A stretch of DNA of 57,239 nt, counting the filler, from Jimgerdemannia flammicorona (Eukaryota), in the NCBI GenBank assembly GCA_003990765.1. It is 3 parts of 3 records of this genome, joined end to end, with 100 filler letters (N's around TTAATTAATTAA, not from the genome) between each part and the next. Parts side by side here need not be neighbours in the genome. Positions count along the whole stretch, not along the records: positions 19,120 to 38,133 come from RBNJ01002051.1; 2 more parts are not named here. One strand, given 5' to 3'. The translations under genes were made by a program, and so were the position numbers. This document shows, piece by piece, positions 1 to 57,239 of this stretch. The notes beneath the pieces were generated by a model, which was not told the origin of the DNA, made no database searches, and saw only the letters and a list, made by a program, of their open reading frames with translations. Each line of letters starts with the position of its first letter. Position 1 is the first letter of the stretch.

Positions 1-300
1 TTTTTTTTTTTTTTTTTTTTTAAGAAAATTATCTCCCCCCACCCTGAAAAAAAAAAAAAAAAGAAAAAACTAATTCAAATCAAACATTCATGACTGCTAA
101 GTTTTCTGATTGAGAGTGAGAAAATATATCGGAGGCAAATGCCCTTTTTGATTCCAATATACCTGACCGTCTAGAGAACTTGATCATTGCTACTTTGCCA
201 GACCATCAGTGTGTCCTTTATTTATTACTGTGAATAGAGTATCAACACAACTCCCATCCTGTTCACCCTCACGATCTATCGTATCTCTTCCCCTGCCGCA

Positions 301-878
301 TCACATCCGCCTCGGCCCGCCCAGGATGTCCCTCAGGTTGCCCTGCGCGTCGCTTGCCGCGCGCTCCCAGTACTTCTGCGTCTTCTCCAGCGCCTTGGTA
401 TCCTCGTCAATTTTGGCGATCTTCTCTGTGAATAAGGTCTGCATCTCCTGCAACGGCGTCTGGATAAACCTGGGTGAGATCGAATCGGGATTAATGCGCA
501 GTAGGAAATGGGATCGCTGGGAGATAGCGGGAAAGCCATTCGTGCCGTGTGGGTCCGTTCTACGTACATTTTACCCACGGGTCTGTAGGTCTTCGTTCCT
601 GGTTCCAGCCCGTCCAGTTCGCGCTTGGTCAGTTCGGCGAGCCTATTCTCGCGGAACTTGCTCTGGATCTGGGACTGAATGGTCTGCACTTGTTGGTTAC
701 TCTCGACGAGCTTGCTCTGCAGCTCGGAGAAGACCTGGAGGTGTGGCGGGCCAATGTGTCAAAATGGCGGTGAATGAAGGGTGTCCAGAAAACCCTGAAA
801 GAAAGTAGATGGCATGGGGGAAATATTACATGAATTATCACTCACTTTCCGGATTGTTTCATCTGGAAGGGCGGACAT
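301..878 (-). CDS. PFD1: Prefoldin subunit 1, 3 exons (878-846, 734-568, 469-301)
   Basis: Spliced with GT/AG introns gives MSALPDETIRK-VFSELQSKLVESNQQVQ...ELTKRELDGLEPGTKTYRPVGKMFIQTP...LEKTQKYWERAASDAQGNLRDIL. The YxxVGKMF hairpin between coiled coils is typical of beta-prefoldin. Confidence 0.9.
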
Positions 879-1054
879 GATGGGAAGAGGTGTGTGTACG
901 CGAGCTTGGTCACCAAACAAGCCCAGGAGGCACCGACGTCACTTGCCAAGCCACCAGAAAATTCTGAGATTTCTAATCCGCTGGGCCGCTGGACCGCTGG
1001 ACCGTTGGAACCAGCTTACTCTCTATACCCTCTCCGTAGCAGGAACCACGAAAC

Positions 1055-2523
1055 ATGCCGCTGCCAAAGTCGAAGAAAATGTCCGGCCTGGGGAAGGCTA
1101 TCATTCGCGATAGGTTCAAGGGGCATCCCCCAAGGGATAATGAGGGCGTCTTGGTACGTTGCAACGATGGGCTTTGTTGGGTTTTCGGAGGGAATAGTAG
1201 CCGGAGGGAGATTTTTTTACTTAAAACCGGAACAATGTACGTAGCACACCACAGATTTGGACGACGGGCCGAGTTGGGTGAAAATGCAGAGCGTTACTCA
1301 GGAGGGTGATCTGGATGCGTTCCTGAGCACCGCGCAGTTGGCCGGGACAGAGTTCACCGCTGGTAATTATGGATGCGGAAAGGAGAACTGCTTGCCCTTA
1401 CTCTCGTGAGTCATCAATGCAAGCCACGATGAGGTTAGTTAAACATGGACGAATTCGACGTCCCTAGAAAAGCTGAACATCAAGGTCGTCACAAATACCT
1501 ACCAGAACCCATTCCTGCTCTCGTCGGCGGATGAGAAAGAAGCGCTCAAAAAGCACGCTGCATATCAAGAGAAGCTGACGGTTCCTCGGAGGTAAATTAT
1601 TGCGGTTTTTAATTTATTTTTTTTTCCCCTCAATCCTACCATTCGTACATCGTCTTGACCGATCGCCACTCACTCATCCTGTTAGACCGAAATGGGACAA
1701 GACCACGACTCCGGGGCAGTTGAAACGCCAAGAGCGAGACAACTTTCTCGCATGGAGACGAGACCTGGCCTTGTACGTATACGTATCCCTCTCCCTCCAT
1801 ACCTTCCCGCTGATCAACTGAAACATAAACATAATTTCTCCTCCTTCCACCCTCCAGCCTGCAGGAGGAAGAGGGCCTACTGATGACCCCATTCGAACGC
1901 AACCTCGAGGTCTGGCGGCAGCTCTGGCGCGTGATCGAGCGATCGCACCTGGTGGTGCAGATTGTGGACGCGCGCAACCCCATGTTGTTCAGGTCGACCG
2001 ACCTCGAGAAGTACGTCAAGGAGGTCGACCCACGCAAGAAAAACCTCCTGCTCGTCAACAAGGCCGATATGCTAACCACGAAGCAGAGGTATGTGCTTGA
2101 ATTTCATTTACGATTATTGAGGTGGTTGTGGAGAGAGAGAGGGTTCGTGACTTTGGTTTGGTTAACGTTTTTTGGGGCGGTGTCTGATGTATGGTCGGGG
2201 ATTAGGCACGAATGGGCCGACTACTTTGATTCGCAAGGGATACGGTACACATTCTTCTCGGCGGAGCTGGCGAAGCAGAAACAAGAGGAGGAACAGAAGC
2301 GGGAAGAGAAAGCGGAGCTTTTCGCGACGCTCAAGAATGATAACAGGAGCGACGACGACGAAGGAGAGGAGGAGGAGGAGGAGGTCGAACAGATTGCGGA
2401 GACTATCTCCATGATGCGAATAGCGGACGATGATGATCATGTTGATCCTGAGGATGTGGCGGAGGAGGTTGTGAGTGACGGGGAAGGGGTAGGGGAGGAC
2501 AGTGAGGAGGAAGATGATGATGA

Positions 2524-2556
<33 letters not shown>

Positions 2557-4157
2557 GGAGGAGGAAGAGGAGGAGGGCATAGAGGAGGGAAGCGAAGTTA
2601 ATGGTGATGAGGGGTCGAAAACGAAGATTCGCGAGTATGGCGAGGCTGGCGATGGCGTAATAGACGATGAACGGACGAGGATCCGCACGGAGACCGATCT
2701 GCTCGATCTCATGATCGCCGAGGCTCCAAAGATTGAAGGTATGCCATTTACCTCTCACTTCCTCGTAATCGTACTATTATCACCTCATTACTATGGAACC
2801 TTAGATGAAGATCTAAACGTAGAGGCAGGAAAAGAATCAAAAGATCTTTGTTACCATGAATTCATGATTAACGCACTAGGCTTTATTCGAGTTTAGAAAA
2901 TCATTATAATCATTGTTATTGGGAAACTAATACTAGATTTACATTCTTCTCCCACCTTATTTATTATCTCCTTTCGCAACCAACAGATACCGAAGACTTC
3001 GAGAACCCTAACAATGACAAGCTCATGATCGGCTTGGTAGGCTACCCGAACGTTGGCAAATCTTCGACGATCAACGCCCTGATTGGCGAAAAGCGCGTCT
3101 CGGTCTCCTCCACCCCAGGCAAGACCAAGCACTTCCAGACAATCCACCTCACTCCCACCCTCGTCCTCTGCGATTGCCCGGGCCTGGTCTTCCCCTCCTT
3201 CGCCACCACGAAGGCCGACATGGTCTGCAACGGTGTCCTCCCCATCGATCAATTGAGAGAATTTACGGGACCCGCCGCACTTGTCGCCCAGAGGATACCC
3301 AAGGAGGTGTTGGGGGCTATTTATGGGTTTAAGATCAGGACTAGGCCGGAGGAAGAAGGCGGTGATGGCGTGCCTACTGGGGAAGAACTGTTGATTGCGT
3401 ATGCGCGTGAGTAGTAAGGGTGGGAGTATGGAATGAGGGTGTAGATCGATGACTGACGAGTTGACACCCTTCTTACTTTTATGTCCTTAGTCGCGAGAGG
3501 GTTCACGAAGTCGAGTCAGGGTAATCCGGACGAATCGCGCGCGGCTCGATACATTCTTAAGGATTACGTAAACGTGAGCCCATAATCCGATCCTATTTGA
3601 CTCACATGATTTCGTATCTCAATATCGTATACCACAATTATCACCTCCGCTCACTTTCTGAAAAATATCTATCCTTTCACCAGGGCAAGCTCCTCTACTG
3701 CCACCCACCTCCCGGCGTGGAGCCCAAACCATTCAACGCCGAGATTCATGACCTAGATCAATACCTTAAGCGACACAAAAAGCAGGCCCCCTCTACCCGC
3801 GTCCCCTCCACCGCCATCAACTATATCCCACCCGTCGCCGATCCTTCCGCCATACCCACGGGAACCAAGGGCGCAGCCGTCGACTCGGCCTTCTTCGTCA
3901 CCTCCGACGCGGCACCCAAGATTGTGGGTAAATACGCCGCACCCGGCGTGAAGGAGGGATTCTCACGCGTCAAACTGTACCCGCATCAGCAGGTCATGAA
4001 GGATGATGGCACACCCATTGTTGCGCCGGGTGGCAGGAGGGAGAGGTTGGCGTTGGTGCAGCAGGCGGCGGGGGGTGCGGGGGCGAGCATCGGAAAGAAA
4101 CATAAGAAGGGGAAGAGGCATGTCAAGGTGCGGAGTGGGGCTGGGTACGAATTATAG
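1055..4157 (+). CDS. LSG1: Large-subunit GTPase 1 (circularly permuted GTPase, 60S maturation), multi-exon
   Basis: GLGKAII N-terminus, SVTQEGDLDAFLSTAQLAGTEFTA, TPFERNLEVWRQLWRVIERS, VDARNP, NKAD (G4), GYPNVGKSS (G1), TPGKTKHFQT (G2), DCPG (G3), GKLLYCHPPP, basic C-terminal KKHKKGK; GT-AG introns separate the blocks. Confidence 0.96.
2480..2590 (+). repeat. (GAG)n coding microsatellite, poly-Glu tract in the LSG1 acidic insert
   Basis: Run of gaggaggag... encoding [25 protein letters not shown]. Confidence 0.85.
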
Positions 4158-5098
4158 GGTAACGTGGTGCATGCTATGTTAATTACGCGAAAAATGCAAG
4201 AATATTGACGTAATAGCTACGGGGAAGTATTGTAAGAGAAAGAGGCATATTAATTACAGAGTAGGGCTGTAGGGCGAGGTATTTATTGTTGGGTGTGGTG
4301 TTCCCGAATCACGGGATCATTCGGATGACGGCCTGATTCGAATCGAATCGGTAGTTTATATATCATGTTAGAAATATGCATAGATTGCAAGGATGACGGT
4401 CCAAGACTATTGCAGAAAGGCAAGTGCCGTATACAAAGAAAATATGAAAAATGATCAATAGCAGATAAGGCGTAGGTCCAATCATGGACAAAATGACTAG
4501 TGATAGCAATATACTAGAGGTATATATACTAGAGGTATATATACTAGAGGAAGCTGACACTCGTCGACTTTGCTTCGGACCACCATGTGCAAGTGCAAAA
4601 GAATGTGTATGACCAAAAAAAAAAAAAAATTCTTCCCAATTTCAGATTCCCAAATATATAGTAGCATGCGCAGATAATGGTTATTGTTCTGCACCTGCGA
4701 CACGATACGATCATGACATGGGTAAATGAATATAAAAGAATCGAGATCAGCAATGGGAACAGCCATGTGATCTCCACACAATCCCTATATTATATGTCAC
4801 GACTTCTATAGATCATTGCAACCATCGATTTTCCCCACTCGCAAAAAAAAAAAAAAAAAAAAAAAAAAGAGAGGAGGAAAACATGTCGTCTCCCAAACAC
4901 CATCCCCATCTGGGTCTGATATCGCAGAAATGCATCCAGCAACAACAGGATCAAGTTTTTCCCGTCGCCATTCTCATAATTTATGTTTACGACGCGATCT
5001 CGAGGATCGTCTCGAGATCTACATGAGTTAAGCGAGGACCACCTTTAACGAAGATGATTGTTGGGATCGTGATGAGACAAAAGAGAGGGGTAGAAAAT

Positions 5099-5446
5099 TT
5101 ATTGCGCGAACTGGTCTTTGATATCCTTGTATTGTTTCTGGGGAGGGGATTGGGGAAGGAGGATGTTAGAGGGAACTATGTTGCAAATCCAATAATGTCA
5201 GCTTTAGAATCTCCCACTACCACTTCCAGCACAGTTGCCGCCACAGAAAAACGGCGAGGCCCGCAAACTCACCCCCTTGTTCAGGTTATCCCACAGCTTG
5301 CTGGTGCCCTCGTCGAAGGCGATCTCGAAAGCGAACGCGGAAACGAAAATGGTGGCGACGAAGACGGAGTTGCGCTTCACAAAAGTGTTGTAGACGAGGC
5401 GGCCAAGCTTGTTCGCTCCGGAAGAGGCGGCGGCGGCGTTTGGCAT
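5099..5446 (-). CDS. QCR9: Cytochrome bc1 complex subunit 9, 2 exons (5446-5273, 5137-5099)
   Basis: VYNTFVKRNSVFVATIFVSAFAFEIAFD...LWDNLNKG | KQYKDIKDQFAQ*; GTGAGT donor and CAG acceptor give the conserved N(K)GKQ(W/Y)KDI motif. Confidence 0.93.
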
Positions 5447-5635
5447 TGTTGTGGGTTGTTGTCGGCTGAATGGACGATGGAGATAGACGAGGGGGGTTTG
5501 TTGTGTTTATTCGATTTGGCGGGGCCAATTGATCCAGGGGTGATGTCATCGTCATGGCAGGTCACATGGTCAAGACGGCAATTTATTTAGCGTCGGCCGA
5601 CTGACCCGACCCTCTTACGCGTCTCCACTCCCACT

Positions 5636-7681
5636 ATGTTCGCGAGCAACGAGGAAGACACCGTTACCGCCGTTGAGATTCTCGAGCAGCAGCTTGAGCT
5701 GGAGCGCGAAGCCCACGAGATCCTCCCCGGCAAATTCGAGGCCTGCTCCTTCTCCATTGGCTACGTCCGCCAGCCCGTCTACGCATGTCGCACCTGCGCG
5801 TCCCCGGACAAGGACCCGTCGGGCATGTGCTACTCGTGCTCCATCGCTTGTCATGGTGATCACGACTTGCTCGAGCTTTTTGTTAAGCGCGACTTTAGAT
5901 GCGATTGTGGCGTGCAGGGAAAGTTTAATGGCGCAGCGTGTAAGTTGGAATCAAGATTGAAGGAGGGGGAGGCGAATGGGGAGAATAACTATGACCATAA
6001 CTTTTACGGGAGGTTTTGTTGGTAGGTACTTGGCGATTCCAGCTTAACGATTGTGTTTGTGCCGTGTTCGCCCTCCCTGTGTACGTGAGGATTTACCTTG
6101 TGATTCTTATTTCCATAGGTGTGACCAGAACTACGATCCCGATACGGAGGAGACCACCATGTTCCAGGTACGTGCTTTCATCACCAAAAAATCGTCTCCT
6201 TAAGACAGGTCCTCTTATACTTCAATTTCTTCACATCTACACATGTGTTCCACAGTGTGTCATATGCCAAGACTGGTTCCACGATAACTGCATCGGTCAG
6301 GTATGTCCTCCCCTCACCTCCATTCTCCTACACCAATATTATGCTATTATGCTCACACTTTCACCCCGCTTATTATAGATCCCACCCCAAGACGACTTCG
6401 ACGAATTTATCTGTCGAACCTGTACTGCTAAGCATCCCTTCGTCATTATCCCGCGCAACCCGCACTTCATCCTTGGCCTGTCAAAATCAAGCGAGAAGGT
6501 CACACGAATCATACACCAAGACTCAAAGGAAAAGGAAAAGAAGCGCGATGCATCCGAGCTCGAGGACTTGGAAAAGGAGGACGCTAAGAAGGGCAAGCTC
6601 GATGAGGGGGCGGCCGATGTCGATGTGGTGGGCGAGGCGGCCGATGTCGATGTGGTGGTCGAGGCGGCCGATGTCGGTGTGGTGGTCAAGGTGGCGGATG
6701 TCGATGTGGTGGCCAAGACGGCGGATGTCGATTTGGTGGTCGAGGGGGCGGATGTCGATGAGGCGGCCGATGTCGGTGTGGTGGTCAAGGTGGCGGATGT
6801 CGATGTGGTGGCCAAGACGGCGGATGTCGATTTGGTGGTCGAGGGGGCGGATGTCGATGAGGCTGCGGATGTCGATGTGGTAGTCGGGGCGGCGGAGTGT
6901 AGAGCTGGTATGTGGAATGGGAGTTACGGATATGGGCATCTTTTTTCTCTCTCTCTCTCTGTGTAGCTCATGATGGCGTTTTTGTTTCCTTGTGGCAGAG
7001 TATGCGATCGGCGGAGGTGTGGGCTTGTTCTTGAAAGAAGGTTGGCGGACCGGGCTTTGCAGATGTTCTAAGGTAAATTTAATTTGTTTCTAAGCGATCC
7101 GATTGCTTTCGCTCTTCTGATGGTTCACACTCTATCACAGTGCGCAAAATCCTTTGCTGACAACCATGTCGAGTTTCTGCTTCAAGAGGAGAAGACTTAC
7201 GAGCCCGAGGAGGACGAAGACGCAGGTACACCTCACCCACCTTCTAGTTATCCTTGTCTTCACTTTTTTCTTTCCTTGACAATCGCGAATGCTCAACACC
7301 CACACCCCAACCTAGGCATGTCCCTCCATGACGGCGGCTTAAAGCAGCTGCAGCGTATGGACCGCGTGCAGGCCCTCGAGGGCCTCACGGCTTATAACAA
7401 GATGGCCGAGCAGGTCAAGTCCTTCCTGCAAACCTTCAAGGATTCCGGCAGGACCGTCACCAAGGAGGACGTGACTAAGTTCTTTGAGGTGCGTTGTTCG
7501 ATTGAATTGCTTTTATGCGGCGTTGGTTGATTGGGGTATGCCTTTGCGTGTTCGGATTGGGGGATGTAGGCTGTGTTTTGGTGATTGGGCTAGGATAGTT
7601 ATTGTGGAATTCACTTGCTCATTTCTAATTTTACGAAAATTATTGCAGGATAAGCTAAACGAGCGGAACTCGCGCAAGTAG
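5636..7681 (+). CDS. UBR7: UBR-box/PHD E3 ligase (UBR7/Mlo2 family), multi-exon
   Basis: LEQQLELEREA..LP, RQPVYACRTC, CYSCSIACHGDHDLLELFVKRDFRCDCG (UBR box), NNYDHNFYGRFC, MFQCVICQDWFHDNC..EFICRTC (PHD), FLKEGWRTGLCRC, MDRVQALEGLTAYNKM..FLQTF..SGRTVTKEDV..FF. Confidence 0.92.
6600..6890 (+). repeat. Coding tandem repeat in UBR7 (about 27-bp ADVDVV units, with an exact 99-bp duplication at 6661-6759/6760-6858)
   Basis: Repeated gcggatgtcgatgtggtgg; peptide EAADVGVVVKVADVDVVAKTADVDLVVEGADVD occurs twice. Confidence 0.9.
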
Positions 7682-8301
7682 GATGGATCGCCTTGTGATG
7701 GTTCGAGTCCTGCCTTCTTGTTAGGATCGCTTGCTATATGTAATTAGATGCGCCAATGTTGGCTGCGATTTACGCATGCCATACTCTTCGTAGGTTGCCT
7801 TGTACCGAAATCTGTTGTAAATACTATTCAATATCAATCGCGAATGTCTCTATATGCTTGTGTGTAGTTTTTGATTGCGTTTTTTCTTTTTTTTTTTTTT
7901 TTTCTGTTAGAGATTTAGGGGAGAGGGAGAGGAAGCCCTATCGTTCGTGCTTAAAATCTAACAATCGAGCTTTGTCATTCATCGTAAATTATCCATCTCC
8001 AGAACCTAATCCACCCTCTTTTGTGCTCTACACAAAAGCCGTAATTAACAGCAATAACTCCCTTTCCGCAATCTCGATCGACACTTGCTCCGGGCAACAT
8101 CGTTGTATCCATCTCATCACAAGAGACTCGAGCCGGTTTAAAAATCAGATCCCCATCGCCTTGTCTGGAGCAAGGAAAAAATTCATCACACTACGGAAAT
8201 TTTCAGATTTGATTGATGAGGAGCAAACGGCCAATCCTCCATCTGTATAGGTAATTACATTCCACACCGAACTCTAAACACCATCGTAGCCCGCCACTCT
8301 A

Positions 8302-9496
8302 CTACACCATCGGCGTCAACCCCGCGGCGATCATCTTCTTTGCTTTGACGGCGCGGTATCCCGCAATGACCCGCTCGCGCTCCTGGTCCAACACCCGCCG
8401 TGTCGCCTCACTCATGCCCTTGAGTCGTTGCCGGTTCTTGTCGCGCTGGTCCTGAAGCGCACGATCAAGGACTGTGGTGGGTTTGGCTGTGCGCAGCGTA
8501 GAGTCAGAGTCTGAGCCGGCATCGGCGGCGGCGGACGAGTTTGTGAGTGGAGGTTGGAGGCTTTGGGCGAGGTCCTAGAAGAGAAAGAGTTACGGGTTAT
8601 ATGATATGGAGCATTGGGACAAGGGATTCAGCCGATCCATCCAACATATTTCCTTTGTAACCCGCACACCCAAAAAATAATGTAAAGAAAATACCAACCT
8701 TCTTCGTCTTTCCCCTCGCCTTGGGCACGGCCGTGATGGTAGGCGGTGCGTCCGCCACCTCCCCAAACTTAACCTCGTCTCTGAGGTCGTCCCAATCGCG
8801 CGCCCCCGCCTCCTCTATCTGCCGCTGCCGCTTCGCCTTTTGCTTCTGCTTCTGCTTCTCGCGGTACTGCTTCTTCTTCACGCTTGTCGACCGGCCCTCG
8901 CGCACCGAGTGCAAAACCCTGGCTTGCATTTCCTCATCTACGCGGCTGTGGTAGGTATGGGAAAGGGGAAAGGGGAAAGGGTGGGGATATGATGAGATCA
9001 CATGGTGGGAGGCGCGGATCGTGGTTGGAGGAACGGAGAGCGCTTACCGGCTAAAATTTCGGAAGCTCTCACCGGGATGGATCCTTAATTCTGCCGCATG
9101 CTAATTTCAAGAGAGAGAGCGCGCTTGTTATCAATAAGGGAACATTTCGATCGTCCGCCAAGCTTCTGAAACTACGGCGGCTGGCACTCACCTCGCTCTT
9201 CTCTGAATTCATCCGTCTCTTCCCTTTTGTCCCATCACCTCCATCACCCTGTGCCTTTTTTACATTTTTCCTTTGATTCAGACGTTCGTGTGCCTTCATC
9301 ACCGCCGCGAACCGCCTCGGCATGTCGCGGAGCTCGCTCGTCGGGACCTCGTCATGCCTGGGACAATGAAGGGCAGTTGTATAAGACTAGGGTATACGGC
9401 ATATGTATGCTCGGTTCCAATGCTGATAGGTGCACTCTTTGCTTACTCGTTGGTTCGGCTGGCCCGGACACTTGCTTTTGCTCGTTTGTGAGGCAT
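8302..9496 (-). CDS. CCDC137-like basic nucleolar protein, about 5 exons
   Basis: Reconstructed: MPHKRAKASVR...DMPRRFAAVM...LRIHPGESFRNFSRRVDEEM...DLRDEVKFGEVADAPP...RRVLDQERERVIAGYRAVKAKK. PGES-F, VKFGEV-PP and ERERVI-YR blocks match the CCDC137 family from memory. Confidence 0.75.
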
Positions 9497-9667
9497 GGCT
9501 AAAGAGAGTATGTGTTTAATTTTCGCAAAATGAGGATTTGCTGAGCCACATACTATCACGTGATACGCGATCCTTTCACTCTGGAGCTTTCTCAGATTTA
9601 GCTTCCTCTAATCCTTCGTCATCGGGGTTCTTGAAGCGGGCGATTGGCGCTTCGGCTGGATAGCCCC

Positions 9668-10419
9668 ATGTTACGCCAGCGGGTTGTGGCTCCAGATTGA
9701 ACACCAGAAGAAGTGTTGCGGTTTTGTTGGGAGAAGAAGGGAGGCCAAGAGTACGGAGGGTGCCTGATCATGGAAGGAGAAAAGAAACAAGACAGGAACG
9801 GCCCTCTCAGGGAACCAATAATGGGGTTCTACACAGTCTGCGGCCATTTCATTCATTGGGACTGTGCTGGTCTTATGATGGCTAATCAAGGAAGGTGCCT
9901 CACATGCACCGAAAAGATCATGCCTCAAGGAGCACACTTGTCGTACCGAGAGCAAGCATTACGCATCCGATGCTTAGAATGTATGCTTAGGGAACGAGGT
10001 ATCAAGGTACTCCCGTACGAAGACACACCATACATCGCCCATATCGTCGAGGAAATGATGCTAAGCCAGGAAACTGCATCCGACCAGGAGGGGCAGGAGA
10101 TCCAAGCGGCTCTAGCCGAAGAACAAGAAACTGGAAGCGCAGTGTTTCACCAAATCCTTGAAAGACATCAAGAACTCCCACCGAACCGCCTATGGCCACG
10201 GGAAGGCGAAACCGAGCAAGACCGAACGCGACCGTACGATTCATCACGACCAACCCGGCGCCAGAACCAGGGCCCTTGTTCGAAGGAATCGTAAACGACA
10301 TCCGATTAAGCCAAGAAGTATCGGATGAAGACGACGGCAACCTCTTTGAGGAAATAGTCGAGGCGCCATTCCATAGCACCCCTCTTCCGACTCACGAGTG
10401 CCGACCATCCGGTAACTAA
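9668..10419 (+). pseudogene. RING-H2-like zinc finger ORF of the element (in-frame TGA at 9698, frameshift at about 10200-10290)
   Basis: GCLIM...FYTVCGHFIHWDC...GRCLTC gives C-x-H-x2-H-x2-C...C-x2-C spacing; the first CxxC pair is incomplete. Confidence 0.55.
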
Positions 10420-10424
10420 GTATC

Positions 10425-10905
10425 ATGACCATCACGGCCCGAGAAGCCAGATTCCAGTCTCCTAGCTCGCTACAAGGAAGGGTGGTCAACTGGACCCTGC
10501 AAACGATAAGACTTAACCGCCGAAGTCAAGCAAACGCAGTCCGCGCCATCCCCGCAATATTTAAGGTCGGTCGGGCTCTACACGAAGGGGGCCAACGGAC
10601 CGAACAGAACGGAGGACCCATGGCCGTATCGTCAATCACAAAGGGACAAACAAACAGATGATACCACAACATCCGAACGGCCCAACCATCCGACAAGATA
10701 GCATCAGCTATCTGACTCGACGGGCTCGGAACGCGTAAGACCTGTTCCAAGGCCTCACGGAGGGCCATCCAAGACGTCTCCCTCAAGACCATCGAACACC
10801 TCAACAGCGTGGCCCGAACCAGTATCCGCAACACGATCCAGAGGTACCTCCGGACTGAGCCTCCATTGCGAGGCAAGAGAGATTTTTCAGCACCCCATAT
10901 ATAGA
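10425..10905 (+). pseudogene. Accessory ORF homologous to the LTR-borne ORFs of the contig-2 elements (frameshifted)
   Basis: IFKVGRAL...YLTRRARNA*DLFQGLT-AIQDVSLKTIEHLNSVARTSIRNTIQRYL after repairing frameshifts; aligns without gaps to the ORFs at 20620-21450 and 25387-26483. Confidence 0.55.
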
Positions 10906-11763
10906 ACCCGACCTAGCAATAGTATCCGTAGCCATTGTGCAAATGTATATGTATACTCCTCGCTAGGATTCCAATATCCGGAGTCGAACTACCCACCCAG
11001 CTTCTGAATAAACCAGAACAAAGCATTCGAACCCTCAATTGATCGGACTAAGGCGTACCCCTTGAGTTATCGGCATTTAATGACTAGTGGCGCAAGAGCT
11101 GAACTGCGACGTGTACAGTATTAACTGCGAGAAGTATATTTCGATTCCTAGCGTTATTCACTATCTAGCTTTTTCGTGATAGGTATTTTATCGTGTAGCA
11201 ATGGAAGGATACTTTACCCCCCCCCTACTCACATGAATCGTACTACTTCGAAGACGAAGTTTATGACTCGTATGATGCATCAACCGCTGAATTCTTTCAA
11301 ACAGAAACCTACGAGATACCGGAAGAGGAGTTCGTTACACACAACGATTACTCGCTCGAAACCTACGATCCACCAGAAAACGAGTCCATATTTACACAAT
11401 CACCCAGGATACGACAATCAAAAGAAAACAACGGATGGCGGCAACCGGTTTACGAATACAACCCTTCGCTATGTACCGAATCCGATTTCTCCTGGAACAA
11501 CAACCCGAACCTACAAGGTGATGACGAACAACTCATCTTGCCCGTCCGAATCTTATCCAACGATCAAGAGGAAGCCCTGATGAAGACAATGAGTCGCTAC
11601 GCAGATTACGCAGACCACAACCCCTGCGGGAGTGTAACCGAATTCGTAGCCGAATTCTCCAAGTAATGCAGCATTACTAGGCAGCATATACAATATAAAT
11701 GCGACTCTCCCCACTCCTCACCAACTCTTCAGCCCAGCAAATGTAAACACCAATCCTGAAGAA

Positions 11764-14700
11764 ATGGCAACTCTCGCTTTAGCCCAACTAGCGGCCTCCA
11801 GAGACCGTTTGAATAACATGCTTGACAGGTATCAAATAAGCATCCAACAACACAACGCAAGCAGCAGCAATACCAACAACCAGGTCGCCATCACTGTCAA
11901 GGGATTCTTGGATTGGCTCGACTACAACAGTACGACCTCTCAGAGTAACCAGAACTCAACGATCCCAGAAGACGAAGCAAGGGAAGCCGCAATCCAGTTT
12001 GCCACCAGGTACCCTTGAACATGGTAACAGGGACAGGTGGAATTGATGGACCTCTACCTCCGTACAAATCGGTATTTTCCAACCACCACAATACCCAGTC
12101 CCCTTCCGGAGGATCGAAAACGAGAGCCTTCGATTTCCAGAGCCTCGTTGGAGCCATTTCTCAGTCTATACAACAATCGAACCAAATGAACGCTCAGATC
12201 GGCCAAGCCATCGGGCAAATCGGAACCCCCCAAGCACGCGAAGAGAAGGACATCCAAGCAATGACCAGCCTTCCACCGAACTGCACATTCAGCGGAAACG
12301 GAGCCGACCTACTTCTCATCCATCGAAACATCGATCGCCGCCATGGGATGGCCCAAAGAACGTAAGGGAAGGGCAAGTGCAAAAGGACCCAGAATATCGC
12401 CAACCGGACAAGTCCTGGCCTATGGCTCGCTACCGGAAGAATTCGTCGTTAATAGCAGGGCGGTCGTCAATGCAATCGCTGCAAGGTTTACTGGAGCAAC
12501 GGCCATGTGGTGGTCTAATTTGCCCGAAGCAACTAGACGACTAAATATGTCGCCCTACTTGGGAGAAGACCGAAAAGGGATTGTGGAACTCCTCGCTAGC
12601 AAAGGTCTCCGCGAACCACTGGAAGAACGATTACAACCGTCGCAATTCCTTACGGAAGCTTATAGCAAGGTCCGTACCATGAAGTACGTGCCCGAAGAAA
12701 AATCAATAGAAGAATTCGCGGCCGCCCTCGAAGGATACATGATAACAGCACGTAAAGGGGCCCAATTGGCAACCCTCATCAAGGCCGAGCAAATCCTCGC
12801 CAACTGCATCACAGAACAAGGAAACGGTAACGATTGCTTTAACTGTACCCTCGGACAAGCACGTCGGATTATGCAAGCCTACTTGGAGACCCCTCAGCAG
12901 TTCGGATTCAGCCAAGCATTCAGAACCACGAGCATTGACCCAACAGAACCAGCCTTGCGCTTTCCAGGGATTCGGAGGAAGTCCAAGCCCGCTAAGCGCA
13001 AGCCAGGCCGGACCAGGAGAATTCCAATGACCCGGAGATTGGGTAGCAGCACAAAAAGAGGGAACAAAGAGGCGAAGGTCTGACCCTTCAGGACCTAACG
13101 GCGCCAGCACCCAAACCAACGAACCCCACGGGAATGACATACGAACAAATGGCCCAACAAATCCAAGAGACGCAGCAGCAAATGTTGGCCAACGCGACAC
13201 CGGACGACCGTAAAAAGTACTTAAGTTGGTACGGAAAGCAAGGGAACGACGGGTTCGACCTAAACTAGTCCGGAGAATGTCCCTCGACGGAAACCTGGCG
13301 AACGTATCGGCCTTAGGAAGCAAGGGATTCCGCCAAGGCCCAATAATGCTCGGGAATAGCGCGGCAGGAGAACCAACCATCCAGATCCAAGGACATCGAC
13401 CAACCGGTAGCGCCTCGTTTATGCAGGCTTATAACGAAGCCCATCCGGCCCAGGTCCAATTAACTAGGTCAATGTATTACCAAGGAGGAAACGCTACGAA
13501 CCGGTTGACAACGGTCAACGAGAAGGAAAGCAAGGCCAAGAAATACAAGGAAAATTCGGGAAACAACCGCCAAGGGCCCGCTCTGTATGGAAGGAATAGT
13601 TGGAAGGCTATCGGACCAATGTGGGAAAAGCCCACGGAACACCGAAATTACAGGTCGTGGCAACAAGAACAAAAAGAAGAAAGGCGAAGCGCCAGAGCCG
13701 CTCCAACCGAAAAACGTTGGAAAGACAAGCACGGTAAAGAGGAGGAACTTAATTTCGATCATTTGATGTCAAAGGACGACGACAACGACCGATATTGAGA
13801 CAAGACGACTACTCAAAACCCACGAGCCCTAATGGCCACTACAAGTGCACCATTCAATTCTTGGAACCCGGAAAGCACGGCTCAGATCCATCCAGAAGAT
13901 AAGCCCAAGTCGTATACCGAAGCCTGGCCACTCGAAGTGGAAACATCGAAAAACGGAAGAAGAAGCACAACGAACGCGGCAGGATGCGTTGTACAACTCG
14001 ACATGGCAGCCGATGTATCGATCATCAGCCAAGAACTCCTCAAGGAATGGGGAATCCGTCCGGAATACTTGAACCCCCACCCGAGTAAATGTCGAAGTTA
14101 CCGACGTGGGAAAAGCAGCAGGCTGCACCTAGCCTTGGGATACGCATTTATGGCTACGACAGGGGCACCTCCCATCACGATCCAAGGCGAATTTTACGTC
14201 GTCGAGCACCCAGATATTCACGTTCTGCTAGGATATCCCGAGCTCACCAGTAACAAGATAAATATTAGCCTGCACCGAGGAGAAATTATAAAAGAAGGCC
14301 CAGAAGGAGTCGCGATCGTCCCTATCCGACAAACCGTGGGCCACGCTCTGGAAGCAGTGGTAAACTCAATCAAGGCACAATACAGGAACCCGAATCCCGT
14401 CACTAAAGCCTTCTTCTAAACGGCTAGCAAAACTATCCAAATGCAGTACGAAGCTCTAGCGCCATCCGCCTGGATCGAACACCTCAAGAAGGAGGAAGCC
14501 ATTATACGAACAACCGGCGAGTCAAGTGCGGTCCAACGAGGAATCCAAATTTTTGAAGGAGGACCAGCCGCGAACACAAGGCTCAGGCAAAAACGGATAA
14601 TTCTCGACGAAGAAACAGGACAACCGGCCACCGAACCTCTAGTAACCGAGGCCGCGCCCACCCAAGCGGAAACTTCAGGCCCTACTGGACGAGTACGCGC

Positions 14701-15353
14701 ATCTGACAATCAGAGAACTAGTCGACAAGCGAAGCGAGTACCAGAAGAGGAATGCTGCGGGAAGGCACGATAATGTCATCCAAGGACTTGGAAGAATGAT
14801 AATGGCATTCCACGAACAAGACAAGAACATGAGTAACAGCATCAACAACAGCAGCGGGACCAACAGCAGCAGCAGCAGCAATAGCAACAGTAGCGGACAC
14901 GCAAGCGGAACCAGCGCACCGGCAAGTTCAATTGGATTCGCGTCACTAATCCCGACAGCCACTGGAAGCGCAGCCAGCCAACTGGATGAATGGGCCCCTA
15001 CGGCGTTATACGTCAAATACTTCCGGAACAGTGAGTACGCCGATATGCACAAGAGATACGTGGCAATCAATGTCGCTTGCCTCTTCGGAGACACCGATGC
15101 TACGTATCTGTTGGAAGGACTACCCAACGTTATCCGAAGAAACCCGAGGGAAGGAGATCCGCCATACATTGGGAACTATCGAGTAATCGCGGCGTTCGAA
15201 GGTGTTAGCATCCACACGAAAGGAGTCGGAATGCAGGCGCGCGACCGTTTGGGTCAACTCGTTCGTCTCTTTATCGGACAGGAATGGCTTCAAAGTGGGG
15301 TCAAGGCGTCGGTTTTGGTCGTCGGAGGGTTTCATAGAGATTGTAGGAGATGA
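11764..15353 (+). pseudogene. Disrupted gag-protease polyprotein
   Basis: TFSGNG, ARFTGATAMWWSNL and SIEEFAAALE (retrotransposon capsid); VQLDMAADVSIIS...FYVVEHPDIHVLLGYPEL (retropepsin). ORFs 13226, 13832 and 14441 are in one frame, separated by single stops. Confidence 0.7.
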
Positions 15354-15755
15354 AGAGAAAATTTCAGTCGGTCACCGCTGATGATATTCGACACCATTGC
15401 AAATGCTCTGATTCCTGCATATATTTTTTTTAATTTAATTATTTGTTTAGTATACATCATATAAACGCCAATCCATTCACATGCATTATGGATTCCACTT
15501 TTGTCGAATACGGCTTATATAAATCCATGAATTCAATAGACGGGTAATTTTTTTAGCATCTCGAGGGTGTACGTCTTCCCTGGAAAAGATAGTTTCGACT
15601 ACGAATGTCGCGAGATTCACGAAAACACAATTGAAAGGGCTGCCCTTATGACCGTGGTTCTGTCATGAAACATTGGGTTCACAGAAAGCAACTCACGTGA
15701 ATACCACCGCTTGTACATAAGCAAAATAAGCAGTCGCAACATCGGTCAGGAAAAC

Positions 15756-16211
15756 ATGAATCCCGTCGCCCTCCGGCAGCTCGTCACGACGCCTCTCCGC
15801 TCCACAACGAGCATCCTACCATCATCGAGGCTTGCAATCGCCATCCGCGTGACGCGTCGACGCGACTATGCGACCAAAGCGGAGCAGAAGCCCATGACGC
15901 CGGAGCTGTTCCCGCAGACGGTGGTGCTCTCGAACGGGGCGACGTACATGGTGCGCACGAGCTCTCCGCGCGCGCAGCTCCGCCTCACCAAGGACACCCG
16001 CAACCACCCGCTCTGGAACCCCGCCGTCCTGGCATCCCAACTGTCCGACGAAAACGAGCAGCTCGTCCGATTCACAAAGCGTTTCGGCGACCTCCACGAC
16101 CTGAGCGACGTCTCCGTCATCCAGAGCGACGAGGCCGTCTCCGCCGCTATGACGAAGGCCGTCACCGTATCCACCTCCCCGAAAAAGGCCAAGCCCAAAG
16201 GAAAGAAGTAG
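15756..16211 (+). CDS. MRPL36: Mitochondrial large-subunit ribosomal protein bL31m (fungal MrpL36)
   Basis: Arg/Ser/Thr-rich presequence, then FPQTVVLSNGATYMVRTSSPR..LRLTKDTRNHPLWNP...LVRFTKRFG. Confidence 0.88.
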   Translation: MNPVALRQLVTTPLRSTTSILPSSRLAIAIRVTRRRDYATKAEQKPMTPELFPQTVVLSNGATYMVRTSSPRAQLRLTKDTRNHPLWNPAVLASQLSDENEQLVRFTKRFGDLHDLSDVSVIQSDEAVSAAMTKAVTVSTSPKKAKPKGKK

Positions 16212-16547
16212 AGAGAGGGGGGGGGGATTGGATTTTTCTCCCTTGCTAGAATGGGTTGGATCAATGAACTTTGTAATTGGGAATATATGAAGGTGTATGG
16301 GCCCGTGTTGTATATGCAGATTAGTGAAGCTTTCTGTATCATAGACGTAGAATGACTTCAAGAGTTGGCAGAAAAGATATAAACCAGTGTAAAACGATGC
16401 CCTAACAACCTCGAGCTTTACAAATCCAGACCATCACTTTAAAGACATATCATCCGTTGACGATGCAATACTATTTTTGGCAATTTGTCGTTGTAACTCA
16501 TCCTATTATTATTGCGATTGTACAAATAGTAAAATGGAGTTACAAAA

Positions 16548-17933
16548 TCAAACATTACCGGGGACACTCGGGCTCTGACTCCCACCATCCAACGTATTGC
16601 CACTCACTTGACACTCCTCTCTTGCCTCCACCCATTCCAACGCGTTATCAATAATCTCCTTCTGCCCCACTAAATACAACAATGTATAATATTCCCCTCT
16701 CGACAAACCCTCCCCAACCACGGCCTCAACCCTCTTCTGATCCTCCCCTAGCGTAGTCGGGTACTGCTCCCTCATCCCTTCAAACAACCCCCTCAACGTC
16801 TCCAATACCGCCTGCTCGTTCCGCTCGCTTGCTGACTCGCGTAATAGGGTCTCAAGGTTTTCCACGCTGTACCGCGAAAGGTCTTCCTCGTCCATCAGGA
16901 GCAACCTCAATGACCCCACCAGCCCGGCACCCACGACCTGGTCCGCCCCCTCCACCCACGAAGCTTGTACCGAATGCTCGAGACCGAAACCCAACTCTTC
17001 GCCTAAAGCGAGAAGCATCAACTTTTTCACCTCCCCGTCGTCGTCGTCGGGGGGACCAAACGAGAGGTTGACACGGTCGAACGGGTTCTGCAGGATGGTA
17101 AAACCATAGTAGAGGAGCAGCTGCCAGTTCGCGAGATCGTTGTAGCACAGGTGGAGTTCCCTTCCCGCGGCAGGGGCGGTCTCAGCACAGACAATGCGGA
17201 GCATGCGCGTGTGCGGGTCAAACCTTTCGATGCGCAAGGTAGCGTCGCGCGCAGAAGGAACGTGGTTGGCGAGGTCGGCGAGTGGGACCAGCGTCGTGTT
17301 TAGGACTAAGGGATCTGCGCCGATGAGGTTCAACTTGAAGGCACGACTCTCTATGGCAGTGTAGGCCCAGAGGAGAGCGGCCGGGGTCGCGGAGGAGGGA
17401 TTGAGGAGAGTTGGAAAAGTTTGGAGGAGGGGAAGGACGATGCGGGTGTGGAGGACTTGCAGGGTTTCGAGCATGGTCAGGACAAGGGAGTGGAGGGGGG
17501 TAGGTTCGAGTAGAGTTAGTTCTTGGGGTGTGAAGAAGAGGGGGGTGGTGAAGGTGCGGGGAAGGAGGGTGATGTAGGGATGCCAGAGGGAGGATTCAAG
17601 TTTGGAGCGTTCGTGTAGGAGGAAGAGAGAAAGGATTAGGACCTCTTGCGAGATGCTGTCATATAGACCATCGAGGTCTATGATGCTGGTGGTGTTGGCT
17701 TCGAGGTCGGGATCGGACTTGGGGCAAAGGACGCGGTAGACCTTGGCAAAGGAAGGAGAGTTCTTGGCGGAGATGGAGCTCATAAGCAGGAGTTCTGGGA
17801 TCTCGATGGTGGTCTCACCTGGGGTCAGGGCCTTGGAGGCCACAAGGCAGTAGCCATCGTCCTGTGCATAGGGCTTGACGATGAGGGTGCGCCTCACATT
17901 ATGAAAGTCGAGCCAGTGTTGGAAGAGGTCCAT
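16548..17933 (-). CDS. SET-domain methyltransferase with Rubisco-LSMT substrate-binding domain (SETD3/LSMT-like), intronless, 461 aa
   Basis: GYCLVASKAL.PGE...IP..LLMS, SLWHPYITLLP..FTTPLFF, WAYTAIESRAF, LVPLADLANH, YNDLANWQLLLYYGF, YPTTLGED. Confidence 0.88.
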   Translation of the reverse strand: MDLFQHWLDFHNVRRTLIVKPYAQDDGYCLVASKALTPGETTIEIPELLLMSSISAKNSPSFAKVYRVLCPKSDPDLEANTTSIIDLDGLYDSISQEVLILSLFLLHERSKLESSLWHPYITLLPRTFTTPLFFTPQELTLLEPTPLHSLVLTMLETLQVLHTRIVLPLLQTFPTLLNPSSATPAALLWAYTAIESRAFKLNLIGADPLVLNTTLVPLADLANHVPSARDATLRIERFDPHTRMLRIVCAETAPAAGRELHLCYNDLANWQLLLYYGFTILQNPFDRVNLSFGPPDDDDGEVKKLMLLALGEELGFGLEHSVQASWVEGADQVVGAGLVGSLRLLLMDEEDLSRYSVENLETLLRESASERNEQAVLETLRGLFEGMREQYPTTLGEDQKRVEAVVGEGLSRGEYYTLLYLVGQKEIIDNALEWVEAREECQVSGNTLDGGSQSPSVPGNV

Positions 17934-18137
17934 GGCGCGCCGGCGATGGACATGGCGCGTCGTGATGAATTTATGACATGACGTCAGTCATTATGCAATT
18001 TGAGCAACTGTATATATATAATTAATTATATAAAAAAAAAAGAGCCAGGTGCTCTGGGACTCGGTCATCCATCAGGTGGGTAATTACGTGTTACGGTCAA
18101 CACCAGCTTGGCGGCAGCTAGTCAATAGAGTCTAGCT

Positions 18138-18222
18138 AGCCAATGGAACGGTGTAGGCAGCTATAAGCCAATGGAACGGTGTAGGCAGCTATAAGCCAAT
18201 GGAACGGTGGCGGCAGCTATCC
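18138..18222. promoter_or_regulatory. Three tandem 28-bp units, each with a CCAAT box, in the SET/Dicer divergent promoter
   Basis: agccaatggaacggtgtaggcagctata repeated, with GCCAAT at 18139, 18167 and 18195; nearby TGACGTCA (17979) and TCACGTG (18239). Confidence 0.6.
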
Positions 18223-18337
18223 AAGGGCGGCAGCGGGGTCACGTGGAGGCCAAGCCACGGAATTGTCGAAGATAATTATGGTTCACCCCCACTGCTGTGG
18301 TTGTCAACCCTTGCATGATCTTGACAACCTCAAAATC

Positions 18338-18877
18338 ATGGACATTTCCTTCGCAGAGGCAAAAGCGTTTGCCTTTGGAAAGGCGAAAACCGGCTTCAAA
18401 CGTCACATTGCCCCTTCAACTAACCTTACCGCCTCCAATTCGTCGAAACCCCCGTTGCGCCAGAATGAGGACAACCATACAATCCCACCTGCCCTCAACC
18501 TGCGTTGGGAGAACTTCCCCGTCCCACTTCCACCGTCCCTCCCTCCCGCCGCCCACAAATACAACCCGGCCGCCATCGCCCCCGGTGAAGATTACATGTC
18601 TGCTCTCTCCTCGGACAGCGACACGAACAGTTCCTCACCAGAACCCGCGACGCCCGACCCGGACACCCGCACCCTCAAGGAGGTCGTCGTCCCCGATATG
18701 AAAGAGATCGCCAATGCCCTCGCCCCGCGCCAGTACCAGCTCGAGCTTTTTGAGAAGGCCAAGAATGGGAACATCATCGCCGTGCTCGATACCGGGAGCG
18801 GAAAGACTCTCATCGCCGTCATGCTCATTAAGGAGATTATGACTATCGAGAGAGAGGAGAGGATGAATCGAAGGCTT
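18338..18877 (+). CDS. Dicer-like protein, first exon (start of the DExD helicase); rest lost at contig end
   Basis: [38 protein letters not shown] (Q motif plus Walker A typical of Dicer helicases); GTGAGT donor at 18878. Confidence 0.85.
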
Positions 18878-19019
18878 GTGAGTAGGTGTGGTTAGGGTGA
18901 AGTGGTTGGTGCTGTGGAATTTAAGCCAATTTATAAATTTGTTTTTTGTCTATAATCATTTCATTGCAATGTCCTACCTGTCATCATCCCAACTCGACAT
19001 TTAACCCTCCTCCCCCCCC

Positions 19020-19119
19020 NNNNNNNNNNNNNNNNNNNNNNNNNNNNNNNNNNNNNNNNNNNNTTAATTAATTAANNNNNNNNNNNNNNNNNNNNNNNNN
19101 NNNNNNNNNNNNNNNNNNN
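19020..19119. other. Artificial contig linker (N44-TTAATTAATTAA-N44)
   Basis: Six-frame stop spacer flanked by Ns, exactly 100 bp. Confidence 0.97.
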
Positions 19120-21905
19120 TTAATGGACTTATGTCCTGCAGATTTTTATTGGAAGGGAACCTAGACTATATAGGCCAAAACTCTCCCCCACCACCTATTA
19201 AGTACTGTCCCTCCATTAACCTAGGCTAGCTATTATCCAGTAGCTCAACCATGCTAGGCACAGCAGGGCCTATATTGGCCCATACCTCATTCTGTACACT
19301 ATGCTCTCTCTACCATCAGAGGAAACCCAACCATATGCCAATGACCAAAAGTACATGCCTGAGAACCCAATGTATGTACAAGGCCATGTCTGAGCTGAAT
19401 AGAATAGCCCCTGCTACTCCAAAGAGAATGACAGGCAAAGAAAAAACCCTCATCAAAGTACAACATGGTGGGTAGGGCCTGGTTCTCCCAGTTGAGGTAA
19501 GTAAAGGACTTACATGTGAGGTGAGAGGAGACCTCCAATACCCCACTACTCAAGCCTGTGGGCCTTGATCACATTGCCATATCAGCTCCCAGTTCCAGTT
19601 AAGTGCAGCCAAGATACCTGAAATGGGTAGTCTCAGGCCCCCTGACCCCCTCTGATGACTGGGGCCTAACCTGCCAACCCACCAAAAGAAGCTAAGAGTG
19701 ACACCTACTACCTAACTGCACCACACCAATCAAAAGGCCCCATCAAAGTAGTACCTGCCCCAGCCCTGATGACTGCCTCCAGCCTGGCATCCTACTGGTT
19801 CACTGTTATTGCTCTTCCTCCTATCTGTAATGGCCATCTCCCCTCTCATCCCAACAACATCTAAAAAGCAGTCATCTATGCCAGAACCACACTCACTAGG
19901 AAGCTTGCCAAAGCCAGAGGGCCCCACTACAGGCACTGAGGACCTGCAGGTAACCTACACTGAGCACTTGACACCCAAGGTCAGCCAACTCCCTATATAG
20001 CCTGAGATATACTGAGACAACACCTTGTTGGTGACAGCAAAAGGAAGAAGGTGTCACACCCAAATAGATGCACTCTAGATATAGCTGAAGATATCAGAAA
20101 CTGTGAAAAAGTGAAGAAGATACTGATCAGACACCAATAAAAGGGCAACTCATCACCATTGCCCTCCTCCCACCATGCCCATGCAGGCACAGCAAACCAC
20201 CCCAAGGTAGAGGGGGTAATAATAGGGGAAAGGGGACTCAGAAGGTTGCCTACCAAACCTTGTGACTAGTAAGGTAGCAGAGAAAGGAGTCTGTATATTC
20301 TCATTCTCTATATATTGTATTGGTGACCCCAGAATGATGATATCAGCACAGGAGATAGTCTTTTCTTACAAGCCAAAATATCAGAGCACAAGGAGATCAT
20401 ACGGCATATGAGATGAGCAATGATGACCAACTGTGAGTCATTGTGACCATGGTATGATATCTGGAGGAATATAAAAGAAGAATCAAGAAACTGTAGTAGC
20501 AGTAACCAATAAGACCCACCAATCCCAAAATAGCCCAAAGACTTACTACAAACAAAATGTCTACTGCCTGCCAAACCTCAAGGTCAAGGAACCACTAAGA
20601 TACCTCAGTCAAAGAAAGGATGTTCCAAGACATCAGAAGAGCTATGAGAACCCACTCAAGAAGGACTCCTAGTATTAACCTGGATACTGGTGACCCTTAT
20701 CATTATATTCTCTACTGCTATGAAATGGAAACAAGGATCACTATTACTACCAAATATCTCCAAATGTGGCAGAAGTATAAAATAGGAAACCTCCTCTGCT
20801 GAGAGTTTTCACATACCAGCACTCAAGAGCTACAAGATGCCACTCCCATGGATATATACAAAATGAGGATAGCTAAAAAGATCCATCAGATCTTCAGGCA
20901 TGTACCATGGTTGATCTCCAACTTGGAGTATGTTAGAGTCTCAGATTTCAGAGACCTGTCATCCTGCCATATCAATACACTAGAAGCCAGGGTGGCTACA
21001 AAAGCCCAGTCCACTATCACCCTCAATAGTGATGAAGTAGAAGACTTCTGGCATCCTATCCTCTAGGACAACTCAGACCAATTCCTGCAAGGGTTGATTT
21101 CAGTATTCCAAGGCCTAAGCATCTGGGTTAGACCTCCCCAAGACTCCATATTTGTTCCCTATTTTGTAGAAGAGAAACTCATAGACTGGAGAGCTCCATA
21201 TCTTCTTATTTCTACTACTGCCAAATGTGATAATATCATCAGTAATGACATCATCCTGCATGACTTCGATATATATAAGACATGTGACTTATATGAGATA
21301 CCTAAAGTACCTGAAATGCATGACCTATATAATCTTGACAAAACATTTGTAGACCTCATCTCTTTTGAAGACATCCTGACCTCTGATGATGAGGATGAAG
21401 CCCCTATGGTCTTGAACATTCTGCTCAAAGTCTCTTGTTATACTGGATAATATCAGCATCAGTATTCTGAGGTGATGCAAAATTATTCCAGCACTGACAT
21501 TTGAGGTAATACTGAATAATGCCAGCACCAGTATTTTGATGTGACACCAAATTATACTAGCATCCTGAATCTGTATAACCATTAGTACCAACCCTGGAAC
21601 TTAGTAGTTTTAGCTATTGGAATTTATATTTAGCTTTATATCTTAGCAACTATTGAATTATATTTTGTATAAATACCCCTCTTATTTCCTCTAAAATAAA
21701 GTCTGTTTTGGTTTCACTTATACACACTTCCTTATAAGCAATCTAAGAGATAACAAAACAGTTAAAGATAAGAAGTTTGAGGACTATAAGATCTTAGGAA
21801 GGTACTCCAATAAGAACTTACTTATAACAAACTTGAGTTAGTCTAAGAGATACATCTTGAAGAGAATCTGACATATTTGAAGGACTCAGTGACCACTATG
21901 TGACA
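19120..21905 (+). repeat. Long 5' LTR region of the host element (left end not visible)
   Basis: Ends in CA 3 nt before a TGG PBS; TATAAATA at about 21669 and AATAAA at about 21695; no second copy is available to fix the start. Confidence 0.6.
20620..21450 (+). pseudogene. Accessory ORF upstream of the host PBS (two in-frame stops)
   Basis: ORFs 20620, 20848 and 21094 share one frame; contains YKIGNLL...YKMRIAKKIHQIFRHVPWLISNLEYVRVSDFRDLSSCHINTL and an acidic tail. Confidence 0.65.
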
Positions 21906-21908
21906 ACT

Positions 21909-21925
21909 TGGTGCCCATTTGCTGG
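21909..21925 (+). promoter_or_regulatory. Primer-binding site of the host element
   Basis: TGGTGCCCATTTGCTGG directly after the LTR end; tRNA identity not assigned. Confidence 0.75.
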
Positions 21926-22025
21926 TGATTTAAGATGAATCCCTCACTTTCAAGCTGAAAAATGAACAACCCCCACAATAACTACCCTGACTACAAGAGT
22001 CACCTCTGCAAGAATTCAAGATAAG

Positions 22026-23760
22026 ATGGAAATACATCCCCCCACATTCTATAGATATACTACTGAAGAGTCAATCCTGACCTTCATTAAAGACTTTGAA
22101 CAATTCACCACTATACAAACCCTTGGTGTGGATGCACAATTGGCCCTTCTACCAGTCAGCCTCAGAGGACCTGCCAGAGATAAGTTCAATGCAGCCACCA
22201 TTGCTAATGCTAGTGCAGCCAAACTTGCCAACATGAAGACCTTCCTCAGAACAACATACTATACTGAAGAGATCAAGTAAGCTCTCAAGGATCAACTCAA
22301 TACTTTCTGCCAGGGACTTAGTAAAGATCCCAACTCATTCTATACCTGAATCTGCCATCAGATTGTCTTAGCTGGTTATGATGACCACCTCAAGGAATAA
22401 ATAGCAGATTCAACCTTCCTCAAAGGAGTTCACCCTGAAATTGCCTTAGCAATCCAGTCTACCCCAGCTGTACTAACCCTTGATCAGAAAGTAGTCTTTG
22501 TACAGAGATATTGGACTGCCAGATACCCTGCCAAACACTCAATAGAGAAAATAACTAGTATCAAGATGGAGCCATCAAAGCCAACTGGTATCATACCTGC
22601 CACAGTTGTAAATAGACAACTATCCCCACCTACCCCCAAGATAGCCAAAGCTGACCCAGTGGAGGAACTTGTCAAGCAGTTTGCCAAGATGACTGCATAC
22701 CTTGGTGATATTATTAGAGAAGTCTGAAGTACCAACAGGAGACCAGTGCAGAGATTTGCAGCTACTATAGAAGAACACAATATTATATGCTTCAGATGTG
22801 GAGAAGAAGGCCACTATGTAAAGAGTTGCATGACTGAAACAAGATACAAAGCTCAATCAAGTAATGCTAGCAGAACTAGAGAACAAACCAATGCAGTAGT
22901 CATCAAAGAGATTGGTGATACTGATAATGAAGAATACTATGAGGAGCTTGAATTCTACCCAGCTACTGAAGGTACCAGAACCTGGTCCAAGCCCTATGAC
23001 AAGAAGAGCAACAACAAGCCAGTTGGAAGACCAAAGAAGACCCCAGCTGTTACTATTCAAAGCAAGACTCAACCAGAGGAGATTGATCAAGACATAAAGT
23101 TAGATGAAGCTATCTGCCAAATCATAGAAGGCACTACTCCAGTCTCAGAAGAAAGCAAAAGCAAGAAGGAACAGAAGCTGTGCAAGACCAAGATCCACCA
23201 GTATGATATCTACAAGGACCTTAAGGAATAGAAGGTCAATGCTACTTTTGGATAACTAGCCAAAGTCTCTGCCTTTAGACAGCAGTTGAGAGTAGGACTT
23301 GCAACTACTGCCAAGAATCAAGAGTATAAGATTGTAGAAGCTCACAATGTACAGGAAGAATCTGAAAACTCAAGTGAAGAATCTAAGGACCAGCACAAGA
23401 CATCAGCCTATACTCCCTGCTAGATTGAAGACTATATCTTTAATGCCATCATTGATACTAGTGCTGGAGGATGCCTCATAAGCAAGAAGGCAATTGACCA
23501 CCTAGGCTGAGACATTGAAGAGTCCACCAAGATGGTCTATGTTACAGTAGATGGTATATGAACTACCCCCCTTGGCAAAATCCGAGAAGTCCCCATCAAG
23601 ATAGGAGGAGCTACCATCCCAGTAGACATGATTGTTACAAGTACCACCAACTATAACATCCTCATTGGCAACCAATGGCTTCACAAGGCCAAGGCCATCA
23701 TTGACCTCAATGCCCAGAAGATGCAGATCAACTATAGAGGAAGAAAGGTATGAGTCTCTA
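22026..23760 (+). pseudogene. Host gag (capsid, zinc knuckle) and aspartic protease
   Basis: PPTF...FIKDFE...SLRGPARDKF; CFRCGEEGHYVKSC; AIIDTSAGG (DTG decayed); many CAA>TAA and CGA>TGA type stops. Confidence 0.85.
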
Positions 23761-24119
23761 TCAATGTCCACAAAGGAGTTCTACCAGACATGGAGGAAGG
23801 AGATGAAGAGGACACAGAGGTCTTCATATACTCAGTGAATAAGAACAAGAACAAGACACCCAAGCTCACAGATGAGCAGTGGTATAACAAGATCATCAAT
23901 GGCTATGCCCCTCAAGAAAGATGCCCCCATGGTACTAGGATGTACTGCTCTGAACATCTGAATGATGCTGGTCCTATATCAGTGAAGTCAGAAAAATCCA
24001 TTAACAGAAACATAAGCAAGAAGCTGCCGAAGCAAAAAGGAAAGCCAAAGAAGATGACCAGCCCCCAGAGCTTCAGGCTGACAGTGATGATGAGGAGGAA
24101 CAAGAATCATATATTAATA

Positions 24120-24540
24120 TTACCCTCAAGGTCAAGAAGTTTCACCCTGAAGCCAAGATCCCAGAATACAAGACTGAAAGAGTCATAGGAATTGACCTTG
24201 CCAGCATTCAAGATACTACCCTCAAACTACAGACCACCACTCTACTTGGCACTGGAATTGGAGTCAAGCTGCCAGAGAACTATATCAGAATTATCAAGAC
24301 CAGGAGCAGTCTGGCCAAAAGCGAAATCTCAGTTGAAGGAGGAGTAATTGACCCTGATTACACTGGCAAGATCTTTCTTATAGTCAGAAATCACAACCAT
24401 ACCACCCCCTTTGAAGTCAAGAAGTATGACAGGATTGGCCAGATGCTGCTCTATGAAATCAAGAAGCCCAAGATCATAGAAGCTATTGAACTCATCAAGA
24501 CCAAGAGAGGAGAACAAGGCTTTGGATCTACTGGAAGAGG
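24120..24540 (+). pseudogene. dut: Trimeric dUTPase domain of the host element, between PR and RT
   Basis: All five motifs: GIDL, TRSSLA, GGVIDPDYTG, DRIGQM, RGEQGFGSTG. Confidence 0.9.
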
Positions 24541-24709
24541 AGCCTATACTATTATCAAGATTACCGAACTTGAGCATAAGAAAGACAAGGACCAGAATAA
24601 GCACACATATACCATTGGAGAAAACTTTGCCCTGGAGAAATAACTTCTCAAGATCCTGCACCAGAACAAAAGTGTACTTGATATAGACTTTATGGATATC
24701 TACAATCAA

Positions 24710-26772
24710 TATAAGAGGATTGCTTTTTAGAGTAACCGTTATATAGTTCTGGAAGGGTTTTCTGGGAGTTCTGGATATTCTGGAAGACCATTTTCTTATG
24801 GTCAAGATCAATTTCGTATGGAGTATGTCCTCTATGCTTATTGATTTCAAGATCGGATTGACGTCTCAATCCAAAGTCCTTTTTTGGACTAGTTCTGGAT
24901 GTTCAGGATTTTCCGTATTTCAGGAAGTTCAAGAAACTAAGGCCAGTTTAGTTGAATTGGCGTATCGCTGTAGACAATACCCAATTAGGAAATTTCGTGA
25001 GGGAGTTAGGAGTAGGACCTAACAGGGAGCGGATTTACTTAAGAGTGGTTTGTGGGTTATTGAATAGGTTTATTTGCTATTCATGATATTACTATACTAG
25101 GAGTAGTTGTGTGAAGGGATATTGTGGAGAAGTATTCAGGAATGTTCTTGTGTATTTGAGTCTGAGATTCTGAGGTCTGGGGGAGTGGGTATTTATACTA
25201 GTGAGGGGCTATTTGGACTATGCTGAATATGGATGTAGCACTAAGTGCTTTGCTGAGTCGGAATGCAGTCACATAGTACAAGTGTGATCTGACATATCAA
25301 GAGATCATCTGATTGCTGAGTCAGTTCACAGTTATGTCATACAAGGCTAATCTAACTATACTATGACTGCTAGGCTATTTATGGGTTTAGGTGCTGTCTG
25401 GGTAGTCCTCGATGACATCACCATCGATTGTATCATCTCTGATGAAGTAGTCATCTAGAAAGAGTGGTTCACGGATTACTTCTCCTTGTTTGCTGAGGTA
25501 ATAATACATTGGAACTTTATCTCCATCCCACAGGATAGCATCGTCTGTCTCGTAGGCTGGATAAGGTATTGGTGGATGAAGGATGGGTGTATCATCTTCA
25601 CTTTCATTGGATTCACTGTCTGCGTACCTTTTATAGGTTACAGCACTATGAGTTGCAGGATTGTAGTAAGCTGGTAGCTGTGGTTCATGTCATTTGTACT
25701 TAGGTAGTGGAGTGGTTGGTTCAATCTCGAGGGTTGTCTGGAGGTACAGGTTGTGTTCTCTGGTCTCTTCATTGTAGTTGAAGTAATCAGGGGTGAACGT
25801 GGATTGGTATTCATACCAGTGGTCATTGTCCCAATAAGTCTCATATGTAGTTATGAACTGTTGTAAGTTCATTGGCAAGATTGGTGGAGTGATCAGGGTT
25901 GGCAGAGATCCTTGGCTAGAGGTCATATTGGCATCAGAGGGATCATTGTCTTCTGCTTCGTCTTCATCAAAGTGGATTATATCGTAGATGTCCTTCATAG
26001 TGTATCCAACTTGGGACATTTGCAGGATATGATCATTGGGGTGTGAGAAGGTTCTGTCTGTGGTTTCGATATACTCAAGATACTTGTGGTTGAGTTTTTG
26101 TATCATGTCATCGATTTGGCTGTAAGACAAGGTAGCAACCATTTCAGCTGTGGTAACTTGGAGGTGGGGAATAAAGGTGCTATACTCATAGAAGAGTTCT
26201 CAATGTTTGTGGGCAATGAGCTTCTGGTGTTGAGACATCTGGGTAATGTCTATATTGTGGTAGTGTTCGACCATATCTTCCAGGAGGTGGCTGATCTGAT
26301 AGTAGCTTGAGATTTGTCTGATTCGGTGGGCCTTGCTAAGTATGTTCAGGGCGTTCTATCGGGCTTCCACAAGTAGAGGGGTGCTAGGCTATAGATATTC
26401 ATGAGGGGCAGAGGGGGTGTGGCTCAGTTGACAATGGCGTTCCAAATGTCAGCACAAATATGGGTATAGATCTCGGTGGTCATGTTTGTGTGTTTGGAAG
26501 TTTGTGGTTATTGTTTATTTTGGTTCTCTGTTTTGACATATCTTGGTGCTCAGTATATATGCATTTGGTCCTGATTGGCAAGATTCCGTTTGTATAAATC
26601 TTGTGTTCTGTGACTTTGTATTGACTCAGCTTTGTGCACTGTGACTTTGGTTTGACTCAGCTTCATGATCAAGCAGGTGATTTCCAGATTTGTTCAGAGG
26701 TCGTGTGTGATTTCAGTGGCTTGTTCGGAGGGTGACATGTAATTTCAGTGGCTTGGAGGTTGTGTACTTACA
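24710..26772 (-). repeat. 3' LTR of the nested element
   Basis: Near-identical to 33282-35344; preceded on the minus strand by PPT AAGAAGGGGAGAGT (26773-26786); terminal CA mutated to TA. Confidence 0.95.
25387..26483 (-). pseudogene. Approximately 365-codon ORF inside the LTR (U3), sense to the element
   Basis: MTTEIYTHI...SYYQIxHLLEDM...HQKLIAHKHRELFYEYSTFIPHLQVTTAEMVATLSYSQIDDMIQ...FLDDYFIRDDTIDGDVIEDYPDST*; stops and indels differ between the two LTRs, so the consensus appears open. Confidence 0.75.
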
Positions 26773-27209
26773 ACTCTCCCCTTCTTAGCTTTCGATGTCC
26801 TCATCGGGGCCTTCTAATTTTGTTCAGTATTGTTACACCATTTGGGAGGTCAAAAGTCTGGTAAGGTCCATTTTCTCAGAAAGTGGCATGCTCGTAGTAT
26901 AGTTGCCTAACATGTTGGATTCATATGTTAAAGGGTCATGTATTCGATGCTGTGTACCAGAAGTGATTCTGACATCATTCACTGCTGGAGAATTTCCTCT
27001 AAGGAATCTTCTTAAATGTCTATGCCTTGTTTCCCACCAGTGGTACAGGGAGAATAGGCTTGCTTTCAGTTTTGCTATTTTTCCAGGGGTTTGGTATTTT
27101 TGTCTTGTTTTGCTGAGTTCTTGGTTGCAATAATTATAATGTTCAGAAGGATAATATATGGGTAGGTGTGGAGTTTTTTTTTGGTTCTAATTGTTCAAGG
27201 AATTATATT

Positions 27210-28500
27210 CCTGAACTAGATTGGTAGCATTCTGGAGATTGGTCTTGGGCTCCCAGGTTGCATCATGGATCAGATAACCTTTCCATTTGACAAGGTACTC
27301 AGGGTGGTTCTTGTTGCCACCTTTGTTGAGGATTTGTTCAACTTCATACTCTTCTTGGTCATTAATAATGACAGGTGCAGGTGGTTTGGTGGTTCGGTTT
27401 GGGAATAGCTCATCATCGTTCTCATTGTATCACTTGAGACATTGAATATTAAAAACTGGGTGAATCTTAATGGTGTCTGGTAGTACCAATTTGTAAGAGG
27501 TTGGAGAAACTTGTGCAATGACTTCAAATGGTCCAATGAACTTGCTGTTCAGCTTTGTCGATAGTCTATCCTTGAGGTTGTCAACTCGGTATCCTCTGAT
27601 GTCTAGTAGAACCTTTTCTTCAATATCAAAGGTTTCTTCTCGGCAGTGTTGGTTAACATACTGTGACTGTTGTTCTTACACTTGTGATAAATTCTCAATG
27701 GCAATCTGGCTTAGATTACACATTCGGAGTAAGAATTCTTCAACAGCTTCGACTGTAGAGAGTTCATTGGTAGTTCAGATAAGTGTCAAAGGGGTGTTTG
27801 GGTTTTGTCCAGTGTTGGCGAAGAATGGGGTCATTCCAAGAGAGGCTTGCTTGCTATTGTTATAGGCAAACTCAACTGCAGTGAGGTATTCATGCCAGTC
27901 ATCTTGTCTGTAGAAAACATAGTTCCTTAGTATTTGTTCCAGAGTTTGGTTCATTCTTTCAGTTTGGCCATCAGTTTCTGGGTGAAAGGCTGTGGATAGT
28001 GCAAGTTTTGTTCCAAGGTGTTCATAGAGGGCTTTCCAAAAGTGGCTGGTGAATTTTGGATCTCGGTCACTAACAATGATCTTTGGAAGACCATGGTAGC
28101 AGAAGATGTTATCAAACAAGAGTGTGGCTATGTCTGGTGCTGTTGCAGTAGTGGTAGTAGGCATAAAGTGGGCTTGTTTGCTGAGATAGTCTACAAAGAC
28201 AACAATTGCATCTTTCCCATTCTTGGTTTGAGGTAGCTATACAATGAAGTCTATAGAGATTTGTTCTCAATTCACAGATGGTACTGGGATAGGGTGCAGT
28301 AAGCCGGGTTTTGCTAGTGTTGAGGACTTGTTTTGTTGGCAGGCATCACAGGAAGTGATGTAGGTCTTGAGCTAATCTGCCATATGGGGCCAATAGAAGT
28401 TTCGGGAGATAACTTTATAGCATTTATCAAATCCTAAATGTCTAGCTGTAGGGGCATCATGATATTCGAATAGGATAGTCCTTCAGAGGTCTCGGTTGTT
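27210..28500 (-). pseudogene. Integrase plus C-terminal chromodomain of the nested element
   Basis: YHDAPTARHLGFDKC...YWPHM...CDACQQNK (HHCC), ISIDFI, IVSDRDPKFTS, HPETDGQTERMNQ, FIGPFEV, EEYEVEQIL...EYLVKWKGY..HDATWEP. Confidence 0.92.
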
Positions 28501-28649
28501 TGGAACATACAGTCTGTCTTTGTAGTAGATAGCATTGTCCTTCAGTTGGTATTGATTGTACCGGGTATGCTTGTCAGTGTCATCATCATTTAGGATTTCT
28601 TGGAGTACTTGAGCTTCCATATCATTAGCACATGCTGTGATAATTTGTT

Positions 28650-30030
28650 CCATGATGGAGTTTGTAACCAAGGTGAGAGTTTGGATAACTTCTTCGATTA
28701 GTGATCTGGAGATTGTATCAGCAACAATGTTTTCCTTGCTAGAGCAGTACTGGATTTTGTAGTCAAAGTTGGTGAGGACTTTCATCCATCTGGCTTGCTT
28801 TTGAGAAAGGGTAGCCTGGGTCTTGATATTGACTAATGACTTGTAGTCAGTCAATACAGTGAAGTGTACTCCTTCTAGATATGGTCGCCACTTGATCAGA
28901 GTGTCTACAATGACTAGCATTTCCTTCTCATGAGTTGCATAGTTAATTTCAGCATCATTGAACTTACAGGAGTGATAGGCCACAGGGTGTCCTTCTTGCA
29001 TGAGCACTGCTCTAAGAGCTAGATCAGAGGCATCAGTAGTAACTTCATATAATAGGGCTGGATTTGCCACTTGAAGTACTGGAGTGGTTATCAGGGTATC
29101 TTTCAGTACTTGAAAGGCGGTATCTTGTTTGGGTCCCCAAGTTACAAGATTGTTGAAGTCTTTTTCTTGTTTCATGGTCTAGGGTTGTTCTTGTTTCTTG
29201 CTGTGCTTGGTCATTTGGGTGAGGGCAGTAGCAATTTTAGCAAAATTGGCAACAAATCACCTGTAATAGTTTGCTAATCCCAGGAATGACTGGAGGTCTT
29301 TCAGCTTCTTGGGTCTGGGCCAATCCTTGATTGCAGAGATTTTGCTGGAGTCCACTTTGATTCTGTTTAGAGTGACAATATATCTAAGGAATTGAATTTC
29401 TTTCAGGAGAAATTCACACTTGCTGAGTTTTGCAAAGAGTCAGTTTTCTCAGAGTTTTAGTAGTACTAGTTCAAGGTGTTCAAGGTGTTCCTCCAGGGTT
29501 TTACTGAAGACTAGGATGTCATCAATATAGACAACAATGAATTTGTCCAGGTATGGATGCAGAATGGTATTCATCAGTATCTGGAAGGTTGCTAGAGCAT
29601 TAGTTAAGCCAAAGGGCATAACCAGGAACTTGAAGTATCTATAGCAGGTTCGGAAGGCTGTCTTGTAGATGTCTTCTTCTTTCATAGCAATTTGCCAGTA
29701 ACCATTCCATAGGTCAAAGGAGCTCATGAATTGTGGGTTGGTGAGCCTATCAAATATTTCATCAATTCTAAGTAGTGGGCAACAGTTCTTGATAGTCTGT
29801 TCATTGAGATTGCAGTAGTCAATACACATTTGCAGGTCTCCTCCTTTCTTGATAATGAAGAGGACTGGTGCACCATAGAGTGATACACTGGGTCTGATGA
29901 ATCCTTGTTCTAGGAGTTCGTCAATTTCCTTCTTGAGTGTATCAATTTCTCTCAGAGACATATGGTAGATTGACTTGAAGGCTGGTTTGGCATCTGGGAT
30001 AGTTTTGATAGCATGGTCTACTGCTCATTT
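28650..30030 (-). pseudogene. Reverse transcriptase and RNase H of the nested element
   Basis: GFIRPSVS.YGAPVLF, MCIDY, KTAFRT, MPFGLTNA, VVYIDDILVFS; TTDASD, NYATHEKEML, NIVADTISR. Confidence 0.93.
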
Positions 30031-30289
30031 GGGAGGTAGGCCCTTTAGGAGCTTCTTTGGGAATATGTCCCGGAATTTCTGGAGTAGTGGTCTGACATGG
30101 CTGTCAACTTTGGAAAAATCCTCTTCAGAGTTCTCAGGTTCTCCTTTGGATAGGTGGATGGAGATAGCAAAGAGAGGGTATTTTTTGGCCAATTTCTTGA
30201 GTTGTAACTTGTTGATGTGAGTGATCTTTGGTCCAGGGTCACTAGAGTTGAGTAGGTCCTTTTTGCCTTGTAGTTTGAAGTTGTGGCGT

Positions 30290-30630
30290 CCTTTCTTGAT
30301 GGTCAGAGAATGGTTTACCCAATCGATCATGGGGTTCTCTTGTTTTAACCATGGGGTTCCAAGGATGATTTCGTTGTCAGGGAGTGGTATGATCTGGAGG
30401 GTAACATGTACTTGGTAGTCACCAATTCGGAAAGGTAGATTGTGGACTTCTTTGCTAATAACATGTGAGGTTCCATCAGCTATAGCAACTGCTTCAGTTT
30501 GCTGTACTGGGGAGGTGAAGACCTTAAGTCTGTTGGCTGTTTCTTCATTGATGAAGTTTCCTGAGGCACCACTGTCTATCATAATCTTGACAGGTGCTCT
30601 GTTGACAAAAGCCTTAAGGGTGAGCAGTTT
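30290..30630 (-). pseudogene. Aspartic protease of the nested element
   Basis: IMIDSGASGNFI...EIILGTPWL. Confidence 0.92.
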
Positions 30631-30849
30631 GTCTGATCCAATGGTGGTGATTTCGGTTGTTTGAGCTTTCCTTCTGTTGGTTCTTCTTTGAGCCAGTTCA
30701 TTGACACAAGAGAAGCAATTGTCAATCATTCAGGAAGAGTACATTCCAATGCCATGAGGGCATTGGCCACTTGGTACATATCTATCTTCAATCTTCTTGT
30801 AGAATTGTTCTTCTTTGCTCATGGTAGGTTGGGCTGGGGCCTTGTTTGA

Positions 30850-31260
30850 TGAGCCAAATCCTTTGGATCCTTGGATAGTGGGCAGTAATTCAGGGACTTC
30901 CTTGACTGTCAGGGTTGACTTGATTTTTTTGAATAGGATCTGGGTGATGCAGAAACCAATAGGGATCTTGAAGGGTGTCTAACTGTGGTTTCAGATGAGG
31001 ACAATAATTTTGCCTGTATAATCTTCATCAATGACTCCTCCTTCTACTGAGAGTCCTTTTAGTGCTAGGCTGCTGCAACAGCATATTCTTCCAATATGTC
31101 CTTCAGGGATTTGGATACTGATTCCTGTGTAGACTTGTTTGACTTCTCAGTTGGAAACTATAGCTTCTTCAGCTGCATATAGGTCATATCCAGCTGCTTT
31201 CAGACTTCCTTTGGTTGGGGCCTTAGCAGTTTGTCTTAACTTGACAAAGTCCAGTGTTCT
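30850..31260 (-). pseudogene. dut: dUTPase domain of the nested element, between gag and PR
   Basis: FVKL...PTKGS..AAGYDLYAAE, VYTGISIQIPEGHIGRI..CSSLA, GGVIDEDYTG, ITQI, QGSKGFGSS. Confidence 0.9.
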
Positions 31261-31299
31261 GGTAGTCAGGTTATTGAGGTGGTGCAGAGTGGTAATAGT

Positions 31300-33260
31300 T
31301 GCTCTTGTTGCTGTTTGGAGTTTTCGGTTAGGGCAGGCACTGGCCATGTGTCCTGTCTTTCAGCAATAGAAGTATGCTCCACTTCTTCGAAGTTTATTCC
31401 TTTCGCCTTCAGTAAGTTTCTTGAAGGTACTTGGCTGGGTAGGTTCATGATTTCTTGGTGTCCAAGAGGTGGATGTGGAGGGAGCTCAGGATGCTTCCTG
31501 CTTGAGTTCTTCTTTCTTGGTCCAAGTCCTTTCCTTGTTGTTGAATTATCTTTGGGGCAGAATTGGTCCAACTGTTAGGATTCATTTGACCATAGTCTTG
31601 ATTCTCACCAGGTACCATTGTTGGTGGTCACAATCAACTGGGCGGCCTTGTTCTCAGATTTTTCTAGTAAGCCATTCAGGCAGTGCATTGAATAAATGGT
31701 CTGCTCTTGTACCATTTCGTGCTTCATCATTGGCAATGTATCCTAGGCCAACAGTGTTCAGAAGTGACTCGAGTTTTATACAGAAGGTTTTGAATTCTTC
31801 TTTACCATATACATCAAATTTGAAGTTGCGGAGTTTTACTCAAGATTCAGCAATCATGGTTTCGCTGCAGTATTGGGCAATCATGAGTTATTTGAGTCCA
31901 GGGGCTGCAGGATGGGCTCCATATCCTGGGGCATTGTTTGCTGCATTCTGAGCAACTACTGCAGATCGGGTATCCCATGTGAGGGGTTTTTCAGAAAGGA
32001 TTTGCCACCATTCTTCAGCAGGTCCTCAGAAGAATGTAACAACTTGGTAGACATAGACTGTAGTGGTAGCAAAGAGTTGTTCCAGAGTGTGGTCTTGATT
32101 GTTTGTCAGAATGTGTTCAGCAACTTGCTCATTGGTCCATTGATTGGCTTCGAAGTTGGTATCAACTATACTAATGAAGCTTTGGACTTCTTGTGCAGTA
32201 CCATTGAAGGTAAGTAGACTCAGATTTTTTGTAGGTTGGGTCTGTTCAGCTAAGGCAGTAATGGTTGCTGCTATTATAGCTACTTGGGCTGTGAGATCAA
32301 GAATCTGTTGATTTGCCATGTTGTTTACTGGAGGTGCTTGGACTGCTGGTAGTGGTATTACTGGTACTACTTGAGGTACTGGTGCAGAGTGTGATGGAGT
32401 TCTTTGGGTCTGTGTAAGTTACTGGAGTAGTATTTGTGGGTCTGGAGTAAGGGCTTAATAGATAACTATTTGTTGCTGTGTAGGTATATTCTGTCCTGAT
32501 GGAGGTGTGTCTCCTTCAGTAGTGTATCCAGGATTGAATTCAGTGAGATACTCCTCCTCTTCTTCAGTTTGGTCCCCATGTAATTGGGTTTGCTCGGTGT
32601 CAAAGTAGATGGAATCAGTTGTATATCTGATTTCAGATGGACTTAATTCAAAGTCAAGTTCAGGTTCAGTATTGGTTTCAGATTCAGGTAGGGCTGTAGC
32701 AGGGCCTGCTTCAGATTCAGGATCAGGTAGTTGATGAAGGGTTTCTCTTGCTTCTTCTTTAAGAATATGGCAGGCCTTGCTATTCTGGAATCAGTAGTAT
32801 AATGCGGTCTTGGTCCTGGTACGGTGAAAGTCGGTAGAGTTGAGCCACTTGGCTATAGAGGCTTGGGCTTCATGAGGAACTCAGGCTAGAAAGACTACTG
32901 CTGGTTGTCCTAGGTTGCTCGGGTTTGTAGAGCTGACAAAACTCTTGTTGAGAAGAGTAAAGAAGACTTCAATAAGACCTTCTTCATCTTGACTTGCTGG
33001 GTGTAGTGCAAGGAGTTCGGTGAATAGGATTTCACCTATTTGCTGATTTAACCAGAGTACTTCTTTCTTTAAATGAAGTTTATCCCACTTGTTGCAGGTG
33101 TGGAGGTCAAATTGTCCTTGTACATCAGGTTCAATTCTCTCCAGATTGTCGGATGGTTCAGGATAAATTCCAGTTCAGAGGTTGGGCTTTATACCAACTT
33201 GTAGGAATTCTCAGAAGGGTTTGTAGTGGAGTGAGGAAGCATCTTGAAGCAGAATTGGAT
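31300..33260 (-). pseudogene. gag of the nested element with a long N-terminal extension
   Basis: LLTFNGT..EVQSFI, FF*GPAEEWW, (C)FYC*KTGHMASAC knuckle; the frame extends about 315 codons upstream of Met 32319 to the PBS, with scattered stops. Confidence 0.8.
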
Positions 33261-33262
33261 TG

Positions 33263-33278
33263 TAAACTGCTGCTACTA
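33263..33278 (-). promoter_or_regulatory. PBS of the nested element (initiator-Met-like, TGG mutated to TAG)
   Basis: TAGTAGCAGCAGTTTA 3 nt after the LTR end; TGGTAGC is the usual iMet PBS start. Confidence 0.65.
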
Positions 33279-33281
33279 AGT

Positions 33282-35344
33282 TGTAAGAGAGTTGCTTTTT
33301 AGGGTAACCATTACGTAGTTCTGGAAGAGTTTTCTGGGAGTTCTGGATATTCTGGAAGACCATTTTCTTATGGTCAAGATCAATTTTGTATGGAGTATGT
33401 CCTCTATGCTTATTGATTTCAAGATCAGATTGATGTCTCAATCCAATGTCCTTTTTTGGACTAGTTCTGAATGTTCAGGATTTTCCGTATTTCAGGAAGT
33501 TCAAGAAACTAAGGCCAGCTTAGTTGAATTAGTGTAGTGCTGCAGACAATACCCAATTAGGAAATTTCGTGAGGGAGTTAGGAGTAGGACCTAACAGGGA
33601 GCGGATTTACTTAAGAGTGGTTTGTGGGTTATTGAATAGGTTTATTTGCTATTCATGATATTGCTATACTAGGAGTAGTTGTATGAAGGGATATTGTGGA
33701 GAAGTATTCAAGAATGTTCTTGTGTGTTTGAGTCTAAGATTCTGAGGTCTGGGGGAGTGGGTATTTATACTAGTGAGGGGCTATTTGGACTATGCTGAAT
33801 ATGGATGTAGCACTAAGTGCTTTGCTGAGTCGGAATGCAGTCATGTAGTACAAGTGTGATCTGATATATCAAGAGATTATCTGATTGCTAAGTCAGTTCA
33901 CAGTTACATCGTACAAGGCTAATCTAACTATACTATGACTGCTAGGCTATTTATGGATTTAGGTGCTGTCTGGGTAGTCCTCAATGATATCACTATCGAT
34001 TGCATCATCTCTGATGAAGTAGTCGTCTAGGAAGAGTGGTTTGTGGATTACTTCTCCTTGTTCGCTAAGGTAATAATACATTGGAACTTCATCTCCATCT
34101 CACAGGATAGTATCGTCTGTCTCGTAGGCTGGATAAGGTGTTGGTGGATGAAGGATGGATGTATCATCTCCACTTTCATTGGATTCACTGTCTGCATACC
34201 TTCTATAGGTTACAGTGCTATGAGTTACAGGATTGTAGTAAGCTGGCAGCTGTGGTTCATATCATTCATACTCAGGTGGTGGAGTGGTTGGTTCAATCTC
34301 AAGAGTTGTCTGGAGGTACAGGTTGTGTTCTCTGGTCTCTTCATTGTAGTTGAAGTAATCAGGAGTGAATGCGGGTTGGTTTTCATGCTAGTGGTCATTG
34401 TCTCAATAAGTCTCATATGTAGTTATGAACTGTTGTAAGTTCATTGGCAAGGTTGGCAGAGTGATCAGGGTTGGCAGAGATCCTTGGCTAGAGGTCATAT
34501 CGGCATCAGAGGGATCATTGTCTTCTGCTTCATCTTCATCAAAGTGGATTATATCATAGATGTCCTTCATAGCATATCCGACTTGGGGCATTTGCAGGAT
34601 ATGATCATTGGGGTGTGGGAAGGTTCTGTCTGTGGTTTTGACATACTCAAGGTACTTGTGGTTGAGTTCTTGTATCATGTCATTGATTTGGCCATAAGAC
34701 AGGATAGCAACCATTTCAGCTGTGGTAACTCAGAGGTTGGGAATAAAGGTGCTATACTCATAGAAGAGTTCTCGATGTTTGCAGGTGATGAGCTTCTGGT
34801 GTTGAGACACTGGGTAATGTCTGTATCATAGTAGTGTTTGACCATATCTTCCAGGAGACAGCCGATCTGATAGTAGCTTGAGATTTGTCTGATTCGGTGG
34901 ACCTTGCTAAGCATGTTCAGGGCATTCCATCGGGCTTCCACAAAGTAGAGGGGTGCTAGGCTATGGATATTCATGAGGGGTAGAGGGGGTGTGGCTCGGT
35001 TGACAATGGTGTTCCAAATGTCAGTATGGATATGGGTATAGATCTTGGTGGTCATATTTGTCTGTTTGGAAGTTTGTGGTTATTGTTTGTTTTGGTTCTC
35101 TGTTTCGACATGTCTTGGTACTTGGTATATATGCATTTGGTCCTGATTGATAAGATTCTGTTTGTGTAAATCTTGTATTCTGTGACTTTGTATTGACTCA
35201 GCTTTGTGCACTGTGACTTCGGTTTGACTCAGCTTTGTGATCAAGCAGGTGATTTCCAGATTTGTTCAGAGGTCATGTGTGATTTCAGTGGCTTGTTTGG
35301 AGGGTGATATATAATTTCAGTGGCTTGGAGATTGTGCGCTTACA
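33282..35344 (-). repeat. 5' LTR of the nested element (contains a second copy of the LTR ORF, about 33959-35055)
   Basis: TGTAAG...CTTACA termini; matches 24710-26772 with mostly transition differences. Confidence 0.95.
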
Positions 35345-35349
35345 ATCAA

Positions 35350-36828
35350 GAACCCAAGTACTACTATGAAGTTGACACCAGTGATATCAAGCCCATCTAC
35401 CAGAAAGCCAGACCCATACCACTTGTTTACAGAGAGTAGCTGCAAGCAAAACTCAAGGAAATAGAAGAAGCTAGAATCATCAAGCAAGCTATCAGCCCCT
35501 GGACTTCACCCATTGTCCTTGCCCTGAAGAAAGAAAGCAAGCCTGGAGAGTTTGTGCCAAGACTCTGCATTGACTACAGGAAGCTCAATGCCATCACCAA
35601 GAAGGATAGGCAGCCCTTGCCAAATATTCAAGAAATTCTTACCACTCTTGGAAGTGAAGCCAAATACTATACCACCTTGGATCTGTTCTTAGGCTTCCAT
35701 CAAATTGGTCTCACTTAAGATGCTAGTGAGAAATCAGCCTTCATCATATCTGATGCCACCTATATCTACCTGCAAATGCCATAATGCCTCAGTAAGTTTC
35801 CAGTGAATGATAAATAGAGTCTTCAGCAATGAGATTGGAAAATGGCTCTTTGTCTATATTGATGATGTGATCACCTTCGGCAACACTATATGAGAACATA
35901 TCAATCACATACAGCTAGCTCTCAAGAAGCTCAAGGAGTATGGCCTCTACATCAAGCCCAAGAAATACAAGTTTGCAGCTCAAGAAATTGCCTATCTAGG
36001 ACACCTCATCAACCAGACCAGAATCCACACAGACTCTATGAAGATCGAGGCTGTTGTAGCCTACTCAAGACCCAGAACAACCACAGAAGTCCATGCCTTC
36101 CTTGGACTGGCCAGCTACTATAGAAGATTCATCAAAGGATACTCTAACATTGCAGCACCTATCTACAAGCTACTGAAGAAGGAAATAAAATTTGAATGGA
36201 CCAAGGAGCACCAAGAAACCTTCAATGAACTCAAGACCAGGTTGACCCAAGCACCTATCCTCAGAAGACCAGACTGGAGCCTAGAATTCATCCTGTAAAC
36301 AGATGCAAGTGCAATAGGACTTGGAGCAGTTATAGCTCAGAAGAAAGATAGATATGAATATGTTATCTCCTATGCAAGCTGAGGTATCCATAGAGCAGAA
36401 CAGAACTACAAGTTATGCAAGCTTGAATACTTAACAGTAATTTGGGCAGTAGACAAGTTCCACTACTACCTAGCTAGGAAACACTTCACCATTCAAACAG
36501 ACCATTCCACCCTTGCCTGGCTATTCCACACTCTAAATCCCAAAGGAATATATACCAGATGGATCTACAGGCTGCAAGAGTATGACTGTACTGTCAAGTA
36601 CTACTCAGGAAAGACCAACACCAATGCTGATGCACTCTCAAGAACACCCCGAAACACCCCCATCAAGACTATTCAATATGAATAAGGAGCTATACTATGG
36701 ATTAATTAGCTACCTTGGGAAGCAGAAGATGCCCAACCACCTTGAACTCTGGACAATCACTATCATCAACCAGACTTGGAAACAGTTTGAATTAGACAAT
36801 ACTATACTCAAAAAAGGACGAAAGCTAG
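35350..36828 (+). pseudogene. Host RT, RNase H and first part of the integrase region
   Basis: EVDTSDIKPIYQK, SPWTSPIVL, RLCIDYRKLNAIT, FVYIDDV, AFLGLASYYRRFIKGYS, TDAS, TDH, NADALSR. Confidence 0.9.
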
Positions 36829-38106
36829 TGTGACAAGCCAAGACGTACCACCCGAATCATATTTTAACCAGATGACATGAACAAGATGATGTGAACACTC
36901 AGCTTAATAACCAGCAACTCTTGCTGTGGAAAACTGTATAAATAGCCAGACATACCAGAAGGGGTCTGTTTACCATACAGACTCTGTACACCTGCCATAA
37001 GTAGCAGATCTATAGTTAGCCACATAGTAACCAGATAGCAACCAACTTGTATAAATTACCCTAGAGGCGAGAGTGAATAAAACCTCAGTCCGAAAGTTGA
37101 ATACAAACCAAAGCAAAAGTCAATTGTCTGGTACACTTAGGAGAAACGCCTGCCAAAAGCCACTTGATCCAGGAAGGATTGCAACACTTAGGAGATATGC
37201 CTGCCAATGAGCCACTACTAAGAAGTTGTGAGCTTGGTTCTCTTCTTTTCCACTCCGGTCCACTTTCCGATATAAAGCTTGAAGATTTGCCACCAAGTTC
37301 AAGGAAGAACTTCACCGCCATTTCCCAGTTAGAAGCCTGCCGATTCAGGAAGAATCCGCACCATCCGAGTTAATTTCCAGTTAAGCCGCCATTTTCAAGA
37401 AGCCCACCAAATTCACATCGTCTGCCATTTTCGAGTTATCTGCATTCCCAGAAGAGCCCAATTCAGAAGAATCCGCGCCATCCGAGTTATCTGAGTTATC
37501 TGCGTCACCCGCCGTTTTCGAGTTATCCACCGTATTCCCAGTTGAAGCTGCCGATTCGGAAGAACTCGCGCCATTCGAGTAGTATTCCCAGTTGAAGCCG
37601 AACCCGCGATATCTGAGTTACTCATCATTCCCAGTGAGCCTGAGAAGAATCTGCCGCCTGTACTATTTCCAGTAATAAGAACCCGCACCATATATTCCCA
37701 GTGAGCCAAATCGAGTTATCCGCCAAATTATCAGAACATCCCGCATAAGGAATCATCACGCTACACAAAGATCGCTGCGCTACACGAAGATCGCCTGCCA
37801 CCCAAGAAGGAGAACCGTTAAATTGCCAGACCGTCACACACAAGGAGATTGTTGCGCTACACAGAAATTGTGTCATTCCCAGTTGACTCAAGAAGGAAGT
37901 CCATTCACACACAAATCGCTGCTATACCCAGAGAATCGTCCCAATAAGGAAATCGCCAGAATCGCTCGCAGATATCCAGCTTTTGACTATTATACTGCTA
38001 AACACCAAGAACATTTTGTTGCTTTTAACAAAGTAACTGGGGGCTCAAGCCAAACTACATCAACCCCCAACCTTGTAATTTGCCTCCATTGAGCCGGCAC
38101 GTTACA
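36829..38106 (+). mobile_element. 5' LTR (about 1.28 kb) of a third LTR element inserted in the host, followed by a tRNA-Pro-like PBS
   Basis: TGTGAC...GTTACA termini; TGGGGGCTCAACTGGGA at about 38109-38125 resembles the Pro PBS TGGGGGCTCGTCCGGGA; contig ends just after. Confidence 0.85.
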
Positions 38107-38133
38107 TTTGGGGGCTCAACTGGGAAGATTTCA

Positions 38134-38233
38134 NNNNNNNNNNNNNNNNNNNNNNNNNNNNNNNNNNNNNNNNNNNNTTAATTAATTAANNNNNNNNNNN
38201 NNNNNNNNNNNNNNNNNNNNNNNNNNNNNNNNN
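38134..38233. other. Artificial contig linker
   Basis: N44-TTAATTAATTAA-N44. Confidence 0.97.
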
Positions 38234-39367
38234 TTTTTTCCCATTAGAACTTAGTCTCTTCATTAACTATTCTACAACAAATACATAGTATTCATACTAT
38301 ATAATTGCCCCAACCCAGCCTACTCTCCTCTACTTTACTTTAATATATTCTCTTCTCTCTACTCTCTATTTCTTAAAAATAATCTAACTATTAACTATAG
38401 TGATCTACTTACTACTCTTCTCACTTATCTCTTCTACTAGACACTAATGAGATCACCCTGAGAGCTAGTGCTCCTAATGAGTATATTTAATCTGGATTGG
38501 ATTCAGATTGATTTGAATTGAATCCTATTCAGATCAACCATTGCTTTGATTTCCAAATGAGACAATTAAATGTTTACATCAATAATTTGATGAAAAATCA
38601 TCTGAATTTGATGATCTTGATATCATTTGAAAGCCTGTAATAAGGCCTATCTAATGTTACCACAATCATTGAAATCGGGTCATGCATTGCTGAGTTATGA
38701 AGAAAAATGTCTGAATTGCTGATTTTGGAAATTATTCAATTTGCTGATTTTGGAAATTTCATCAAATAAAACATTTCTCTTAATATCTCAGCAATGTGTA
38801 ATCCGATGTTAATGGTCTTGGTATCGTTAGAAAGGCCTTTTTAAGGGTATTCAAATGATACCAATATCATCAAATTTGGATAATTATTTATCGAGTTATT
38901 GATATAAATATTTAATTGTCTATTTTGGAAATCAAAACAATGGTTGATTTGAATCCCATCTAAATCCCATCCAGATTGACTCCTTTGGAGCACTACTGAG
39001 GGCTCTATCCCCTCTACTAGTCAGATATAATATTTACCATCAGTTTCTTCCACCTCATCACCTTTTTCTCTAAGGCTATCTATTTTTTATTGTCATATAT
39101 ATACAGTTAGTATTCAGTCAGCCCCACCTATACTACTAACACTTACCCAACAATGAGTTATTCATTATCAATACATCCTACTAACTACTTCTTTAAGTCA
39201 TCCCTTCTACTACTCTCCTCATTAATATCTGGTTAGCTCCTAACCCTCTCTCAGGAGTCACCAAATATCTTATACTCCCTTAGCCAATGTTTGAGTATTT
39301 GAATTATCTCTCTCTCCTACTCTATATTAAAATACTTCTCACACTCAAAGCTTCTATATTCTATCAA
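38234..39367 (-). mobile_element. Heavily mutated 3' end of a LINE related to the + strand LINEs, interrupted by the MITE and the LTR
   Basis: Reverse complement of 39100-39367 resembles the LINE C-terminal region (tttgagtgtgagaagtattttaat vs tttgattgtgaggagtgttacaat; ctcattgttgggtaagtgttagtagt vs ctcactgtagggtgggtgttagcagt). Confidence 0.55.
38466..38995. mobile_element. Foldback MITE, hAT-like, 530 bp, 8-bp TSD
   Basis: TAGTGCTCC...GGAGCACTA termini; arms complementary over about 240 bp; flanks CTGAGAGC (38458-38465) and CTGAGGGC (38996-39003). Confidence 0.88.
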
Positions 39368-41279
39368 TTTAAGCACACAATCTCTAAGCTACCGAAATTG
39401 TATATCACCCAAAGAACAAATCTGGAAATCTTATATAAGATTATAAAACTAAGTTAAATTGAAGTTATAGATCATAAAGCTGAGTCAACTTGAAGTCATG
39501 GAATACAAGATACATGAAAATAGAATCTTATTAATATAGAGTGAAAGTATATATATTAGACATATAGCAGATTAAAGAAATTATAACAAATTAAAATTAT
39601 AACTACAACTCTCAAACATATATTCAGATATGATCACTGAAGTCTATAATTACATCTATGCTAACATTTGGAATATCATTATCAATCAAGTCATAGTATA
39701 CTTTTTTCTTATAAATATCCATATCTTAGCACTTCTATTTCATAGAAGTATAATGAAATACTCTGAATATACTTGGTAAGACCTATTGAATTAAATGAAT
39801 TTCAAGCTACTATCAGATCAGCTATCTTTTGGTAGACATAGTTAACTACTATATTACAGACATCACCAAAATGTCTCAATACCAGAAGCTTATCATTTGC
39901 AAATACTGAGAACTCTTTAACAAGTAGAGTGACTTTATTTCTCACCTCTGACTTACTATTAATATAATGGTTACTATACTGATCTGTGTCCAAATTAATA
40001 ATATATTATAAGAACTTAATTATAAATATATCAAGTATACCCATACTACTAATAGACTCTTTCTACATCCAGATGACTATATCCTACAAATGTCTTAAGT
40101 GGGATATACTATGTAGAATATCTATAATATATAATTCTGTTCAACAATAATGAAATAGAAGTCAATAATCTCTCTAGCATAGAAATGACCTCTAGATAAG
40201 AATCTCTGACATCCTGATTACTCTAACAATATTATTAATAAACTTATGATAGTTCATAACCATCTACAAGATCTATTAGAATAATGACCACTGGTATAAA
40301 TACCTGTATTTATATTCAACTACTTTAACTATAATGAAAATAAAAGAGAATTCAACCTATACATCCAAACAACTCTTGAGATAGAATAAATGACCCTACC
40401 TCCTGAGTATAAGTACTATAACTAACTAAAGGTATGTGAATAGTAAATCTGATTGAAATATTCTATTAATACTATATCTAGCTTAAGAAACTAATAATAC
40501 TATCTTGTAGAATAACAACTTTATTCTAATATACTACTATATAAATAAATAGAGAGATATAATCCAAGAACCACTCTTTTTAGATGACTACTTTATTAGA
40601 GATGATATTATCAATAGTATTCTTATCAAAATGTATTCAGATAGTATCTAAACTATAATAGTTTAGAAGTCATTAGTATAGTTAGATTAGTCTTATACTA
40701 TATAACTGTATACTGCCTCAGTAATTAGTTGATCTCTTGACATATCAGTTCACACTTATACTATATAACTGTATTCAGATTTATCAAGTACTAATGTACT
40801 ATATCTATATTTAGCTTAGTCCAGATAGTTTCTCATTAGTATAAAGACTCCCTCTTCTAGAACCCAGAAGTTTAGTAAAAAATATAGTTAAGAATACTTA
40901 TTTATCTAAATATCTCTTTATCCAACTACTTTTAGTATTAGTTAATAGTATTATTATAAATAGTAAATAAACTTATTTAATAAATCCTCAATCACTCTTA
41001 AGTAACTTTGTACTTTATTAGGTCCCACTTCTAACTAAATCCAAAAAATTTCTAATTGGATATTCTCTTTAATAATTTACTGATGCAACTAAGCTGGTCT
41101 TATTTCTTAATCTTTCTGAAATAAGGAAAATTCTGAATATCCAGAATAAGTCCAAAAAGAACTATAATTGAGATATCAATCTAATCTTAAAATCAATGAA
41201 ACAGTCTTTCAGAATATCCAGAAATTCCTAAAAATCTTCTAAGAACTAAGTAAAGATACTATAATAAAGTATTCTTATA
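39368..41279 (+). mobile_element. Hypermutated AT-rich copy (probable solo LTR) of the nested element's LTR family
   Basis: Collinear with the reverse complement of 33282-35344 from taagcacacaatct to aagaact...tcttata, including LTR-ORF remnants (tcaagctactatcagatcagc, ttagatgactactttattagagatgat). Confidence 0.88.
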
Positions 41280-41739
41280 TAGTAAGTAAAAAGTTATTTT
41301 ATACTATTTCACAATAGTATAGTAGTTTTCTCTCATATTACTCTTATAAACTTTAAATAAAAGAGAAGAAAATGTTTATCAAATAGTTCTATAGAGTAGA
41401 TAAATCACATTTGCTACCATTTTATAGATATAACTAAACAAAATAATCCAATATTTAAAAAAATTCATAATGGTAAATTTGTAATTCTACATGAGCCACT
41501 GGCTTCTGGTAAATCTTTACAAGTACTAAATACTAAAAAATAACTTACAAAAAGAGCTTTATTTATATTTAGTAATAATGATATAATATTTTTAATTTAT
41601 AAAGTATAAATGAAAGCTACTAAAATATAATTCAATAAATGGCTATATTTATTTATTTAGTATATTTCTTGAATAAATCAATTTTATAATCAGTGCAGAT
41701 GACTTTTAAAAATTACTTAGTATGACCTTTCAATATAAT

Positions 41740-44224
41740 GCTCTTCAGAATACCTTTCACCAGTAATATTCAGGTAACACAAGACTCAGACAACACTTTC
41801 TGCAATATTTTTGATAAAAGGAAACTATTAATATAGATAGATATGACTGTACTGGTGAGTGGATTGACCAGGGGGGCAGCAGTGCCTTTGACTAGCAGTA
41901 TGTTGGGAGGAGATGGGGAGATGGTTTGGAGAAGCCACAGCCTTCTATGGTTGGTAGTAGTATTGATGGTAGAGAGAGGAGCAGAGTGAGACAATAAGGA
42001 GGGAGAAGGATGACCTTTGCTGACAAGGTCAAGATAGCGAGAATGGCATCTGGTCTGAATAGATGGTTGGGACTGGGGAAGACATTGACAGCTATAGTTG
42101 GGAGACAGAGAGGGGCCCCCATGGGAGGGTCAGGCAGTAGGGAGGGAGAGCGAGTAGGGGTTGGAGATGTGACTGCTGATGGAGCTATGATGGGGGATCT
42201 GGAAAAAAATCCAGATGTGATAGTTGTTGACAGATCAGGATAGGGGGAGGGCATGAGGCCTGGGGACCTGACAGATGATATGACTGGTATGATGTCAGCA
42301 CCATTACTCGAAAAGTCGAGGTTAGTATTCACCATCACATTGTACTTCTGAGGCTTGGTGGTGACTGCAAGAATGATCTTGGGGCAGGTGGCACAGGGGG
42401 TGAAGGGGGTGGCTTTGATGAAATTCTTGAAGGGGAAAAAGGGGTCAAGGTTGGATTTGAGAAAGAGGCATCATTGTTGGAGGCCATAGAGAAGAGGGTA
42501 GTGGTAGACATGTAGTGGTTCCTATGGCCAGGTATATATGCTGGGACCCCCAAGTGGTATAGTTGACAGTGTTGGATCTTCCTATAGTATTGAGGGAGAG
42601 GGCCAGGGAGCTGATTGTGGAGGTGATCAAGGAGTATGGAGAGATTGTGGACATTGGGTTCAGAGTCTGTGAGGGTACTGAACTCTGGATAGGAGACATC
42701 AACATCAGGGTGAGGCTGGCTAGAAGAGAGAATATGGGGAAGACAAGGGACTGACCTGAAACTCTTAAGTAGGGACAAGTTGAGTGTAAGGTCTCATGGG
42801 TGAAAGAGATGCCAGAGGAAGAGGAGGACTTGCTAAAGGCTCTTGAGGATGTGGCAGAAGCAGTTGAGAGGAGAAGACTGGCTTGGAAGGAGTATGAAGC
42901 CAAGATGGTAGTGGAGATTGTAGATGGAAAGAGGATTAGGATGGACAAGGTGGCCTGGGAGAAGGTGCAGGAGAGGCGAATCCAGAAGGAGTTGTTAGGA
43001 AGCTGGAAGGGGGTGTAGCAGATAGTGGGGCAAGAGAAGATAGTACTGGACTGAGGTAGAGCACCTGGGCTGGGGAGTACAGGATGGCTCAGGATGTGGC
43101 CCAGGGTGGGTTGAGTGAGGAGGGCCTGGGCAGCATAGTGGAGGATGTAGAAATGGGAGAGAAAGTATACCCTCAGTATAGTGTCTCAGGTGGGGCAGAG
43201 GGGGAGGAGGAACTACTGGATGTACTGAAGGAGGAGTGGGATGAGTTGGAGAGGAGGAGTGCTTTGATGGACCCTGTGGTGGGGTTCAAAGGGGTTTCTC
43301 AGGGTGTTGCCAAGGTGGTGGATGAAGAGAAGTAGCTGTGGAAGACTCTGGAGGGGGTGGCAGCTGAGGAGCTGGGGGGAGAGGACTTCCAGGTACTAAG
43401 CAATAGGTATTCATAGAAGTTTTTATGTAGTGAGGAGATGCTGAGAAAGATTAGGAATGAGATTTTGGCAGTCCTCTAAGAGTCAGTGGAATATCAAGTT
43501 GATGATCAGAGAGAGGAGGCCCTCTGAGGGATGGAAAATGACTGGGCAGAGTACTTGTGGGGTTCAAGGAAGGGGTTAGGGAAGTGGAGAGTGGTATGTA
43601 CAGATTATCAGACAGAAATGGAGGTTGTGGATGGGGTGGAGTGTCAGGAAATCCTGTAAGCACTAGATGCTCAGACTGTAGTAGAGGATGAGTTGGAGGC
43701 AGAGTGGTGCTTGGAACTGGCTGGCAATGAGATGAGTATAGAATATTAGTTTAGGCTCTCACTGTCAAACATTATTAAATATGAACAGTACAACTAGAAT
43801 CTTTTCTTTAAATGTAAATGGATTGAGGAGAGCAGCACAGTGAAGGAATATCTTTGGCTGGCTGAGGGGACTGAATGTGGATCTCTTTTTACTGCAGAAT
43901 GTACAGTATAAGGTAGATATGGACTTACAGGACTGGACTAGAGACTGGGGTTTGGACTGAGTGGGTGGGCATTCTGGTTCAAAAGGGGATGGGGGACATT
44001 GGGGATATTGGAAATTGGGGGAGTAAGTTGGTGTGAGGAGTATAGAAGAGGCCTGGGTGGAACCCTTTGACTGTTGGGTCATGTTATTGTCCAGCTGAGA
44101 GGTAGGAATGTGTAGATTATATCAGAGACTTGAAAGAGGCTGGTGTTATCAGTGAGGTAGGGATTGATTGCCTGGGGGGTGATTTCAACATGGTGTATGA
44201 TAATGAGATGGAAAGGACTGATGG
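41740..44224 (+). mobile_element. LINE copy A (L1/Tx1-like): 5' UTR, ORF1 and start of the APE domain; interrupted by copy B
   Basis: ORF1 with an RRM-like block (EYGEIVDIGFRVCEGTELWIGD); ORF2 at 43781 MNSTTRIFSLNVNGL, LLQNV, GGDFN. Confidence 0.8.
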
Positions 44225-47200
44225 CCAACACCTGAAAAGCCACCTTTCTCCTGTACAATTCACATTACACCAATCTCAAGCAATGGTTTTCGACACAACT
44301 TGGAGAAAAGGTATTATAAAAATGTTGTCGAGCAAGTGTTCTGATGAGCATGCTGGGTCTGGTGGACCTGGGGCTTTTGGCTGGCAGAATGTCAGGAGGG
44401 GTTATGGCCTGGGGATGGGGGCCTTTGGAGGGTTGAAGGGTGGCGAGGGCTCTGGAGGTTGACCAGTATCTGGTTGCAATGGGAGGAGGCTGAGCCCCTC
44501 AAGTTTTGTGGATAAGGTGATGGAGAGTGGGTGGCCAGCTGGATCTAGGGCTGGTGCTGCTGTGGGAAAAGGCAAGGAGAGCCTAGGGAGGGGGGGAGGT
44601 ACTCAGGTAGAAGATGTGAGCATAGGTGCTGGAGGGGCTGTGGCTGGGGGTGGGACTGCTGATGGCAGTGTGACAGGTGATCAGGAAAAAAGAAGAGATG
44701 TGATGGTTGATGGAGGTGTGGGGCAGGGGTTCCCGATGCAGAAGAGGGATCTGGCCAATAGTGTAATGGGACTGGTGGTGGCACCATTACTCAGGAAATT
44801 GATCTTGAAGTTTGTGGTGACACTGTACTTCTGAGGCTTGGCAGTGATAGTGAGGATGGTCTTGGGGCTTATCTTGAAGCAGGTGGCTGGGGATGCCTCA
44901 GTGAAGTTCCTGAACAGCCTGGAGGGAGTCGAGGTGGGCTTTGAGGAGGTGGGCCTACTGGGAGAGGCTCTGTAGAATAGAGTGGCAGTTGGGAAGGTAG
45001 TGGTCCCCATGATGTGTTGCCTGAGGTGGGACCCCAGGGTGGTACAGCTGTCAGTGAAGGGGGTGCCTACAGTGATGAAGAAGGAGACTAGGAGAAAGGT
45101 GGAGGCAGTAATGGCAGAGTATGGTGATGTGGTAGATGTCAGTTTCCAGGTGTGGGAGGGGACATCCATTAGGACTGGTGACATGGATGTGAGGATTAGA
45201 CTGGCAGGAAGAGGGGCCACAGAGAAGATGAGTGACTGGCCCTTGGTGTTGATGTGGGGGGTTTTTGTCTGTAAGGTGTCAAGGGTGAGAGGGAATGAAG
45301 AGGAGGAAGAGGACTTGTTGGAGGCTCTGAAGGAGTTGAGTGGGGCTGTTGAGAGAAGGGCAAAGGTCTGGAAATTGTATGAGGAGTTAATGCATCTGAA
45401 GATTATTGATGGAAGGCAGATTTGAACTAACAAGAAGCAGTGGGAGTGGGCCCAGGGATGTATGAGGCAGAGAGAGCTATTGGAAAGTATGAGAGGTGAG
45501 GTTAAGAAGAAAGTGGATAGAACTGAGGAGTCTGGAGGCATCAAAGCTAGTGTCTGGGCTAGTAAAGGAGGAAGGGAGGTGGAGGCAAACAAGAAAGGGG
45601 CTGGGAAGGTGCTGAACAAGGACCCCTATGCAGATGGCACATTCAAGGTCTGGGAGCAGGAGTTGGATGCCACCCCCCCCCCTCTTATCAGGAGGGGACC
45701 AGTGGTGAAGAGAGGGGCAGCGGAAGATGTGCTGATGCAAGGGGCCCCGTGAGTATACTTTGGGGTCCCCAATGTGGCAAAAGGGGGCCAGGTAGTGGTG
45801 GTTGGCAAGGATGAGTGGGTGGATGTCCCAGAGGAGGAGTGGGATGAGGCTGCCAGTGTTGGAGCTGATACCATGATGTTGGATGAAGGGCAGCCAGGGA
45901 CTCTGGGAGGGAAGGAGGTGGGGAACCTGCTGTGGATGAGCAAGGTGATGGATAACCTCACGGCTGAGGTATTGGGAGAAGTGGACCTTCGTGTAATGCC
46001 TGAGGAGCATTGGGTGTGGATTCTGCATGGAGATGGAGTGGTGGAGGTGCTGAAGGTGGAGATACTTGCAATCTTCCTGGAGGAGAAGGGATATGAGGTT
46101 GATGAGGTGAGGAAGGCAGAGCTGGTGGTTGTTACTGGTGAGCAGGCAGCCTACTGTTGGGCAGAGCATCATAGTTTGCAGCTCTGGCAGAAGGTCTGTC
46201 TGGAGTATCATGAGGACTTTGAGGAGAGAGAAGATGGGGCAATAGTGGAACTTCTGGGAGGGTTGGAGGCATAGAAAGCTGGAGAAAGGGAACTAGCTGC
46301 TGAACATGACTTGGACTTGGTGCAGGAGAAGCTGAATGCAGACTTGTAGAGGATGAGATTACTATATAACATTATTTCTTATGAATAGTACAACCAATAT
46401 TTTCTCTTTGAATGTGAATGGGTTAAGGGGATCTGGGTGGTATAAGAACATTTTTACTTGACTCAAGGGATTGGAGGCTGATCTCTTTTTACTACAGGAT
46501 GTATGGTGTGAGGATAAGGATGATCAGGTGGAGTGGACTAGGGAATGGTGGGGCTACTGCTTGGTTTGGAAAAGTGGCAATTCTGGTAAGGAAGGGTAGA
46601 GGAGACTTGGGGGGAATCAGGAGCTGGGGTGATCGCTTGGTCTTGGGAGATTGGCATTGGCCAGGGTGGGAGTTGGTGAGGGTTGGCTCTTGCTACTGCC
46701 CAGTAGTTAGGAGTGAGAGAACTGCATAGATTAAGGAGCTGCTGGGGGAGAGTATTCCCTTGGAGGAAGGGGTCAATGTTCTAGGTGGGAACTTTAATAT
46801 GGTTCAGGATCAGCATCTAGACAGAACTGATGGAGGGAGGAATATAGGGGGGAGAAGTGGAGGTCTGGATGTATGGGAGGAGGTGGAGAATTTGAGATCC
46901 TTAGGGGATATGGGCAGAACATGGTGGGGCAACACCAGGGTCTACACACATTAGGTGAATGGCTTGGGTATGAGAATTGACTGGATTCTGACTGCTGAGT
47001 GTTGGGGTTCAGATGTTTGGAAGACATTGGAGGTGGAGTGGTGCCCATGGTCTGATCACTGGGGACTGTTGGGGCAGGGGCAGTTTGGGGGGAGTAGAGA
47101 TGGACCTGGACATTAGTGCCTTAACTCCTCTCTGCTGGCTGAGAAGGAGTTGTGGGACTCGTGGGTGGAGGACATTCAGGCTAAGGTTATTATCTGGAGG

Positions 47201-49880
47201 CATGAGGGTTTGTCTGTGGGTGTCCATTGGATGAGATTGAAAGAGACTGCAAAGGTCTATTGGGGAGGAGCTGGTAGAGAAGCTAGGAGGCAGAGGAGGA
47301 AGTACATGAGGTGTGCTTCCAGCAGGCTGAGGAGACTGCAAATGGATTGGGTGGATTTGATTACTTCTGATGGGGTGGAGGATTGGAGAATAGAGCAGGT
47401 GAAATTGGAGATAGTGGAACTGCAACATGTGTTGAGAGAGGAGGAGGAGACTCATATATGAGGAATGGCTGCCAGGCTATGGTAGCAGGGGCTTGAGGAG
47501 GGTGAGTGGCCTACTAGGTGCTTGTCAAGACTCCTCAAAGCTGGGAGGATATGACATCAGTGGGATGGGGTCTTAGATACCAAGAGAGATATGGTGCATG
47601 GCACACAACAAATCTAGGGATTTTGAAGGAGAGTTAGCAGGGTTTGTGGAGTGAGGGAGAAGGGGGTGCTGATGAGGAGGCAATTGAAGATACACTAGAG
47701 GAGTGGGGGCCACCACAAGTAGTAGGACTGGGTGACTTGATCCTACTGGTGCAAAGAGAGGAGATCCAGAGTGTCCTTGTGGCAACTAGCTTGGAATGGT
47801 GCCAGGGGAGGATGGGCTACCATGGAACTTCTGGAAGAAGATGGTAAAGGTCCCTGAAGTTTTGGGTGAGATGGCTGCTCTCTGTGACCATGTTCTTCAG
47901 AGTGGTGAGTGGGTTGGAGAGCAGGACCTCAGGCTGGTGGCCTTATTGTACAAAGACAAGGGGAGGAGGGAAGACTGGAAGAATTGGAGACTGATCATGC
48001 TTCTTAATATGGACAGGAAGGTGGTGACTAAGGTGATTGTCACAAGGCTGCAGAAAGTTGCCCAACAGGTGCTGGGGGAGGAGCAGTGGGGCTTTGTTGG
48101 GGGCAGACTTATAAGGGATGGGACTGCATGGGTGCATGGTGTCATTGATGGGCCCAGGCTTGTGGACTGAATGGAAGGTTGGTCTTTTTGGACCAGGAGA
48201 AGGCCTATGACTGTGTATGGCAGATTGGGCTGGGCAAGGTGTTGGATCAAATTGGTGTTCCCTCAAGATTTCAGGCTTCTATGTTGAAGCTACTAGAGAG
48301 AAGTCAGGCAGCACTGATGTGTAATGGTCACTGAGGTCTGGTGTTCTCCTTGGGAAGAGGAGTTTCTCAGGGGGACCTTCTGTCCCCTAATCTCTATGCC
48401 CTTTCATTAGAGCCTTTGATGGATAGAATTTGCTGGAATGTTGCAGGGCTCTCTATATATGGTATAGTGTGGAAGGTGGGGGCCTTTGCTGATGACATAG
48501 TGGTTGGACTTGGGTCTGTGGCAGATGTTAAAGCACTTAAGGGGACAGTGGAATGGTATAAGGCTCACTCTGGGGTGAAGCTCAACTGGCATAAGTGTGA
48601 GACAATGGTGCTAGGGAATGGATTAGTGGGTGGGGACATCATTGGAACAATTGTCCCTACTGGCAAGGTAGTGCAGTATCTGGGCATCTTCCTTTCTGTA
48701 TATGGTTCTGTCTTACCACAAGTGTAGTGGGAGAGCAGGGTGACTATTTGGGGGGAGGCCCTTTGAGGTTGGGGAGGCTACCATATCTCTCCGGCAGGGC
48801 AGGTGTCAATTCTGAATGTCTACTGGTTCCCCAAGCTATAGTATGTCACCTATCACCTAGACTTCCCAGCTTGGGTGGTAAAGAGGCTGACGAAGGTGGC
48901 TAGAGATTGGATTTGGGCAGAGAGGAGGTCCCAGATCAGTTGGGATACTCTTGCAACACCAGTGGTCAGGGGAGGTCTTGGTCTTGTGGATTTCCCTAAG
49001 AGGTTGCACTGCTTGTGAGCCTGGTGGTTGAAGAGAGCTGCTGAACTACAGGGAGGGGGTTGGGTGCCACTGCTGCAGAAGGTGTGGGAGATGAGAACCT
49101 CCCCTTGAGGGTCCTCAGGATATCTGCTCACTTTGGTGAGGCTGAATGGAAATCAGTGGCTGCAGTTTAAGGGCTTTTGGTGGGGGGTGGTAAATGGAGC
49201 ATACCAAATTGGCCTGTGCTGGCAAGGCAATGAGGGGGAGGTGATGTGGGGACCTGATATGTGGTGATGGAATAGACTGCTCCTGGGGGGTACTTCACTT
49301 GCTGAGTTTGATATTGGGGATAGAGTGGAGTATAAGCAGGGTCTTGGTCAGGATCTTTGGCCAAGTGGCAGGCAGGTGGCAGGGATTGGTGAGGAGTGGA
49401 ACTGGGCAGATATCTGGTCTTAGAGTACTGAGGTGCAGAGGTGGCTTCCTCCCAAGTTCTGGGTGGTATGGTGGCGAATGCTGTGGAGGAATGTCATATT
49501 GAATTTCTGCACTGGGCATCTGGTGGATGGTGGCCATTTTGATTGTGAGGAGTGTTACAATGTAGGGCAAGCTGGGGGACTTGTGCAGACACCAGAACAT
49601 TGGCTGGGAGAGTGTGAGGTTTTGGGGGACTTTTGGGTAGAAATAGGGAATAGACTGGGTGTGGAGCAAAGGCCATTGAGTGAGGGAGACCACTGGGAGG
49701 ACTTGAGATCTTGGCTAGTGGGTGATGTAAGTGATAGTTGGCTCACTGTAGGGTGGGTGTTAGCAGTGTGGGTGGGCCTGGCTGGACATTGGCTTTTTGT
49801 ATTCGAGGAGGGGCAGCAGATGGGGCAATTGGAGAAGGTATTATGGTGGGAGGAGCTGTTGGGGGATCTGCTAACTGGGG
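44225..49880 (+). mobile_element. LINE copy B: 5' UTR, ORF1 (44322-46349), ORF2 APE-RT-zinc knuckle (from 46381), lacking the extreme 3' end
   Basis: VQLSVKGVP...YGDVVDV...IRTGD; IFSLNVNGL, RIDWI, SDH; PGEDGLP, NWRLIMLLNMD.K, FLDQEKAYD, QGDLLSP, AFADD, GGLGL, CEEC...TPEHWLGEC. Confidence 0.92.
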
Positions 49881-52800
49881 TCCAGTGGTGAGAGGTTGAG
49901 CAGCAGAGGATGAGCTGATGAGAGGCACTCAGCAGATACACTTTGGAGTTCCTGATATAACAAAAGGAGGACAGGTGGTGGCAGTTGGTGACGATGAGCT
50001 GGTGGATGTCCCAGAGAAGGGGTGGGATGAGACTACCAGTGTAGGGGCTGATACCATGATGCTGGATGCAGAAAGGCTGGAGATGCCTGGAGGGAAGGAG
50101 GTGGGGAACCTGCTGTGCATGAGCAAGATGATGGATAACTTTGTAGCTGAGGAATTGGGAGAAGTAGACCTGCAAGTGATGAGTGAGGAGCATTGGGTGT
50201 GAATTCTGCATGATAATGGGGTAGTAGAGGCACTGAAGGCAGAGATACTTGCGATTTTTCTGGGAGGAGGGTTATGAGGTTGATAAGGAAAGGGTGGCTA
50301 AGCTGGCAGTCATTGCTGGTGAGTGAGCTGCCTACTGTTGGGCAGAGCATCATGGTTTGCAACTCTGGCAGGAGGCATGTCTGAAGTATTGTGAGGACTT
50401 CAAGGAAAAAGAGAATGGGGAGATGGCTGAAATTCTGGTCAGACTGGAGGCATGGGAGGCAGAAGAGAAGGTACTGGCTGCTGGACAAGACCTGGACTTG
50501 ACACAGGAGGAGTTGAATGTGGACTTGTAGAGGATGAGACTGATAATTAACATTATTCCTTATGAATAGTACAACTAACATTTTCTCTCTGAATGTGAAT
50601 GGGTTAAGGGGACCTGAGCAGCATAAGAACATTTTTACTTAGCTTAAGGGATTGGAAGCTGATCTCTTTTTACTGCAGGATGTACCATGTGATAATGAGA
50701 AGGATCAGATAGAGTGGACTAGATAATGGGAAGGAGCTACTGCTTGGATTGGCAATGTGGCAAATCTGGTGAGGAGGGGTAGAGGAGATTTGGATGGAGT
50801 CAGGAGCTCAGGGGACCCTTTGGTCTGGGGAGAATGGCATTGACCTGGGTGGGAACCATTGAGGGTTGGCTCCTACTACTGCTCTATAGCTAGGAGTGAG
50901 TGGATTGAGTGAGTTAGGAATCTTTTGGAGGAGGGTATTCTTTTGGAGAAAGGAGTGGATGTTCTAGGAGGTGACTTTAATATGGTTTGGAATCCACAGT
51001 TAGATAGGACTGATGGAGGGAGGAGTGCAGGTGGGAGGAGTGGTGGTCTGGATGCCTGGGAGGAGGTGGAGAACCTTAGCTCCTTGGGAGATATAGGCAG
51101 AACACAGTGGGGTGAAAGAGAGTTTATATGTACTGGGTGAATGGACTGAACACAAGGATTAACTGAATTCTGACTGCCGAATGCTAGGGTATAGATGTTT
51201 GGAGGTTTCTGAAGGTGGAGTAGTGCCTGTAGTCTGATGACTGGGCTCTTAGGGCAGGGGCAGTTTGGGGAGAGTGGAGATAGACTCAGACATTAGTACC
51301 TTAACTCCTCCCTGCTGGCTGAGAAGGTGTTGTGAGACCCATGGGTGGAGGACATCCAAGTGAAGATGACTAGCTGGATACATGAAGGTTCACCTGTAGG
51401 TGTTTGTTGGATGAGGTTGAAGAAGGCTATAAGGGTTTATTGGAGAGAAGCTGGTAGGGAGATTGGGTGGCAGAGAAGGAATAGAGTAAGGTGTGCTTCT
51501 AATAGGCTGCTTCAATTACAGATGGAGTGGACTGATTTGATTTCTTCCAAAGAGGTGGGGGATTGAAGGTTAGAGAGAGCAAAATTGGAGATAGTGGAGC
51601 TGCAACAGATATTGAGAGAAGAGAAAGAGAGTTTCATAAAAGGAATAGCTACCAGACTGAGGTGGCAGGGGCTTGAGGAAGGGGAGAGGCCTACTAGGTA
51701 CTTGTCAAGACTTCTCCAAGCTAGGAGAGTATGACATTGATGGGATGAGATCCTTGATGCCAAAGGGGAAATGGTGCATGGTATGCAACCGATCTTGGGA
51801 GTACTGAAGGAGGGGTGGAGGGGACTGTAGAGTGAGAAGAAAGGGGGTGCAGATGAGGAGGAAATTGGTGACACACTAGAGGAGTGGGAACCACCACTGG
51901 TGGAGGGCTTTGAAGACTTGATACTACCAGTCTGAGAGAAGGAGGTCCAGGGAGTCCTGGCATGACTAAGCTTAGAACAGCACCAGGAGAGGATGGACTA
52001 CCTTTGGACTTTTGGAAGAAGATGGTGAAGGTCCCTGGAGTGTTAGAAGAGATGACTGCCCTCTGTGACCATGTTCTTCTGAATGGCAGGTGGGTTGGTG
52101 AGCAGGACTTAGGGCTGGTGGCCCTGTTGTATAAAGGCAAGGGAAGGAGGGAGGATTGGAAGAACTGGAGGCCAATCATGCTTCTGGATATGGACAGGAA
52201 GATGGTGACCAAGGTGATTGTTGTGAGGCTACAGTATGTTACCCAACAGGTGCTGGGTGAGGAGCAGTGGGGTTTTGTTGGAGGCAGGCTTATCAGAGAT
52301 GGGACTGCCTGGGTTCATGGCATTATTGAAGGAGTAAGAGCTTGTGGATTGGATGGGAGACTGGTTTTTTTGGACCAGGAAAAGGCCTATGACCCCATTT
52401 GATCAGTGTGGCTAGGCAAGGTGCTGGATAGAATTGAAGTTCCCCCACAATTTCGAGCTTCTATATTGAGTCTGTTGGAGGGAAGTACAGCAGTACTGAC
52501 ATGTAATGGTCACCTGGGTCTGGCATTCCCCTTGGGTAGAGGAGTTCCTCATGGGTACTCACTGTCTCCTATCCTCTATACCCTTTCATTAGAACCTTTG
52601 ATAGATAGGATATGGCAGAAGGTGGCAGGGCTCTCTGTGTATGATGTAGTGTGGAAGGTGGGGGCCTTTGTAGATGATATTGTAGTTGGACTTGGCTCAG
52701 TGGTGGATGTAGAGATACTTCAGGAGACAGTGGAATAGTATGAGGTGCACTCTGGGGCAAAACTCAACTGGCATAAGTGTGAGACAATGGTGTTGGGGAA

Positions 52801-54190
52801 CAGATTAGTGGGAGGGGATGTCATTGGAACAATTGTCCCTACAGGAGAGGTGGTGAGGTATCTGAGCATCTTCCTCACTATATATGGTTCTGTCTTGCTA
52901 CAGTTGTGGTGGGAGAGGAGGGTGGCCATTTGGAGAGAGGCTCTTAGAGGTTGGGGAGGTCACCACATCTCCTTAGTAGATCAGGTATTGATCCTGAATA
53001 TCTACTGGTTCTCCAAGCTATAGTATGTTGCATATTATTTGGACTTTCCAGCTTAGGTGGTGAAGAGACTGATGAAACTGGCTAGAGACGGGATTTGGGC
53101 AGAGAGGTGGTCCCAGATTGGTTGGGACACTCTTGCAATACCAGTGGTTCAGAGAGGGCTAGGCCTAGTGGATTTTCCTAAGTAGCTATATTGTCTGCAA
53201 GCTTGGTGGTTGAAAAGGGCTATTGAATTGCAGGGAGGGGGTTGGGTACCTCTGATGTAGAAGATGTGGGAGATGAGATTCTCCCTGCAAGGGTTCTCAG
53301 GAGATTTGCTATCTCTGGTGGGTCTGGATGGAAGCCAACGACTATGGTATAAGGGTTTCTAGTAGGGGGTGGTGGATGGAGCACAATGAATATGCCTGCA
53401 CTGGCAGAGCAATGAGGGAGAGATACTGTGGGGTCCAGCTATGTGGCAATGAGACTGACTACTTTTGGGGGATGTGCCACTTGCTGAGTTTGATATTGGT
53501 GAAGGAGTGGAATGTCAGTAGGGACTTGGTCAGGATCTGTGGCCAAGTAGTTGGCAGGCAGTGAGGATTGGTGAGGAGTGGGACTGGGCAGAAGTCTGGG
53601 CATGGAGTGCTGAAGTGCAGAGGTGGCTTCCTCCCAAGTTCTGGATAGTATGATGGCAGATGCTGCCTAGGAATGTCATGTTGAATTTCCATGCTGGACA
53701 TCTGATGGATGGTTGTTGATTAGATTTTGAGGAGTGTTATAATGTTGGGCAAGTTGGGGGTTTTGTGGAGACACCAGAACATTGGCTGGGAGAGTGTGAG
53801 GTTCTGGGGGACTTTTGGATAGTAGTAGGGACCTGGTTGGGTGTGAAGAAGAGGCCAGATAGAGAGAGAGGTCGCTGGGAGGATCTGAAATCTCACTTGG
53901 TGGGAGGTGTGGACAATGGATGGCTCACTATAGGGTGGGTTTTAGCTATATGAGTAGGGCTAGCTGGACATTGGCTCTTGTTTTTGAGGAGGGGTGGCAG
54001 ATGGGTATATAGGAGAAGTTGTTGAGATGAGAGGAGTTGTTGGGAGATCTGTTGACCAAGTGGTGAATTGGTTGGGGTCTCCAGGGTGGGCAACATTGCC
54101 ATTTAGTGGAAGGGTTCTGTGAACAGAGTGGTGGGTGGGTAGTGATGGTGATTGACAAAGTGGTCTTTCATTGAGAAGGGGTGGGGGGTG
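49881..54190 (+). mobile_element. LINE copy C: begins in the ORF1 C-terminus, near-full ORF2 (from 50562), no poly(A)
   Basis: Collinear with 45697-49880 and with 54195-57135; same APE, RT and zinc-knuckle motifs with many stops. Confidence 0.9.
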
Positions 54191-57100
54191 GGAGTTATTG
54201 GGGCAGAGACAGTTTGGGGGAAGTGGAGATGGACCCAGACATTGGCACCTTAACTCCTTCCTGCTGGCTGAGAAGGGATTGTGGGACCCATGAGTGGCAG
54301 ATGTCCTAGTGAAGATTGCCACCTGAATACAGGAGGGATCATCTGTGGATGTCCGGTGGATGAGGTTGAAGGAGGACACAAGGATTTATTGGGGAGGAGC
54401 TGGTAGGGAGGCTGGGAGGCTGTGAAGGAAGCGAGTATGGTGTGCTTCTAATAGGTTAATTAGATTACAGATGGAGTGGACCAAGTTGCTTCGTTTGGAA
54501 GGAGTGGAGGATTGGAGGTTGGAGTGGGCGAAATTGGAGGTAATGGAGCTGCAACAAGTATTGTGAGAAGAGGAGGAGATTTGCATGAACAGTATGGCAG
54601 CCAGGCTGCGATGGCAGGGACTTGAGGAAGGGGAGTGGCCCTCTAGGTACCTGTCAAGGCTCCTCCAAGCTAGGAGGGTGTGCCATCATTGGGATTGGGT
54701 CTTGGATACTGAGGGAGATATGGTGCATAGCACACAGCAGATCTTGGGAGTACTAAGGAAAATTGGAGAGGTCTGTGGAGTGAGGAGGAAGGGGGTGCTG
54801 ATGAGGAGGCAATTGAAGATATATTAGAGAAGTGGGAGCCACCAAAAGTAGACAGATTGGGTGATTTGATCTTACCAGTCCAAGAGGAGGAGATCCAGAG
54901 AGTCCTTGCAGTGACTAAACTGGAGATAGTACCAGGAGAGGATGGGTTACCTTGGGACTTCTGAAAGAAGATGGCAAAGGTTTCTGGAGTGTTAGGAGAG
55001 ATGGCTGCCCTCTGTGACCATGTTCTTCTGATTGGCAAGTGGGTTGGTGAACAGGACTTAGGGCTAGTAGCCTTATTGTACAAGGATAAGGGGAGGAGGG
55101 AGGACTGGAAGAACTGGAGGCCAATCATGCTTATGGACATGGACAGGAAGCTGGTGACTAAGGTGATTGTTGTGAGGCTACAGAGGGTTGCCCAACAGAT
55201 TCTGGGTGAAGAGCAGCATGGCTTTGTAGGAGGCAGACTTATCAGGGATGGGACTGCCTGGGTGCAGAGCATCATTGAGGGGGCCTGGACTTGTGGACTG
55301 GATGGTAGACTGGTCTTTTTGGACCAGGAGAAGGCCTATGACTATGTTCAGTGGGTATGGCTTGGCAAGGTGCTGGATAGAATTGGTGTTCCCCCAAGGT
55401 TTTGGGCTGCTATGCTGAATTTGTTGGAGGGCAGTAGGGCAGCACTGTTGTGTAATGGTCACCAGGGTCTGGCATTTCCCTTGGGAAGAGGAGTTCCTCA
55501 GGGAGATCCACTGTCTCCTATCCTTTATGCCCTTTCTTTGGAACCTTTGATGGATAGGATACATCAGAGGGTAGTAAGGCTCTCTGTATATGGTGTGGTG
55601 TGGAAGGTGGGGGCATTTGTGGATGATATGGTGGTTGGACTGGGATCAGTAGAGGACATTGAGGCACTCAAGGAGACAGTGAAATAGTATGAGGCACACT
55701 CTGGGGCAAAACTCAACTGGTATAAGTGTGAGACAATGGTGTTAGGGAATGGGCTGGTGGGAGGGGATGTCATTGGAACAATTGTCCCCACAGGAGAGGT
55801 GGTGCACTATTTGGGCATCTTTCTTTCTGTATATAGATCTGTCCTGCCACGAGTGTGGTGGGAGAGGAGAGTGGCCATTTGGGGGGAGGCTCTTTGGGGT
55901 TGGGGGGGTCACTACATCTCTTTGGCAGGGCAGGTGTCGATTCTGAATGTTTACTGGTTCCCCAAGCTATGGTATGTGGCCTATCACTTGGACTGCCCAG
56001 CTTGGGTGGTAAAGAGACTGACAAAATTAGCTAGAGACTGGATTTGGGCAGGGAGGAGGTCCCAGATCGGTTGGGATACTCTTGCAACACTGGTGGTTAG
56101 GGGAGGACTGGGCCTTGTGGATTTCCCTAAGCAGCTGCACTGCCTGCAAGCATGGTGGTTGAAAAGGACTATTGAACTGCAGGGAGAAGGGTGTGTGCCA
56201 CTGCTGCAGAAGGTGTGGGAGATGAGGTTCTCCCCTCAGGGGTCCTCAGGAGATTTGCTCTCTCTGGTGGGCCTGACTGGGAGCCAACGACTATGGCATA
56301 AGGGCTTCTGGTGAGGGGTGGTGAATGGAGCACACCAGATAGGACTGCACTGGCGAGGCAATAAGGGAGAGGTGCTGGGGGGTCCGACTATGTGGCGGTG
56401 GGACAGACTCCTTCTGGGGGGTGTTTTTCTTGCTGAGTTTGATATTAGTGATGGAGTGAAGTATCAGCAGAGCCTTGGTCAGGATCTTTGGCCAAGTAGT
56501 TGGCAGGCTATAGGGATTGGTGAGGAGTGGGACTGGGCAGGAGTCTGGTCATGGAGTGCTGAGGTGCGGCAGTGGCTTCCTCCTAAGTTCTGGGTAATAT
56601 GGTAGTGGATGCTGAGGAAGAATATCATGTTGAATTTCCATGCTGGGCATCTTATAGAGAGTGGCCATTTTGATTGTGAGGAGTGTTATAATGTAGGGCA
56701 AGTTGGGGGATTTGTGCAAATGCCTGAACATTGGCTGAGTGAGTGTGAGGTTCTGGGGGACTTTTGGATAGCAGTAGGGGATAGGCTGGGTGTGGCGAGG
56801 AGGCCAGATGGAGAGAGGGGTCACTGGGAGGATTTGAAATCTTGGCTAGTGGGTGGTGTGGGCAATGGTTGGCTCACTGTAGGGTGGGTCTTAGTGGTGT
56901 GGGTAGGGTTGGCTGGACATTGGCTCTTTGTTTTCAAGGAGGGCAGCAGATGGGTGTATAGGAGAAGTTGTTAAGGTGGGAAGGGTTGATGGGGGATCTG
57001 CTGACTGGGTGGTGGGTGGGTTGGGGTCCCCAGGGTGGTAAATGTCATTACCTGGTAGAGGGAATCTGCAGACAGAGTGGAGGGCAGGTGGAGATGGTGT

Positions 57101-57239
57101 TGGATAAGGTGGTCTTTCATCAAGTAGAGGTGGGAGGAGGGGGCCCCCCTAGGGGGATTGGATAGGGTTGAGCATTGTGTATTATTTAGATGATAGACAG
57201 TATTAATAAAGAGAGAAGTCTGAGTGACTATAAAAAAAA
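54191..57239 (+). mobile_element. LINE copy D: 5'-truncated at the end of APE, with RT, zinc knuckle, 3' UTR, AATAAA and poly(A)
   Basis: NWRPIMLMDMD.K, FLDQEKAYD, QGDPLSP, AFVDD, GGLGL; ends attaataaa...gactataaaaaaaa. Confidence 0.92.

Follow-up and report, generated by a model that had tools for sequence, protein, structure and literature searches.

The window that we analysed is a stretch of 57,239 nucleotides, filler included, from Jimgerdemannia flammicorona (assembly GCA_003990765.1), in which three contigs are joined by runs of N. Within it, one retrotransposon has inserted into another, and we refer to the two as the nested element and the host element. The nested element is delimited by the following features.

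24705..35349, minus strand: nested Ty3/gypsy chromovirus, identified from its LTR pair (blastn), boundaries, target-site duplication, polypurine tract, PBS-like site and Pfam domains
33282..35344, minus strand: 5' LTR, 2,063 bp, with the PBS-like site next to it
about 33264-33281: PBS-like site ACT TAGTAGCAGCAG, adjoining the 5' LTR
24710..26772, minus strand: 3' LTR, 2,063 bp, of the form TG...CA with the terminal CA mutated to TA

The insertion is flanked by 5-bp target-site duplications (TTGAT at 35345-35349 and at 24705-24709), and a metagenome contig in which 24709 is joined directly to sequence matching 35350 onward represents a copy of the host element with an empty site. Pfam domains on the minus strand of the nested element appear in the sequence PR, RVT_1, RT_RNaseH, rve, SH3_Tf2-1 and Chromo, within an overall order of gag - dUTPase - PR - RT - RNase H - IN - chromodomain, and the polypurine tract reads AAGAAGGGGAGAG. 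By its LTR pair, target-site duplication, PBS-like site, polypurine tract, pol order and chromodomain, the nested element is a Ty3/gypsy chromovirus. Its two LTRs are 92.97% identical across 2,063 columns (blastn), and 138 of the 143 substitutions between them are transitions.

Each LTR contains a long reading frame in the sense orientation, together with motifs that could mark the start and end of the element's transcript.

25387..26483, minus strand: U3 ORF, 3' LTR copy, with 365 codons and a terminal stop when read in the ancestral frame; ATG at 26483, terminal stop at 25387-25389
33959..35055, minus strand: U3 ORF, 5' LTR copy, running from 35055 to 33959
26554..26559, minus strand: TATATA, candidate internal promoter (LTR offset 215) about 76 nt 5' of the U3 ORF ATG, present in both LTRs
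25069..25197, minus strand: putative core promoter and poly(A) region, found by regex on both LTRs
25191-25197, minus strand: TATAAAT, putative core promoter (LTR offset 1577; regex, identical in both LTRs; a motif match only)
25069-25074, minus strand: AATAAA, putative poly(A) signal (LTR offset 1700; regex, identical in both LTRs; a motif match only)

The ORF spans LTR offsets 291-1387, so that it starts about 290 nt past the start of the LTR and stops about 190 nt short of the TATA box. Because the stop precedes both TATAAAT and AATAAA, this sense ORF lies wholly inside U3, with the U3/R boundary placed by these motifs.

The earlier note had described a sense ORF of about 365 codons inside each LTR. 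As a reconstruction this was right, and intact relatives exist that bear it out, but neither copy in the window is open, and the 365-codon U3 ORF is therefore a reconstruction. Four in-frame stops interrupt the copy in the 3' LTR, which has also lost 1 bp near 26371-26373, where a base (place 26370) that is present in other copies is absent; direct translation of 25387..26483 is consequently in the wrong frame beyond about codon 38. The copy in the 5' LTR has five in-frame stops and has likewise lost 1 bp, near 34810. Stops at codons 20, 43 and 95 are confined to the 3' LTR and those at codons 109, 218, 223 and 319 to the 5' LTR, and every one of these private stops is a C>T or G>A change at a CGA, TGG or CAA codon. 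Because seven of the eight internal stops and both deletions are private to one LTR, they represent damage sustained after insertion. The remaining stop, a TGA at codon 265, is common to both LTRs, and the window copy may already have carried a truncated ORF when it transposed. At insertion the nested frame was either open or broken by no more than this single TGA.

The window contains a further copy of the same LTR.

39370..41253, plus strand: third copy of the nested element's LTR, identified by blastn, HMM match and composition

This copy is 67-73% identical, is heavily C>T/G>A-mutated and lies in a tract of 25-30% GC; remains of the U3 ORF are still recognisable in it (HMM match at 39799-39906, E=2.3e-7). 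It is probably a solo LTR, since no matching internal region adjoins it. In contig sets from soil metagenomes the elements occur in many copies, and the window copy carries A or T at places where most copies carry G or C. The four sequencing runs compared are all contig sets with no RNA library on record (three marked 'DNA?', one of unrecorded kind); no RNA run was listed among those containing the LTR, which has no bearing on expression either way.

The host element, into which the chromovirus inserted, can be followed on both sides of the insertion.

20620..21450, plus strand: host-element ORF, 277 codons with 2 internal stops
21668..21926, plus strand: host-element TATAAAT to PBS-like region, with the gag ORFs beginning just 3' of it
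21668, plus strand: TATAAAT (regex)
21695, plus strand: AATAAA (regex)
21905, plus strand: putative LTR end ...ACA (sequence reading)
21909-21925, plus strand: PBS-like TGGTGCCCATTTGCTGG (sequence reading)
22728..24704, plus strand: internal region left of the insertion, with CCHC gag, PR (23424-23750) and dUTPase (24005-24640)
35350..36682, plus strand: internal region right of the insertion, with RT and RNase H

Pfam places the gag zinc knuckle at 22728-23228, and we found no integrase downstream as far as the contig end at 38133. The host ORF that had been proposed upstream of the PBS is indeed present, although with two internal stops, and it lies upstream of the TATA motif, the PBS-like site and gag; an earlier start near 20557, as in its relative P0009, is possible. 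A second LTR and a clear 5' boundary are absent from the window, so that the placement of this ORF inside an LTR is putative. The two elements also differ in domain order, as had been noted from the sequence, and Pfam confirmed this difference (gag-dUTPase-PR-RT in the nested element, gag-PR-dUTPase-RT in the host). Their RT domains are about 31% identical. The layout of an ORF, then about 200 nt, then a TATA motif is nevertheless common to both.

Both ORFs have relatives elsewhere. For the nested ORF, P0014 (128 aa; E=4e-15) covers the start and the frameshift site without a break, and P0006 (247 aa; E=2e-98) covers the C-terminal remainder with 63% identity by BLASTP (64% in the alignment) and gaps that are all in-frame. 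The host ORF has seven relatives, six of them (P0007-P0012) at 55-67% identity and the seventh a fragment (P0016). In the alignment the stop position is identical in five of the six, despite several upstream indels, and the relatives end in ...DEDEAPxxLN(F/I)LL followed by the stop. Judged from these sequences, both ORFs remain open in diverged copies, with start and stop positions conserved. Because the databases that we searched contain called ORFs only, the intact relatives of either ORF were ascertained for openness.

Codon usage provides a second line of evidence. We computed codon-frame log-odds trained on the pol pieces of both elements, with stop codons left out. The claimed frames of the two ORFs scored +0.158, +0.165 and +0.100, and all other frames were negative: the 3' LTR copy of the U3 ORF gave +0.158 versus -0.266 and -0.178, and the host ORF +0.100 versus -0.196 and -0.108. 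For comparison, gag pieces scored +0.137 and +0.144. Three of four non-coding LTR flanks were at or below zero in every frame, and the stretch 21451-21909 was slightly positive in two frames (+0.029 and +0.053). Codon usage in the claimed frames of both ORFs thus matches that of the elements' own gag and pol.

The predicted proteins are unusual in composition. Members of both families have a pI of 4.05-4.64 and a net charge of -20 to -38, and in each the part toward the N-terminus is predicted to be helical and is followed by a tail, modelled at low confidence, in which acidic and hydrophobic residues abound; in the host protein the N-terminus is rich in Arg and the C-terminus is acidic. No membrane segment was found in six family proteins, whose highest 19-residue Kyte-Doolittle means were 0.48-0.97. 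Because AF2 models of the two families were poor (mean pLDDT only 31.7 and 35.3), a helical N-terminal domain is weakly indicated.

No named family had been recognised at the outset, and our searches bore this out for the nested and host ORFs. Pfam gave no family up to E=5 for P0006, P0007 or P0014, the known retroviral transactivators (Tas/Bel1, Tax, Tat) included, and a joint profile had no PDB sequence match up to E=1. In the ESM Atlas, where clusters were also without a match, the best feature score was 0.83 (for P0009), P0006 had no usable match, and structure TM scores were at most 0.33. Word-index searches and an exhaustive search of 1.84 billion representatives together returned the nine proteins that make up the set of relatives (P0006-P0012, P0014 and P0016). 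One further protein, P0015 (436 aa), matched the LTR profile at E=5.6e-10 and was rejected as repeat-inflated: it is a six-fold tandem-repeat protein that also matches 24 unrelated Pfam families, with no stretch individually significant. A scan of JGI metagenomes with the LTR-family alignment gave 38 pattern matches, none of which was confirmed. With the host-family alignment, that scan yielded a lone locus (L001; 32% identity over 78 residues) that we judged spurious; it is on an AT-rich contig with no repeats, and no ORF of at least 60 aa is listed at the match.

Taken together, we favour the reading that in each of two unrelated Ty3/gypsy elements U3 contains a genuine gene for an accessory protein, whose likeliest role would be that of a trans-acting regulator or adaptor, and we give this a probability of roughly 0.45. 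The regulator function is a possibility for which composition and position are the two grounds.

One alternative is that the ORFs are passengers with no function today. They would descend from an old capture or from sequence that once coded, and their only use now would be as filler or promoter DNA of the LTR; the open relatives would be young copies or ones picked out by gene callers. It would explain readily why every copy in the window is broken, why one stop is common to both LTRs, why the protein families are so tiny (nine proteins from so large a search), and why no fold or family could be assigned. What it explains poorly is that relatives at 55-67% identity have retained the frame, start codon and precise stop position across several in-frame indels, that the codon-frame signal is on a par with that of gag, and that the same arrangement of ORF, spacer of about 200 nt and TATA recurs in elements as distant as their RT domains indicate. 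We consider it unlikely that the ORFs are passengers.

A second alternative accepts that the proteins are real and disputes their role as transcription regulators. They could instead work within the particle, for instance as acidic chaperones or adaptors for Gag or integrase, or oppose host defences by countering chromatin silencing or the C>T mutation to which these repeats have been subject. Such roles would suit proteins that are highly acidic and probably disordered, in a setting where repeats are heavily transition-mutated (138 of 143 LTR differences), where an LTR copy in a tract of 25-30% GC has decayed to 67-73% identity, and where both elements encode dUTPase, an accessory function linked to uracil in DNA. 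Yet no motif, fold or partner favours any specific alternative of this kind, and the window copies were not shielded from mutation. A role other than regulation strikes us as unlikely.

Whether the two genes are related to each other is a separate matter. It had been proposed, from ungapped alignments made by eye, that the nested ORF, the host ORF and a third ORF on contig 1 belong to one helical accessory family kept in or beside the LTRs of three retrotransposons. Part of this stood. MAFFT and hhalign recovered the nested-host register, marginally above chance: hhalign aligned 106 collinear columns from both N-termini (P=0.016, probability 2.8%), and one of 186 column shuffles reached the real score. 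The Smith-Waterman score of P0014 against P0007 was 49, which was reached in 19 of 3,000 shuffles and by none of 370 real six-frame chunks of the window; across Smith-Waterman comparisons of the two families P ranged from 0.004 to 0.07. When the host HMM was run against 1,364 sequences, P0014 was the top match outside the family (E=0.07, with the next at E=1.6).

Other comparisons of the same two families were negative. In the reverse direction, the N-terminal HMM of the LTR family did not recover the host family, and phmmer with P0014 reached P0007 at E=0.56 only. BLASTP of the nested against the host ORF gave E=0.9 or worse. The similarity was absent from an initial hhalign comparison made without the N-terminus, and full-length and C-terminal tests were non-significant (P=0.07-0.5; 13 of 219 shuffles reached the real score). 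Between the nested and host LTRs there is no DNA similarity, the best match being 12 nt at the TATA box (E=4.3). Any homology between the nested and host proteins would thus be weak and limited to the N-terminal 110 or so residues, and we see about even odds that the two ORFs share an N-terminal domain of that length.

The proposed third member fared worse.

10425..10905, plus strand: contig-1 ORF pieces, proposed as a third member of the family; unsupported

Against each of the nested and host families, the contig-1 ORF gave BLASTP E values of 2.5 and 0.9, and a merged HMM scored its two pieces at E=56 and 110, within the bulk of 1,355 ORF pieces. The alignment requires one stop and one frame change, and its lone signal, a 25-residue ungapped match to P0014 (LN...A.....I......GR.L.E), has a raw score of 40, which ranks fifth among the 370 window chunks; the by-eye match is at the level of noise. 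The ORF had been placed upstream of gag in a third retrotransposon. However, selected contig-1 ORFs of at least 75 aa (53 and 34 references) contained no RT, IN, RNase H or PR, and no LTR pair was seen when one was looked for. The domains on this contig are those of ordinary host genes (prefoldin, GTPase, QCR9, UBR box, RING, bL31 and a SET partner), with a UBR-box/RING gene directly upstream of the ORF. Because contig 1 has host-gene domains only and no LTR pair, the third retrotransposon is unverified.

Non-significant HMM-HMM scores among the three ORFs had been named in advance as an outcome that would refute the proposal, and by that measure the three-way family fails. The recovered nested-host register and the short contig-1 match speak for a single family; against it are an N-terminal signal that fails in reciprocal tests and a third ORF that is not detectably related and whose contig has no retroelement domain. 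We therefore hold a single family across three elements to be very unlikely. The case also serves as a caution, in that the family was over-called from by-eye alignments of amphipathic helices across three ORFs.

Finally, it is scarcely credible that the apparent conservation of the proteins reflects constraint on cis-acting DNA that coincides with the ORFs: U3 is regulatory DNA (U3 enhancers among it) and the ORF takes up over half of its length, but such constraint would neither hold a frame open for 250-365 codons nor fix a stop after indels of variable length, does not account for a frame-specific codon signal, and would have to act on nested and host LTRs that are dissimilar in DNA.

Returning to the reading that we favour, two genuine U3 accessory genes, we can outline how they might work. 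Copying of U3 to both ends of the element would put the gene, like MMTV sag, at the 3' terminus of the genomic RNA, from where a subgenomic or spliced RNA could express it. The ORF might instead be driven by a promoter within the first 250 or so nt of the LTR, such as the TATATA listed above, with transcripts ending at the LTR poly(A) signal; in that event each LTR would amount to a small gene, and so would each solo LTR. The product might combine an N-terminal binding domain with an acidic, activation-type tail, as in foamy-virus Tas, and boost or protect transcription of the element.

The most far-reaching version of this scheme holds that each long LTR is a self-contained gene (upstream promoter, ORF of about 280-365 codons and poly(A) signal). 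Its product would be an acidic regulator that evolves fast, and unrelated Ty3/gypsy lineages within one genome would have exchanged its N-terminal domain. A factor acting in trans, either to control LTR transcription or to counter silencing, would then come from full elements and from the many solo LTRs alike. We think it quite unlikely that this holds in full; if it did, retrotransposons would have their own equivalent of what accessory genes are to complex retroviruses. Should the ORFs be expressed at all, LTRs, including solo LTRs, could be protein-coding units, annotation pipelines that mask LTRs as non-coding would miss genes, and the proteins would be candidates for how retrotransposons deal with a host that mutates and silences repeats.

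Several published systems invite comparison. In bdelloid rotifers, LTR-retrotransposon lineages that are unrelated but share a genome have extra ORFs in addition to gag and pol, termed ORF3s; several of these lineages also encode dUTPase, and Rodriguez, Kenefick and Arkhipova (2017) argue for gene sharing among retroelements (PMC5408684). The ORF3s lie between pol and the 3' LTR and are recognisably homologous to enzymes, such as GDSL esterase/lipase and DEDDy-type exonuclease, or to env-like proteins (PMC5408684), whereas the nested and host ORFs lie in the LTR (by inference for the host), have no known homologue and are at most possibly shared. Among fungal Ty3/gypsy chromoviruses, Novikova et al. 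(2010) report dUTPase at varying positions in Pol, as in our two elements, and draw an additional ORF; the sections that we consulted describe no ORF internal to an LTR (PMC2864245). Likewise, the consulted portion of the crapaud LTR paper describes variable 5' halves of LTRs and no LTR ORF (PMC10787394). Our literature search found no description of a conserved ORF inside a Ty3/gypsy LTR, fungal or other.

Other parallels come from viruses. Accessory genes are usually held to separate complex retroviruses from simple LTR retrotransposons, and U3 ORFs are familiar from the former, MMTV sag and foamy bel being examples. Foamy-virus Tas/Bel1 and similar transactivators are encoded by 3'-terminal accessory genes near or overlapping the U3 of complex retroviruses. 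The nested and host proteins may resemble them in the proposed combination of an N-terminal binding part and an acidic, activation-type C-terminal tail, and the nested gene in having a candidate internal promoter just 5' of it (the TATATA 76 nt before the ATG), a likeness that is confined to layout and composition, with no match found in sequence or fold.

To our knowledge, the only textbook case of a gene that lies wholly in U3 is MMTV sag. Its product is a type II membrane glycoprotein of a betaretrovirus, whereas the nested and host proteins are strongly acidic, have no hydrophobic segment (19-residue Kyte-Doolittle means of at most 0.97 in six family proteins, and hence no sign of a type II transmembrane glycoprotein), match no Pfam family, and are carried by Ty3/gypsy retrotransposons of a soil eukaryote. 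In its arrangement, the nested ORF is nonetheless much like sag: it is of similar size (about 320-365 codons), is in the sense orientation, lies wholly in U3 and ends upstream of the LTR promoter, and it is likewise duplicated at both ends and placed at the 3' end of the genomic RNA.

Two distant Ty3/gypsy elements on contig 2 each carry what is probably a functional, orphan accessory gene embedded in U3. One is a complete chromovirus on the minus strand (24705-35349), bounded by a TTGAT target duplication. A polypurine tract directly precedes its 3' LTR, a PBS-like site follows its 5' LTR, and its Pfam domains run gag, dUTPase, PR, RT, RNase H, IN and chromodomain. This nested element is inserted within the other, a plus-strand host element. 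The features concerned are:

24710-26772 and 33282-35344, minus strand: nested LTR pair, 2,063 bp each, 92.97% identical
25387-26483 (3' LTR) and 33959-35055 (5' LTR): sense ORF in each nested LTR (the LTR ORF)
Left of the insertion, plus strand: host-element CCHC gag, PR (23424-23750) and dUTPase
20620-21450: host ORF, 277 codons
Right of the insertion, plus strand: host-element RT and RNase H
39370-41253, contig 3, at 25-30% GC: a third LTR copy, whole and heavily transition-mutated, its ORF still recognisable

As judged from their proteins, the two elements are related only distantly: identity is 30.8% in RT (91 residues), 30.5% in RNase H (95) and 36% in dUTPase (47), and the dUTPase lies on opposite sides of PR. 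A metagenome contig in which 24709 joins directly to sequence matching 35350 onward shows that host-element copies without the nested insertion exist. No integrase was detected downstream of the host RNase H in 36683-38133 (1.45 kb, to the contig end), and the host element has been either cut short or interrupted in this interval, one frame of which holds a repetitive SAPSELSELSA-like stretch. N runs at 19020-19119 and 38134-38233 separate the three contigs. Among public sequence sets, the nested LTR occurred only in contig sets from soil metagenomes and in a coded 'organism A', each with a small share of words, which points to an uncultured or binned soil eukaryote, plausibly a fungus, as the source.

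The start of the LTR ORF (MTTEIY...) was placed correctly in the earlier note, but direct translation from it leaves the frame after about 38 codons. Alignment of the two LTR copies yields a single ancestral frame of 365 codons plus a stop. Stops private to one LTR fall at codons 20, 43 and 95 in the 3' copy and at codons 109, 218, 223 and 319 in the 5' copy, and each copy has lost 1 bp at a different site. Each of these stops arose by C>T or G>A in a CGA, TGG or CAA codon, and transitions account for 138 of the 143 substitutions that separate the LTRs. Because the stops and deletions are private to one LTR, the ORF was open at insertion, except perhaps for codon 265, where both copies have TGA. 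The base deleted from the 3' copy is present in some metagenome copies. Two proteins from public assemblies confirm the 365-codon reconstruction proposed earlier: P0014 (128 aa) begins at the same Met and continues across the frameshift site, and P0006 (247 aa; 64% identical, in-frame gaps only) spans the remainder to the same ...YPDS(T/I) end.

The third LTR copy lies within 38234-42000, a part of contig 3 with 25-30% GC, and has 67-73% identity to the nested element's LTR; the decay has the look of repeat-induced mutation by transitions, on a much larger scale than in the nested copy. In the following 15 kb or so (42000-57239) the GC skew is uniform and extreme (+0.32 to +0.53 in 1-kb bins), GC content is near 50% and no tandem repeats were found; they form an unusual strand-asymmetric tract bearing a retroelement:

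54965-55684, plus strand: RT domain, the only Pfam match (11 other long ORFs were tested without a match)

The host ORF has two stops in the window copy. Its relatives comprise six proteins at 55-67% identity and one fragment. Five share the same end, a conserved DEDEAPxxLN(F/I)LL followed by the stop, downstream of a stretch with several member-specific insertions and deletions; a stop that stays fixed despite varying upstream indels is hard to obtain without selection on the frame. Another relative, P0012, diverges in this C-terminal region and looks frameshifted. In P0009 the start lies 21 codons before that of the host ORF, an extension shut in the window by a single stop codon. Directly after the host ORF, 21437-21600 is a short stretch of copy-variable length, in which metagenome contigs show many different skips of 34-85 nt at low depth; its translation contains repeated 'QHQY..V..NY' units.

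We scored coding potential with a codon log-odds model. Its training set was the pol and gag pieces of the two elements that have Pfam support, taken in-frame versus out-of-frame and without stop codons. The claimed frames scored +0.158 and +0.165 (the two nested copies) and +0.100 (host ORF), beside +0.137 and +0.144 for two gag pieces, and the remaining frames of these ORFs were negative throughout. Non-coding parts of the nested LTR fell below zero in every frame; values for the stretch that follows the host ORF were +0.029, +0.053 and -0.131. These scores, together with diverged relatives that are open (coming from protein databases, they are ORFs already open), support the view that both ORFs are real protein genes.

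Both ORFs lie upstream of TATAAAT and AATAAA motifs, which by motif puts both in U3. In each nested LTR the ORF occupies offsets 291-1387, with TATAAAT at 1577 and AATAAA at 1700; both LTRs also have a TATATA motif match 76 nt before the nested ATG. In the host element TATAAAT is at 21668 (218 nt past the ORF) and AATAAA at 21695, and 21903-21916 reads ...ACA / ACT / TGGTGCCC..., with gag downstream. The host ORF would thus fall in U3 by motif, within an LTR whose placement we infer; contig 2 has no second host-element LTR or clear 5' boundary. The LTR-end junctions are alike in style in the two elements (ACA / ACT / TGGT..., with TAGT in the nested 5' copy). A 12-nt core-promoter string at the TATA box (GTATAAATACCC) is common to both LTRs (25186-25197, minus; 21666-21677, plus); by blastn it is non-significant (E=4.3), and the LTRs are otherwise dissimilar, with no DNA similarity between them.

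Whether the two genes belong to one family is a separate question. Pairwise BLASTP of the window copies gave E=0.9 or worse, and a first profile comparison, which lacked the N-terminus, gave no signal. With the P0014 N-terminus included, hhalign found 106 collinear columns starting beside both start codons (score 24.0, P=0.016, probability 2.8%); the score was 15.9 with the template reversed, and among 186 column-shuffled templates one attained 24.0. Two independent MAFFT runs recovered the register that had been aligned by eye: YxIGxLL, then A.K...F......IP.L, then LS...I. Smith-Waterman comparison (BLOSUM62) of P0014 with four host-family proteins gave shuffle P values of 0.004, 0.034, 0.074 and 0.038, and none of 370 real six-frame window chunks reached the score of P0014 with the host relative P0007. 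A host-family HMM ranked P0014 as first non-member (E=0.07 in 1,364 sequences; next E=1.6). Other tests spoke against a link. The reverse search, with an HMM of the LTR-family N-terminus, did not retrieve the host family, and phmmer placed P0007 at only E=0.56 (next match 0.71). Full-length comparisons were non-significant, as were the C-terminal halves alone (P=0.08; 13 of 219 shuffles reached the real score), and at the DNA level the LTRs are not similar. We put the chances of a shared N-terminal domain at about even. Since the RTs are only 31% identical, such a link would be easier to account for by exchange between elements than by vertical descent.

The earlier note had extended the family to a contig-1 ORF (10425-10905), and this third member is absent: BLASTP gave E=2.5 and 0.9, a merged HMM E=56 and 110, and we found no evidence on contig 1 that the ORF lies within a retrotransposon. 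The one match, of 25 residues (score 40, ranked 5 among 370), was rejected, as it is collinear with the second block only across a stop and a change of frame. Of the original proposal, the nested and host accessory ORFs stand, but the single three-element family does not; what is left of it is the weak N-terminal signal. Ordinary host genes occupy contig 1 (1-19019), where Pfam matches prefoldin, GTPase, QCR9, UBR box, RING, bL31 and a Rubisco-LSMT-type domain. Eleven overlapping repeat copies of 27-nt (and 9-nt) period at 6555-6914, a region that also has the UBR-box ORF, are probably a coding low-complexity repeat. A series of plus-strand ORFs on an A-rich strand (11150-15350) had no Pfam match except DUF7746 (E=0.038), and no RT, IN or LTR was found nearby. 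One piece resembles retropepsin (..VQLDMAADVSIIS.. / ..LLGYPEL..) and may be the source of the contig-1 gag/PR reported earlier.

Neither gene resembles a named family: P0006, P0007 and P0014 matched none in Pfam up to E=5, a PDB sequence search gave no match, and the Atlas held no informative neighbour. An exhaustive search of 1.84 billion representatives with the LTR-ORF profile returned P0006, P0014 and an artefact, P0015 (436 aa, E=5.6e-10), only. We rejected P0015 for its repeat-inflated score; it consists of six near-identical 72-residue repeats and also has low E-values against 24 unrelated Pfam families. AF2 models (pLDDT 31.7 and 35.3) have helices predicted in the first 100-160 residues or so, then mostly coil. 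The family proteins are strongly acidic (pI 4.05-4.64, net charge -20 to -38) and have no membrane-type segment. The host-family N-terminus, reached by two relatives (P0007 and P0009), is Arg-rich, at net +5 to +8 over the first 40 residues, and its C-terminus ends in an LxxLL-type motif; the tails of both families mix acidic and bulky hydrophobic residues. Such a make-up suggests a binding part at the N-terminus followed by an acidic tail of the activation type, and the most likely role would be that of a trans-acting regulator or adaptor.

In MMTV, sag is an ORF wholly within U3, and the nested and host ORFs are laid out alike; the layout of the 3' transactivators of complex retroviruses is somewhat similar. 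On the features compared, membership in either family is excluded: the proteins lack a membrane segment and match neither in sequence. Our literature search, whose coverage stopped short of subscription journals, turned up no account of a conserved ORF within a Ty3/gypsy LTR. For fungal chromoviruses, one study describes a dUTPase at varying positions and an otherwise undescribed 'additional ORF' (PMC2864245). In bdelloid rotifers, extra ORFs are shared between unrelated LTR elements (PMC5408684); those ORFs are located outside the LTR and their homologues are known, whereas the nested and host ORFs are orphans placed by motif in U3.
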